Shown here: positions 1 through 64,000 of the stretch, in pieces
How the letters are laid out: each line of letters starts with the position of its first letter
Position numbering within the stretch: position 1 is the first letter of the stretch
Source of the DNA: Klebsormidium nitens
Taxonomy: Eukaryota > Plantae > Klebsormidiophyceae
NCBI GenBank assembly: GCA_000708835.1
Contig: DF237175.1
Coordinates: forward strand, 70,931-134,930
Direction: 5' to 3'
Length of the DNA stretch: 64,000 nucleotides
Notes under the pieces: generated by a model
Databases searched by the model: none
Seen by the model: the letters and a program-made list of their open reading frames with translations, nothing else
What the model was told of the DNA's origin: nothing
Translations under genes and position numbers: made by a program

Positions 1-230
1 CCTATCTTTGGCCTCGCGAGTCGCCCTCAACCTCTCTTCCCGCTCCTCCCTAGCCTCCTCTTCGAGCTTTTGCTTTGCTGCAGCAACACAGGCCCGCGCA
101 GGCCTGCGACGCGGCAGGAACTCCTCAGGCAGATTGTTGATTAGTGCAGCGGTTGCCGCATCCATACTGCCGCCTTCTGAAGACATGTTTACCCCCAGAG
201 ATGCACTTGCAGCTTGATTGCAGCTAATTG
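1..230 (-). CDS. Partial coding exon of an unidentified protein, running off the window start
   Basis: The minus strand reads open as ...SLGVNMSSEGGSMDAATAALINNLPEEFLPRRRPARACVAAAKQKLEEEAREEREERLRATREAKDR to base 1. Composition is protein-like (charged helix). No family recognised and the upstream boundary is approximate. Confidence 0.35.
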
Positions 231-3200
231 TCTCCTTGGGTAAGGATCAAGCATCAATGCTCTCCTGCAAACAGATAGACTTGGGTAAACGTGCTGCAAA
301 GGTCTGCTCAGCAACCGGATAGCTGGCAATCGAGAAGAACAAGCACAGCCGCTAAAAGCGGAGAAACTATAGGCAGAGTGCAAGTCTTTGCTTGACATGC
401 ATATCCGCAGATGCAGGCGCATATTTCTGCCCCTGTTGATGATGGGAAAAGCATCCTGTACCTTAGATTATCTCATAATTTTCCTGACAAAGCGCCACAT
501 AGATCATGTAACAGATCAGAATGCACCGCAGGCATCCAGCACCTAGACAGGCAACGAGACAACTCCCTAACTTCTGTAGAAGTTTACCCACCTGGAAAAT
601 GGCCGGTCGGACCATCGGAGCAAAACCTGTGTATCTGCCTTGCAAACCCTGTACAAATCCAATCGAGTGTAGGTGCATTGGTCCTTCCCTCCATGCACCC
701 ATGCGTCGCCAGCCTGCTCCGTTCAACCATCTTCCTTTTAAAAGTTTTTGACAGGAACATCATGAGCTGGTTTCGGACTCCCCTGGGGAAGTTCCATTCT
801 TTGGATCATTGACGGCTTCGATGAGCCAGAAGTTATTCAAGATTTTGATTGGGCATCATCAACGGTCAGAAAAGTAGACGGCGCGTTCACATTCACAACG
901 ACCCCTCTTCTTGAATGCAAGCTGCCGCCCCGCCGTGCAGCAAATTCAATGCTGGTGGCGTGAAGAGCGTTCAAGTGTTCATTCATGCTTCTTGGCCTCC
1001 TTCAGGATAATGTGTACTTTTCGCGGGAATAAATCTAGCAGAACGGGGTTTTCTGCAAGAACTGACGAGGAACTCGCTAATGCTGTGCAGAGGCTTTTGA
1101 AGGAATTGAATCTCTTGCTGTTCGAAAATCAGTGGCTGATGCACAGACTCTGGCCACAATCCAGGCGAGAGTAGATTTGCAGATAGCTGCCCGCCGCGGT
1201 CCAGTCTGCAATTTGAGAAGTGGGACAACTGTGAGAGTTGCCAATATGTGCATCTACTGAAGTCGCTATGGCGCTCCCTGAGATTGAGGTGTTGGTGCGT
1301 CATTCAGGTCCGCAAGAGAGGTAAGCACAGTTGCTAAGCTGAAAGGCCGACCAGGGTCTTTTGCAGGATTGCCCTTCTCTGCGGCAAAGTTGCAGGAAGA
1401 AGGTTGTTGTGCTGCCAAAAATGAAGCAGCCATATGTGAGAGTATGGTGTTGATATGTATATGTTTGAAGGATTGTGATGGGTGCCACCTTTAGCGTGCT
1501 GCGTGAACCTTATTCAAGTGCTTCGTTTGACTGCTCATGAAGTTGAGGGAACAGAAAGATGATTGAATCATCTTGAAAGAATCAGAAAAGGAAGTACCAA
1601 TCTTTGCAAGGCGTGTTATAGTTGGTGGTATAAATTGGAACTTTAGTGTGAAAGAAACCATTTTGTGTACGCTGTGCAGTGAGCAATCTGCATCCTTGCA
1701 GCGGCTACCCGTGCGCATTGGTGAGACTGTGGCAGGGCTGAAAGCTCTGGGACTATTATCGGAAGGTGTAAAATTGGGGCCAGATGGCGGTGCCACGCTT
1801 TTTTCTAATGGAGTGGAGGTAATTCACGAACTTCTCAGTATCGAAGGTCGCGCACTTTTCCTTCTTTTCATACAGGTTAAATAGCTTGTCCTTGTCCTCA
1901 CGATTTTACATGTGCCCCGCAATTGAGTTGGCAGGACTCCCACTGGGTACAAGAAACTATCTTAATGAACCCACATGAAAAGTGGTAACCTGAAGAAAAG
2001 CTAGTCAGAAGCTGGTGTTAGCCTGAGCTTTGTGGCAACTCCCTTTTTGATCAAGGATACAAAGGAGTGCTTGTGGCAGAGGCGTCTAATCTGTTTGTAT
2101 GCCCTGAAGTTTCACTGATTCTTTGGCAGCTTGCTGACGCATCAACTCTAGACCAATGTGGAGTCCACGCAGCCACTGGGGAAGAGAGGTGAGGTTTCAC
2201 TGCGTCAGCTTTTGTTCACTGCATCCTTTTCAAACGAAACCTGACGGCTCGTGAATCGCTGAAGGATTCTGATGCAATGGAACGATTCAAGTAAGGGATA
2301 AGCGAAACACGGCCCTTGATTTGATCCGTTTTGTTAAGCTATGTGCTAGCGGCAACGTGGGATACAAGAAGCGTCTGCTGGGGTCCGATCCTTGAGGATT
2401 CATAAATCTCGAAAACTCCAGCTCATCACAAGACGTACGATATCTTGAACTTTGTGCAGTTGGGCTCCAGACTTCATCTACCCCAACGGTTGGCAGCAGA
2501 TGTCCCACAGGAAGGCCACTGCAAAGGTGAGTTAAGCTGGTCAAGCTTTGTTACAGGCCAAAGGTACATTTTCCCCGTCCCATTGAGGTTGCTCAGCCCG
2601 CCAGGTTGACACGAAAGAAGTTTGGAAGTTTACTCGCAAAGGACTTTCCACTTGGCAATGTTCTCGAAGTTTCAGGTGTAGGCAAGGTGTTCCACGTCTA
2701 GGCACTCGAGCAGATCTCATGAGCTTCTACAGAAGCTTTTTGTTGCTTCTTGCTCCGATCGCTGTTCCTGAGGTTGACATCTTTTTGTGCAGGCCAGGGG
2801 TGTTCCTGATCAATGGTCGAGGATTTCGGGGTCCAAGTACGGCTGGGGTTCGTTAGGAATGTTGAGGATGCAGAAGTGGACACTTAACCGGCTATTTTCT
2901 CCTTGGCTTATGCTTATTGGAATGATACTGCTGGCCAACTTGGCTTGAGGACGTAGTCGACATGCAATGGAAGCGGCCGCTCATTGCATGTACCATACGA
3001 GTGTTGCACTAAGTTGTAATCACCATAGTACATTCCAGTTGAATGGTCGCCCATAATCACTAAGTAGGCTCACAAGGTTGAATAATTGTGTAGCACATGC
3101 AGGCGACGGTTCCGCCGCAGTGAATCGGAAATCAGTATAGTGCCTGCACTGCACATGAGGGTCATGTCATTCACATAATTCGGGGAGCTGGATATAGCCT

Positions 3201-3811
3201 GATCCCATGCACATTGCGCGGTCATGGACCCGGCCCCTGCCATGGTACGTGGCGGCGGGCGCGGCCATGGCCCATGACCCCTTTTTCCTATACTGGCCCG
3301 GCCCCAGCTCCGCTCAGGTGACGGTTCGAGAAGCTTCAAAACCCGAGGTAGTGGCGTGCCCAGTTGTCAGGTTGCAACAAGCATGTATTCAATCACGTTC
3401 TATAGAGGTTTCGTTCTCAGGAAATGTGAGAAAAGAAGACACGTTACATGTTCGAGGACCTAGGTCGGCGTGTGCGTGCGATTGCTCAACAAGTACGGTA
3501 GATGTAACGACTCTAGCTCTCAACTTAGATTAGGCTTAATAAAGCTTACAGTCATGCTAAATCCGTGCCGTAACGACAGTACAGTGTCAACGCCGTGCAA
3601 CGAGACCCTTCCAAGTGTCGTTCGAATATACGGATCTGACTGACATTTCTACCTGCTTTGGCTGACCTTCGAGGCCGGCTAGAGGTTGCGAGCCTAGGTC
3701 TGCGCAGAAGATGCGATAGGCCCACCGGGGTTCCTCCCATGTGCTGACTAGGCGGACTGGAACTCTTACCTATCTTCTTCTGAGAAGTGCCATATCCATG
3801 AAGGTCTGGAA

Positions 3812-6800
3812 CTAATAGAACACGAAATCGGGCCCAACCTCCTCTTCCCGGGCGTAGATGTCTTGACAGACTTGCTCGGCCCCGTTCATCCGCCTGATGA
3901 AGCCGATGTGCAACGTGAAGGTTGACCACAGATTGCCGACGAACAGCCTCCCCTGAGAGCAGACGGCCTGCATCGAACGAAAACGTCCCCGATCAGACTT
4001 TCTCAATCGTTCTTCAATGGTTTGCCCCCTGCATGAATGCGCCAAAGCCCCCTCGACAGCAAACGAAGACCGTTACAGCTCGTCATTACGCCCCTGAGGT
4101 AATAAAGCTGACCGTTGAGGACACGATGTCAATACTTCGTCGGTTCAGGAAGTGTTCCGATGGGTAGTTCTTGAACAGAAGCGGTGTGACAAATTGCAAA
4201 ATCAGTTTTGGTTTGACCGGAATACTCCCCGTGCGGAAGAACCCACCTGGTCAATCTGCCCGAGCCGCATCGTTTCCTCCCCGTTCTCGTTGGTCACGTG
4301 ATTCCAGCCCCAGGCGGGGAAGAAGTCCCCCAGGAAGTGCACCTCCTTGTACCCGCCGTGGCTGAAGAGCACCCGGGTCTCCTCAATGGAGGCATCTGTA
4401 CTGATGTACAGCACTTCCTCGGGGGGCAGGTACACCTTGAGCAGGTCCACGATCTGCACAAACACGGGGTCCAATGATTCAGGGAACAGTAAGCCGGGGG
4501 GACAGTAACTGGGACGAGTGGGACTCGAGAGGGTTAGGGTGGTTATGAGAAGTCAATGGCCAGCTTTAACGAAAGTGCGACACAGGCGCTGCCTTTAGGA
4601 GGTCCGCTGTCTGGAAGGGGCAGAGTCCTCTACATTGGGCAGTCTATTCTTCTATGATGGGGACTACTTTTCACCTGGACGGTTATCTTTCGACCAGAAT
4701 CCCGGTCTCGAACAAGGATAACTATCAACGTACGCGTGTCGTCGCCTTGACCTAAAGGAAGTACAATTGTCCTGCATCCAAAGCGAAGCAACAGCTTATG
4801 AAATAGGTCCCACTTCTGAGCAGCAAACGCCCGGCCGATAATGCAGAGGAGCTGGATCACCGCCCGCTTTTATATCCGACATGGTAGCGAGCGCGCTGGC
4901 AGCGGGCAGGCCTCACCTCCTCCATCGACTTTTCGTACTTTGGGTGCAGCGTCAGGAACGTGTCGCCCCGACGTAGATGGAAGCAGTTGTACGTGTTACT
5001 CGGAGTCATCTGCACATGGCGCCCGGTCCTTTCAATGAGTGAACACTCCCTCCTGGAAAAGTATTTCACAACGCCACGAATGCAGAGTCTTCGAACCCAA
5101 TTTCATTTTCATTTCAAAGAGGATATGTCGAGCGCTGCAACTTTTTAGTGTCCTTGCTTAATCGCAAAAGCTAAGCCGTGAGGGGCCGTTTACCCGTCGG
5201 AAAAGATTTTTGGGTTCTCCGGCCTCTAAGCTATCAAGGAAATCTGTTTACTGGCATGGTCTTCCGTGCTTCGGGGGTGAGAGAGCCCGGCAGTAAGAGC
5301 GCAAGAAGCGAAGCAGACTGCGCAGACACACTTCGATGAATCTCTCTGTGGCTGCAGTGCAGCGCCGGTTTGTTTTTACATACCTACGCCTCACATAAGA
5401 ATCCTCCAATTTCCCATTCTTCAGGCTGGACGCCTAAAGTAATGACACCCTGCATCAAGGAAGCAGAGCGCTCACCTCTCTTAACGCATCGACTGTCTGA
5501 TTCCGCAAAGCGGCCGTAACCGGATGCGGCGCCAATCCCCTGTAAACCCTCTGATCGAATGCGAGCTGCTTTGCCGCGTCTTTGAACTGTCCGAACCGGC
5601 GGAAGGCCGAATAGAAGACGAGGAGAGGGTCCGAATTGCTGCCGAACCACTCCGTGACCTCCTCTTCGGTCGCGCCGAAGTGGTACCTGCACGTTACGGA
5701 GTCCGCTTTCAGAGACTCGGTGTGCATGATATGTTTAATCAACTTACGTCAGCAGTCTGTCGTAGGCCCTAGGGCTTCATCAGATTCTCCGTAGCTGTCG
5801 CATCGTCGGTTTCGGCAGAGGAGCTCGGGTCTATCACATCCAGAGCGCTAGTAGGGTACTTCCGAGTTCCATCCAGACTTTGTGTGACGGCCGAGTTAAT
5901 GTTTGAAGGGGCGTCAGCTTATTAGAACGACTTCGAGGCACGAATTAACCAGGCCTGCAACTTCAGAGCCTCCCACGTGGGGGTCAAACGACTCGCATGC
6001 GAGGGACAACGTCAAAGTCGACACGGCCTTTTGACGTGATCCGAGGGAAAGATACATGTGTGCTTTAGCGTCCCAATAGTGAACACATGGAATTGCCGAA
6101 AGGCGCAAAGAGAGGCTGGTGTCGTTCTGCGAAAGGTCGATATTAGAGAGCCTCACCGAGAGGCCTTGAAGTTTTTCAGTCGTCCCAACCATGGCGCATC
6201 CGGAGGCGGCTTCGGGTCGGTGCTGATGTCGATGTTTTGAATGGGGAGCTGCGCATGGAGCGGACGAAGAAACTTTCAGACGTCGACGAGTAAACCTTCA
6301 ATATTTTTGTAGTCAATCCGCATTCAGCATGAGTGATTCGAGCTGAACCGGATCAACAATGGTGATGAGATGAGTAAGTGCTATACTGCTGCTTGGCCGG
6401 ACGTTAAACCTCAAACCGAAGGTGATTTGCGGCGATGTTAGGTGCATCACGATTGAGTGAGAGCATAAACTGGGCGTTCCAGGACAGAGGGTCCGAGGCG
6501 CTCGGTGAGGAAGTAAGGCCTGGTTTCGAAGAGGAAAAGGAGACTACGAGCATTTGTAGGGATTGTCCGATGCGTTGCACAGGGGCCTGATTGCCTCTGC
6601 AGGCTAAAATCAACGCTCGATATGATCGGACGACATAGATCCTATGCATCGGCAGACTGCCTGATACGCAACTTGATAACATCCTCAATTGCTAGCAGTA
6701 TTCTATTAGGGCAGGTAAAGGGACGTGATCCTTCGAAAGCACCCGTACTTCCAGTCACCTCGCAATCAGAATGACACTAAGCATACCACACTGCATTATG

Positions 6801-9137
6801 AGAGGCACTGCCCGCCTTCTCTCACCTTCTCCCAGTCCGGGAACAGCACCTCCAGCATGCTCCCGGGAAGCGTGTCCGGGAACTCCGCCTCAAACCCATC
6901 ATAATCAAAGAAGTAGTCCAGCAGCACCGGCGTCGCTTGCTTATGCTCCCGGTAGAACCTCGGTAGGACAAGCGTGCGCCCCATATACTCGGCCATCGCA
7001 AGCGCCGTCCGCAGCTCCTGCCGCTGGTTGTTCAGCCCGTTGTGCTCCAACTCCTCAAAATAATACATGAACCCCCGGCCCCCGTTGCACGCGCCCCCCT
7101 CGGCTTTCAGCCCCCTCCGCCTGCGCCTCTGCTGTTTCCCCCCCTGCTCCGCCATCTGCTGTAGCTGCGCCCCCTGGCTTCGAAGACATGTCACCAGCGC
7201 TCTGTCGGCGGACCACAACCTCGCCTCCCGGAACCGGTACCTGACATTTCGGGGGGAGAACGACCCCCCCGAGACGTCAAACGCGCCTGCCAAAAAATCG
7301 CCCCCAGTGGGGGGTTCTGGCTGCACCTCCGCAAGGCCATCCCAGAACCGCCCTCGATTGATGGACTCCCATGTCAACCCCCCTCCAAGCGAAACTTTGC
7401 CCGGGAGCGGGTCGCTTCCCCCACCGTCTGCAAGCTTCAGCACAGCATTCAGCACCTCCTCTTCCTTGACCCCCGGGTACGAGGTCACCGCCTCCGCCAT
7501 TGTCCTCAGAAACGCGAGCGTGTTTTTGGACGGCCGCAGAAAGGCCACCGACGTGCCCGCCCCTAGTTGATCCCCCTCTTGCAACCTCCTCCTGCTCCCT
7601 CCCCTACCTGACTCCTGCAACTTTCTCGTGCTTTTCAAGGGGCCCCCTGGTACAGCCACAGCTGCTGGCCTCTGCTGTATCAACTGCAAGCTTTGCCCCG
7701 CCCCAAGCGCATCCCAGGGCTTCCGCAGCCAGACCATCTCAAGCGAAGAGAAGACAACCGTGTACCCCAGATCAACAGCTTCTGTCAGCAGCTGATACTT
7801 GGCCTCGGTGCGTGGGACACTTCCGTTAAAGAACGGATACACATAGCCGTAACCAATTTCCTGCATGCGAGTTGTCAAAGTGAGACATGACTGGTACGAG
7901 GCCAGGGGAGTGGAAGAGTCTGCCGCACTGAAGCTGATTGGACCCTGATTTTTGATAAGCTCAAAGTCCCTACCAAATAAGCTCAACCAAAGTGTCTGAT
8001 TTAGAAACATTCGGATGCTTGGCATGCCAAGCAAAGGCAAATGATCAAGTGAACCAACTTGCAAAGAGGCACTTATAATGCAACAACAGGCGCACGGCCT
8101 CCTTTCAAAATCAGCCCCCTGCCAAGTTACCCCAATGTCAGTAAGTCTCACCGCAGCTTTTGATGCTGTTGCAGAGTCAAGCGCCACCAGGAGCAGATTC
8201 TCAACGAACGCCGCATCTTTTGCAAAGTAGAAAAAGTTTGCCAAGAGGTCGTACTCTTCCACCAGGTAATCACTCTTTCCAGCCAACACGATTGCAACCT
8301 GTTGCAAAGGACGTTTGCAGCAGTCAGAAGTCACTTGAGCAGAAAAGTTGCTTGCTTGCGGTGACACAATCATGCAATGAGCTAGTACTTCAAAAAATTG
8401 CAGGCTACTGCTAGAAGAAGCATTGTAAATTGAAGATGACGGACGTCAGAAGTGAAAGCATCAATACCAAATCATAAAGCACAAGCTCAACGGTCTGCTC
8501 AGGCCTGGACCAAGACACCACAGAGGTTGCAACAGCACAAACTCCTCACCTCTTTATTCTGCGAGGCGGCACCTTCCAGAAAAACATTAAGCACTTGTAG
8601 CTGCTCACTGGTCAGCCAGTGTCGATGTGACATTTGTGCATCTTCCCTGCTGCAAAAGAAAGATAGCAAACTTGGGTCAAATGGGTCCAAAATCGAAGTG
8701 CGCAAAGGCGTTTCCAATAAACAATGGTGAGATTCATCTGGTTTGCGAAGCACTGCTCCCACTGCTTCTCAGAGTGAGAAGCTCCTTCACTAAACTGCAC
8801 GTCAGGAGCTGTTGAGAAAAGAGCTATGAGCTTTTCTGCAGCCAGACTTGTGAGCTGGACGAAAATGCGCCCAGAAATTGGTCCAGATTGCAAGCTACAA
8901 GATTGCAGGGTGCATGCAGAACTCTCTCTGCTGACATGGGCCAATCACAATAACACTGCACAATTTTGCTCTCAAAGACAGCGCCTACCTGAGAGAAAGC
9001 CTGAAAGACTGCTGCAGGAAGAGACATGGCATCAGGGATCCCAGGAGGATGACAAGGAAAACCAGCCCTCGCCGGCGTGTCCCACAATCATCCCACCGCT
9101 TGGTGGCACCATGTCGTAACGGAGAAAATCTGGTCAT
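3812..9137 (-). CDS. Multi-exon type II membrane glycosyltransferase: nucleotide-diphospho-sugar transferase (GT77-like) domain fused to an O-fucosyltransferase-like domain
   Basis: ATG 9137 gives MTRFSPLRH...RRRGLVFLVILLGSLMPCLFL (signal anchor). The large exon in ORF 6796-8373 has ENLLLVALD, KYQLLTEAVDLGYTVVFSSLEMVWLRKPW and then GLNNQRQELRTALAMAEYMGRTLVLP. Later exons give YNCFHLRRGD (~4970), LYISTD (~4410), QIDQ and AVCSQGRLFVGNLWSTFT, with the stop at 3812. These are O-FucT/GT-B motifs in the expected order. Internal exon boundaries are only partly resolved. Confidence 0.75.
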
Positions 9138-10787
9138 CTTCCCCAAACAAACACAGATGCTAGACCAGGTAGTCTTGGTCTAAATAAACATCTGTAAACT
9201 CCCACTGGGGATGGGCGCAAGTCGCGCCAACTCATTGAAAGAACTTGATCTCATTAGACCAATCAAGGGTGTCACATTACAGATCTAGCACACCCCTTAG
9301 TGCTTTGCAGCATTACAAACTTAAAGGTATTCCCTTGGGCCCAACTTCTTATCATAAACTTAGTTGAGATTAGTGGCTGTTTACAACCGGTGCAGGAGCG
9401 GGTGCGGGCAAGTGTAGGATACAACAGACAAAACGCTTTAGAGGAACCCTTGTGGATGAAGCGGGGGATGAAGCACTGAATTCAGATCCAGTGTGCTCAG
9501 GAAGGAACGTATCCTGTACCAAATTTGCGCCTCATCACAGTATCATCTGAGTATGCTGTCACTGTTGACAATTGGCAACAGTGGGCGAACGAAGGCCTCA
9601 CAAAATGCCGTCATAGCGCCCCAGAAAAGCTTGTCCCAGAACTCGCCCACTTCTAAGTTCTGATCTGAAATGAGTTGACCAGCATTCACGGGATCCTGGC
9701 CAGTAACGATGAATCCCGGCGGTCCAAACTGTCAGCATTAAATGTTGGACGGTGCGATGAGCTTGGAATCTTTGCTTATTCTGCCCGTCAAATGGAGTTC
9801 TTCACAATCGACGGTTCGAGTGTCGTCCCTGTAAAATTAGGGTTTGAGAACTTAGAAAGCTGTACACATAGGTACCTGCCTAAAAATTCAATGCTATAGG
9901 CTGTGGGTATAGCTAAAGAACTTGTGGGAGAGAGCTAGTAGCGCCTTTCTTGCCGTTCGCATTGGCATCGATTGGCATCTTTTCGGGTGTTCCGAAGCTC
10001 ACAGGCGTTTGGATGATCGTCTTTCTATCTAGAACTGACTCTCGCTTCATGGGGTCTAGCTAATGACAGCAAGAGCTTGACTTATGGCCGGCACAGAACT
10101 CATTTGCATGGTGGCATCATTGCTCAGCTAAATTTTACCAAGTTGTAAGCACCAAAGCAGCAGCCTTGTACGGAAAATAAGTAGCTCTGCTGGAGCCCGC
10201 TAGCGTTCCTGTGTCATCTGCTTGTTCTGCAGCAGTGTGAAAAGGTTCTGGTAGCGCCAAGCATGTCTCGACAACCTGCTCTGAGGTAAGTAATGAAACG
10301 ACATTGAGGAGGACCTTGATTTTCGTACCACTCAGTAATCCTTCGCAATTGGCAAAGTGCACTGCAGCTTTTCATCTTTCAATGCCAAGATTGACATGGC
10401 ACTGTTGCCCTTGTCTTGTTGCATTGCTTTTCAACTGTGAGGACTTTGTCACACGCCCCTCTCAGCAGAATCAGAATGATGAAGGAACGAGAGAAATGAT
10501 GGGCTGCATCAGGCATGGCAAAGGAAACGGTGTTGCATATGTTTCAGGATATCCTTGATGTTCCTGATTCATTGTAAAGTCTCTGGGGAGTTATGAATGG
10601 AGGCTCGTATTTTGGTGTGCGTCAATGTGCTTGCCTGGGATCAATCATCTAGAAAGTTGCTAGTGATAAGTTTTGCTGGCACTCATACATTTCTAGTGAA
10701 AGGAAAGGGACCCAATGAAAGTGTCAGGTATCTGTGGTCTTTCGTACTGATCCTCCTTGTACTGACTTTGGTCTTGAAAGATCTCAG

Positions 10788-11709
10788 GGCTGCCGACTCT
10801 CATGTTCAAAATGAGGCCTACCTGGCAAGGCTGGGGGAGGCGATGGCACAACTGGAGATGGCATGGATCTCTGAGAAGCCAACTGCTGTTGCCCCCTGCT
10901 TGGATACGCCATCGTCAACTCAAGACAGGGAGTCGAAATTGAGGCTCCTGAAGGGGAAGCTCAGACGGAGAAGCAGTGGGGGGGAGGCAGCCTCCGAGAG
11001 TGGGGCCGACAGCCAGGCTGATGACAGTACTGGATGCAAAGTCAGGGAAGATCCAGAACCCTCAAAGGCTCGGTTAAGAAGTCGGTCGGAAAACGTACAG
11101 GACGGATTACCCTCAAAAACCTGGTTAAGGAGTGGGTTAGAAAGTGGTACAGCCACTGGTAGGGAGCAGAATGGGAGCTCATCGGTTGTGGGGCAGCTTG
11201 CCAGGACGGACTCAGGGCCCAGACTAGTTGCCGAGACAAACAGGGCGCCTCGGAGAAGCGGCTCTGAGTTCGATCTTAACGGGAGGCGGGTTAGCGGGGG
11301 TGCTACAAAGTCGGAACAAGACCTGAAACCTGGATTGCAACCAGTGCCTCGTGACAGTTCTTCCCACTCAACTTCTCACTCTGGCAGAAACTCAGTTGTA
11401 AAGGGACCCGTCATTTCTAAGCAACCAGATTATCAGAGCTTCCCAGCGAAGAAAGGTGCGAGGAGCGGTGTTTCAGCAGGAGCTTTGGAACATGGTTTGG
11501 AAGGAACTCTAGCCGGCGACGAGCCGTCCACCAGTCATGCATCGCTCTGTCCCGGTCCCCATTCATCCTGTCCGGGTGTGTCGGATGACCAACGGTGGAA
11601 CAAAGGCCCAATGGACGAGGCGGGAAGAGTAACGAAGCTCTCCGAGCTACCGGTGAGCAGACCGTTAGATAGTCACTCCCGTTCTCCAGCCAAGAAGCTC
11701 CAAACAAGT
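10788..11709 (+). CDS. Large low-complexity Ser/Gly/Arg-rich exon, probably the N-terminal part of the downstream WD40 gene
   Basis: Open frame inside ORF 10597-11814 after an AG at 10786-87. Candidate GT donor near 11710. Same strand as, and just upstream of, the WD40 exons. The splice link was not demonstrated. Confidence 0.45.
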
Positions 11710-12295
11710 AATTTGATTGGCAGAAAGCATTCTAATGAGGCTAACAGGGCTCCCCTTGTCTTTCACATAATGAGGAAGCACTTTCTTTTGCCCGTTCGTC
11801 TGCCGTTCGATTAACGTTCTACTCAACCTGCGGGGGAAAATGCGTCAGTCTTCCTTGAACATCATTACAAAACATGCGAGTCAACAAGACGAGAACCCGT
11901 TAACCATGTTCCTTGATCACCATTGCAAGGATCATGGTGGATGCGCTTTTCCTCCCCGACCTCTTTGCCTGATCTACAGCCGAAGCCATGTCTACTTCGT
12001 TTTGCCTTCTCGAGCCCTCCTTTTCTGAGAACCCTCCCTTTCTGTCCATGTCGTATATGACACCACCTTCACGTAGCTTAGAAATTTGTTAAGAGAGAAC
12101 CCTCTTGAATCTTTCTTTGATAGACGCTTCCACCCCAGCCATCGGCCCATCATTCTTCATACTTCATGTTTCACATCGGCCACTCTTTGGAATTCAATCT
12201 TCCACCCCATTCAATCGCAAACCTTCTTTTGCAGACCCCATTTGCAAACCTGTCTGCAAAGCCCAATCGCAAACCCTCTTTTTTTTACCCCGCAG

Positions 12296-15200
12296 ATTCT
12301 GTGCATGAGCGTACTGGGCAACGAGGCCGTCGTCGGCTCCTCGGACCACGCTGTGTACACGGTGGATTTGGACACCGGACGAAAGAAACGGACGCTGTAT
12401 GGCAAGACTGCCGGCCACACGGAGTGGGTCACCTGCGTCACGCACCTGCCGGATGGGCGTATCCTCAGGTGAGCGTCCGCGAAGAGCGGGTTCAAGCAAG
12501 ACCAGCAAACTCCGAAATCCAGCCTGGGGACTGTATGAAACGAGTGACGATGTGGCGAGGTTCGGGGATTTTCGGGGCCCTTCTCGAATACCTTGGACCA
12601 CGTGCAGATTGCCCAGGCTTTTGCACGTAAGAAACTCGCCCCGTCATCACTTTCAGCGTTGCTCAATTCCGAATTCAAATCCCCTGTCTCTCTTCGACCC
12701 CGCTCGTGAAGGTCCAGGTACGAACACTTTGCTCGAAGCCTGTGCGTGTTAAATGCAATGGGCGGTCTGCAGGTACAATGGCTTTGGGATTGGCTTACAT
12801 TGCACGGACATAGTCCCATTCTCTCGACATTTCTAGATCAATCTCACCTTCCGAGGCTCTTAGCCGAAGCGATTGTTTTCGGCAACACGATGGCGTTGCT
12901 CGGTCAGATCAAAAAGAAGCCTTTGCAAACTCAACGGGGGTGGATATGGCGAGATTAACGGAGCTCTTCGAAGTGCAATCTTGGGATGTCAGCGCTTGCG
13001 AAGAACCGGAAAGTCTCTGGAGTTGCTGTCCATCGTCTCGGGGCACGACGCTTGCTGCTTCCGGGCAGGAACCAGAGGCAGAGGTGTAACAATGCAAGCA
13101 CGCTGCGTCAAAGCCTTAAGTAGCGAAGTAATCCTCCTTTTCTGCAGTGGCGGCATGGACAACCGCCTTCTGCTCTGGTCGTCATCAAGCGTGACGCACT
13201 GCGAACTCCCTGGCCACACAGCGTCGATCTCAGCCGTTCAGTGCTCATCGGACGGCAGCCTCGCGGTCTCCTCTTCTTACGACAAGACGCTCCGGGTTTG
13301 GGCGCTGCCCGGAGCTGACGCTCGCGGCGTGGGGCGGGGCAAGGGTTCAGGGTTTAAGGGTACTGCCACGTGTCTCGTGGGACACGTGGCGCCCGTTTTG
13401 GACTTCGCGTGGACGGCCGGGAAGGTCGTCAGCGGGGCGCGGGACGGGTGCGTCATTTTGTGGGTGAGGTGCTGGAGATGCTCCGCTTATCTTCTTCGTT
13501 TCCTCCTTTCGTCTGATTCGTATCCTCGTCTTCAAATTTTCCCTTTACTGCTTCTGTTTTCTTGGAATGAGTTTTGTTCGAAGGGACGAGGAATAGCATC
13601 AGAAGTGGAGGGGATTTGTCGCTGCGCACAAAAGGTATATCAAGCCTTTCTGTCGGAATATCGCGTCCTTTGTTCGTTACGAAACAGATATTGGACATGG
13701 GTTTTCTGGGCTTTCAAATGCCTTTGAGATCACACCTGTCCGGGTAAAGGTCGTAAGCAACTGATACAAGCCGTCCCCAACTCAGGTGCGGAGCGTGTTA
13801 AACCTTGGGTTTACGCTTTCAATAACCGTTGTTGTTACCCTTCATGGCGCTTAACCTTCATGAAACCAATAGTTAACCCTGTTTCCTGACAGGACATCGG
13901 AGCAGCGGCTTCGTCCCGACAGCTGAAGCGCGCCCACGTGGGCCACGTGACGGCCCTCGTCTGGTCGGACGCCGGGGGCAGTCCGCAGTCCGAAGAGCGT
14001 ACGAATCTCTTTTTGACCGGCGGCCAAGACGGCTTCCTTAGGGCGTGGGACGGCCGCACGGACCGGGCAGTCGCTGAGGTGCCGGTACACGTGGCAGCCA
14101 GCGGGACCGGTGAGAATTCGTTGCGCCTTTGCTAAGATCGATTGTCGCAGCCGTCCAAACTTTGGTGTATGAGTTACCGAGTTGCGGTGTTGAATTTGCA
14201 GTGCAAGGTACGGCTTTCTAACCACGTCGCTCGCTACATCGCTAGCGCCGAGAACTCAACACAACAGATAAGCAAAGATCAGTGGATTCAGTCCATGAAC
14301 CGCTTCATGCAATCTGCAATTCCAAAACTTAATCTCATCTAACGAGTCATTCGGGCCATCTCAATTGGGAGCCAGGTTAGAGCTGGCAAGTGTTGCAGGA
14401 CCAAGGGTTGTATGCCAAAGCAAACGTTCGTCGAGGAATGCCTTCGGAAGGAGAGTCATGTCTCGGCTTCCTTTGCGCCAGACGGTTGTCATTCTGCAAC
14501 GTCGTCAGCGTTTCCGCCGCGGTCGGAATAAAAGCATGGAGAGGGAACGAGATAGATCCATCGAGGGACTGACGCTATTACGATCCTGTTCACAACGTGC
14601 GCTCGGGGGGTCATGGCAATTCATTCATTGATTGCGTCCATTCAGAACGACCCATTCAATCAGATTAGGGTTTTAACTTGTCAGTATCTCCTCCAGTAGA
14701 TAAATGAACGAAGATTAAAGGCGGCCGTATCACGTGACGTGGCCGTCAGCCGCAGTCATATAGACCTCCTCAACTTTGACTTCACTGACGTCATTCCGAC
14801 CTCAACCAGTTTTTCAGTCAGAAAGCCGTCATCTTCGCAAGCCGTTCCGCTGACCTCGTCCTCTCCCGCTCCTCAGGCGCCGTCAGCAGCATCCGCGTGG
14901 CTGCTGACGTCATCGTGACGGCCGGGGCGGACGGGATGGTGCGCGTGCTGGACCCCCGGGCGTCCTTCCGTGTGCGGAACTCCTTGACGGGCCCCGGGGG
15001 CTTCCTCTACTCGCTCCACGTGGCAGGCCGGACGGCGTTCAGGTACGCCGCCTGAACGTGTTTTGCAGAAAAGAAATCAAGAGTCCAGACGACTATTTTC
15101 GGCTCTGTTTCCGTTACAATTTTTTTAAAGTCCTGGTGCTGCTCGCAACGATTGCGTACCTGCTTGAGATTCTGAAGCATACAAGTCAAACAGCTTCCCT

Positions 15201-15636
15201 TTCATCAACAAGGAAGTCTTTCTCGAGTAACGGCTGCTGAACGGCGTTCCATCGGTCTGGTAAGTCTGGGTTGTTCAAGACAGTGTTGGTGACGGAACTA
15301 TCAAGATTGATGCACAAACTTCTCAAAAAGCAATCTGCGCCCCTTTCATGGTGCCATTCTCCTCGTGCAGTTAGCTATGGCTGCTTTCGTACAGAATTCT
15401 CTGTCCTTACAAACTCGCCGTCGATATTCCTCCTGGCTGAGCTTGGACCTATCGTCTATTGCCATTTTCGCAGTGGCGGGGGCGACGGTTCAGTTTTGGT
15501 CCACGACATCCTGGATGGCCGGACACTTTACGGGCTGGGGGCGATCAACAACGGAGCAGTGCGGTGCATAGACACAGGTGACAGTAAGCTTGTTTGCGCG
15601 GGTGATGATGGCACCCTCATCACATACTGCTACTGA
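12296..15636 (+). CDS. WD40-repeat protein (at least 5 exons)
   Basis: GT-AG bounded exons encode GHTEWVTCVTHLPDGRILS|GGMDNRLLLW, GHTASISAVQCSSDGSLAVSSSYDKTLRVW, GHVAPVLDFAWTAGKVVSGARDGCVILW, GHVTALVW...LTGGQDGFLRAWD, VTAGADGMVRVLD and SGGGDGSVLVHD...CAGDDGTLITYCY*. Confidence 0.85.
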
Positions 15637-16690
15637 CTGGGTGGGCTAGTTGTATTTTAGCGGCGGAAATAGGAACGAAAGCCCCTTGTAACATTTGTTG
15701 TACAGTAATGTTGACTGCTGGTTGCACCACCCCGCGACGTATTCGAACAACGAGTACCTGCAACTGGGATGCACTGACAGAAAACGCAACATGAAAAGCT
15801 CAGACTTTGTTCTGCCGTCAAGCTCTGACGACCGAAAGGAAGTCGCAATGAGATGCACCATGTAGGATAGAGGACAGACTGTTAGTATCATCCTGGATGC
15901 ATGACCGTCCGACGGGTACCGTCTCTACGTGCCGCATCTACATTCTGACCACTAGCTACATTCATGCTCAGTCGGAGCTAGTGCGCAGCAGCACGCATGC
16001 CTATACAGATGCGCAAATCATGAGCAAGTACACTGCAAGTTGCGCCAACTTGCCGGGCTATAGGAACCGTCGTTGCTCTATAGTAGCTAGCCGTTCAGTG
16101 TGTGTGCATATATATGCGGATGTCATCGACAGCCGGTCGCCATGACGGCCGGCGCAGCATGGTCGATACATGAATTTGCAATAAGAATGCTGGCGCTGAG
16201 TCAAATGGATAAAACAAGCAATCCTTGAGCTTCCCCAGTGCAGTTGGCAGCGCCACATGTGAGCACATGCAAACCGAAGTACCATCTGAATACCACGAGA
16301 TTGTACCGATCATAGTACCTACGCAAAGCCAGACACATGGACACGATGCAGGTTGCAACTTTTTGCCTATATGTTGAACCTTTGATTAACCTGGGCATGT
16401 AAAGTAGTTGAGCTTCCTGACATATGGACATGAAACGTGCACCCTAAGCACATTCTCCCTAAAGTGATTGACAAAGCCTATCAGAGCCTGCTACTAAAAC
16501 CTCCTAAAAACATAAGCTTTTCAAAGGTGCTCTTCACAGCAGCCTGACTGGGCGTGCTGAATAAGCACGCACAACCTGACGATAAACCCCTACCTCCCCT
16601 CCCCCCAATATCCAGAGTCTCTTCTTATGATACAAGTAGCTCCGCTGAGCTGCCGCAGCAAGACACACGCAGAGTTTCTATCCCCGAGTG

Positions 16691-18804
16691 TCAGGACAAT
16701 ATGAACTTCTCCCGCCCAGTAATCTGCATCCGACATATCGGACAGATCTCGACCTGCACGAAGAGAAAGTGACGTCAGTTACAGGGTGCTGGATTGAATC
16801 TGCATGACTCTGCAAGGTCCGCACTGTGCACTTGAAAGCAGCAAGCGCATGAATCGCCGAAAGAAGCCAAAAGCAATCGCAACATGATTTGGGGAACTCG
16901 GCACTCCATTGCTGGACGATTGGACCGCGGGACTGTCAAAACCCCGCCAAAGCATTATTTGAAAATGTTTACGGCAGGCGGAAAGACTTGTGTAACACTA
17001 CTTTAGGCCCTCCTTACCAGATCACTACAGGTGCCACAAAGGCAGGCATGCCGGCAGGGCTTCAGGAGAACCCGAATCTGCGAGGCAAGAGTCATAAGCT
17101 ATCAGAATGAAGCCACACAATGCAATGTATCACTGTCCAGCAACAGCCAAGTTGTATTTTGCTCCTTTGTGTGCTTTAGAAGCGGAAGGTCTCCATTAGT
17201 CATGTCAAACTCAACACAAAAGAGCAAACATTCATGAGCCTCGGAATGCGTAGGAGGAGAAAGGTTGCGTCAACAGAACACTCTGGCCCAGACTGGTACA
17301 TCGAGCAAAAGACTTTTTACTGCATGGACCAAACGGGCAAGGTATAAGGGAGCGGTCGCAGACATAGTTCCCACCTCCTGATCCAAACAGATCCTGCACA
17401 CCCAAGCAGCTTTCCGCTCCTGCACGAACAGAAACTTGGCCATCAACAGCCGACAAAGAATGCACTGGGCGAAACAAAAGATTCTCAAGTGCAGGGTGCC
17501 TGGAAGACCTGTGTGTAGAGAGGGCTGCAGGGGCAGAGGAATTGGCGCCTCAATGACACAATTAGCATCTCCAGGGTTAAGTAGGGGACAGATTGACACT
17601 CCCGACTGTGCTGCTTACAGAAGCCGCCTGTCAAGTGCCACTGTACAAGTGGAGCACAGGAAAGTTCTGACGGCTGCTCACTTTCGTCTTTATACACGTG
17701 TTCATTGCTAGCTGCAGCAGGGTGGTCGTCTCCTCCAGCATTTCCACGCTCATCTCCCTCCCTTCTGTTGCCACGAACTTGGCAAGTGCTAATTGAAGCG
17801 GATGATCAATCTTCTGCAGCAAAAAGGTTTGAGTTTCACAATCGCTGACTCTGGCAACTGATGATGCCGGTCACTCCTGCCATCAAATCAAGAGGCTTGC
17901 ATCCAATTGGTTCAACATCAGGGTCTAACATTAGGGTTTGCCCTTACGAGAAGACCCCATACACTGCTGCTGCCGGGTGGCCACATTATAGAATGCGATT
18001 GCGTCCCCTCCCTTTTAAGAAACAACATGCAAAATATGATCGCATTCTTAGCTGCAAAGTTTGAGCTAGTTCAAGCCTCTGCCCTTGCTATGAGAGGCTA
18101 AGTGGTGGCAGGATAGGACATCGTGCGCGTTTCCGTTTTCTTTAGAGCATCAACAAGCTGCACATACGTTTCAGCTTTCATTTTATCAATCGGGCTCACA
18201 GCATCAGTGAAAGTAAGCCACTAACCTCGGACTGAGCTTCCACCTTTGACTTGCTGTTTCCCATGCTAACGACCGGCTCTACTAGCCCGAAGACGAAACC
18301 CCCCAGTAGCCCCCCACAGTAGCCAATCCCGCTAAGTATTGCTCCCAGGCCCTGAGTAACAGGAGCCACCGCTTGTATCGCTATGGCTGCGAGGGGTGCG
18401 AGGGAGGGGCCGGAGACACTGTCCTCCGCAGGCAGCCCCTCCTGCCTGACCACCCCTACGTGCCTCAGCCCCTGTTCTGGAACGTTCTCCGTGGTGCTTG
18501 GTCTACGTCTTCCTTCTGGTGCAACGGTGCATCCGAGCCGCAACCTTATCCACCCTGCAAGAGACTGGGACGTACAAGAGCCGAGCCAGGCGAGGGTGAC
18601 GAGGAGATCGCAGGCAAAGAGCCAGGGAAGAGTGGCTAGCTTCAAAATGAAGTTGCGACTGTTCAGCAGGGCAAGGGAAACTATCAGAACTTGCAGAGGG
18701 ATGACTGGGAGGAGAAACAGGGCCGCTAAACCCAACAGGCCGGCTTCTGGCAGGAAGCGGAAACCTAACGAATCTAAGCGGAGGGAGAACGCCGCTGTCG
18801 GCAT
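16691..18804 (-). CDS. RING-HC (C3HC4, IAP/Mdm2-type) E3 ubiquitin ligase; not visible in the ORF track because the RING is split over three micro-exons
   Basis: Phase-0 exons 17813-17682, 17419-17375 (ERKAAWVCRICLDQE), 17077-17018 (IRVLLKPCRHACLCGTCSDL) and 16753-16691 (VEICPICRMQITGREKFILS*), all with canonical AG/GT. An upstream exon ends at 18226. The true start is unresolved. Confidence 0.8.
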
Positions 18805-19107
18805 GGAGCCACACCCTCACTCGCCCATGCCGCCCAGACAAGCCCTGGAGATTGCAGCCAGCCAATTCTCCGTCCCCAGGTACTCCTAATACCAACTATG
18901 TAAAGCTGAAGATTCCGCCGCCAGCGTCAATGCATCATCGCGCAATGGCGCCTGTGTTTAACTTATAGAATCTGGGCAGGCGCTGCTCTTGCCGGTGCAG
19001 GCGCCTGTCTGTGCATGCTACACAAGGGGTGAGCGACCAGTTGTCGTACACGAGAACCCCCTCTGGGATCGAATCCATGGCCATGTTCCAGGCCCTGGTC
19101 GATCATA

Positions 19108-19847
19108 CAACGATCACACATGCCGGAAAAACGATCACACTTCCGGCCGGCGATTTTCGCCAGTTCTGGCCATTCTGGCCGTCGACGGCGGCCAGAAAAT
19201 TTCTGCCATACTTTTGTCGGTCGGCCACGGCCGGCGACGGTCGGTACTGCCGTCAATGTCGAGGAAGCCTACGTGGCAAACATGTTCCCCCGGGGCAAAA
19301 CCTTGCCGTCGCGGCGTGTGTTTTACGGACATCATCATCAGGCTGAAAAGCATATGTGAATCTCATATAGGTGTTTATAAACACAAAACACAGAGTATAC
19401 GGATATGGGACGGATATAAAAAAATGACCGGTGTTCAAACTTCAGATAAGATGAGTTGACATGATCACGGGGAACATGGGCATCATAGACCTGTCAGGAC
19501 TTGGGTTATGAGTCTTGGATTCAATCTCCCGGGAATACAGACCTGTTAGGTGGTAATAAGCTGTGACACATATTCGGAAAGATAGATTTACCTTTGGGCA
19601 TACCATAAGCACGGAGTCTTCATGCACTCTGGCAGGTTATATCAAGCAAAGTTGCTCGGTTCCTGGAAGACTTTCCTTGTTTGGCGGTCATCGGACGTCC
19701 CAGATTTGACCTTCGCCAAAACAGCTCGACGGCTGTACCGACCAGAAGTTGACGGTCGCTATGTGTGATCGACCCGACTGCAGCCGGCCAAATAGCCGTC
19801 GAAATCTGTCACCGGCCGGAAAAGTTCGCTTTCATGTGTGATCGCTG
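19108..19847. mobile_element. Non-autonomous Tc1/mariner-like DNA transposon (MITE), 740 bp
   Basis: TA|CAACGATCACACATG ... CATGTGTGATCGCTG|TA: 15-bp TIR with 1 mismatch, TA on both flanks (19106-07, 19848-49). Subterminal CGATCACAC and CCGGCCGG repeats occur at both ends. No transposase ORF. Confidence 0.75.
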
Positions 19848-20243
19848 TATCATGAGGAGGTTCAGCTAGCACGAAGCTAGATCTCATTCCTGGAAATGTA
19901 CGTTCTTAAAATACATATATCCCGTAAGTTTATCTCTTTATACGTGGACGTTTATGGTGGCCCCGGTTCCTTACAACGCTTCTTCCGGCTGCTATTCGTT
20001 AATCACAAGTAGCCTCGGAGCAGGCCCCCGGGCTTAGAAGAACGCTATAAGCTTGTGATCTGGAAACAGCCCACTACACCCCGAACGGTGCTAGCAAGCT
20101 GCAAACCACTTCGAAAGTTCAACATTTCAATTTCAGTCTCACAGACTGCCAAGGAGTTCAAGGAGAAGCAAGAAGTGGAGGCGCCTGGGAGGCCAAGTGC
20201 ATTCTCAGCTGCGTGTTTTCTGTTGGAACATCTGCTTAAGATA

Positions 20244-23200
20244 ATGTATCCGTACAGGAGCGATGGGTATGGCTATGGTTCTGCTGCGTCAAGCCGGAGC
20301 TATCAGCAGCAGGCACCCCGTGCGGCAAGCTCCATTGCCAGTCAGTCACTTGATGACGACCTTCCCATGTATGTCTTGAGGGAGGATACTCTGCAGTCCA
20401 GGTACGCTGTTCCAAGCGACAGGTTGCAGGCGCAGTATTATGCCGGGAGCGGAGCGGGGCACTATGACGAGAGCACTCTTCGCGCAGCGTCGCAGAGGTA
20501 CTACGATGAAGGTAGGGGAATTTTCTGGCTTGTTTTAAGCTCGAGTAAACAGAAGGCCGATGCCCGGATGCGGAATGCATTGCAAGGTCGCTCCTTTTGT
20601 ATGTTGAAGCCACGTGTGTTGTGGTTCAAAGAGGAAAGCATGTTTATCTGACAACAGTAGTCAACTTGCTACAACTCTTCTATATGGACATTTGCAGAGA
20701 TTGTCAAGAGTGGTGCATCGAACATACCGTAAGGTAGCTATTGCACCAAAAAGCTACTTGCTGTGCTGCTACTTTCAACGTCGATAATGTCAATGTACCA
20801 GTATGTAAACTGAGATTCATCATGAGCAAATATTGAGGCTTCTGATAAGCTCTGTGACAAGCGTTGGGGCAAACGGTTTGCCTGTCAGACGAAAGCTCTT
20901 GAAAAATACTATCCTACTGTACAAAGACGTTGTATACTGGACTAATCAGTTGTCTCGTTCGTCCACCTACCTCTCTCGATGGCTTCATTGGTATCCATCC
21001 TATCCACTACGGCTGCTTCCATACGATATTACTGGTGACACCTACTACCCTACTACTGCTTTCCTTTTGTTGCTGCATCAAACTCTACTTATTACTACTA
21101 CAAGTTGCTGTTCTCCACAATCTTACCGGCAATTTTGAATGCTGCTTATACCCTCGATGCATTTTTTGTTGCTTGATATCTTGTGATCCCCGCTATGCTC
21201 TGCTGCCTACTCTTTCTTCTGGACGCCAATCGTACTTCACTGTTGCTTCGTCCTGCTGCTTAATGGCTTTCTAACCCTCCCCAACTGACAAGCATCTCTT
21301 TTGACTTGCAGTGATCCAGGCTCCAAGCGCCTGCGCACAACGTACCCCGAGACCTATCAGGATCCACGGTCTGCTCGCTACCAGGCTCATGCTGCCCCTA
21401 CAGGAGGGTACCCTCAGCGGCCAGGAGAGCAGAAGTGCTCATTCTATATGAGGACTGGCAAGTGCAGCTATGGATCTGACTGCAAGTTCGATCACCCGGC
21501 TTGGGTGCCTCCCGAAGGCATCCCAGGATGGAAAGAGGTAAGGACATTGGTTCTGCGGTTTGGCTTGTTCTCAGGTGGCTTATTTCAGGAAGGTTGGATG
21601 TCTCTTGCTTCTTGCTGCACTTGAAGGCTAGTTGTGTGGAGGTCAATTTAGTCTTTCCGCCCATGATAGACTGAATAGCTTCTATTAGCAGGTTTCCAGT
21701 TGACATAATCACGGGCTTGCCAATCCCAAAGGCTGCTCCTTTTACCGGGGGGACTTTTATGTCTGTGGTGTTGTTACCTACTGCTTCTCAAGAATTGCAT
21801 CTTTGCTTACTGAAGTCTGGTGGAATTTGTCCAGGAGGAAGGCGAGTTTCCGCAGAGGCCCGGCCAGCCTCACTGCGCTGTAAGTGCGGCCGATCGTAGA
21901 GCTCTTCTTTTTGCATTCGTTTTCATCTCAGACTACTCTCCCTGAAAGCAACGTCCAACGTCAATGGTTCAAAGGCACTAGCCTGCCGTTGCTATCACAT
22001 CATTGGATGGTTAACCTATTCCCATTTGTATACCTCATACTTTTGGATGCGCACTTCACGTGAATGCTTGTCTACCATGTTGCAACTGCTATGAAAGTTT
22101 TTGTCACCCACTGCAGTCATACCGGAAGTACTTAACCGTTCTCTTGACCATGCTTACATGCTCAAAAACTTTCTCTTCTGTGCAGTACTTCCTGAAGAAT
22201 GGCACGTGCAAGTTTGGGTCTACATGCAAGTTCGACCACCCTGGGGCCAAGCCCTTTGCAGGGCGCTCTGTTGCAGCGGCCCCCGTGGAGCGGTTGGGGC
22301 TGCGCTCTGACGTGTTTGGCACCACTGCTCCGATGAACTCGAAGGGCCTGCCCCTGCGACCGGTGAGCGTTTCCGCAGGAGTCTTGTTGTGGACTGTACA
22401 GAGTTCATGCATTCCCGTCTGAAAGTATTCCAGATAGTGAAACTTCAAAACGACTCTCGATATGGGCTGTACGGAGTCCTTACATTCTTGTAAGAGTGTT
22501 TGCAAGAGTGTTTCAAAAGTTGAAGTTGAGCATTGTGGCGTCCTCATCAGAGGCAAGGAAGATATTAACCTGGACAAAGGCAGGCCCGAGCCTACTCAAC
22601 CTGGTCCAAAAAATCTAAATGACGCAGACAAGCATCCGGCCCTTGTCCTTTGAACCTCTGAGCAATTCGCTGCTGCTTTCTTGTTTCAAGGGCAAATGAT
22701 GATTTACATCTTTCAGGACATGTATTTCTGAGGAGCAACTTGTCACCAAGCGTCTAGCCGGTCTGCTGACCGGTGCTTCGTTACACCTGTCTCCAGTCGG
22801 AGCCCTTGTGCCAGTTCTTCAGGAAGACCGGAGACTGCAAGTACGGCGTGCTCTGCAAGTTCGATCACCCGGAGCCAGGTCAGCCGCCCGGCACAAGTCG
22901 CCCACTTTTCGCATGAGTTTTTCCTGTTTGCATACGACATCCCCAGTATCCCTGCCTGTGCTTGTCTGAAGGCTTCGCATACACGAGCTTCGGGTTGGTC
23001 GTGGATTCGCGTGCCAGGAAGTAAAATTCGTTCTCATGTGTCCGCTCTTGATCCTGCAGGAAGCTCAAAGAGGAAGCGGGCCTCAGACGATGTAAGTCTA
23101 GCTTTCTGTGTACATTTTTTTCGGTGACTGGTTGCGTTTCTGTAGTGCTCTTTGTTCGCCTCAGGCATACTTGCTTTTGAGGTAGGTACTAGGCTTGCTC

Positions 23201-25506
23201 TGACGAAATCATGAATCAGAAAGAGCAAGTTCGTGTGTTTCCCTTTCGTCCGTTTTGTCCGTTGATTCGGTGAGTACCAGTGGCAAGTGGTCAATGTAGA
23301 CACTGGTAACCGATTGCTCTTTTTGCCCCTTCTAAGTATCGCCGCTATTCGGTCGGGTCAAATAAGCATGGTTGACCGACATTCCAGATTGTCTCTTGGC
23401 AGTTCGATCTTTCTCAAAGTTTCGGTTCCGGTTGCCTACAGGATCTTCAGGACGTGCCCCTCTATGCGGTTCTCCCTGGGTCCTCATACGCAGGCAACGC
23501 CGCCCCTCCGGCCCGGGCGGTGGCTCTGCCCCAGCGACCGGGTCAACCAGAGTGCGCTGTGAGTACTAAGATTCCATCATTGACATGGCTTCCGTGGCAT
23601 GCCCTGGATCATGACACGGTTACTGGCGTACTCTATAAAGATGCTGTTTAGACGCTTCTCTTCTCAGGGTCCTTGGTGTGTAAGGAGCGGGGCTAACTTG
23701 GCATCACCTATTCCTCCTTCTGCCGTCTGCGCAATGCTCCTTCGAATTCGCTCCGCAGCTCTGCAACATTCATTAATTATGGGCCACGTCCACTCCGACT
23801 TCGCCACTCGCTGTTTCTGCGAGAGAAGTGGTTTGCCTGGCATCCCCATAGCGAGTTGTTATATCTTGGTGCTTCCTTTTCAGACAGCCCCTCCCTGCAG
23901 CTAGGCTGTGTCCTTCTTCCTTGAATTAGACTTATTCTGCTCTCATAGTGCAGAGACAGGGAACCCAAGATCGACAGCGATAAAGAGGTTCGGACACGAG
24001 GAAATGCATCCTTCTCCAGGACAAGCCGGAAGCACTTCGAGAGCAAGAGAGATTGGCTAACACGAAACCGTGAAAAGAGAGCTCTTTCTCGTCTATGCAG
24101 TACTACATACGGACCGGTACCTGTCAGTACGGCGCCACCTGCAAATACAACCATCCGCTTCCTCTGTCCAAGAGGACCGAACAAACCAAAGCGAAGCCTG
24201 CCAAGGCCAGCCCCCCAGCGGCAGGGTTGACGCCTGCAGGCCTGCCCAGGAGGCCCGTACGTACCGCGTCGAATTGTGTCTTTGTTTTCAGCCGTTAAGG
24301 TGCAAGTGTGCATGCGCACCGGTTCCAAGAATGAGAGATATGGCGTCTTATCGAGTCTGCCAGTCTTGCCCGTACCGCTCAAAGAGCGCCTATTGACAGC
24401 GATTGGCTCATTGCGTTCCCTTGCCCTGCTTGAAGATGTCGTCCAGCGAAAGGTCCTCCTTCGGTGTTGACTTGATGGCTGTACTGTCGATTGTATGCAA
24501 CGCCTTTGTCCTTTTCATAAATCGGACGTCAGGTAAAGCTTTGCCTTCCGACAGTTCTCGATAGATTTACACCGAAAATTCTGACTTGAGAAATATTGGA
24601 CCCTCTTTCTCTTCCTAAAAGCTGACATGACTGGCTTCCCGTGTGCAGGGCGCGACTCTGTGCGCGTACTACATGAAGACGGGCCTCTGCAAGTACGCCC
24701 CCGACTGCAAATTCGACCACCCGCCCCCCGGCGAGGCGGCCAAGATGGCCTACCGCGCAGCCGCAGCCGAGAAGGCGGCGCCACCCGCCGCGGGAAGCGC
24801 CGGGGGCGTCCCGAGCAAGGACCAAAAGGTGGAGGAGCAATCGGCTGCTCAAACCGTGGAAAATGTCGCAGTGGGGAACACGGACGGACAAGGGGAGGCG
24901 GTTAGAATCGAAGAAAAGGCTCCGGAGGAAGCAGAAAAGGAGGGCCTTGCGGAGCAGGAAGGCGGAGGGTTTGAGGGCGAAGCTTGGAGCCCCGAGGCGG
25001 GCGTTGAGACGGAGGCGGAGGAGGGTGCGGACGTCGTCGGAGGGGAGCATGTCTCGGAGGGTGCCGTCGAGGGGAACGCGGGAGCGGAGCAGGAGGCCGG
25101 TGCGGCTGAAGGTGAGACACCGGCTGAAGCAGCAGAACAGGGTCCGGTTGAAACGGCGCCGACCGAAGCAGCAGAACAGGGTCCAGTTGAAACGGCGCTG
25201 ACTGAAGACGCGGAGAAAGAGGCAGTGCTTCCTAGTCAGGCGGAGGTTGAGCAAGCGATTGAGAACGAGGCGATGCAAGCTGATGAGGCGGAGGTTGCGC
25301 AAGCGGCGGTCCCTGCCGAGGGGCCAGGAACGGTCGAGCAAGAGGAGCAGGCAGGGGGGGAAAACGATGGAGACGAACTTGATTTCGTTGACGCTGAGGG
25401 GCTGGAAAACGAAGATGCGGAGGGGTACGAAGGAGGTTTGGAACATGAGTCCATGCTTGAAGGCGGCGTGGATCTGAACGCGGAACCTACTGACGAAGTT
25501 GAATAA
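20244..25506 (+). CDS. HUA1: HUA1-like tandem CCCH zinc-finger RNA-binding protein with a long acidic C-terminal tail
   Basis: Five C-x8-C-x5-C-x3-H fingers across exons, each preceded by P(Q/L/R)RPG linkers. [16 protein letters not shown]|[15 protein letters not shown] matches the HUA1 linker as I recall it. ATG 20244, stop 25506. Confidence 0.75.
25126..25200 (+). repeat. 39-bp in-frame coding tandem repeat ([11 protein letters not shown] x2)
   Basis: gaagcagcagaacagggtcc(g/a)gttgaaacggcgc at 25126 and 25165. Confidence 0.85.
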
Positions 25507-28500
25507 CGGGACTAGGTGCAATGAGTAATGGATCGAGAGGAGAAGGTGCTTATATCAGTTTCTTGGCCATCTGATATTCTTGATCTCTGCACAAGTAGGA
25601 CTAGGTGATTCCAATGAACAACTTTTCAAAAGCACGGCGGACATGGAATGGATGGGGCAGCTCATTGCCTTTGAGGGGGCTATGAGGTCCATGTTGTGAA
25701 CTGCGGATGCATGTTTTAAGAGTGGTACTTCGGTGGCAAACCACCAATCTATGTTATTTCGTTGGCAGCATTCCATTTGCTAGCTAGCTTAGCCGGCTCC
25801 ATGCAGTTCGATATACGGGCTTCATAATTAGGGGTTGCCTTTGGAGTTCCAGCATCCGACTAGTAGCCCCCGGTCCTTGCCAGCAAGGAGCTTTTAAGGC
25901 GTCCCGATGGGATGCAACCGTCTCAGTATAGTGCAGACATGCTTACTATGTTGGGGCACTGAAGCTACATCACGTGCGCCTGATGGACATAGCTTGACAA
26001 AGGAAGCATTGCAATAACATGCATGACCACGGAGATGCTTGACGTCGGCCATACCTCACAGTCCGAGCTGTTCTATATACTCACCACGCATGGTTTCCCT
26101 GATGATGTATTGTGATACTTGCCAATTGTTTCAAAAGGTCACGCGCTTGATCAGATTAGTAGACCGGGTCTGAACAAACCTGTAGAAGAAAATCAATGGT
26201 AGTATTCGAGTTCCGTCTAACACGCACTATAAATGGCCAGCATTTGGGTCCTTTTGACACGCGCTAAATCGGGCTAGCTAGCATTCAGGTCCCTTGTGCC
26301 ACTCGCAATGTCAAGCAAGCTTACAGTGTTGAACATCAAGATGTTTGTTAGACATTCGATGATGCACAACCAGTAGGATTACACCTTTCCTCTAAGCGAA
26401 GTCAATCATCTACGACCATTTCAATATAGTAGTCCAAGAAACAGAAGTACCCCGCCTCTTTTGCACCCCGCTCTTCCTCCTTGGTGATTGTGAGCCTGCA
26501 GCTTGAGCACACATAGGTTAAGAGGCATTCGCCTGAAAATAACCTTCTGAACACTGGAGTAAGCCGAATACGAATTGCGGCGGAAGCTCTTGAGAAAGCA
26601 GTGGACTCCCCAGGACTTCAGGAACAATCAGAAATAAAAGGGTACTACCTAGACGTTGTACGGTACGAAGAGCAATTTTGCACCAGCACAGATATTCATA
26701 CAACTCAATAACTGTATGACGCGAACGCGCACACAAACTCATGCGAAACCTGCTATTCAAAAGGGAAGAATCTCTGCTTTTTCCCCACACCCCATGCTAC
26801 GACAAGCACAATGCAGCTAAAATGGACCTGCTCGAGAACGAGCACACTTGCTGCTCACCTGACTGCAGACGCCTGTCGCAACAGATCAACATATTAAACA
26901 ATGCTTCATGTTAAGCAATGTATTTGACCAATATATTACAATGTATGTAAAACAGTTTGTGAGCGCTTACTCTTGTCCAGTGTAGTGTTTGAGATACTCC
27001 TCGTAGTCTTCCTGGCCCGAGAATCTTGACCCTTTTGGTGGGTGCTTTGGAAAGAGCTCCCGCGTGACGATGATGGTGCGCTTTTCTATGGCCAGAAGAG
27101 ACAAAGTGTTAACTCAGATCCTAATGTCCCCCGGGTGTCCCCCTTCCTGCAGGCGCTTATGAGAAGTAATGCAACCAAGGGAAAAACCTCTTACACCAAT
27201 GGCCTGACAGAAAACAGTCCCGCCAACAAACCTGTCCCACCAGCATCCATGTGCTCCGCCGTGCCAGTACTAATACAAGTTTGATCAGAAGCCGAGCTTT
27301 AGAGAGAAAAACAGTGAGCTTTGATCAAACAACTTCGATAGAATGGAGAAGAGCTCAGGCCCCGCGCCGCTGGAAGCGCAATTGATAAGGCAGGCCCGGC
27401 CCCCTATAAAGCTGTCCGGTCACGGTCACTAGCGCGACGTCAGTGGCCGGGCGCGCAAGCGGCCGCCGCAGGCCGATACGGCGGAGGGTTTGCAGGGTTT
27501 GGGCCGCGGCGCGCAGCAGCCGCGCCGCGCCGCGCGGATCGGATATAGAGCTAGGAGCTACATGCAGCTAGCTAGTACGTAGTCACCTAGGACAGGTAGA
27601 TCGCCACAATTGGGAGATCGGTCTTAGTAGGCTGCATGACACGATGTTTTTGTTGCACGGCCGGCGCGATTTGAACAAGCGTAATTTTAACAGCAAGCAT
27701 AACACTCACAATGCGTTACATTGCAGACTGCCCCGGCCCGGCCTTCCAATGTTGAATATAAAGCCATATAAGCATATATCCAAAGGTTCGATTTTCCCAA
27801 GTGCTCTGCCTGGGTCCTGCAAGTGGTGCCATGGATGCTGCATGATTTACATTGAATCTCTGCGGATTGGCAGGCTCGATCACATTCTGAGGATTAACTT
27901 AAACTTTGGGCGGCAATTGTCTTGATCCCTGGATAAGTCTACTTCATGGAAGTCTCTATCCAAAATCGTGATCAATCTCGATCCCATTGGTCAAATCATT
28001 GTGACCATTGAATATATTACTTAGTTGGATTGAGAACACCGATTCCTATTGAAGCAGAGCTAGAGACGAGCATAGTGCGCAAAAAAGTAAATCACCCCGA
28101 CGATTTCTAGTGAAGCGGAAATCGCTGTTCCCACTGTCTCCAATGATGCAAGTGAGCTATTCAGGCTCACATGTGTTCTTGTCCCTGCTTGATTATACGC
28201 AGTTAAGTTTGCCCGTTGCCAGGCTGTTGAAACTTGCATTGCAACGGCTGATTGCATGAACTTCGATACGACTGCCGTCCACAAAGTGCAGATCGACGTG
28301 CATAATCCCGCATGCGAAGGATACTTCATGCAGAGGCGTCAGGCGTTATTATTTTGAAACCTGCTCTCACAAGAGGATAACTCCTGACGGTAGACATTTC
28401 TTACGAGAACGCGAACAGTGCCTTGGCGGGCCAACAATTAGATTGACGACAAGGAGAAACAACAATCAGTGAGCCGTTCACTCCCCCCAGCAAAGTGGAT

Positions 28501-28702
28501 TTGAGCCTGTTACTACAACAACGACCATGGTCCGCGTCCAGATGTTAGCCTCCACAATGCATTTCGCACCTACAGATTTCAACCTGTACAGAAGCTTGCA
28601 CATACAAGAAATTTGAACAAGCCTAGCCGTTTTGGATCAGTAAGCAGTCATATCGCGGAACTGTTCCCAGTATGCAGTTCGACCCGGAGAAGACATACAC
28701 TC

Positions 28703-31700
28703 TCAAAGGACCGGCGGTTTGGCTTTCGGCTTGACCTCCGCATCTTGTACCGAGCGGATGAAGACGGCGTCATGTGGGTGGCTGCAAAGAAACAACACGG
28801 GTTAACGAGGGCCATGAAAGATTCGCCTACAAAGCTTTGAAGAACTTGAGCAATGGCGATGGGCTGCAAGCAAATAATGGGGAGTCCTGAGTCTCTCTGT
28901 CTCGATGGCAGGCAACCTTTGAGTGCATCCCTGCTTTAAATCTACAACCAGAGGCGGCTAGCTTGGATTCTTTTCCGCTTTTGTAACCCACTATTCAGCT
29001 ACTCAAAACCAAAGCGATACGTTTGAGAAGGACGGCCCATGCGCACTTAATCCTTCAGGAAATTTCCGTCCTATGCCGTCAAGAATGCGCTATTTCCGTC
29101 GTCGGCTCGACCTTTCTGTGTTTCTATCTTGCCGTGTCGCCTACTATCGAGCACGTCCACGGCTGGAGAAAAGACGTCTACGAAAAGACGCAGAAACTTC
29201 ACAGAATACCTGCCACATGCTGGCGGGCCGAACCTCTCCTCGGCGATGTTTTGATTGCCCTGTGCGCGAATCCTCAGGCCGCTAGCCCAAGTAGCGCAGA
29301 GAAAGAGTTGGTAAGCCCACAAAAAGAGTCGGTAGCGCAGAGAAAGAATCGCAGGAGTCGACACTCACTCTTTGTTGCCGTCCTCGTAGTTGTAGCTGGC
29401 GGCCACGGCGAGCAGCCGGCCGTCGGGGCTGAAGGAGAGGGAGGAGACGCCCGTCGGGTACTGAGTGTACTGCACAGCGCAGAAAGGGAGCGGTTGAGAG
29501 AGAGGCACGAAAGCAAGCAACGCTGAGAGCGCGCATGAGTATCGAAGGAAATGGAGGAGACGCCCGTCGGGTATAGGGTGTACTGCACAACGCAGAAAGG
29601 GAGCGCTTGAGACAGAGGCACCAAAGCATGGAACGCTGAGAGCGCGCAAGAGTATGAATACTGGGTGTACTGCACAGCGCAGAGTCAAAATCTCAAAACC
29701 CTTCCAAAGTGACAAAATAAACAGGCCTCGGCCCCACAACTCAGGAAGGACGACATGGAATCAGCGGCGTTCTGAGACATACACAAGTGGGCAATTTCCG
29801 GACGTCCACTGGCTAAATCATCATGATCTAGTCCCGTAACATCCACGAGTGGACCACGCTGCCACTGCCGTGCACGCTTCCGAGCAACCAAGCTTCAATG
29901 CTGAACGGCAAATCTCTTTCTCGTACATGATCGTTTACTTTCGTCGGCTAAGGACGCCTTCTTCTTGTCCCTGTCCTCAACAAACCGCACAGTGTCGCCA
30001 AGATCAAAAGAGGAAGTCCACGCACTCTCCGGCCTTCTCTTTTCGCATCACACTTGGAAAGCACACGACGCCAAGCTTACGATGGACAACGGATACCCAC
30101 AGTTGGACCCCTTTTGCTCTCGTCGCTTCTGCTGAAAGGGTGTGTCTCCTTTCCGTCAAGATAAGGACGTTGTTTAGCGGCAACGTTCGATCTGGAAAAT
30201 CTCGCAGGTGGACTCATCAATTTCACTGATCAAAGGACCCTCGGAGTTGCACTTTGAGAAGCCTGACCGCACACCAGACCAAAACCTTCCCGATTCCCTC
30301 ACCTGATATAGCCGCTTTTTGTTGTCTCCATCCCAAATGTTCACAAACCCGTCCGAACCCCCCGTCGCAAACGTGCCGTGCACCGGGTGATAGGCGATGG
30401 CGTTCACGGGGTATATGATATCCTTCCCGTCCTGCGTTTGCCGGTGGCATTTGAACGCGTACTTTTTGGACTGCCACGCCTCCGACGTATCGAAATATTC
30501 CATCGCGACCCGGCCTTCGATTGAGCTCAGGGCATACCCTGCACGAGAATGTCTGCGGTCAATGCTTTTCCTTTTACAACGGGAGTGCTTCGAATATCCT
30601 TCCTTTTCCTACGCTTCGGTCTGGAAAAAGTTATGTCTCCTCGCAGGCGTTGCTGATGTTTCAGGGCATGACCTGTCGGAGACATCAAGCAGAGAACGAA
30701 GAAGAGTAATGACACGAGGAAGGCGAGTTGGAAGCAGAGGAAGCTGGATCGCCGTGGGCCTGCCACTTACGTACGAGAACAGGAACTGTGCACCGCAGCA
30801 TATCTGGTCGAGCTTTCAGTCGAACAGATAGATAGTCCAAAAGTCAGCTAAACTAATCTAGAAACGGATCACCGCACCCCGAAGCTCCAAGTTACAAAAC
30901 AGCTCAGAAATGCATAAGATCTTTGGCCTTATAAACTGTGCTCGAATCATTGCTCGAATCACCATTGCATGATCCTTATTAGAGACGATCATGGCTTATT
31001 CCCGCTCCTAGCTCATTCCGCTATGAAAGAAATGCGGCACGGCAAGGCCGAGGCTGCCCTTCAGTCCAGCACACACACAACTCAAGAACAGCTCAGACGG
31101 TCAAGCTACTTGCGGCCGGAATGGCCAGAATCGGCATGAATCTGCAAGAAACCCGCAAAAGACGAATATGGTGGCCGGAGTTTCCGAAAGTACGGATATC
31201 CTGTTTCCGTAAAAACATTGTCATCGTAAGGCGGCTCCTAACCTGTTCCATTGGGGTAGCAGCGCACGCAGCGCGTCTGGTACTTGAGGCTGCTCTCGCG
31301 TGTCTGCTCCGGTTGGCCCATATTCCGCAGGTCGAACAGCACCACGTGGCGGCCCGCGCACGCAACCACCAATCGGTGCCCAACCAGCGACATCGAGTAG
31401 ACCCGGTCAGGAACCTGGTTAGCAGAAACGAAAACAGGTGAGCAAGGTTCAAGTTCCACTAGCACATTGAGATATTGGGTTTACTATTGACACGGACCAA
31501 AGGAGAAGCATGCGGGCGTCCCGACCAGTATTGATAATAACGGGTTGAGGCTCTGGGTCAACTTCTGGGTAAGCTGACGACCTGATTGATGAATCAAAAC
31601 GAACTGCGTTACAGAAACACTCCCGAGGGACACACGTACCAGCATTAGCGAAGGAAGTTGGAAGCTGTAGATTCTACTTCACCAGCCACATTTAAGCAAT

Positions 31701-33567
31701 CATTCTGGCCGCCTCTAAAACTACTAAGGGTTTGGGGAAAAGTTCGGGCGGACAAAGTACAAGAGTCTCAGGTTTGAAGAAGGGTTCGGGGGCTCTCAGG
31801 TCTTAAGCCCACCAACCTCCGCTCTCTAGACTGTCGCAAATTCAGGCTACCTTAGAACACTTGTAAATGATCTGCAGTCTGTGTATTCGAAGGTTGACTG
31901 CATTCTGGAGAATGACTCACCTGGTATAGACCAACCGCTCTTTGGCCCCCAGGAGGCGCCCGGGGGTCCCACGTTCGGACGGTCTTGTCCCAGCTGCCGG
32001 ACACGACTTGTCCGGTCGCTTGCGAGTACTCCACACATCGCACCGGGAGGTCGTGAGCCCCCAGGTTGTCTTCCACACCTCGGACAAAGTCAAACCTGAG
32101 GAGGAAGCAAAGAGGTGTTTCTGTTGATACTTGACAGCTGTCCTCTTACCCCAATTGTGAAGATGGTCAATGTCGGTTAAGAGAAACCCAACTTGGTCTG
32201 GTCTTTCGATTTTCACAGCACAAATTTCAAAACGGGATAAAAAGAATAACCATATGTCACGTCTGTAGTCCACCTTGTCGCACCAGGGGATGATCACTGA
32301 TGCCATCAACCAAAGAGTCGCAATCAGGATGTTGTGCTGGCTGACGAGGAGAGACACTTCTGACTTAGGAAAAGGTCAGCCAGAGACGCTTTTACGGTAA
32401 GCACCCTTCTCAAATGTTCAACAGAATTGATTCCAGAAAAAGGCCAGCAGATTTCGAACGGTTGGCCTTAGTTGACGGGTGCGGTAAACCATGATGAAAA
32501 CAAAACCCAAACACCCTCCAAGGAAGTCTACAGTCCTTGGGACCCAAAAAGACAACACCGGTCCGGGACAAGGTGAGAGCGCCGTCATAAGCTCTCCTTC
32601 ACAATCGCTTCTGAGGTCAGGAGCTCACCGCTTGACTACTTTATCGAGACCTCCGCTAAAAGCGGCCCCCTCATCTTGGAAGGCGCAGTCTAGGACGGGG
32701 CCTCGATGGCGGTACTTCCCTTTGAGCACATTCAGGTCTGCATCATAGAGCCTGACGTACTGCAGAAAGAAGATCATATCATCACATGTTGTGCGAAACC
32801 ACGATGAGTCCACTTCAAATGAGACAGAGGGTTTTTCTGCAGCTGGGGCAGGCGAACAGACGAGAGTAGCGCTCCTTCACAAGCTGTACTTCGGCTGCCT
32901 GGCTGACGCCCTGGTCTTGGGGGCTCCTGTAAACATACATCACCAGATTGCAACAGAATGTGAAGTGAACACTTGGTAAAAAAAGAAGGTTACCCAAGGT
33001 TAACTTACCAGACCCAGTGTCAGTCTGAAAACCGCAGCTTGCAACAGGCCACATTATCCAAAGTCAAGGTTAACTTACCAGACCCAGTGTCAGTCTGAAA
33101 ACCGCAGCTTGCAACAGGCCACATTATCCAAAGTCAACGGGAAACAGGCCGAGCGCAAAATGCAAGCTGAGTGTCAGAAAGCTGCTGGGTGAAAGCGTGT
33201 AGCATCCGTCAAAGAACAAAGATGGGGTTGTTGGAGCGCCAGGTCATACGCTTCCACGATCTTCTAGAAGATAAATGAGCAAGGCTTGTTGACAGTCAAC
33301 AACGGAATTTTAAATTTTTGGCCAGCTTGGGATTCGGACAATAGACCCTCTTCAGGGAACATCTGCACCAGGACAGCAGCAAAACAACTGAGCAGCTGTT
33401 GCGCCTCTTCAGCAACAACACCTCTCAAACGGGTCTCTGGATGAAGAGCTTACAGAGTCCCAGGACGAGACCAGCAGGCTGTTTGAGGTCGTTGAGAAAG
33501 AGACGTTGGAGATGCCGTCGGTAGGACCCCCTGGGAGCTCTCTACCGACCACCGGGCCCGCTTGCAT
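28703..33567 (-). CDS. BUB3: Mitotic checkpoint WD40 protein BUB3 (7 exons)
   Basis: ATG 33567 [22 protein letters not shown]...LLVSSWDS|YVRLYDA...|[20 protein letters not shown]|[16 protein letters not shown]...KKYAFKCHR...[37 protein letters not shown]|[26 protein letters not shown]...|[20 protein letters not shown] (stop 28703). Confidence 0.95.
29369..29690 (-). repeat. Triplicated intron-3'-end/exon-start junction in BUB3
   Basis: tctgcg(c/t)tgtgcag|TACAC occurs three times, with exon-start positions 29669, 29582 and 29469. The middle copy also repeats TACCCGACGGGCGTCTCCTCC. Confidence 0.85.
32995..33137. repeat. Perfect 70-bp tandem duplication in BUB3 intron 1
   Basis: caaggttaacttaccagacccagtgtcagtctgaaaaccgcagcttgcaacaggccacattatccaaagt starts at both 32995 and 33065. 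Confidence 0.9.
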
Positions 33568-34870
33568 CGCGGGAAAATATCAGACTGCCAAAACTGTTGT
33601 AACCAGTCCTCCGCAACTACAGACTAATCTCAGCTTGCAGATGCCCAACAGCCAATTGCTGGCCGGACGCTCCCTCTATTCCAGAGGCGTATTTCTCTAT
33701 CCTAAACCGCGAAATCAATACAGATGCGACAAATTTTTCATATAAGGACTGCGAGTCGCCGTATATACCAATGGACTGCGATCGGAAGTACCTTCGGCAA
33801 GGTAAAGCAGAGAAACAAAACCTGACAAGGCAAACGATCAGGGCGATCCTGCAGAGGACTCCCAATGGCGCTCCCCTTGTCCCCAGGTGGCCTAGACCTA
33901 CACAGAAGAGGTCCGGTTCTAACAAAGCCTGTCTTACAAGTACAGTGTACTTAATACAAGGCAAATTTTATGTATGAGCACACGGTGGAAATGGGTTAAC
34001 CTGGGTATAGGCGGGTTAGTCCTGACGGTTTGAACCGGTTTCTTACCGAGACCTCATAACCGGCCAATACACCCAGGTCAAAGGTACACAACGCAACATG
34101 AACGGCTGCTTGACAACGGTAGCGATATTGGGGTTACAGCAACGCATTGGGAGGATTGGGTCAAAGTGCATGACACAATCCGCGAGCCCCTCCTATCGAC
34201 TTTTCAAATGACGAGGCGCCAGTTGCCTTGCAGCCGTCAGATTAGCCCGATGAACCCTTCCGCCGCATGGCACGATCGACGGTCGAGACTGCCCGGTTCT
34301 CGCACCCTTCCATTGGGATATAGGTAGGTACTGGCAAGCAGATTTGAAGGCCGACCAGTGCTCTACCGTACCCTCTGTCGTTGCTGCTCGGCCACAAAAT
34401 GCATGCCAAAATTCTGCGTACGGTAATTTGATCAGTGAACGGAAACGTCTCTTTCTCTCAGCTCGAATGCAGGCTGGAGCTTGGGTATGCAACATGTTGT
34501 CCCGGTTGTACCAATGGAGAAACGACATGGTATGTCTAGAATCGATCGGACTTATAGTTTTGTTGCGTATGCAGTAAATCCAGTATCTAAAGCTCCATAG
34601 CCGCAAGGAGCTCATGTCAAACATGCCACACGGCCTGAGGCCGTCGTTGTGTCTAGCTCCGGTTAAGCTTCCTGGTCCGTTGAGTATTGCCGCCATTTGT
34701 GTATCTTATTGAACAACTTGATGTTTGGAACGCTCGCCTGGAGTCTAGATTGGAACGCTCACTCTGTCATTGGGCTTCAAGAACCAATCAGGAACATCAC
34801 GAGTTGATGCATCGAGCTTGCAAAGCCAGTTGCAGCTCCGGTATACGGATGTCACCTTGATACGGCCTGC

Positions 34871-36807
34871 TCAATCTGATGGCAAGAGAGGTCTTTGGCA
34901 AATATCGACGGCCCTGAGATCATCAGCGAGCCGGTACGGCTTCTTACCGACACCATTTTCTATGCTAGCATCAGCTCCTGCCCCTAGCAACTGTTCTACA
35001 ACAGCCACATGGTTGCCTCGAGCTGCGTGATGGAGAGGCTGCAATAACGAAGTGAGTAAACAGTCAGGAACCAGCGTTAGTACCGTTTTGATGCACCACA
35101 GAACAGAATATATGAACTGATGCCCACAAGGTAATAGTCTTGATGTGCTCAACGGGGCTGCCACGCCGCCAGTGCGGTTGTTGCTTGCACTCGTGCCACC
35201 CCTTCGTTCAAATCGTTTGGCTTAACAAGAAGACTCTCGAGGGGTTTCCGAACCAACCGGTCCACTTTGATCAACTGCAGCTATACAAAACGAGCTCAGG
35301 AAAGCTTTGGCTTGTCAACCAGGAGAAGGAGACAAAGTCGAGTATCCAATTACATCAAGCTTTGTCCAAAGCTTCCTTCATGTCACTCTATGATTCTGCT
35401 TTGCTCGCTTTTCTCGTTTATGTCGGCTGAAACATATCACCAGCCTGGACAAGTCGGAGCTCGGTTTACAAAAACAGGAAAGAGTTCTAGAGAACAACAG
35501 CGAAAGACAAGTTGGTGCTCAACTTTGATGGACAGGACGCAAAGATAGGAAAAGCGTACCGTATCACCGTCGATGTCGGATGCTTTCAGCAATTCTTCTA
35601 TGCATCCCTGTTGTTCAGCAGCGTTCAGGAGTAGTGTCACGCAATCCGTAAAGCCGCTAGCAGCAGCGTCGTGGAGAGGAACGGCACCGTCCTCATCTCG
35701 AGCCAGAACAGATGCCCCCTTCGACAGGAGAACCTTCAATCACCAATAGAGAGGCCAAATTAAGCTCAACGCCAACAAGGCTTGAATGAAAACAAAACGA
35801 GAACAGCACTTTGTGAGGAAGTTTGGCCGGTTCTCTCAACCTCAAGTATGGGGAGTGGAGAGTCAAGGTTTGTGGTCGCTGCAAAAAGAGATACTCAGGG
35901 CACCACTCAATGCTCAATGATATCGTGCAAAGAGGCAATCTGCACGGGGTCCCTAAGGGGCAATAATCAAAAGACAACTTTTGAAGGCAGGCTCCAAAAA
36001 CTGCCAGAACCTTGACAAGGAAGGTGCGAACCCCTCGTAATGCTTCCAACTCTAAGGCCTGCTCCAAAGTCTTGGCTATCTACGAGTTATGCCTTCGCCG
36101 ACCCAAACAGGACTATACACAGGCGGTGTAATTCGTAAAGACGGGCTTCTCAGCAACATTGTCCAGGCCTGTATCAGAGAGGTAAATCACGCACCTCTAC
36201 ACACTGGGCATGCCCATGCAGAGCAGCAAGATGAAGGGCAGTATCACCATCATCGGCACGACTGTTGATGCTCACTGTCAGACTTCCTGCCATTGAAGGG
36301 ATCGGTTTTAAGATGCCCCCTAGGGACGCAAAGGCAAATGAGTGGCAACTCTCGTTCGAGTGCTGTGGGGCACACCAGATATCCTTCAACATGTCACGCA
36401 TCATGTGCTGAGTTTAGCAGTAGAATCCTGATTGTGAATTGTCTCTTACAAAGTCTGAACGTCTGAAGCAACATTCTGAAACAAGCTTCTCAACCTATCT
36501 CACCCCAGCAGCATGTGCACGATCTACGATGGTGCATTTCAAACTGGTGTCTGAATACTGAACAGTGAGAAAACAACCAAATGCTGCAGATCCTGTCCAA
36601 CAAAGCATCCTCAGCATTGGGTGCCAATTCCTCACTCATGGCCTCTTCGAGAGCCTCCACATTTCCAGACTCTGCTGCATCAGCGACCATCTGGAGGTCT
36701 TCTGGCACCTCCGCAGGTGCCTCCTCCACTGTCACCCAAGAAACCTCCGGCTCTTCATCTCCATTGAGGCCCGAGCGGCGCGGGGCATGCTCCGGAACGC
36801 CAGGCAT
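34871..36807 (-). CDS. Ankyrin-repeat protein (4 exons)
   Basis: ATG 36807. Exons encode DAAESGNVEALEE, INSRADDGDTALHLAALHGHAQCVE, VLLSKGASVLARDEDGAVPLHDAAASGFTDCVTLLL and PLHHAARGNHVAVVEQLLGAGAD; stop 34871. Confidence 0.9.
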
Positions 36808-37596
36808 GCTCAAGCTGTCAGATGCTCAGAGGCCAATCCTCAGGAGCTGTGCTGGCCCTAAGTCTGAGGCCCACGTCCAACGTATGAGAAGCAGAGCAAG
36901 CAAATAAGGCGCTGTTGCATCTGAACTTGGAAGACTTGAAGTTGAAGTTACTCCTTTGGCTTTGCTTCACCACCACACACCACCATGCAGCATCATGTTG
37001 CTTCAGACATGGTGACCCTCGCCCCGCCGGTTTAATACCTCTTGTTAGGGGCCCCGTTACATAAACTTATACCTCTTGTTAGGGGCTCCGAAAGGTTGGA
37101 TTACCGGTACAGGCTACAGAAGTTTCGGAGCAAGCCTTGTTAAAGGCAATCCACCAGAGGCAAATTGCGGGCCTGAAAACCGGGTTTGCGTTGATTGGGT
37201 TGTGGGTTACTTTCTCGGGTCACAAATCGGGTTCAGCCTGCAGGCAACCTAGTAGTAGTAGTAGTAGTAGACGACGAGTGCATTGTGCAGCTTGATTCAT
37301 GCAGCAACTTCAAGCTTTCGAACGTGCCAATTCCTTCCCTGAAGGCTTCAGGGCACTCTCTTTTGGTGGAGGCAATCAACCGCTGTCATGGTTTCTCTTG
37401 TTGACATCATCTACATCACCTTAATCGTTTGCAGCCATGATTCGCACTTGATGTATCGCTAGGTCTGCCAACCGTAGCACTTTTTGGGAGCGATTGTGGG
37501 CAATCAAACTGTGCGGTTTGAGCCCAGTCCAGATTGGGCAAGTTGGCGTAGCAGACCATCTGCAAAGTCATTGTTGAACCCAGGAGTCAGGCAGCT

Positions 37597-38927
37597 ATGC
37601 AGCAAACCAAAGGGGCAGAGGAGAAGGGACCTGCAGAGCTGCCTAGGCCACAGAGCGGATCCGGAGCTACCACCGGTGCTAGCAAGACGCAAGAGCCATT
37701 CTTGGGCGTGAAGGTTCGCCGTAGGTCTAGTCTGAACAAGGTCTTCCAGGGAGACTATTTGGAACTGAATGGCAACGCAACTGTCCTGAAGTTGCTTTCA
37801 AAACATGGTAAGCTTTTGCTGCTATTTCGGCTCTTGTACTGTGAAGCCAAGCCAGATCTAGGGGCATTGTGGCGCAATCTGCAGTGCACCTGATTCCCGC
37901 CATTGGATCTCTGAGGCTATGATGGTCACACGGCACTTATTCCTTACTACATTCGTTCTGAGCAACTTTTTGATTCGTGCCGCTAGTGTTCCCAGGACAC
38001 GTTGCAAGGAACATTTCTTTTTGCTGTGCAAAGCTCTGGACTGGAAATAGACAGAAAGCCAACCGCAAAACAGAACCTTGAGGCCAGGAGATGCACCTCA
38101 ATGAGAAAATTCGCCCTGTCTGACGATCCAGCAAAACTCGTCTTTTTCAAGGCCCTTTAGGTTCAAGAGGGGTCACCTGCAGCGTGGCGAGGTGTCCAAT
38201 TGAGCTGCACTTTCAGTCGGCAGGAATGTCCATTCTGGCACCTTACAATCGCTATCCTGTGATCACAGGCCACAAGCCCCTGTCAGTGCGTCCCCAATCA
38301 AATAAATTCCCCGTGTTCTCAAATCTTTCATTGTCATGCACACCAATCTTTCCGTTCCTCCCTGCAGGCGACAAGGCGGTGCTCTTCGCTGATACCGTCA
38401 TCAAAGTCGACCGCAAATTTCGGATGCAGAAGCGCCTTATTTTGATTACGGATGTGGCACTGTACATCCTCGAGACGGACAGTTTCCGTGTGAAGAGGCG
38501 CATCAGCCTGGACACGCTGGAGTCCCTCCGCCTGAGCGAGCTGAATGACAACTTCTTTGCGGTCATCATCCCTGCGGAGTACGACTATCTGCTGGCAAGC
38601 ACACGCAAGACGGAGATTGTGACTGTGCTGCTGGAGGCCACCAGGAAGCTGACGGGGCGCAACGTTTCTGTAAAATTTGGAAATAGGTGAGGGGCTGCCC
38701 CGATTAGAACCTCAATGTTTTGGCTTGTAGAGTAGCAACTTAGCTTGGCAGCTAACTCTGTCTCCCTGTGTGGACTTTCTGATTGTCAAACAAGCCTATT
38801 GTGGTCCAAGCATTTCCAGTATTGCTTCACGGCTTGGTAGCTTTTGACAACACTGTCCCTGTGCAGTTTTGAGTACAACATCGACTCAGAAACGGTGCGT
38901 CAAGTCGTCTTCAAGCAAGTGGATGGT
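37597..38927 (+). CDS. Stand-alone class-I myosin tail homology 1 (TH1) domain protein; last exon unresolved
   Basis: KVRRRSSLNKVFQGDYLEL...|DKAVLFADTVIKVDRKFRMQKRLILITDVALYIL...RRISLDTLESLRLSELNDNFFAVIIPAEYDYLLASTRKTEIVTVL...|SFEYN matches the Myosin_TH1 pattern. No motor domain upstream. Confidence 0.8.
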
Positions 38928-41252
38928 GAGGGGCGTTCTGATTGGCTGACCATATTGGAGTTGCAACCAAAGGCCCAACTCTTCCCCCGGAATCCAAAGA
39001 CTCTTCTCTCGGACGCCAACGACGATCCTTCTTTATGCCAGTCTTTTGTCAATCTTTGTTGCTAGCAGTAGTGCATGATTGCATGAGCAGTTGCTTCGAG
39101 ATGGATGCGCAAGTTTGGCTTTGTCGGTGCAAAACATGCCGCCTATATGCCGTCAGGTGCTAACGGAATGTCCCGTAACAAATCTGGAACTTTCTCATGC
39201 AAGAAGCCTGGCAAGAACCATTAAGAGTAGATGGTTTGGCGCCAGAGTTCGCCTCTGAACCCGAAAACGATCCTTCTGCCCCGACTTCTCCAGGCAACGT
39301 GAGCACAAAGTTCTCTGACAGTCGGATCCAGCAAAGCTGACGGCTACCAGCAGCAACGGTGAGGCACATTGAAACCCCGCTCTCTTGGCCAGCCTTGAAA
39401 ACTCGACTCCCGCATGTCCAGAAAGCTTGACCTGCGGAGCCGCATATCCTCTTGTTTGCACTTCGATGGCAACACAGACGAAGGGGTTCGAGACCTTGGT
39501 AGAACCAACACTCGTACTGTTTGAGCACACACACACACACAGGTTGCGTTCAAGTTCTGGTGAGGTTTGAACACAGTTGTCCTGCCTGCAGGTTCTCCAC
39601 TCGCTTGCAAGCGGCGCGCGTTTTAAAGGAACCCCGAACCCCCTCCGATCGCTGCAAGCAAGCTGGCAAGCTGCGAAGTAAACGGTGTACGAGCACCTGT
39701 CCTTGGCGATGCTTTCGACACTGAGCAGGTATGTGGACTTTCCGTTGTCGAAGTTCGACGCACGGGACGTGTGTAAGACGTTCAAACACGCTCCCTCTTC
39801 GATAAGAAGATGCTTGAAGCCGGAAAGAAGTATCTCTGACGGTTCTGAAGTGCCGTTGACTGCCTCGCTGAAATTCTGCATTCTGTCTTGGAGAAAGATC
39901 GACGTTGGTAGGTTATACACTACTTGTCTGGTTGAAGATTGCATGTTCGCGAAGTATGTTTAGGGCAAAGATATCATGGCAGATCGAACGTATCACGGAG
40001 TTTGACTCTCCTGAAAGTGGCCATTGAAGAAGGAACGATGTGTCCAGTTTGGCGACATTGAAACGCTTGGAGGCACTCGCAATCAACTGTTCTGCTGAGA
40101 GACACTTTTGTGCATATCGCGGGTTGAGGTCGGCTGTTGGCTCTGCCCATTGCCTGCCCGTGGTGTTAGATTACATTACGTATTGAATGCAACCGGACGA
40201 CTCTCGTCTACAGGTGCTGCCAGTTGGACATTGACGGGTATCTCAAAGCAGGTGACAGTTTCAGGCCAGGCTGATGCGAAATGTGTGGTTATAGGATAGT
40301 GTGACACCGCTTGATCGAGGCGGATGGTTGATCGGGGACTACATGTTGCTGCGTTCATTATGGAATATCCATTGGTTATCAGGGCGCATGAAAGGACAAT
40401 TTCGACCATTCGAGTACCTGTCGAAAGCTTAATCACTTTGCCGACGAGCTCCTTCCAGCATGCTCACAGTCGGCCTGGCAACATTGGGCGTTGGCAATCT
40501 GCCAAACGTGTGTAAAAGAGGGGCGGTTGTACATTGCCAAGTTGAGCACCAAATTGTTGTCCAGGAACAAGCACACTGCGAGTCGTTCGGCCGCGCCGTT
40601 CACAAGCAATTGCGCAAGGCACACCATGCTGGCTGCGCAACATTGGCCGGATGCATATAGTCCAAAATAGACATGCATTCCTGGATTTATGATACGTGGA
40701 GGCCACAGCATGCCATCTTCGAGACGTACAGTGCTGCATTTAATTTCGCACACACATATGTGCACATGTAACATATTGAAATGACGTTTACCTGTTTTGA
40801 TGAAGTACTCACATGGGTCATGTCATGATCATGATTGTAGATGCAGCCGCCGTGCTTCAAATAAATTTGAAGCTCATAGGTATGCAAATATACGCCTGGA
40901 GCTAGTATAGCGAGGTCATGCTCTTACTCATTACAAACTGGGTGTTCGATTCGACTCTTTTCCTTTACATACGGTATTGCTCGCAATCGGAATTGATCAT
41001 TGTAGTAGTGTTCGCTATCATGCTGATGCCGGAGAAAGCTACTCTTGAGGAGACTTGACGGCTCAGGCTTTCGATCAGATCCTCATGCAAATGGATTGAA
41101 CGAATCGATGAGAAGGGCCTCAATTGATGAGCAAGCGCGCCGAACCCTCTTTGAAAGACGTCTTCTGAAGAAGGGGATTTGTAAGGCACGATGACTGAGG
41201 GCCTTAAACTCTATCTTATGATTGCCTCCCATGGTGGGAATAACACTGTTGA

Positions 41253-42245
41253 TCAAAAGCTGCCTAATCTCTTCTCAGCTAGAAGTACGAGCAAACCTTG
41301 TTGGCCAAGCAACACTTCGTTTGAAAAGCTAATGAATGCGAGCCAGAGGACAGGACTGATATCCACCCCACCGATGGGTGGTATCAATCTTCGTGTGGGC
41401 CCCAACACCGGCTCAGTGGGTGCATAAGCGATGACATAAGGGAACTTGGTGGCAGGAAGCTGGGGGTACCAGGACATAACTATCCGAATGATGAAAAGGA
41501 ATGTGGAGATTGCAAAAACAGGGCCCAAGATGGTGATCAAAACCTTTGCGACGGATGGATCAAGATCTGCTAGTTGCCACAAACTGTTCAGAGGTCCTTC
41601 TGGCGCCGACACCCCCTCCACAGCGGCAATTGCGGGGTCAGACGACAGACCAAGGGAAGCCAGCGTGGCTGTTGCAACAGTGTACATTGGATTTGCCTGC
41701 CTAGGTCCACTGCTGGCATCCACCACTGGTGACCGTCCTGGAGATGCAAAGGTCCTGGATCAGAGAGTTGACCTGCTGCCAATCCAAGCAGAGAGTGGAG
41801 ACAACCGCAATGTTGAAATTTCTACACACAAGGTGGTGAAGCAGCGAGTGCCAACTTGTTGAGAATGTTGCAAACATAGCAACAACCGCAGTGCTGGGCT
41901 GCTTAGACTATGAAACTGCTGCAACTGCTTAGATCAGCAGCAAATCATGTAAAACTGGCCGCGGAAGATAGGTTTCTTGCAGATATCCTGCAAGAATTCA
42001 ACATGTTGTGAAGAACTTACATGCAAGCACACTGAATCTGCATTTGGGAAAAGCCCTGACTCACCGTCCTTCGCACCCGAAGCCCCAGTCAGTGTTCTGC
42101 AAGGAGGAACCTCATGTGAGCTAGAGCAGCTAAGCGGTACCCGTCTTGCTGCTCCATATCCAGGTTCACCAACTCGCGTGGCCTGCCTGCTGTGAGGAAA
42201 GTGCAGCGATGCTTGAAGACCTCCGAATGCAACACACGCCGCCAT
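41253..42245 (-). CDS. CCB3: YGGT-family cytochrome b6 heme ci assembly factor CCB3, plastid-targeted
   Basis: LADLDPSVAK...LGPVFAISTFLFIIRIVMSWYPQLPATKFPYVIAYAPTEPVLGPTRRLIPPIGGVDISPVLW...LLGQQGLL. Exon 1 (ATG 42245 to donor 42064) resembles a transit peptide. Confidence 0.85.
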
Positions 42246-42983
42246 TGGTTGCCCGCTCAAGCGAGCGCTTCGAACTGATTGGGAACCTGCTGGGTACGGT
42301 ACAACAGAGACAAACGGGTGCCTTGAGGTTGCACGTAAGCAGCACAGCCTCCCAGCAATGCTGCTGAATACCTGCCACGTACAGACGTCGCCTTTCTCTG
42401 GCCAGAGACCGGCTGAACGCTGGCACCAGAGAGAAAGGCCAGGGCTACCTGCTTAAATATATCCTGGATTTTACCCAAAGTAAAATTAGTGAGCGGCGAC
42501 GGTCATTTGTCGCTTCCACCAAAAAATGTTCACTACCGTTGTCAAAGACGGGCCGGGCTTCCCGGCTTCTAAGCTTGCGTCTAGACTTTGAGCACTGCCG
42601 TGACCACAGACGTTACATACCCGTCAAGGTAACCGGCACCTTTTCAGTGCCGCAAGATGTGAAAATTCTTTACAAATCTAAATAAATGCGTTCGACTTCT
42701 GTAGGTATGTAAATCACGTCAAAAAGCAAGCATGCATGGCATGCTCCAGCGTCCAAACTTCCATTGGCATCACTTGTTGGCGCTGGCAAGTCTACTGAGC
42801 GCATTGCCCCAGAGTGGGCTTGAAGTTGTGTGGGTTCCAACAAAGGCGACCTTTACTTTGTTTGCTGCGATGTGAAGCTTGCAGCATTTGAGACAATGCC
42901 ACATGAAGCCAGCATTGGATCTGACTGAAAGCTTGCAGCCCGAGGCTTCACGTTGACTTGTAGATGGATCCAGCAGCCCAACA

Positions 42984-44949
42984 ATGGCGCGGCTGAGATA
43001 CATCATGCTCCTACAGCGAGACGTTCCGAGGGCGGCGAAATTTTACAGCGAAGGATTGGGTCTAACAGTCAATGTGTGCTCAGACCGCTGGGCGGAGCTG
43101 CAGTCTGGGGACATGAAGCTAGCCTTGAAACAAGTGGACAGGTTTGCGCACAGCTCTCAAGCACTTTGCAAGCCGTCTTTGTGTTCCCTGCTCTGTCCTG
43201 AGTTTGTAGACTGCTCACGGCTGTGGAATACTGTAACTGAGCAGGTGAGGATAGGGTGGTGAGTCATTTATGAGGCCCATAACAAAGCCAGCGTGGGCCA
43301 GATGACAGAGTAGTGCATCATGCCCCCTTTTGTTATCCTGCGCAAGCAGGTCTATGTTGAGCTGCCATTTCATGAGGCATGTCCAGATCAGGCATGTCCC
43401 TGCAATGTTGTGATCGAGGGGATGAAAAGTGCACCACCTCTCCATCAGAACTTGAAAGCTAATCAAGGCTTCAATTGGCATCGAATGTGTAAGAATCTGA
43501 TGATGTAAGGCGAATGCAAACATCTAGCATCATTGTTTGATTGATGAAGTACACTGAGTGGAGCCGCCTAAGGTTCCAAAAGTCTGATGACGATCCAGAG
43601 AGGCTTTTCTTGCGCTAAACTTCCGAGCGGTTTCTGTTGCACTTATGTGTTCCGTTCTTTCCCAATACTAGGACTTGAAGAAATGTCCTTGTCATATTAT
43701 TACCCTTCTTTCATCACAGCGAGGCCCATTGCACCACTGGCTACAGCCCCTTCCTCCACTTTGACGTCGATGATCTGGATGGAACTGTTCAGCGGTTGCT
43801 GTCCCTTGGAGCATTCCTGGACGGGCCCATAAAGTATCCAACACATGGAAAGGTCAGTCATATCTTGCAGTTGCAGACGGCGGCCTGGTCAAAGGTCCCT
43901 TTCATATGCTCTGCCTTAAGAGGAACAGAGTTGCTTCGAAGTCCTAATGAGGACATGGTAGGCACGGAGATGGTAGGCGCGTGAATGTATTGAATCTGCC
44001 AGTCAAAGTAAGGTTCTTTTCCAACCTGCGAGACTAAGGTATGGTGTCCGAGTCTGCAGGTCCGGGCCAGGTTGTGGGGAGGTTTGTTGAATGTTTCAGA
44101 CTTTCATACCCTCAGTAGTTTGGAGCCTTTGTGCAATCATCAAACATATGGAAAACATATGAAAGTGGTTCCCGATGCGCTTGTGACCCTCACAACTTTT
44201 GAGGCATGGTTTTGCGAGGTTTGAAACACGGTTAGATAGATGTCGACACTGTTGCAGGATGGCTTGCTCGAAATTATTGATTATCCTTTACTCCAAGGGG
44301 CCCTTCTGAAATAGCCCTTCTTGAAGTAGTCCATGTCAGGTCGAATGTCGGATCGACCCCCGTGTCACGTTTGCAATGTGGAAGGGAGTTTTTGAAGATC
44401 AAGGTTCGAGGCTTCTCGTTTTCTGACTTCGTCTTGTGACTTTTGTTTTGGATGCTTCTTTCAATATTGATTCTAATGTTGAAGGCGAACGATTTTGTAT
44501 CTCAAAGCCTTGTCAGGCAAAGTGGCCCTCTCTCGACGGATTGCGGCTCATCAGATACAAGGCGTGGTTCTTTTCGTGATGAAGCTATTCGTGCATGAGG
44601 CCTGGACACTTTTCCATTGCAAAGCTCTTTGATCTGCGTCAGAATTGAGTGACCAAAAGTTCTCGACTTGTTCCTAGAATTTCATGGGTCGCCTGACTAA
44701 AGTTGCTCGAGTCTTCTCCTCCTAGCCTTCGGCGACTTGTGTTCCCGATCTTTGAGTCCGGACTAGGGATACTGCTTCCACTTTCCAACCGGATTTACAA
44801 TTGTTTGCCGACCCGGAGCTTGAGAGTACCTGAGAGTGATCGAAAGGACATATTCTCAAGCTCCAATCCCTTCGGACTTGCAGGTAGCTGCCATGCGGGG
44901 CCCGGACGGCCACATGCTTGGACTACACGAGCCGGCTTTGAGCTCGTAG
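42984..44949 (+). CDS. Small VOC/glyoxalase-like family protein
   Basis: MARLRYIMLLQRDVPRAAKFYSEGLGL...WAELQSG | DLDGTVQRLLSLGAFLDGPIKYPTHGK | VAAMRGPDGHMLGLHEPALSS* (stop 44947-49). Confidence 0.85.
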
Positions 44950-46111
44950 ACCTCTGTCGGAAAGGTTGCGCCCTGAGTAGGCAGCTTAGAGAATAGGTCG
45001 CCAGACTGCCCTCCAAAGACTCTGGGAACCGTTGCTCCTCTGTTTCTGTTGCACCGACATGATCGACGAACTGCCTGTACGATCATGACAATGGCGGCAG
45101 AAAGCTAGCTCCTCAAACCATTGACTTTGCACGAATTGGAAGGATCGATCAGGCCATGCACATGTGCCTTCACATTATTACCAGCGGCTATTTAGAAGGC
45201 CTCAGCCAGACCCCAAATGATCATGGGCCGCCGCGCCTCCTGACAGCTGCTGGATTCTGGTGAGTGATTGCGTTGCACTGAGACCACGGGCGTTTCACCG
45301 TCGGGCAGGCCGGGGCCGCAATTGACCTCCAATCACGCGCGCCGCGCATGGATACTCTTAGTACCAGATACATGATGAATCACGTATAAGTTAGCTGGCA
45401 GCGCGTCAACAACGGCAAGCTGGCATGTACAACCTAGTATACGTACTAAGTTTCAATTGTGTGCCACTGAGTAGATGCAGATATGGAGCATGCTTTAAAG
45501 CGATATAGGGGGTTCAAGTTGCCGTATATAATTGAATTCAAAAGTCAATCTGAGAGACGACCATCATTCAACTGTCAAATTTGCACAGCAATGCACTGAG
45601 TACAGTTGGCAATCTGAACTCGATGTGCAGCCCGGATGACTCAGTGACGATTGTAAGAATCCACCCTGGGATCAAACTATTACCGTTTCCTCGCATAATA
45701 GACAAGAAATCCAGCACCTGCACATGCGGACCGCCGCGCAGCAAAAAGGTGATAACCAATCAACTCAACTTCCGAATCCATGGCTATAGAAAAACGTTGT
45801 GACTTCTGACAAAACGCCAATCTCCCTGTCGATCCTCTTGAGAAACGACGGATTAGCCTGGTTACCATGAAGCCCACAGACCTTATGAATAGTCTGTATG
45901 TCTCGTTGTCAAAGGAAATTGCATGAGAACCTTTTCATAGCCCGAAAAAATTTCAGAGAGCTTAGAAACATTTAGTAAGGCCTGAAACGTTTTCCGCTGA
46001 TGTACACATCAAAATACAGGGTAAGATAATTCCATGACACTACTACAGAGTTACATATCTAGACTCTACTGGTGTACCTGCCTTGCCATGTTCTCGGTCA
46101 ATCTCTTACTA

Positions 46112-47531
46112 CTACTGTACCCTTTGTAGGTTATGCAACTGCTGCTCATGTCCCCCAACTTGAAGGTGCCCCTCGAGCCCCCCTACCCGGTTCACCTCGC
46201 CCCCAAAGCCTCCCATCGCGGCCACAAAAGACCCCGGCCCAGGCCGCAGCGGCATGTCCTCGTCCCGCTCCTCCCTTACCCTCTTCCCTCGGCCTTCTGG
46301 TACATGCTCGTGCTCCCGACACCGCCTCTTCGACCCCACCTGCAGCGACTCTGGCACGTTCATGCACCCCCTGACGGTACACCGCTTGGTTGTGAAGTCC
46401 TCCATCCCTTGCAGCACGTGCTTCTCGCACCTGGCCGCCCGTATTGAGCTCTGGTTGGGGAACACGTACTTGCCCCGCTTGTCGCACCCCGGCTCACTGC
46501 ACCAGCTATGCGCCACATCCCGCATCCCTGGCTCCGCGTGCTCCTTACAGCGGAGGGCTTTGTTCGTGCCTGGCCAGCCGTACGTGGGGCGCTTGGCGCA
46601 GGGCTCCCTCTCCCCAGCCCCGCAAAGCTTGCTCACGGTGTTGACCATGTCCGGGTCAGCGTGAACCTTGCAGGCGACCTGCATCAAGGCAGAAGTGCCG
46701 CTGTCTTTGCATGACTGGATTGGACTCCAAGCAGCATTTCCAACGTGTGGCAAGCCCAGATTATCTGCAATTTCAGGCCAGGGCTGGAAGCCTTGCACTC
46801 GTCCACTTCCAACCTTTCTCTGCTACTCCTTTAAGATGTGACCATGAAAGGCATACTCGTTGTGCAGTCGCTGAAGGATGGAGTCCCGTCATTCGTCTGG
46901 AACAGTATCCTTGCACAACAGGTTTTGAGATGCCCTGCCAGTAAATGGATGGAATATTGCGGCCGCCTGAGCAAGGACTGCCAAAATCAGATTTTGAATT
47001 GCAAACTAGGCCAGTGCTCAGCTTAGCTTTTCTTGTCACCTCAAGCAGAATTTTTAGTCTTACCGCACTCTTCCCATGCCAGCCAAAGGTCGGCTGCTTA
47101 GGGCATGCCCGACCTTGTCCACACCTTCTCTTTGCCACGTATTTGTCCATTCCATCCTCCTGATGATCCTCGCACACAATTGGCTTCAAGATGGCCCAGC
47201 CATATTCGCACTCCTTCAGACACTCTTCCGACGCTGTGCAATTCCAAACTCGCTTGTTGGCAGGCCGTGCAGCAGCCAGAGACTCTAGGCTTCCTACAGG
47301 AAGAGTAACTCTTGGCTTGCTACCGGCAGGGGGGGCTCCCCTGGCCTCCTTCAGTGCATCAATTGCCTGTGTCAAGATATTTGCAACGGTATTTTCGGGA
47401 GTTTTGTGTTTTGCATTCCTCTCAATTTCCATACCCAGCTGGGCTAAGAGGGACCCCATGACTTCTACGAGACTCCCCTTCAAGGCCGTTGAAGGAGCAA
47501 AGACTAGAATGCTCTGCCAAAGCCTATCCAA
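46112..47531 (-). CDS. Intron-containing protein with about 5 EsV-1-7-type cysteine-rich repeats; 5' end unresolved
   Basis: Repeats such as CPKQPTFGWHGKSA|VACKVHADPDMVN, CAKRPTYGWPGTNKALRCKEHAEPGMRDV and CSEPGCDKRGKY...RCEKHVLQGMEDF. Intron 47063-46679 is GT-AG, phase 0. Confidence 0.75.
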
Positions 47532-47828
47532 AGACTCCTACAAAGAAACACCGAACAAATGTGCAAAATTCCTTGTCAACCGAGGACTTTTCAGAAAACG
47601 CGATCTCAAAATACGTACATCTTGTATATCGCTCTTTGCAACTTTACAACTTCCCCACACTTCACGTTCAAGCTCCTCCACTTTCCTATTAAATGGTGCT
47701 AGGCCGCTCACTTCCCCCCACTGGCAAGGTGCTTCTCTGCATCCTACAGGCAGGCTACAGGCGCTTTTCTGTATCTCTTGCCGCTGGAGCTGGCTGGCGC
47801 CACAGTTTGAAATTTCGTCAAAGAGCGC

Positions 47829-47854
47829 TGACGTCAAAGAATACAAAACCCTAA
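47829..47854. promoter_or_regulatory. TGACGTCA palindrome plus telo-box (AAACCCTAA) between the divergent EsV-1-7 and ATP10 genes
   Basis: TGACGTCA at 47829-36 and AAACCCTAA at 47846-54, about 125-150 bp upstream of the ATP10 ATG. Short motifs like these can occur by chance. Confidence 0.35.
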
Positions 47855-47978
47855 AAGAAAGTTATTCGCCATGAACGAACGAATTTGAGGGCAGCAGATT
47901 TGCCTGCCAGCATTTCTGCAAAAGCTTTGCAGTTTGTGGTGCCCATCACCATCCAGGCGCCCGTGTCCCGCTCAGGAA

Positions 47979-50634
47979 ATGGCAGATCTTGTCCTCTCCT
48001 TGCTGCGTCAGAGCTCGATAAGGGGCTGTTTACAACAAGGACTTGGGTTAGGGACTGCATTGTTGTGTGGTAGACACGTTGGGCTTTCTGCGACTTCGGC
48101 AGTCATTGCAATCTCCTTGCAGCAGAGGCGGCCATACAGTTTCTTTCAGCTTGATAAGGTGACGGCAGTCCTCCAGATCCCAGCGCAAACTCTTCCTTGG
48201 CACTTACGTGTGCTCTCTGGTATGCTGATGGTGCAAAAGTTCAGAGTTTTCATCACAATCAAGCTAGTGTTCTGCACAGAAAGGTAGTAGGGAGAAACTG
48301 GACCAACAGCATTGTGCGCTTTGTGTCGCTGCCCCAAATAATTCTGCCACTATCCATCGATCCGCTTCGCTGTTCCCTCCATAATTCGATGTTTCGGTGG
48401 TGGTGTCACTAGAATGCCAATCTGGATTGCTCTTTTTGAACACTTAAAGCAGAACCGCTTAACTTTTGTACGCACCTAGTGGTGCAGGTATTCAACTTCA
48501 AAAGGTTGCAGGAGGAACGATTGCGGTTGCAAGGTACCCTTCTTACCCTCTGCTACGCATCATAAGATGCCGGTACATCCTTTGAGTCACTTTGCCTTTG
48601 CCCTGAGCTCAAGCTTGTTGAGATCTTTCGGATCATGGTGCTCATTGGGACAACGAGCCCCCTTATCTTGGCCCTTTAAATCGCTTGCTTTGGTTTGCAG
48701 ATGAGATAGAGAGAGGTTACTTTGAGGACTTCAAGGATCTGAAAAAGAATCAGGGCAAGGTGAGTGTACATCGAAATTTTGATACTAGTATCCTACGCCA
48801 AGAAGGAAAGGGGACAAACACTGCTGCTTATGCCCGAATGAGGCTAAGTCGTTCAGTATAAATGTATGTTGCTATTGATCCATCTGAGATGGTGAGAAAC
48901 TATGTCCAGGCAGCTTGCTCTTTATAAGCACGATGCGTTCTGGTTGTCTTTACAACTACTGCTGTGGTGCAGTTTATTATCATAATCCACTTTCTGATTG
49001 CTGGATGGATTATGTCTCTGGGATGCAGGTTCTCTTTAAACACTGTTTTCGGTTGCCGCCGCTATCGCTGCCACTTGAAATCCATTCAATAGAGCCTTGG
49101 AAAGGGTTGCTCAGAGGTGGTCAATGCGTCTTCCTTCAGCTGAATCCTGGTTCCCTCTATCTTTCCATACAGTTGGGCCCCGCCAGCAAAGGACTCTTGC
49201 CGATTGCAGGCAGTGCCACCTTTCCCGAGCTGCTCTGCAGAGCAGAGGATGGCTCCCAAATCAGGATTCAAGACGTGTTTGGAAACAAGAACGTCACCCT
49301 GGCTTGTGTGGCTTTCCGCCAAAACGCTCAGGTGAGAATCTTTGATTGCATATTCTGAGAGGCGGGACATAGAACCGGAAGTTGATGGACACAGATGCCT
49401 TGATGGAAATTCACGGGGCGTATGAAGGCAGATCGGACGCGGTGATGCATAGACGGTCGGCCTTGACTGCGGATTTTATCTGTGTACTGCGTACTCAGAA
49501 GGGAGCATGTTATACCTGGATGTTAAGAGTCCCTCCCGGCTTTGATTGTTTGTTTCGCAGCAATGCAGCCCCTGAAATTGTCGGCGTGCTCTGGGGTTTC
49601 AGTCGAAGTCTCTCTCTTGCAGCCAATGGTCGACACCTGGAACCTGGCTTTTCAAGAGGAGCTTCGAAAGGAGCCAGCTACGCAACTAGTGGAAGTACGT
49701 GATGGGGCCGCACGTCAAGCAGTTGCCCTGCTCTCTGCTGTGCAATGACTGTTAATGTTCCTGATGTTCCTGACTTTCAAATAGTAGGAAATCTTGTAGT
49801 TTGGCACAGACTTGGCAACATCGGTAAGCGACTTGGCGGCGTAATCTCGTCTGCACCCCATCAGTCGGCTCCTTGCCTTCAGGATAAAACGAGCAGAAAA
49901 TCTGCATCGGTCGTGTACTGTCAAGAGTCGTGACGGCTTCCCGAAATCGCTTTGATCCTGCTGCACTGCCTGTTTTCAATGAGCCCCCAGAGTCAGCTAG
50001 TGGTTTGGAATTCCAATTGGGGTTTGAATAGGCAAATGCTTGACTGTGAATGACTCTTTTTCTTCTGCCGCAGCTTTCCGTCGTCGAGTCCATCTTCCTG
50101 CGTCCATTTCAGAACTACCTCGTCAAATCCATGAGCGCCATCCGAAGACGGTCAAACCCCATGAAAGCGCCCCCAATCAAAACCGTTGAGCCTGCTTCGC
50201 TCTCAAAACCTATTCCCAGCACTCAGCAAGCCCCTCCGTCATCCCAATCAGAGCCACTCACGGCCTCTTCAGAAAGCTCGCCAGTCTCAAGTTCCGCAGA
50301 AACCACGCCCTCGCCGCAAAAGCAAGTGCTACTGTACCATTTCGCCGAGACCTGGGCCATGCGAAAAGCGCTCAACATGCCCAACCGGCTGACGGGATAT
50401 GCCCTGCTCGTAGACAGGCACGGGCAGGTTCGATGGCGGGCGACCGGTTATGCCACTACGGATGAGATCAAGTCTTTGCAGCGGGCTACCCGGCTCTTGG
50501 TGTCAGAGTCCGCACAGGCAGCTGCGCTTGCTAAAGAGGGGAGGGGGAGAAGCAAGGCGACGGCGAATCAAGAACTCGAGGGTGCCTTCGAGAATGAAGG
50601 TGAGGGGCGCGGGTCCCATGGACGTTGTCAATAA
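47979..50634 (+). CDS. ATP10: Mitochondrial ATP synthase assembly factor ATP10
   Basis: Exons encode LQEERLRLQ|DEIERGYFEDFKDLKKNQGK, VTLACVAFRQNAQ|PMVDTW and ALNMPNRLTGYALLVDRHGQVRWRATGYATTDEIKSL. The start at ATG 47979 is inferred. Confidence 0.85.
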
Positions 50635-52461
50635 TCTGTCTGCCAGTTCGTTGACTCGAATTTGCTTATTGGACAATCGAATCACTTCTCGCAGTGAACG
50701 GCCAACAACCACGATATCCACTCAACAATTTTGCTTCCCGATAATTGTCTCGCTGCGGGTTTGGACTGGTCGCGGCTCACCTGGTACTGCGCCCCGCCCC
50801 CCCCCTGCGCGCCTGCTCCTCGTACGCCTGCTGCTGCTGCCGCTGCCAAAGATTTGGTTTCTTCTACAAAAGTCGATTGCGAGCTTCGAAAGCCACACAG
50901 CTTTGACATTGCGCCTCACGAAAGAGGGCCGTCGTTGTCACCATTAAGAAAAAATTGTTCGATGCACTTGGCAGCGTCTCCCCAGTCAATACAATACGAG
51001 GGACGGAGACTTGCATCTAATACTTACGCCTAGAGAATGATAAATGTCGTCAGGCTTCGATCGTAATCTAACTTCGTCCTCGACTCGCGCATAGTGAAGC
51101 TCACCCTATAATCTCAGGGGTACTGTGGACAGTTCTTCGACTTTCAGCAAACCTTGCGTTACCTCTTGTTCGCAGGCTCCCAATGAACCGATCATCTGCG
51201 GCACACTTTTCGAGAACAGCAGCCGGGCCCTCGGGTTATCTCTGAAAACGACAACTCGCATCGAAATGATGGAAGCAAAGGTGGGCACACATATCCTCCA
51301 AGCAAGACATTACAGTCCTAAGCTGTCCTCCAAGGTGCGGAAGGTGCTTTTGCATACGGTGGTGCTTTGCGAAAAATGTTGCAAGGCGTCTAGTCTCTCG
51401 GAAAGTGACGGGGTGCTCCTGACGTCACGTAAATTCAGTACATCAAAAAGCATCCGTTTGGATCTTCCAACGTTTCGAGGGATGTCTTCTCTGCTCTTGC
51501 TTGCTTTTTCAGGGTGACCGTCAGCTGCTGATAATGCGATGATGACGAATTGAGTGGATAGCGGAACAGAAATCACTGACGAAACCTGCCTTACTCAATC
51601 CTTTATGCTGCAGCCCGAACGTCCTAGATACACATCTGCAACTTCAAGGTGACCTATTTTCGCAATATCTAGAAGCGACTAGTTGGTGACGATCTGGCCG
51701 GAAGTTCCTGTACAAGCACCGTTACATTTATTGAAGCTGAGTGATGCCGTAACTTGGTTGCTGATCTTGCAAAAGTCATCACACTTGTTAGTGCAACGTA
51801 CAATTGATACGGACCTATGCATCGAGTGTCTACATGTGACCCGTTGCAGGCCCGTGATTGTTGATAACAACTCAATGAAGAAACCGGACGCAAATTGGAG
51901 TTGGAGTTTTTAAGGACAAACGGTGGAGCGTCTTTTGGAATCAAGCTAGCTGTCTATGTCGATGCAATCACTGAGGACGTCGGGTCAGCTTGCTGGCAGT
52001 ACGTGCGTATTTAAATACGTGATGTGCATGCCGATCATGGCTCAGTCAAGTCGAATACATTTTCTTTACATATGGGCAATGACTGCTAGGCATGCATGGA
52101 CTGGGCTGAGGCCTTACAGTTGCAGGGCCACACATGTACTAAAGAGAAAGTATGCATTGGGCCCTAGCTCTGGCCATGCAGCTCCAGAATATGGTGCACA
52201 TAGGATCAAGCTGCGGCCAATGAGCTTCTTGCTGCATACAATAGGTAATTGCGACACGGGCTTCAAAAAGATGCGCGACGGTCCGGTTGTATATATGTGG
52301 TCAATGTAAAGAATTGTAAGTCAGTATGGTGCCGCAGTGCCATCCAGATTAGCTCGTACATAACGGGCCTTGGGGTGCGCAGCAAGTTTGTTCCCAATGT
52401 TGCCAGGCCAAGAGCCTTAAGCTATACAAGTCAAGCATTGTGTCCAGTGCTGTCGGTCGTT

Positions 52462-53534
52462 TTATCTCCTTGACAGCACTCTCTTTAGTTGCTCCACCCC
52501 CTGAGAATGGTTTGTTCGCCGGACTATCTCGTACCTTTCGTAGATCTCTTTGAAAATTTTTTCCTGCTTTTCTGCAAGTTCCTTTTCCTTCTTGGCGTTC
52601 ATCTGCAAACAGTGGTAAGCAAGTAATCATTCTAACATACTATTGGTTTCAGATCCATCGCCCATAGGTTGGCACTGAGGGCGGGCCCAAGCATCTGTGT
52701 ATTACCACCTTCAAGCTCTGCAACAGCCCTTTTGAAGTGTTCCAATCGCTGAACCCAACTTACATTCTAATCATGTCATTATGCACATCGAATGATGCTG
52801 ATACTTTTCCGATTTGTTCTCACCGTTTGTATACGAAAAAGACAAGTACGTGCCCCAAGCTGGCTGCTGAAAGTTTCTTCTAATCATGAGTGAAAGTTGC
52901 CGCGTGCATTACCGACCTTTTTGAGCACAGCGCGCTCCGCCTGCTGCCGCCGGTGCAGCTGCCTCCACTTCATTGCAAACTCCAGCTCAAGAGCGTCTGA
53001 GGACCTCCCCAAAAGCTTCACAGGAAGAGGTGCCGGTTCCTGCACGGTATCTTCCTCCAGGGGCAACTGCGACTCGTCAGCGATGCACGCCATGATTGGC
53101 CGCGGCATCCCCCCGACCATGTACAGCTTCTCAGTCGTTTCCTGGATTACTTTCCTGGCCTGCTCCTCAGTCCCAAACCGAACCAAGGCTGTTCCTATGC
53201 ACTCTGGATTGCGGCTTGAATCCAGGTAGTTTCTGGCAATGTAGACGCTCTCTACTTTCCCAAACTGAGCAAAAGCACTGTAAAGAACTTCTTCCGTTCC
53301 TACTGTTGGTGGCACGTCCTGGACGGACACCGTTCGCCTTGCTTTCTGTCGCCTACCGGACCTTGGGGACAGAGGGGGTGGTGGAGCTACATCCTGTGGA
53401 AGGGGAGGAGTTTCCGCAGGCGGGGGTGGAGGCTCTTCAGGAGGGGGCATTAGGGGACCTTGGCCTTCCGTGGGAAACAATTGCGGTATTGAGGAATAGT
53501 AGCCGCCATAGCTGGTGGACGCAGAACCGTCCAT
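52462..53534 (-). CDS. AIPP1: RRM protein resembling AIPP1/EDM3
   Basis: RTVSVQDV...AFAQFGKVESVYIARNYL...LYMVGGMPRPIMACIA resembles AIPP1 (FGTVKKVQFIPNYL...FMVAGMPRPVRACAA, from memory). A second exon, 52602-52462, reads MNAKKEKELAEKQEKIFKEIYERYEIV...SRR*. Confidence 0.65.
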
Positions 53535-54918
53535 TGGACAACAGTCAGACAATGCCACTTTGCTTCAGGCGAGATTGAGAGGAACTGTTGAAAGGATCTC
53601 AGAACTTGAAGGGCGCTACGGACGAGGGAGGGCCAGGGCTAGGATAAAACATTCGCTCACTCTCATGTTGTCGCTTGGCATGAGTGTCAGGCCGAAGCTC
53701 AAAATGCCGCACCCGGTCCCTAGCTTTCTTCTTGTTGAAAACCTGACGAAGTGGCGACCACAAATTAAATACGTCAGTAAGAAACCGGCACAATGCCGTG
53801 CGCACCGGAGCAGCGCATCCTGTGCAACTGCATATTCAGAGACGGCAGCAACCGTCGTCGGATTGGACGGGCAGGTCGCCAGGTTGGAAAGTCCTTAGGC
53901 TTCAGGCTTTACGCTGCGCAGCATCCTGGGCCCGGAGGTTGGGAACTCCCTTTCAACTTTCACACATGTCCATTCATTTGAAGCACTTGGTGCTCATCAA
54001 GCGCAACAGAAGAGCAGGATTCTACAGCTATGCCAAGCTATTCCAAGCTGCAACTTCTTCAGTGTTATTCCTGCATCCAGCAGAGCGCTCACTGCACTAC
54101 TGCCAGAGCGACCTTCCAGAGGGTTCCTGAATGTTTGCTCTAATGCGGCGTTTCGTCCATGCTGGAAGCCTTTCAAGGGCTTCAATTTGGGAAGTGCTGC
54201 AAGCATGGGCTGCCAGAGCAGCTGAAAAGCTTGAAGCAACTTCCAAGCTATGGGCGGCAGATGATCTACGGCCCTGCAACTCTGAGATCAGTTGGGGGAA
54301 CAGTCTCCAAGCTGTGTCTTATTGTCCTGGACACGATAGCGCGAACACTTCAGAAGTAGCCTTGGATTTGCAGGTTTCGTCTTGCGCCGACAGAGTATCA
54401 AAGCAATGGGCAGTAGGACTTGCAGCAAGACTATTAAGCAGGACTTCTTGTCTTTTTGCACCACCACCTTTGGTGGCTTTCAGCCAGCTGATTGAGCCTC
54501 GCTCAGACTATGATTATGGCAGCTTGTACCATAGACCATATACGACTGCGCAGCACACATCCATGGGGTCACCAGATCTCAGATCGTCTGAGCATCAGAA
54601 GCACCATGATGGGATAAGAGAGGAAGAAGCAACGACAGTGAGCTGCCCTTGATCTTGATTTTTCTACGGTATGATTGTGTGTCGGATCCACATCTCAAAT
54701 ATCTTCAGTTGAAGTTCAAGTTGGTGTAGCAAAGGCTCACTCTTCCTGATTCCATGTCATCTCCACTTTGCAGCACGTCTACGGATGAGAATTGTCAAAG
54801 CTCCTCTGTTCTTGACCCACTTAGCAAGGCCAATATAACCTCTTGCAAATAACGTGCAGTGCTCACACTACCGCAGCGCTTGAGAGCGAAGCCCTAAAAC
54901 GTCATTTCTTTAAAGCAG

Positions 54919-55889
54919 GTGACAACTAAGGTCTGCAGCGATTGCCAGAGGGAGAAAAGCCTGCGGAACTTTACCAGATTGATCAGCAGCCCAGACGGAC
55001 ACCACTTCTTGTGCAGGTCAGCATTTCTGAGGCTTGCTAGCAGTGTATCACCACCGAATAAGTCGGATCGGAATCAATTGGATAGTTTTCGACTTCGTCA
55101 AATGTGCTTGTTCGGTTAAGGTAGACTAATGAATGTGTCAAAGCAAGGAAGAAAAGCAGGGAAGGTTGAGGCTACAGATCTTAGGCTGCCTGCGGTCCAG
55201 AAGCAGGCCTAAGTCATTGCATCCATTCAAAGCTTACTTACAAGACTGCCAGTACGAGGTTGTTCTCCAACACTTCCAGATGACAAGTCTTGATGCCATT
55301 ATTGTACAGAATTCCTAGCAACCGGTTTTTGATCTACAGGGCCTGCAATGCCGAGTGGATTGCTAGGTGTAAGGGTCAGACCTACAAGCACCTAGGGCTG
55401 TCAAGGATGGAGTCCTTGGAGAGGAGCAAAACCTGCAACAGGTGCTTGGAAAGGAAAGAGGCACGCGACTTTTGTTTTGACAGACGCAGCCGGGATGGTT
55501 TGAATGCATTGTGCCGTGCGTGCGACGCTGACAAGTGGGCGAGGTATAGAGGCACTGCTATTCGGAGGCTTTTAGAAAGTCAACGATGTATTCTGTGCGG
55601 CCAAGAGAAACCATCTCTTGAGTATCATCCCAGTTCAAGTCACTCCTCGGGGAGGGACCCTATCTGTAAGTTGTGTCACAAAGAAAGGCAACGCACTCGA
55701 CGCAAAGCTCAGACACTCGGAGTGCCGCATCCTGTAGTTCAGGCCAAGATCTGTGCAAGATGCAATTCACAAAAGAATACAGCCGAGTTTTATAGGCACA
55801 AAGGTATGGCGGACGGTTTGGATCATTGGTGTCGGATGTGTCGTCGACAAAAGCTTGAGAACCTAAAGGAAGACGACATGGTTGCATGA
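54919..55889 (+). CDS. 3' exons of a protein with four C-x2-C-x3-K-x4-F-x7-DG-x4-C-x2-C zinc-ribbon repeats
   Basis: Exon 54919-55016 and exon 55340-55889, joined by a GT-AG intron in phase 2 that restores CRAC. Four repeats have identical spacing. Upstream exons unresolved. Confidence 0.75.
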
Positions 55890-56340
55890 GAATCAATCGG
55901 AGAATCTGAAAGAGGCTAGCATTGAATAACTGTGCTAGCCCCCGCGCAGATCGGATCTTATGCGAACTGACACTTACGGTCGGCCCGAGGATTGAATGTT
56001 CGACAGTGACGTGCCCCCAAGGCAACTGAATCATGGTGACCGCCATCGACATGCTATCAAATAGCTGAAACCAATGATACTTGTTGAGTTATTGTAAGGC
56101 CTGTACGTACTACATGTGCGGCGCATGCATATGCATCAATGATGCATGAGTCTGCCAGTGGCACAGATTTTTTACCCAGGCGCATGCGCATGCATGTTCG
56201 ACTACACTGAACATGGCATGTACATATACTACCTAGTACGTATATATTCATCCCTATAGGCTAGCTAGATCGACCTAGATGAGTCCCGGGCTGAGCACCT
56301 ATTGATAGCTATATACTTGCATATATGCACATAAGGATAC

Positions 56341-56878
56341 ATATTGCACCCGTAAAGGCTTAATTAAAACTTTTATTATTCATGGATAATTAGCGGTAAT
56401 TCTATCCCCTATTTTTTCGCGGGAGGTCTCACTCAAGCCCGCATAAATCGCCGCAAATTACGGATAACGTGGTAATGGTATGTCAAGACTGAATGGTAAC
56501 GGTGAAGTTGCACGTTCTTCACATACTAACATAGCTCAGTCTCCTTAAGTACTAACACACTGCGCGCATTTTTATCAAATTTTTAAAAAATAATGAGTGC
56601 ATACCGTGGTATGTCGCACTAAATGTTATAAACAAATTCTCTTTAAGTGTTAACTAAATTGTTTTTTATATATTAGTTGGAATCATCGCGAAACAATACC
56701 GTATTCTGTTTCACTCCTCAACTATATAGACTGAGATAGCCTTAAGTAGTTTTCGTTTTGTCTCTCGCAAATTCCATGCAAATATCGTGAGACCTCCCGC
56801 GAAAATATAGGGGATAGAATTACCGCTAATTATCCATGAATAATAAAAGTTTTAATTAAGCCTTTACGGGTGCAATAT
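56341..56878. repeat. 92-bp inverted repeat (1 mismatch) around a 354-bp AT-rich spacer
   Basis: 56341-56432 ATATTGCACCCGTAAAGG...GGGAGGTCTCAC is the reverse complement of 56787-56878. Both outer ends are the self-complementary ATAT. Confidence 0.95.
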
Positions 56879-57329
56879 TGTTTTTCGTCACGAAATAACC
56901 GTGCCCACCCATCCACCCTTTGCAAAATTCAATTTTTTTTTGAACTAGATCGGAAACGCTGAACCCGTGTGTGGTAATGGTCTTCACTCCCACATCCATT
57001 ACCGACCCGCGCAGATCCCCGCTAAACTTTTTAGAAATCTTCAATCTAGTTCTTGAGAAATTCGGGGAGACCCTTCCCAAGTGGGGAGCACGGGGAGGGC
57101 ATTTTTTCAAATTTATATAATCATTCACCCCCTTCCAAAATATTTTTTATAAATATGCCCTCCCCGCCCTCCCCGCTCCCCACTTCTCCCTCCCCACTTC
57201 TACAAAAAAAAAAAAAAAAATACATTAAATACTAACACTGAAACTACTGTCTAAATTTAAAAAAAATAATTAAATCTTAAAACTGGACGCGGTTGGATTA
57301 CTCTTTTTTTTCTCTCATTAAATATAAAA

Positions 57330-57710
57330 ATGACAGATCTGAAGAATATTATGCGCCAAATCGTTGTACTTGTGTACAAAGAACAAACTCAGAAGCTCAC
57401 GGTACAAGAATACGGTATACTCAACAAACATTATGAGAATCTCATCACATATGTGATCGATGATAAGAATGTGATTGACACACTTGAAGGTCGAGTCATT
57501 TTAAATGGTCCAGATCTATCAGAATATAACATCAAATATGAAATCTATCTGACACCCGAAATAATCTATCCAAACGCCCTTCTAAACCTCAGAGTCTTTT
57601 ATGAACGAGATACATGGGATCCTGTTCCATTTTCTATGGACGTTAATCGAAAAATAACAATGTCTGATCCACATAATATTCAGGTAAGGCTGGATTGTCT
57701 AGACTGGTAA
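57330..57710 (+). CDS. Hypothetical viral protein, 126 aa
   Basis: Intronless ORF with ATG in TATAAAAATG context, preceded by TCTCATTA. No family recognised. Confidence 0.65.
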   Translation: MTDLKNIMRQIVVLVYKEQTQKLTVQEYGILNKHYENLITYVIDDKNVIDTLEGRVILNGPDLSEYNIKYEIYLTPEIIYPNALLNLRVFYERDTWDPVPFSMDVNRKITMSDPHNIQVRLDCLDW

Positions 57711-57750
57711 AGCGTCGACGAGCACGCTAACAAGTAAAGCCGTTGTTAAT

Positions 57751-58446
57751 CTAAGTAAAATCAGGTTGCCTGAATCCTGTCCCCCGTCGCGTAAAACCCG
57801 CAGTTTGTGCCCCGCCTCCTGATGGTCCTGCTCCGTGTCCTGCTTCGCCTCCTGGGGCTGCTGCTTCCTGAGCCCCTGCTGCTTCTCCTGCTTCCTGAGC
57901 CCCTGTTGCTTTTTCTGCTGCCTCTCTTTCATCAGGTTGACGTGATCTGCGAACTCCCCTGAAACCCCAACTTTCCCATCTCTTCGCAGGAATGACTGGA
58001 CGTTCCATGTAGGACTGAATCAGTGGGAAGTCGACCTTACTAGCCATTATAAAAGCCCACACCAAGTCTACTGCAGAGTATATGATTGCAAATGTGATTG
58101 CCGCTACAACATACGGGGAAACTTGGTTCACTGCATTGGGAATCTCTATTTTCAGCCAAATGCAAGTGGAACTGTCTGCAGTAAAGAAGTATAGTGGAAT
58201 GTATGACTTCCAACCTGTTGACATCCAGACTACACTTTCGCAAAATTCCCTTCGAACACCTTCCAGAGCATAAATTATCCAGCCCTTCGTCCATTCCACA
58301 GTCTTGCTGACTACGTAGATGAACAAACTGTGCAGCCAAAACTGACACCAAGTGATGATCCGCTCAAAAAGCTTCATCCGCACCACACCCGATCTAGAGA
58401 GATTCCACCGTGCGCGATCGCCCATTGCTTGTGTAGGCTGTGCCAT
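57751..58446 (-). CDS. Hypothetical viral protein, 231 aa, with a probable TM segment and Ala/Glu/Gly-rich tail
   Basis: Intronless ORF with hydrophobic VSPYVVAAITFAIIYSAVDLVWAFIMA. Convergent with the 57330 ORF. Confidence 0.55.
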   Translation of the reverse strand: MAQPTQAMGDRARWNLSRSGVVRMKLFERIITWCQFWLHSLFIYVVSKTVEWTKGWIIYALEGVRREFCESVVWMSTGWKSYIPLYFFTADSSTCIWLKIEIPNAVNQVSPYVVAAITFAIIYSAVDLVWAFIMASKVDFPLIQSYMERPVIPAKRWESWGFRGVRRSRQPDEREAAEKATGAQEAGEAAGAQEAAAPGGEAGHGAGPSGGGAQTAGFTRRGTGFRQPDFT

Positions 58447-58601
58447 GGCTTCTCTTCTCTTTGTCTCCTGCTCCTATTTTGTCGAATGAAGGAGAAGTGA
58501 AAGTTGGAGAAGGTCGTTCTTACAAATCTTTACTGGCGTGCCATCGCCTCAACATAATTTGTTCAATCAGACTCGATGTCAAGAAGCCTCCATCTGGCAT
58601 T

Positions 58602-58740
58602 TCAGTCTGTTGACTTTTGTATCAGTCAGTTGACTTTTGTATCAGTCAGTTGACCGCTGCAAACCGCGTGCAACCTCCAAAAGCGGAGTCTACGCCAGCC
58701 CACACAACCTCCAAAAGCGGAATGCACGTGCAACGTCCAG
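58602..58740. repeat. Cluster of short direct repeats between divergent viral ORFs
   Basis: 20-bp TCAGTC(T/A)GTTGACTTTTGTA x2.6 (58602-58653) and 17-bp CAACCTCCAAAAGCGGA x2 (58671, 58705). Confidence 0.85.
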
Positions 58741-58863
58741 CTAGTAAGATCAAACAGAGGCTGCAAGTCCACTGCAAAACCGCTGTCAATTATGGCTACA
58801 TAAAGAAGCTCATTCCACTTCCTGCTCATTCCACATTCAGCATCCTTCTTTTCGTTTCTTGCC

Positions 58864-59388
58864 ATGGCTTCCTTTTCTTCCTCTGGAGATCCAACCTGGA
58901 GGGTCTCTGCCGGACAGGTCGACAGAGACGGGCTCGAGGAGTCTCTTTTTGGGTTCGTGCTAACGAGGTTTCCTGAGAAGATGGTCAGAGACACAAGCGT
59001 ATCGAAATTGGACTACATGAAGTTCTTGTCTTACTGGTACGTGTATGAGGAGCATGAGAATCACTATCTGATCCAACAGATAAGTGAGGGAGTGTTCAGG
59101 TTTGATTCTGTGGTGGAGTTAGACCGATCAGGATGCTACAGGGAGCTCAGTAAGTCGGCAGGCGAACTCCACTCATTGGGTGAATCAACGCTGGAAGTGT
59201 ACCGGTCTAATTATGATTTTGGTGCTCTTTACATCAAGACCATAATGTTTGATTTTGTTCCCACTGGTGAGGATTACAAGAAGGCACACGAGAGGGATGC
59301 TGAGAGGGATGCTGAGAGGGATGCTGAGAAGGAGGAGAAAAAGGAGGGAAAGAACGTGAAGGAGACCGCCAAGAGAGCCAAAAAATAA
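58864..59388 (+). CDS. Hypothetical viral protein, 174 aa, with charged ERDA repeat tail
   Basis: Intronless ATG-TAA ORF containing the 12-bp unit gagagggatgct x3. Confidence 0.6.
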   Translation: MASFSSSGDPTWRVSAGQVDRDGLEESLFGFVLTRFPEKMVRDTSVSKLDYMKFLSYWYVYEEHENHYLIQQISEGVFRFDSVVELDRSGCYRELSKSAGELHSLGESTLEVYRSNYDFGALYIKTIMFDFVPTGEDYKKAHERDAERDAERDAEKEEKKEGKNVKETAKRAKK

Positions 59389-59433
59389 GGTGAGCGTTTG
59401 GCTTCGATATATTTTTATCTCATCAGATAGAAA

Positions 59434-59775
59434 ATGCTAGGTTTGGTAGAATTTGTAAAACTTAAATTTGCTGACGTTGAAAGAGATCTTACTCCAGTCG
59501 AGCAGAAAAGACTTTGGGAACTATGTGAGCAGCTGTTGATATCCTTTGATGAACTCTGTGATTCCGAAAGCTTTGTGGGTGTCAAAGTAAACAACTTAAA
59601 CATGGCATTTCATAGACCAGAAGAGGACTGCTTGTTTTACAGCAGTGACAAGCACCGTCTTGTGTGCACAATGTTCAGAGATCGTATCGATAGCACGCAT
59701 CAATTTATGATTCGAATGGACGAAAGTTCCAAGGAAGTTATTTCTTTTAACCTGACAGACGTTAGCAAGTTTTAA
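59434..59775 (+). CDS. Hypothetical viral protein, 113 aa
   Basis: Intronless ORF preceded by TCTCATCA-GATAGAAA-ATG. Its stop abuts the reconstructed recombinase stop at 59777. Confidence 0.6.
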   Translation: MLGLVEFVKLKFADVERDLTPVEQKRLWELCEQLLISFDELCDSESFVGVKVNNLNMAFHRPEEDCLFYSSDKHRLVCTMFRDRIDSTHQFMIRMDESSKEVISFNLTDVSKF

Positions 59776-59776
59776 T

Positions 59777-61036
59777 TTAAAGTTCAACGATCTCCAGGCT
59801 CAACTGCGCAATCTTTTTTATGCACTTGTCAACCTGCTCACGCAAATCTTTGATCTGTTGCAGTTTGGCGTTCTTCTCGGCTTCCTTTGCTTCCAACTGG
59901 GCGGGTGTAGTTGCGATATTATAGAATCCTTGTATGTCCGCAGAATTTCCCATTTGATAGGCTAGCTCTTCGCGGGCTTTGATGCTAGGATTGGTAGCTA
60001 GATGCTGTGATTTTTAGATGGCGAATTGCATTGCAGCCGATCGAAGACTTTAGGACTCTTTTAAAGGTATTTGTGACACACTTAGAGAAGGTACCACTGG
60101 TGTAGGGATCTTGATTTGTGTTCTGGAATAGCCACTTCCGCTTGTGTTCCATCATGCTTGTTTTAATGATTTCAAATAGAACCCCTGTCAGCTTCACCTC
60201 GTACTTATCATACGTCTTTGCTGTTTTGTAGTTTCCTATGCACATGTCTACGTACTTGTTGCGTGTATTCACAAACATCTTGTTCGGCTCCTCAGAGTTG
60301 TTGAAATCTGCCTGGCTTTTCAAGACCTCCATCTGACAATAGTTTTCAAGTCTTCGTGGCGGAATCAGTGTGTACATGGCAACTAGCAAATGATCCCTGC
60401 TCGCATATTCGTCCTTGCGTAATCGCTTTTCACATTCTAGGACGTCTTTCCATTGAATCGGTTTGCCGTTCAACATGACAGATGCCACACGTGGTGCGTT
60501 GTCTTTTGCAACCTCTTGTGCTGCGCCAGCAGCCTTCATCATCGCATCAAACCATTTCTGTTGAACTGCATCTGTTACCTGCAACGTAGTGTGCTTAATT
60601 AGCGAGACGAACGCTACCAAGTATCCGGTGCGTGAATTCATGTTTGGATAGCGGTTCACAATATACTCAATCACCTTATCCGGTTGATTCACCAACTTTT
60701 GCATGATTTCTCATTGAGACAACGACTAATAAAATTTGTCTTGCGCACGTAGTCAGCCTGCGTGTCCGTTGCAAGGTTTACGTTTGCATCGATCTGTCTC
60801 GACGTGTCTGCAATAGTGACAGTTTTTTCTTTGCCCCTCCCTTTGGCTGCTCTCCTAGGTTTAGGTGCAGGCTTGGGTACAGGTGGTGGTGCTGGTGCTG
60901 GTGCGGGTGGTGGTGGTGCTAGTGCGGCTGCTTTGCTTCGTGTGCTTCTAGATCCCGCCGCAGCACTCGAAGGTTCTGGTTCATCATCGAGACTGATAAC
61001 TTTACCAGCATTTCTTGATGTGCGTGTTCTTGGCAT
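59777..61036 (-). pseudogene. Tyrosine recombinase/integrase of about 420 aa, disrupted by two frameshifts (~60707 and ~60005)
   Basis: Three frames join: MPRTRTSR...TQADYVRKTNFISRCLNEK / IMQKLVNQPDKVIEYI...YTLIPPRRLENY...NYKTAKTY...GCNAIRHLKIT / HLATNPSIKAREELAYQMGNSADIQGFYN...EIVEL*. This gives the R..K..RH..(N)..Y catalytic order of tyrosine recombinases. Confidence 0.8.
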
Positions 61037-61110
61037 CTTTCGTCTTTACTATATGGAAGATATATAAACTTCTGGTTCAATTCCCGCACAAATTATCTCA
61101 TTAAAACTAA

Positions 61111-61350
61111 ATGGAACAGACGAAGGATATTTCTATTGACGAATACAAGGCTATGCACGCTTTGTGTTGCAAGTTCTACTATAAGAATATTCCTGAGGAG
61201 AAGAAAGAGATCATGCGCGAAAGGCAGCGAACTCGGAATCGCGAAAAATACCATAATGACCCAGACTATAGAGCGAGGGTCAAAAATTACATGCACAATT
61301 ACTGCGCTAAAAAGAAGGCAGCAGCATCCGCATCAGAACCAGACGTTTGA
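61111..61350 (+). CDS. Small basic viral protein (79 aa) with KYHNDPDYR motif
   Basis: Intronless ORF preceded by TCTCATTA-AAACTAA-ATG. Confidence 0.6.
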   Translation: MEQTKDISIDEYKAMHALCCKFYYKNIPEEKKEIMRERQRTRNREKYHNDPDYRARVKNYMHNYCAKKKAAASASEPDV

Positions 61351-61382
61351 AGTGCTCGCGTCAAAAACTTTTAATTTTGTGA

Positions 61383-61405
61383 CAAAAGAAAACCATTTAA
61401 AGAAA
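61383..61405 (+). promoter_or_regulatory. Viral upstream motif class I, copy 1
   Basis: CAAAAGAAAACCATTTAAAGAAA; TTAAAGA ends 26 nt before ATG 61430. Confidence 0.55.
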
Positions 61406-61429
61406 TAACACCTAATATAAATAGTAAGA

Positions 61430-61762
61430 ATGGACATCGAGATGTTGACCGCTACAATAAAAGCATTTGCGCTGACCCAAATTGCTGAACACATGGAGAA
61501 GGTCGGACAGAATCTGACCGCATCGAAACAAACCAAGAAGTACAAAGAAGACACAGAGTATGCAGAAAAAGTTCGGACTGCCGCTCGCGAGCGTTTTCAC
61601 AAACTCAGCAAAGAAGAGCGTGACTAGATCAATAAGCGAAGCAATGAACGCTATAAGACAGACCCCGAATACCGTGAGAAAAAGAAACAAAAGGCAAAGG
61701 AAAGATCAGCGAAGGTTCGTGAGGAACGCAGGGCGGCAAAGGCAGCCGCTTCCCAAAAGTAA
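61430..61762 (+). pseudogene. Small basic viral protein (110 codons) interrupted by an in-frame TAG at 61625-27
   Basis: The frame continues after TAG as INKRSNERYKTDPEYREKKKQKAKERSAKVREERRAAKAAASQK*, repeating the pre-stop KYKEDTEYAEK motif. Confidence 0.7.
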
Positions 61763-61782
61763 TTTACATTCCCTTTTTTGAA

Positions 61783-61807
61783 CAAAATGCAAACTACTTA
61801 AAGACAA
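61783..61807 (+). promoter_or_regulatory. Viral upstream motif class I, copy 2
   Basis: CAAAATGCAAACTACTTAAAGACAA; TTAAAGA ends 23 nt before ATG 61828. Confidence 0.65.
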
Positions 61808-61827
61808 TTCATTTTTTATGTTCACAT

Positions 61828-62607
61828 ATGAATCCCCCGGGCACTATTTTGTCTCCCGGGCAAGTGTATGCACAACTTTTGAAAGAGAATCTCTTCTTGA
61901 AGACTGGCGCAAAGTCGTTCCGTTACTTCTATTACGCTGGGGGGAACAAAGAAGGTCGGTTCGACTATTTCATGAAACGGTTTGGCAGTTCCTCTGATCA
62001 GCCCGACTTTGTGGAGGAGTGTGAATGCACTCACTGGATCAAAGAGAACTGCTACGTGGAATATATGCCCGACGACGTGCGATGCAAACCGCCCAAACTG
62101 TTTGTGGTCGGGAACTGCTGCATCCGAAAATTTCTGCCTCGTGACAACCAGGGTAAGACCTGTTCAGACTGCCGTATGCCTCACAAGAATCGTAAAGACA
62201 ACTACTGTACCCCCTGCCGCGAAAAGCGCGACGGTCGCCGCTGTAACGAGTGTGGCAAGAAACAGAGGAAGAGCGAGGTAGGCTACTGTCCCGACTGCCG
62301 GGCAGCTTTCGGCCGTCGGATGTTCGAGAATCGGATGAAGGAGATTGCGCAGATTGCCCGCCGTCCGATGGACATTAATGACTACATGCGGAAAATCGAC
62401 CGCGATACGAACCCCGACGAAATTGACGTCCGTCCGAAATATGTGCCAGAAGCGTCGAATTGTATTTGGCCAATGGGCAAGTACAAAGGTAGGTTTGTAC
62501 ATGAGATTGAGGAGAATTATGCCACATGGGCTGTCCAAACCATCCGTCCGCAAACTCCAATCGTCGGACTCTCCCTGGGCTATCTGAAAGCCAAGTTTGC
62601 ACTTTAA
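61828..62607 (+). CDS. Multi-zinc-finger protein of giant-virus type, 259 aa
   Basis: YAGG...CECTHWIKENCYV...GNCCIRKF, then CSDC/CTPC and CNEC/CPDC pairs. C-terminal WPMGKYKG..VHEI...YATW resembles the PFGKYKG (DUF3820-like) module. Confidence 0.7.
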   Translation: MNPPGTILSPGQVYAQLLKENLFLKTGAKSFRYFYYAGGNKEGRFDYFMKRFGSSSDQPDFVEECECTHWIKENCYVEYMPDDVRCKPPKLFVVGNCCIRKFLPRDNQGKTCSDCRMPHKNRKDNYCTPCREKRDGRRCNECGKKQRKSEVGYCPDCRAAFGRRMFENRMKEIAQIARRPMDINDYMRKIDRDTNPDEIDVRPKYVPEASNCIWPMGKYKGRFVHEIEENYATWAVQTIRPQTPIVGLSLGYLKAKFAL

Positions 62608-62642
62608 CCACAAAACATCATTTTTCTTATTTCATTTTCAGT

Positions 62643-62666
62643 CAAAATGAAAACTACTTAAAGAAA
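62643..62666 (+). promoter_or_regulatory. Viral upstream motif class I, copy 3
   Basis: CAAAATGAAAACTACTTAAAGAAA; TTAAAGA ends 20 nt before the primase ATG 62685. Confidence 0.65.
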
Positions 62667-62684
62667 TGTCGCCAGGTATATAAA

Positions 62685-64000
62685 ATGGCAACAAAACTTC
62701 TGAACTTCCTCGCACCCCGCAAAGTAGCAAAAGGATCTGAATATACACACACTGGTTGTGCTGGTGACTTCAAAGGGATTTACTATATCAAGACCGAGCA
62801 CTATGATGAGTTCATGGCACTGTATAACGCGGCTCTCAAGAAGAAAGTGCATCTGACATTGACTGAAAAGCACAAGGGTCAGTCCCCGATCTTCATCGAT
62901 TTTGATCTCAAGCAGGACTCGGCTACCCGTATTTACACTGCCGACCACATCAAGGCACTGTATGACGCCGTCACCAAGGAAGCCTCTAATTACGTCAAAT
63001 TTGACGAGGAAGCCTTGGAGTGTTTCGTACTCGAGAAGCCTGCCCCGAGGAAGGATAAAAATCACCCATATAAAGACGGTTTCCACCTGCACTTTCCCGA
63101 CCTGGTCACCTGCCAGTCTGTCCAGAAAATTATCCGTACAAACCTGTTAGAATCTGGCACGATTTCCGACATTTTTGCTGACGCCACGTTCCGCAACAGT
63201 TTTGAGGAAATGTACGATGCAGCGGTTATCGACAAGAACCCGCTGCTATTATACGGTAGTACTAAAGATGGTACAGGTCCTGCGTACACGTGCACGTACA
63301 AGTTGTGGGGTCAGGACGGCAAAAGCGAAGACTGTGAAGACGAACTACCTGATCTAACTGACCGCCTCTCCATTCGCAACAAAGATGTCGCCCTGCCTGT
63401 ACTTGAAGAGAAAAAGGCGGAGGTTGCCGAATATGCCGCGCGTGCAAGTGCCAAGGCTGAAGCTGCCAAGGTTGTTTGTGAAACTAAGCCCAAGTGTAAC
63501 ATGGTACTTCTTGGCGAGGTACAACAGCTTGTGGCTATGCTTTCTCCCTCACGTGCGGACAACCGCTCTGACTGGCTTGCACTCGGTTCAAGCTTGAAGA
63601 GCGGCGACGAAAGTTTGTTGCCAGTCTGGGATACATTCAGCCAACTCTCATCGAAGTACAAGTCTGGCGAATGTGAAAAGTTGTGGTACGACTTTAAACC
63701 GGGCAACACCATTCGCAGTCTGCACTATTGGGCTAAGTTGGACAGTCCCGACGAGTACAAGAAGTACAACGAGACCAGCCTACAAACCGCTCCGATGACG
63801 TCACTATCTGGCAGTCATTATGATGTAGCCCAGGTTGTGTACTCAATGTACAAGTTTGACTACGTCAGTACAAAAGACCAGAAAAACAACACTACTTGGT
63901 ACAAATTCAGCGGGCATCGTTGGGAAGAGTGCGTCGGTGGGGTTGACCTCCGCAACAAACTCAGTACGGATGTGTACAAAGCGTACATTACGATGTCAAA
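62685..64000 (+). CDS. D5-like primase-helicase, N-terminal part (AEP primase, PriCT-2, D5_N); truncated by the window end
   Basis: Open for 438 codons from ATG 62685: YTHT, PIFIDFDLK (motif I), FVLEKP, KDGFHLHFP (motif II), MYDAAV, LLYGSTK, LSIRN, RADNRSDWLALG...WDTFSQLSSKY...LHYWAKLDSPDEY (PriCT-2), HYDVAQVVYSMYK, WYKFSGHRW (D5_N). Confidence 0.9.
   Translation, partial: MATKLLNFLAPRKVAKGSEYTHTGCAGDFKGIYYIKTEHYDEFMALYNAALKKKVHLTLTEKHKGQSPIFIDFDLKQDSATRIYTADHIKALYDAVTKEASNYVKFDEEALECFVLEKPAPRKDKNHPYKDGFHLHFPDLVTCQSVQKIIRTNLLESGTISDIFADATFRNSFEEMYDAAVIDKNPLLLYGSTKDGTGPAYTCTYKLWGQDGKSEDCEDELPDLTDRLSIRNKDVALPVLEEKKAEVAEYAARASAKAEAAKVVCETKPKCNMVLLGEVQQLVAMLSPSRADNRSDWLALGSSLKSGDESLLPVWDTFSQLSSKYKSGECEKLWYDFKPGNTIRSLHYWAKLDSPDEYKKYNETSLQTAPMTSLSGSHYDVAQVVYSMYKFDYVSTKDQKNNTTWYKFSGHRWEECVGGVDLRNKLSTDVYKAYITMS

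Follow-up and report, generated by a model that had tools for sequence, protein, structure and literature searches.

The left end of a probable endogenous polinton-like virus in the genome of the alga Klebsormidium nitens

The window, i.e., the whole 64,000-nt stretch of Klebsormidium nitens DNA that was analyzed, changes in base composition at position 56341, where the G+C content steps from 0.511 (1-56340) to 0.447 (56341-64000). The host junction was placed at 56340/56341, and a left terminal repeat region extends from it (56341-57268). The initial annotation of this DNA, made from the sequence alone, had reported an inverted repeat here, which was confirmed as a foldback composed of two 92-nt arms: an outer arm at 56341-56432 and an inner arm at 56787-56878, separated by 354 nt and 99% complementary. 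From 56341 to the window end, nine closely spaced gene-sized reading frames were found with no signs of introns, as the annotation had described.

Four ORFs in the left arm had been noted as unrecognizable, and two of these (126 and 174 aa) are specific to the copy in the window. The 126-aa ORF (57330-57710, + strand), which is very A+T-rich, had no Pfam or PHROG match and no match in any related locus. The 174-aa ORF (58864-59388, + strand) occupies the place of a 186-aa gene in a relative, matching just 22% of that protein at 46% identity and nothing in the other related loci. The 231-aa ORF (57751-58446, - strand) is a homologue of a 286-aa left-arm gene in an intact-looking relative (63% covered at 82% identity in tblastn); it had no family match in Pfam, and its C-terminal part is repetitive (repeats D4 and D9) and divergent from the relative. 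The conserved 113-aa gene (59434-59775, + strand) is uninterrupted and 81% identical over its full length to its counterparts in the related contigs L002 and L004, with a dN/dS of 0.12 against L002.

The region 59780-61036 (- strand) had been annotated as a tyrosine recombinase. The gene is not a single ORF, as it is split into three pieces that occupy two frames, which requires at least two frame changes, and the aligned pieces contain no stop; the intact 414-aa relative P0161 was covered completely by this region at 82% identity (tblastn). The best Pfam Phage_integrase matches in the window and the recombinase family (E 0.064-0.07) were below the gathering score, and a PDB profile search with the recombinase returned nothing. 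When the AlphaFold model was compared with the PDB using Foldseek, the best 50 matches were all tyrosine recombinases, with Cre first (4.7e-4) and the lambda and Tn1549 integrases also among the best folds. Confidence in the model is low (mean pLDDT of 56.4), as are its TM-scores, and the fold was assigned from the uniformity of the match list, not from a good superposition. Conserved in the family alignment (A2) were an Arg-Arg, a hairpin-like motif containing a Lys, a C-terminal Tyr, and an Arg-His pair. Of the catalytic His residues, the first is substituted in the majority of members and the later one in every member except the most distant; these residues were assigned by eye without a reference alignment. 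The predicted fold and the alignment support a genuine but very divergent tyrosine recombinase family.

Downstream of the recombinase, the 79-aa ORF (61111-61350, + strand) is a homologue of an 80-aa gene in a relative, with 59% identity to L002 and 96% to L003; a second tblastn piece for this ORF overlaps the next gene, probably as a cross-match. The next gene (61430-61717, + strand) corresponds to a 113-aa basic protein of a relative (87% covered, 72% identity) and contains one in-frame stop in the window copy. It is followed by an uninterrupted gene for a 259-aa Cys-rich protein (61828-62607, + strand), which is 79% (L002) and 97% (L003) identical over its full length, with a dN/dS of 0.06-0.15. 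This protein had been called a zinc finger, a label that was not borne out, as no significant family match was obtained and the zinc-ribbon hints were all sub-threshold. The window copy is partly decayed, and with a frameshifted recombinase gene and a stop in a small gene, it is no longer autonomous.

A 14-nt promoter-like motif occurred five times in the window (two mismatches or fewer), in each case between 56.7 and 62.7 kb, compared with 0.36 occurrences expected by chance. On the + strand, it was found upstream of the homologue of the 113-aa basic protein (61390-61403, two mismatches), approximately 25 nt upstream of the 259-aa gene (61791-61804, exact match), and approximately 20 nt upstream of the primase start codon (62651-62664, exact match). 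These last three genes of the recombinase/replication block thus have one upstream motif in common, and L002 keeps it at the matching positions. A further copy lies on the - strand in the terminal repeat, in the foldback loop (56739-56752, two mismatches; repeats I2 and I4).

The last gene in the window (62685-64000, + strand) encodes the uninterrupted N-terminal half of a primase-helicase, cut by the window end at residue 438. Of the AEP-PriCT2-D5 architecture originally assigned to it, the AEP domain (approximately 62748-63299, + strand; Pfam AEP_C962R, E 1.8e-50) and the PriCT_2 domain (approximately 63522-63734, + strand; E 1.4e-16) were identified in the window. D5_N starts at residue 403 in full-length relatives; in P0155 (877 aa), it spans 403-544 (1.8e-16) and is followed by DUF5906 at 589-697 (4.3e-8). 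The D5_N and SF3 helicase part is seen only in these relatives, where the domain order is AEP_C962R, PriCT_2, D5_N, and SF3 helicase, and its counterpart in the window copy would lie beyond position 64000. The best solved relative by sequence was the C962R primase (E 8e-7). Relatives were numerous, with 4150 in a representative protein library and 410 in IMG/VR, many of the latter on contigs of giant-virus MAGs, whose proteins were 30-35% identical over nearly the full length. The contig of the closest IMG/VR relative (40%) is 16 kb long and carries two GIY-YIG genes as well as an A32-type ATPase. These results support the assignment of the protein to the giant-virus D5 type. The nearest relatives of the element were annotated K. 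nitens genes, with 84-92% identity for the primase, and this similarity supports the streptophyte alga proposed earlier as host.

The initial annotation had also proposed searches for related copies, a matching right terminus, a major capsid protein, an A32 packaging ATPase, and pPolB or PolB. Related copies were found in K. nitens scaffold DF237580.1 and in metagenome contigs, and two of the latter, L002 and L007, are identical (100%) where they overlap and together span the whole element. The complete element is approximately 26.7 kb long, within the 14-40 kb or so of polinton-like virus genomes, with terminal inverted repeats of approximately 1 kb, each ending in the 92-nt foldback; within this single strain, the reverse complement of L002 1-779 is found at L007 11135-11912 (98.7%), which provides the right terminus. 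The window carries the left 7.7 kb alone. The relatives' element consists of three blocks, namely a variable left arm, a recombinase/replication block (tyrosine recombinase, three small genes, and the AEP-PriCT_2-D5_N-SF3 primase-helicase), and a right arm, which encodes the capsid protein and a P-loop protein as well as a 286-aa protein and three large, fibre-like proteins with few basic residues. Between copies, all tested genes were under strong purifying selection (dN/dS of 0.06-0.17; 0.10-0.17 for the primase), which points to separate insertions of functional variants that had diverged.

The conserved sequence begins with an identical terminal base at window position 56341, in DF237580.1, and in L007 at its right end, and the flanks of this base are mutually unrelated in the three contigs, which argues for genuine insertion. 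The L007 flank has a host-like G+C content and no match to the element sequence. At this right end, L007 12169-11244 aligns in reverse with window 56321-57268 (75%). The proposal that 56341-64000 forms one end of a virus-like element integrated in the genome is thereby supported. The equivalent foldback of L007 has no arm mismatches. Between the window copy and L007, the arms differ by 12-13 bases and one indel; they are 99-100% complementary inside each copy, yet approximately 14% divergent between copies. This co-evolution of the two arms is the one unusual trait of the element.

For the capsid, P0160, the 404-aa right-arm protein, was modeled with AlphaFold, and at E<1e-3, the model had 88 BFVD and 125 PDB matches. 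The best 50 PDB matches were all double-jelly-roll capsids (PBCV-1, SGIV, Sputnik, mavirus, PM2, and PRD1), as were nearly all of the leading named BFVD matches; the best BFVD match (1.1e-21) was without a name, and a protein of Tetraselmis viridis virus S1 was at rank 45. Here too, model confidence (mean pLDDT of 51.6) and TM-scores are low, and the reading rests on the uniformity of the match list. P0160 had no sequence match to any named protein, and from its modeled fold, it is predicted to be the double-jelly-roll major capsid protein of the full-length relatives. The P-loop protein P0163 contains a Walker A motif with sub-threshold matches to P-loop families; of the A32 ATPase sought, this motif was found, but Pox_A32 was matched only by the homologue on the distant contig L009, below the cut-off (E 0.006). 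The 286-aa right-arm protein P0178 had no family or PDB match. The recombinase, capsid, P-loop, and P0178 proteins had no significant match by any sequence method. The distant contigs L009 and L010 share only the capsid, P-loop, and P0178 proteins with the element. The presence of these three genes in the window copy is extrapolated from relatives with 79-86% DNA identity. No Pfam match to pPolB, an rve integrase, or a maturation protease was detected among the approximately 30 genes of the relatives, which is negative evidence only.

The locus had been attributed to either a polinton-like virus (PLV) or a giant virus. The total length, the inverted repeats, and the set of capsid, P-loop, P0178, recombinase, and primase genes indicate a PLV rather than a giant virus, and we consider it probable that positions 56341-64000 represent the left 7.7 kb of an endogenous PLV in the Klebsormidium genome. 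The edge of a giant endogenous element of Nucleocytoviricota, comparable to the Phycodnaviridae-like insertions reported in Klebsormidium, would account for the D5-type primase-helicase and its many relatives in giant-virus MAGs, and NCLDV core genes were reported in K. flaccidum/nitens (PMC5294986). It is nevertheless very unlikely, because the full-length relatives end in inverted repeats at approximately 26.7 kb, their genes show no Pfam match to NCLDV capsid, PolB, VLTF3, A32, or RNA polymerase, and the primase is the only gene in common with 79 IMG/VR loci. A strict virophage (Maveriviricetes) would agree with the size, terminal repeats, tyrosine recombinase, and double-jelly-roll capsid, and virophage capsid proteins are among the fold matches of P0160. 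These matches show no preference for virophages over other lineages, however, the capsid protein is short, and a Pfam search for the cysteine protease among the same genes was negative, which makes this assignment quite improbable.

The many decayed genomic copies, the recombinase, and the end-wise insertion are also expected of a non-viral, Crypton-like tyrosine-recombinase DNA transposon that acquired a viral primase. The conservation of the capsid-fold protein and two partner genes in distant environmental contigs, together with the purifying selection, leaves this origin extremely improbable. An assembly chimera, or free-virus DNA wrongly joined to host DNA, was considered because the related contigs and scaffolds L001, L003, and L004 often break in or beside the element, a repeat that troubles assemblers. 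The junction uses the exact terminal base that is found in two other contigs with different flanks, and the frameshifts and stop are those expected of a resident decaying copy, so an artifact is highly unlikely. The recombinase itself might act mainly as a telomere resolvase that maintains a linear genome's hairpin or foldback ends, with insertion achieved by other means. The matched divergence of the foldback arms would suit such a role, and faint protelomerase hints were obtained (TelK_N, E 0.16 in one family member; TelA at fold rank 50). These hints are far below significance, the best folds are integrases, and gene conversion between the arms or selection on the stem explains their co-evolution without a resolvase; we regard this function as unlikely.

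In the PLVs integrated in Guillardia theta, an AEP-S3H primase-helicase is accompanied by a tyrosine recombinase located near the ends (Yutin et al. 2015, PMC4642659), and the Klebsormidium element resembles them in being an insertion tens of kb long that is bounded by terminal inverted repeats, in the AEP-superfamily 3 helicase protein with the giant-virus domain order, in the divergent recombinase near one end, in the module of capsid, minor capsid, and ATPase genes (the last two being candidates here), and in the lack of pPolB, rve integrase, and protease (here judged by Pfam). No named sequence match to the G. theta elements was returned. Unlike in G. theta, the host is a terrestrial/freshwater streptophyte alga, the ends form a 92-nt foldback, and the recombinase and morphogenetic proteins are too divergent for a sequence match to named families. 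PLVs of the PgVV/TVS type and the endogenous copies of these viruses in protists similarly combine a capsid gene, a primase-helicase, and a tyrosine recombinase, and typical PLV insertions are 15-30 kb in size with terminal repeats and a G+C shift relative to the host (Bellas et al. 2023, PMC10120064), as is the case here.

Polintons/Mavericks share the terminal inverted repeats and the capsid module; in contrast to them, no protein-primed PolB, rve integrase, or protease was detected here by Pfam. The domain order of the primase-helicase is that of the D5/C962R proteins of Nucleocytoviricota, whereas its gene is located here in a 27-kb element without any other giant-virus gene. Virophages (the Sputnik, mavirus, and Organic Lake groups) are likewise small viruses with double-jelly-roll capsids. 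Tyrosine recombinases and primase-helicases are present in some of them, and integration into host genomes is known for some. They differ from the Klebsormidium element in the maturation protease, which was not detected here by Pfam, and Sputnik-like virophages carry a TVpol fusion (PMC4642659) in place of the AEP of the C962R/D5 kind. PLV-type elements are already known from many algae, and the Klebsormidium element is a clear example of this known kind. The initial annotation had suggested an undescribed lineage, which was borne out only in part: no literature description of the element itself was found, although seven capsid genes of the PLV/virophage type had already been counted for K. 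nitens in a survey (PMC10120064, Table S1).

In the endogenous PLV proposed here, the primase-helicase would start and unwind the replication of the element, and the DNA polymerase would be supplied by the host or a co-infecting giant virus, because the element encodes none. The capsid protein, P0178 as a candidate penton, and the P-loop protein as a candidate packaging ATPase may form a small icosahedral particle and fill it. The recombinase would insert the genome by its ends, which perhaps first meet and form an inverted-repeat site. Such sites are of the kind recognized by tyrosine recombinases. The terminal repeat region also contains a short imperfect inverted repeat (I3; 57080-57177) with G-rich arms and an A/T-rich center, which is kept in L002, L004, and L007 and has an extra copy directly 3' of the L002 primase gene (8660-8737).

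The G+C content was approximately 0.51 over the first 56.3 kb of the window and 0.447 from position 56341 to the window end, with a trough of 0.31–0.39 at 56.2–57.8 kb. In the left 56 kb, Pfam matches to WD40, RRM, and glycosyltransferase domains fell within ORF pieces, which fits exons of host genes. The inverted repeat noticed in the initial annotation was present, with 92-nt arms at 56341–56432 and 56787–56878 that were 99% complementary and 354 nt apart, and the nine ORFs placed to its right corresponded to nine gene-sized reading frames on both strands, separated by short spacers. The junction at 56340/56341 most likely marks a genuine insertion rather than an assembly artefact, mainly because the terminal base was identical at three independent loci (in the window, in K. 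nitens scaffold DF237580.1, and at the right end of the element in L007, part of metagenome contig Ga0590115_0006827), with unrelated flanks each time. Past the right terminus of the element, L007 continued for 5.6 kb with a G+C content near 0.51 and no match to any part of the element. No tRNA genes were found at the junctions, and an Rfam search of the whole window gave no match.

The remainder of the element was recovered from its relatives. The metagenome contig Ga0590114_0007595 (L002) aligned colinearly with the window at 77–83% DNA identity, over a stretch that starts within the foldback (the structure formed by the terminal inverted-repeat arms) and reaches the primase gene, and continued beyond it, and Ga0590115_0006827 (L006/L007) overlapped L002 at 100% identity and carried the rest. 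L007 11135–11912 was the reverse complement of L002 1–779 (98.7%), and window 56321–57268 aligned in reverse with L007 12169–11244. From this overlap and the reverse-complement ends, the element is approximately 26.7 kb long and is bounded by terminal inverted repeats of approximately 1 kb. L002 (26437 bp; compared over bases 1–18466) begins, by the alignment offsets, approximately 240 bp inward of the left terminus, and its end would fall a few bases from the right terminus; either a free linear genome or an assembly break would fit this extent. A metagenome scan with a 29-base degenerate pattern of the terminal bases common to three copies gave no match.

A second K. nitens copy (L003, DF237580.1, 3882–6233) had the same left terminus and lacked the inner foldback arm. 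Most of its left arm could not be aligned to window 56544–59359, a stretch that was thus deleted or replaced. At the loci L001, L003, L004, and L005, scaffolds or contigs repeatedly stopped within or just past the primase gene, and the translation from the range of the K. nitens gene model KFL_011300020 was not colinear. As a repeat, the element disrupts assemblies and gene models, and it accounts for the Klebsormidium scaffold breaks and odd gene models at its loci.

Both terminal repeats terminate in a foldback. The two 92-nt arms differed at one base in the window and at none in L007, while the arms of the window differed from those of L007 by 12–13 bases and one indel. As the arms were near-identical within copies yet different between copies, they change together. 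The relative orientation of the loop was the same in the window and L007; the inner arm was lost from L003, and the outer arm was absent from L004, a further related copy. A second, imperfect inverted repeat of 41 nt with G-rich arms was conserved in all copies, and one further copy of it lay directly downstream of the primase-helicase gene (L002 8660–8737; cf. window 57143–57217). These structures may possibly serve as a replication origin, as a site for the recombinase, or in the maintenance of the ends. The 538-bp foldback was also considered as a separate miniature transposon, and this was ruled out by its exact terminus in independent copies, its location within both terminal repeats, and the lack of any other copy in the window.

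The genes of the window copy were found in different states of preservation. The 113-aa gene (59434–59775) and the 259-aa cysteine-rich gene (61828–62607) were uninterrupted, as were the first 438 codons of the primase gene (62685–64000, plus strand), which remained open to the window end. The recombinase gene (outer bounds 59780–61036, minus strand) was split into three pieces in two frames, requiring at least two frame changes, with no stop inside the pieces, and the homologue of a 113-aa basic protein (61430–61717) contained one in-frame stop. The homologue of the left-arm 286-aa gene (57751–58446, minus strand) was a 231-aa ORF with a different and repetitive C-terminus. For the ORFs of 126 aa (57330–57710) and 174 aa (58864–59388), no counterpart, or barely any, was found elsewhere. 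The element protein families comprised full-length members and many truncated ones. As dN/dS between copies was 0.06–0.17 at dS values up to 0.9, the copies diverged under selection at the protein level, and several insertions of diverged, functioning variants fit better than the duplication of a single dead one.

The intact 414-aa relative of the recombinase (P0161) had 17 family members and one distant relative. Sequence methods, including a PDB profile search, gave no significant match for this family, and an IMG/VR scan with the recombinase alignment gave no match. An Arg-Arg pair, a lysine in a hairpin-like motif, an Arg-His pair, and a C-terminal tyrosine were kept in the alignment. With a low-confidence structure model, the best 50 PDB fold matches were all tyrosine recombinases, led by Cre (4.7e-4) and followed by Tn1549, lambda, XerH/XerA, IntI, and TelA. 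On this modelled fold, we accept the P0161 family as a predicted, very divergent tyrosine recombinase.

The primase portion in the window matched AEP_C962R (1.8e-50) and PriCT_2 (1.4e-16) in Pfam, and the full primase-helicase of the relatives comprised AEP_C962R, PriCT_2, D5_N, and DUF5906. Its best solved relative by sequence was the C962R primase (8e-7). An exhaustive protein search with the primase gave 4150 matches, the best two of which were encoded by K. nitens scaffolds DF237580.1 and DF238079.1 (92% and 84% identical; the next was 42%). These matches place the window in K. nitens or a near relative, in agreement with the streptophyte-alga host proposed in the initial annotation. Exact-sequence look-ups of two window proteins gave no match. 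More members of the clusters of the two best-matching proteins were encoded by contigs from JGI samples 3300060284 and 3300060285. In IMG/VR, giant-virus MAGs had the same primase family at 30–35% identity, and the closest relative (40%) was encoded by a small virus, represented by a 16-kb contig that also carries an A32-type ATPase and two GIY-YIG genes. No other element genes were shared by these IMG/VR loci, and an IMG/VR scan with the primase of the window alone gave no match. In a phage collection, matching was confined to the PriCT_2 region of a cyanophage primase. A metagenome contig of 34.8 kb (L008, Ga0480284_0000333) encoded a primase-helicase with 36% identity, its other genes being unknown.

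A 14-nt motif occurred five times at ≤2 mismatches, only at 56.7–62.7 kb, whereas chance alone would give 0.36 occurrences over the entire window. Three of these copies were positioned 20–40 nt upstream of three consecutive plus-strand genes, and the position was kept between the window and L002 for these three genes of the replication block. Such an arrangement suggests that the motif may act as a common transcription signal of these genes.

For nearly all element genes, Pfam and PHROGs searches gave almost nothing beyond the primase-helicase and a small DUF5754 protein. The latter (P0195, 94 aa, right arm, L007 8636–8920; 5.7e-11) was the only significant Pfam family match in the element besides the primase. 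The 404-aa capsid protein (P0160) had 20 relatives, four of which were annotated K. nitens genes. PDB sequence and profile searches gave nothing significant for this protein, and an IMG/VR scan with the capsid alignment gave no match. Its AlphaFold model was poor (pLDDT of 51.6); Foldseek searches with this model gave 88 BFVD and 125 PDB matches below 1e-3. The best 50 of the 125 PDB matches were all double-jelly-roll major capsid proteins, as were nearly all of the leading named BFVD matches, with representatives from PBCV-1, iridovirus, Sputnik, mavirus, PRD1, and PM2.

Exactly three genes of the element recurred on L009 and L010, two distantly related environmental contigs: those of the capsid protein (33%), a P-loop protein (24–27%), and the right-arm 286-aa protein P0178 (28–29%). 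The P-loop protein had a Walker A motif, its homologue in L009 touched Pox_A32 below the threshold, and its homologue search gave close relatives only. PDB sequence and profile searches gave nothing significant for either the P-loop or the 286-aa protein. The trio can be read as a capsid protein, which is the member backed by a test, with a candidate packaging ATPase and a candidate penton protein. Three large right-arm proteins (885, 719, and 446 aa) with few basic residues look like fibres, for which the hints were a sub-threshold match to T4 gp36 and a short match of the 885-aa protein to a Peptidase_S74 protein of L008. This L008 protein is 1194 aa long, and the stretch in common is short.

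The observations of the initial annotation were largely borne out, and its interpretation as an integrated virus or large mobile element is supported in the form of a polinton-like virus (PLV). The element agrees with the published PLV definition in its capsid protein, in its candidate minor capsid protein and ATPase, and in its lack of Pfam matches to a protein-primed polymerase, rve integrase, or protease. PLV insertions of this kind were described as spanning 15–30 kb, differing from the host in G+C content, and carrying terminal repeats, and seven capsid genes were detected in K. nitens (Bellas et al., Table S1; PMC10120064). An earlier study reported Phycodnaviridae-like giant-virus core genes from Klebsormidium (PMC5294986).

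The comparisons establish the architecture of the element, its insertion by its ends, and the gene families named here, and a working cycle can be proposed. The primase-helicase would start replication with a borrowed polymerase, the genome would be packaged into a small icosahedral particle, and insertion by way of the genome ends would fall to the tyrosine recombinase. The terminal repeat borders host DNA at its tip rather than at an internal site; insertion could plausibly proceed once the two ends come together as an inverted-repeat site of the type used by such recombinases. A wider reading, which we regard as rather improbable, is that the element belongs to an undescribed family-level PLV lineage of streptophyte algae only, that its morphogenetic proteins have diverged too far for sequence methods to recognise, that its foldback ends are kept by its own tyrosine recombinase as an end-resolving enzyme, and that it could also parasitise, via the upstream motif shared by its replication genes, a Phycodnaviridae-like giant virus with remains in the same genome.

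The element itself belongs to a known kind, and the points of note are the host lineage, the extreme protein divergence, and the co-evolving terminal foldback. Among algae with sequenced genomes, Klebsormidium is one of those most closely related to land plants; to our knowledge, no viruses have been isolated from it. The intact-looking and decayed copies, with strong purifying selection between them, indicate that small capsid-encoding viruses have circulated in the Klebsormidium lineage. In marine protists, small integrated viruses are known to interact with giant viruses, and the giant-virus remains in the same genome make it a place to ask, from sequence and expression data, about such interplay in streptophytes.

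Two further regions were observed in the host part of the window. At 24529–25521, long ORFs overlapped on opposite strands (330 and 287 aa) with a G+C content of 0.56 and a strong GC skew, and the minus-strand ORF had no Pfam match. At 46115–47531 (minus strand), two adjacent ORFs matched the EsV-1-7 cysteine-rich motif (5.4e-20 and 6.5e-4), a family that takes its name from a brown-alga virus protein and is unexpected in a streptophyte alga. A phaeovirus in a brown-alga host, suspected from these ORFs, was rejected, as the nearest relatives of the element's primase were Klebsormidium genes.
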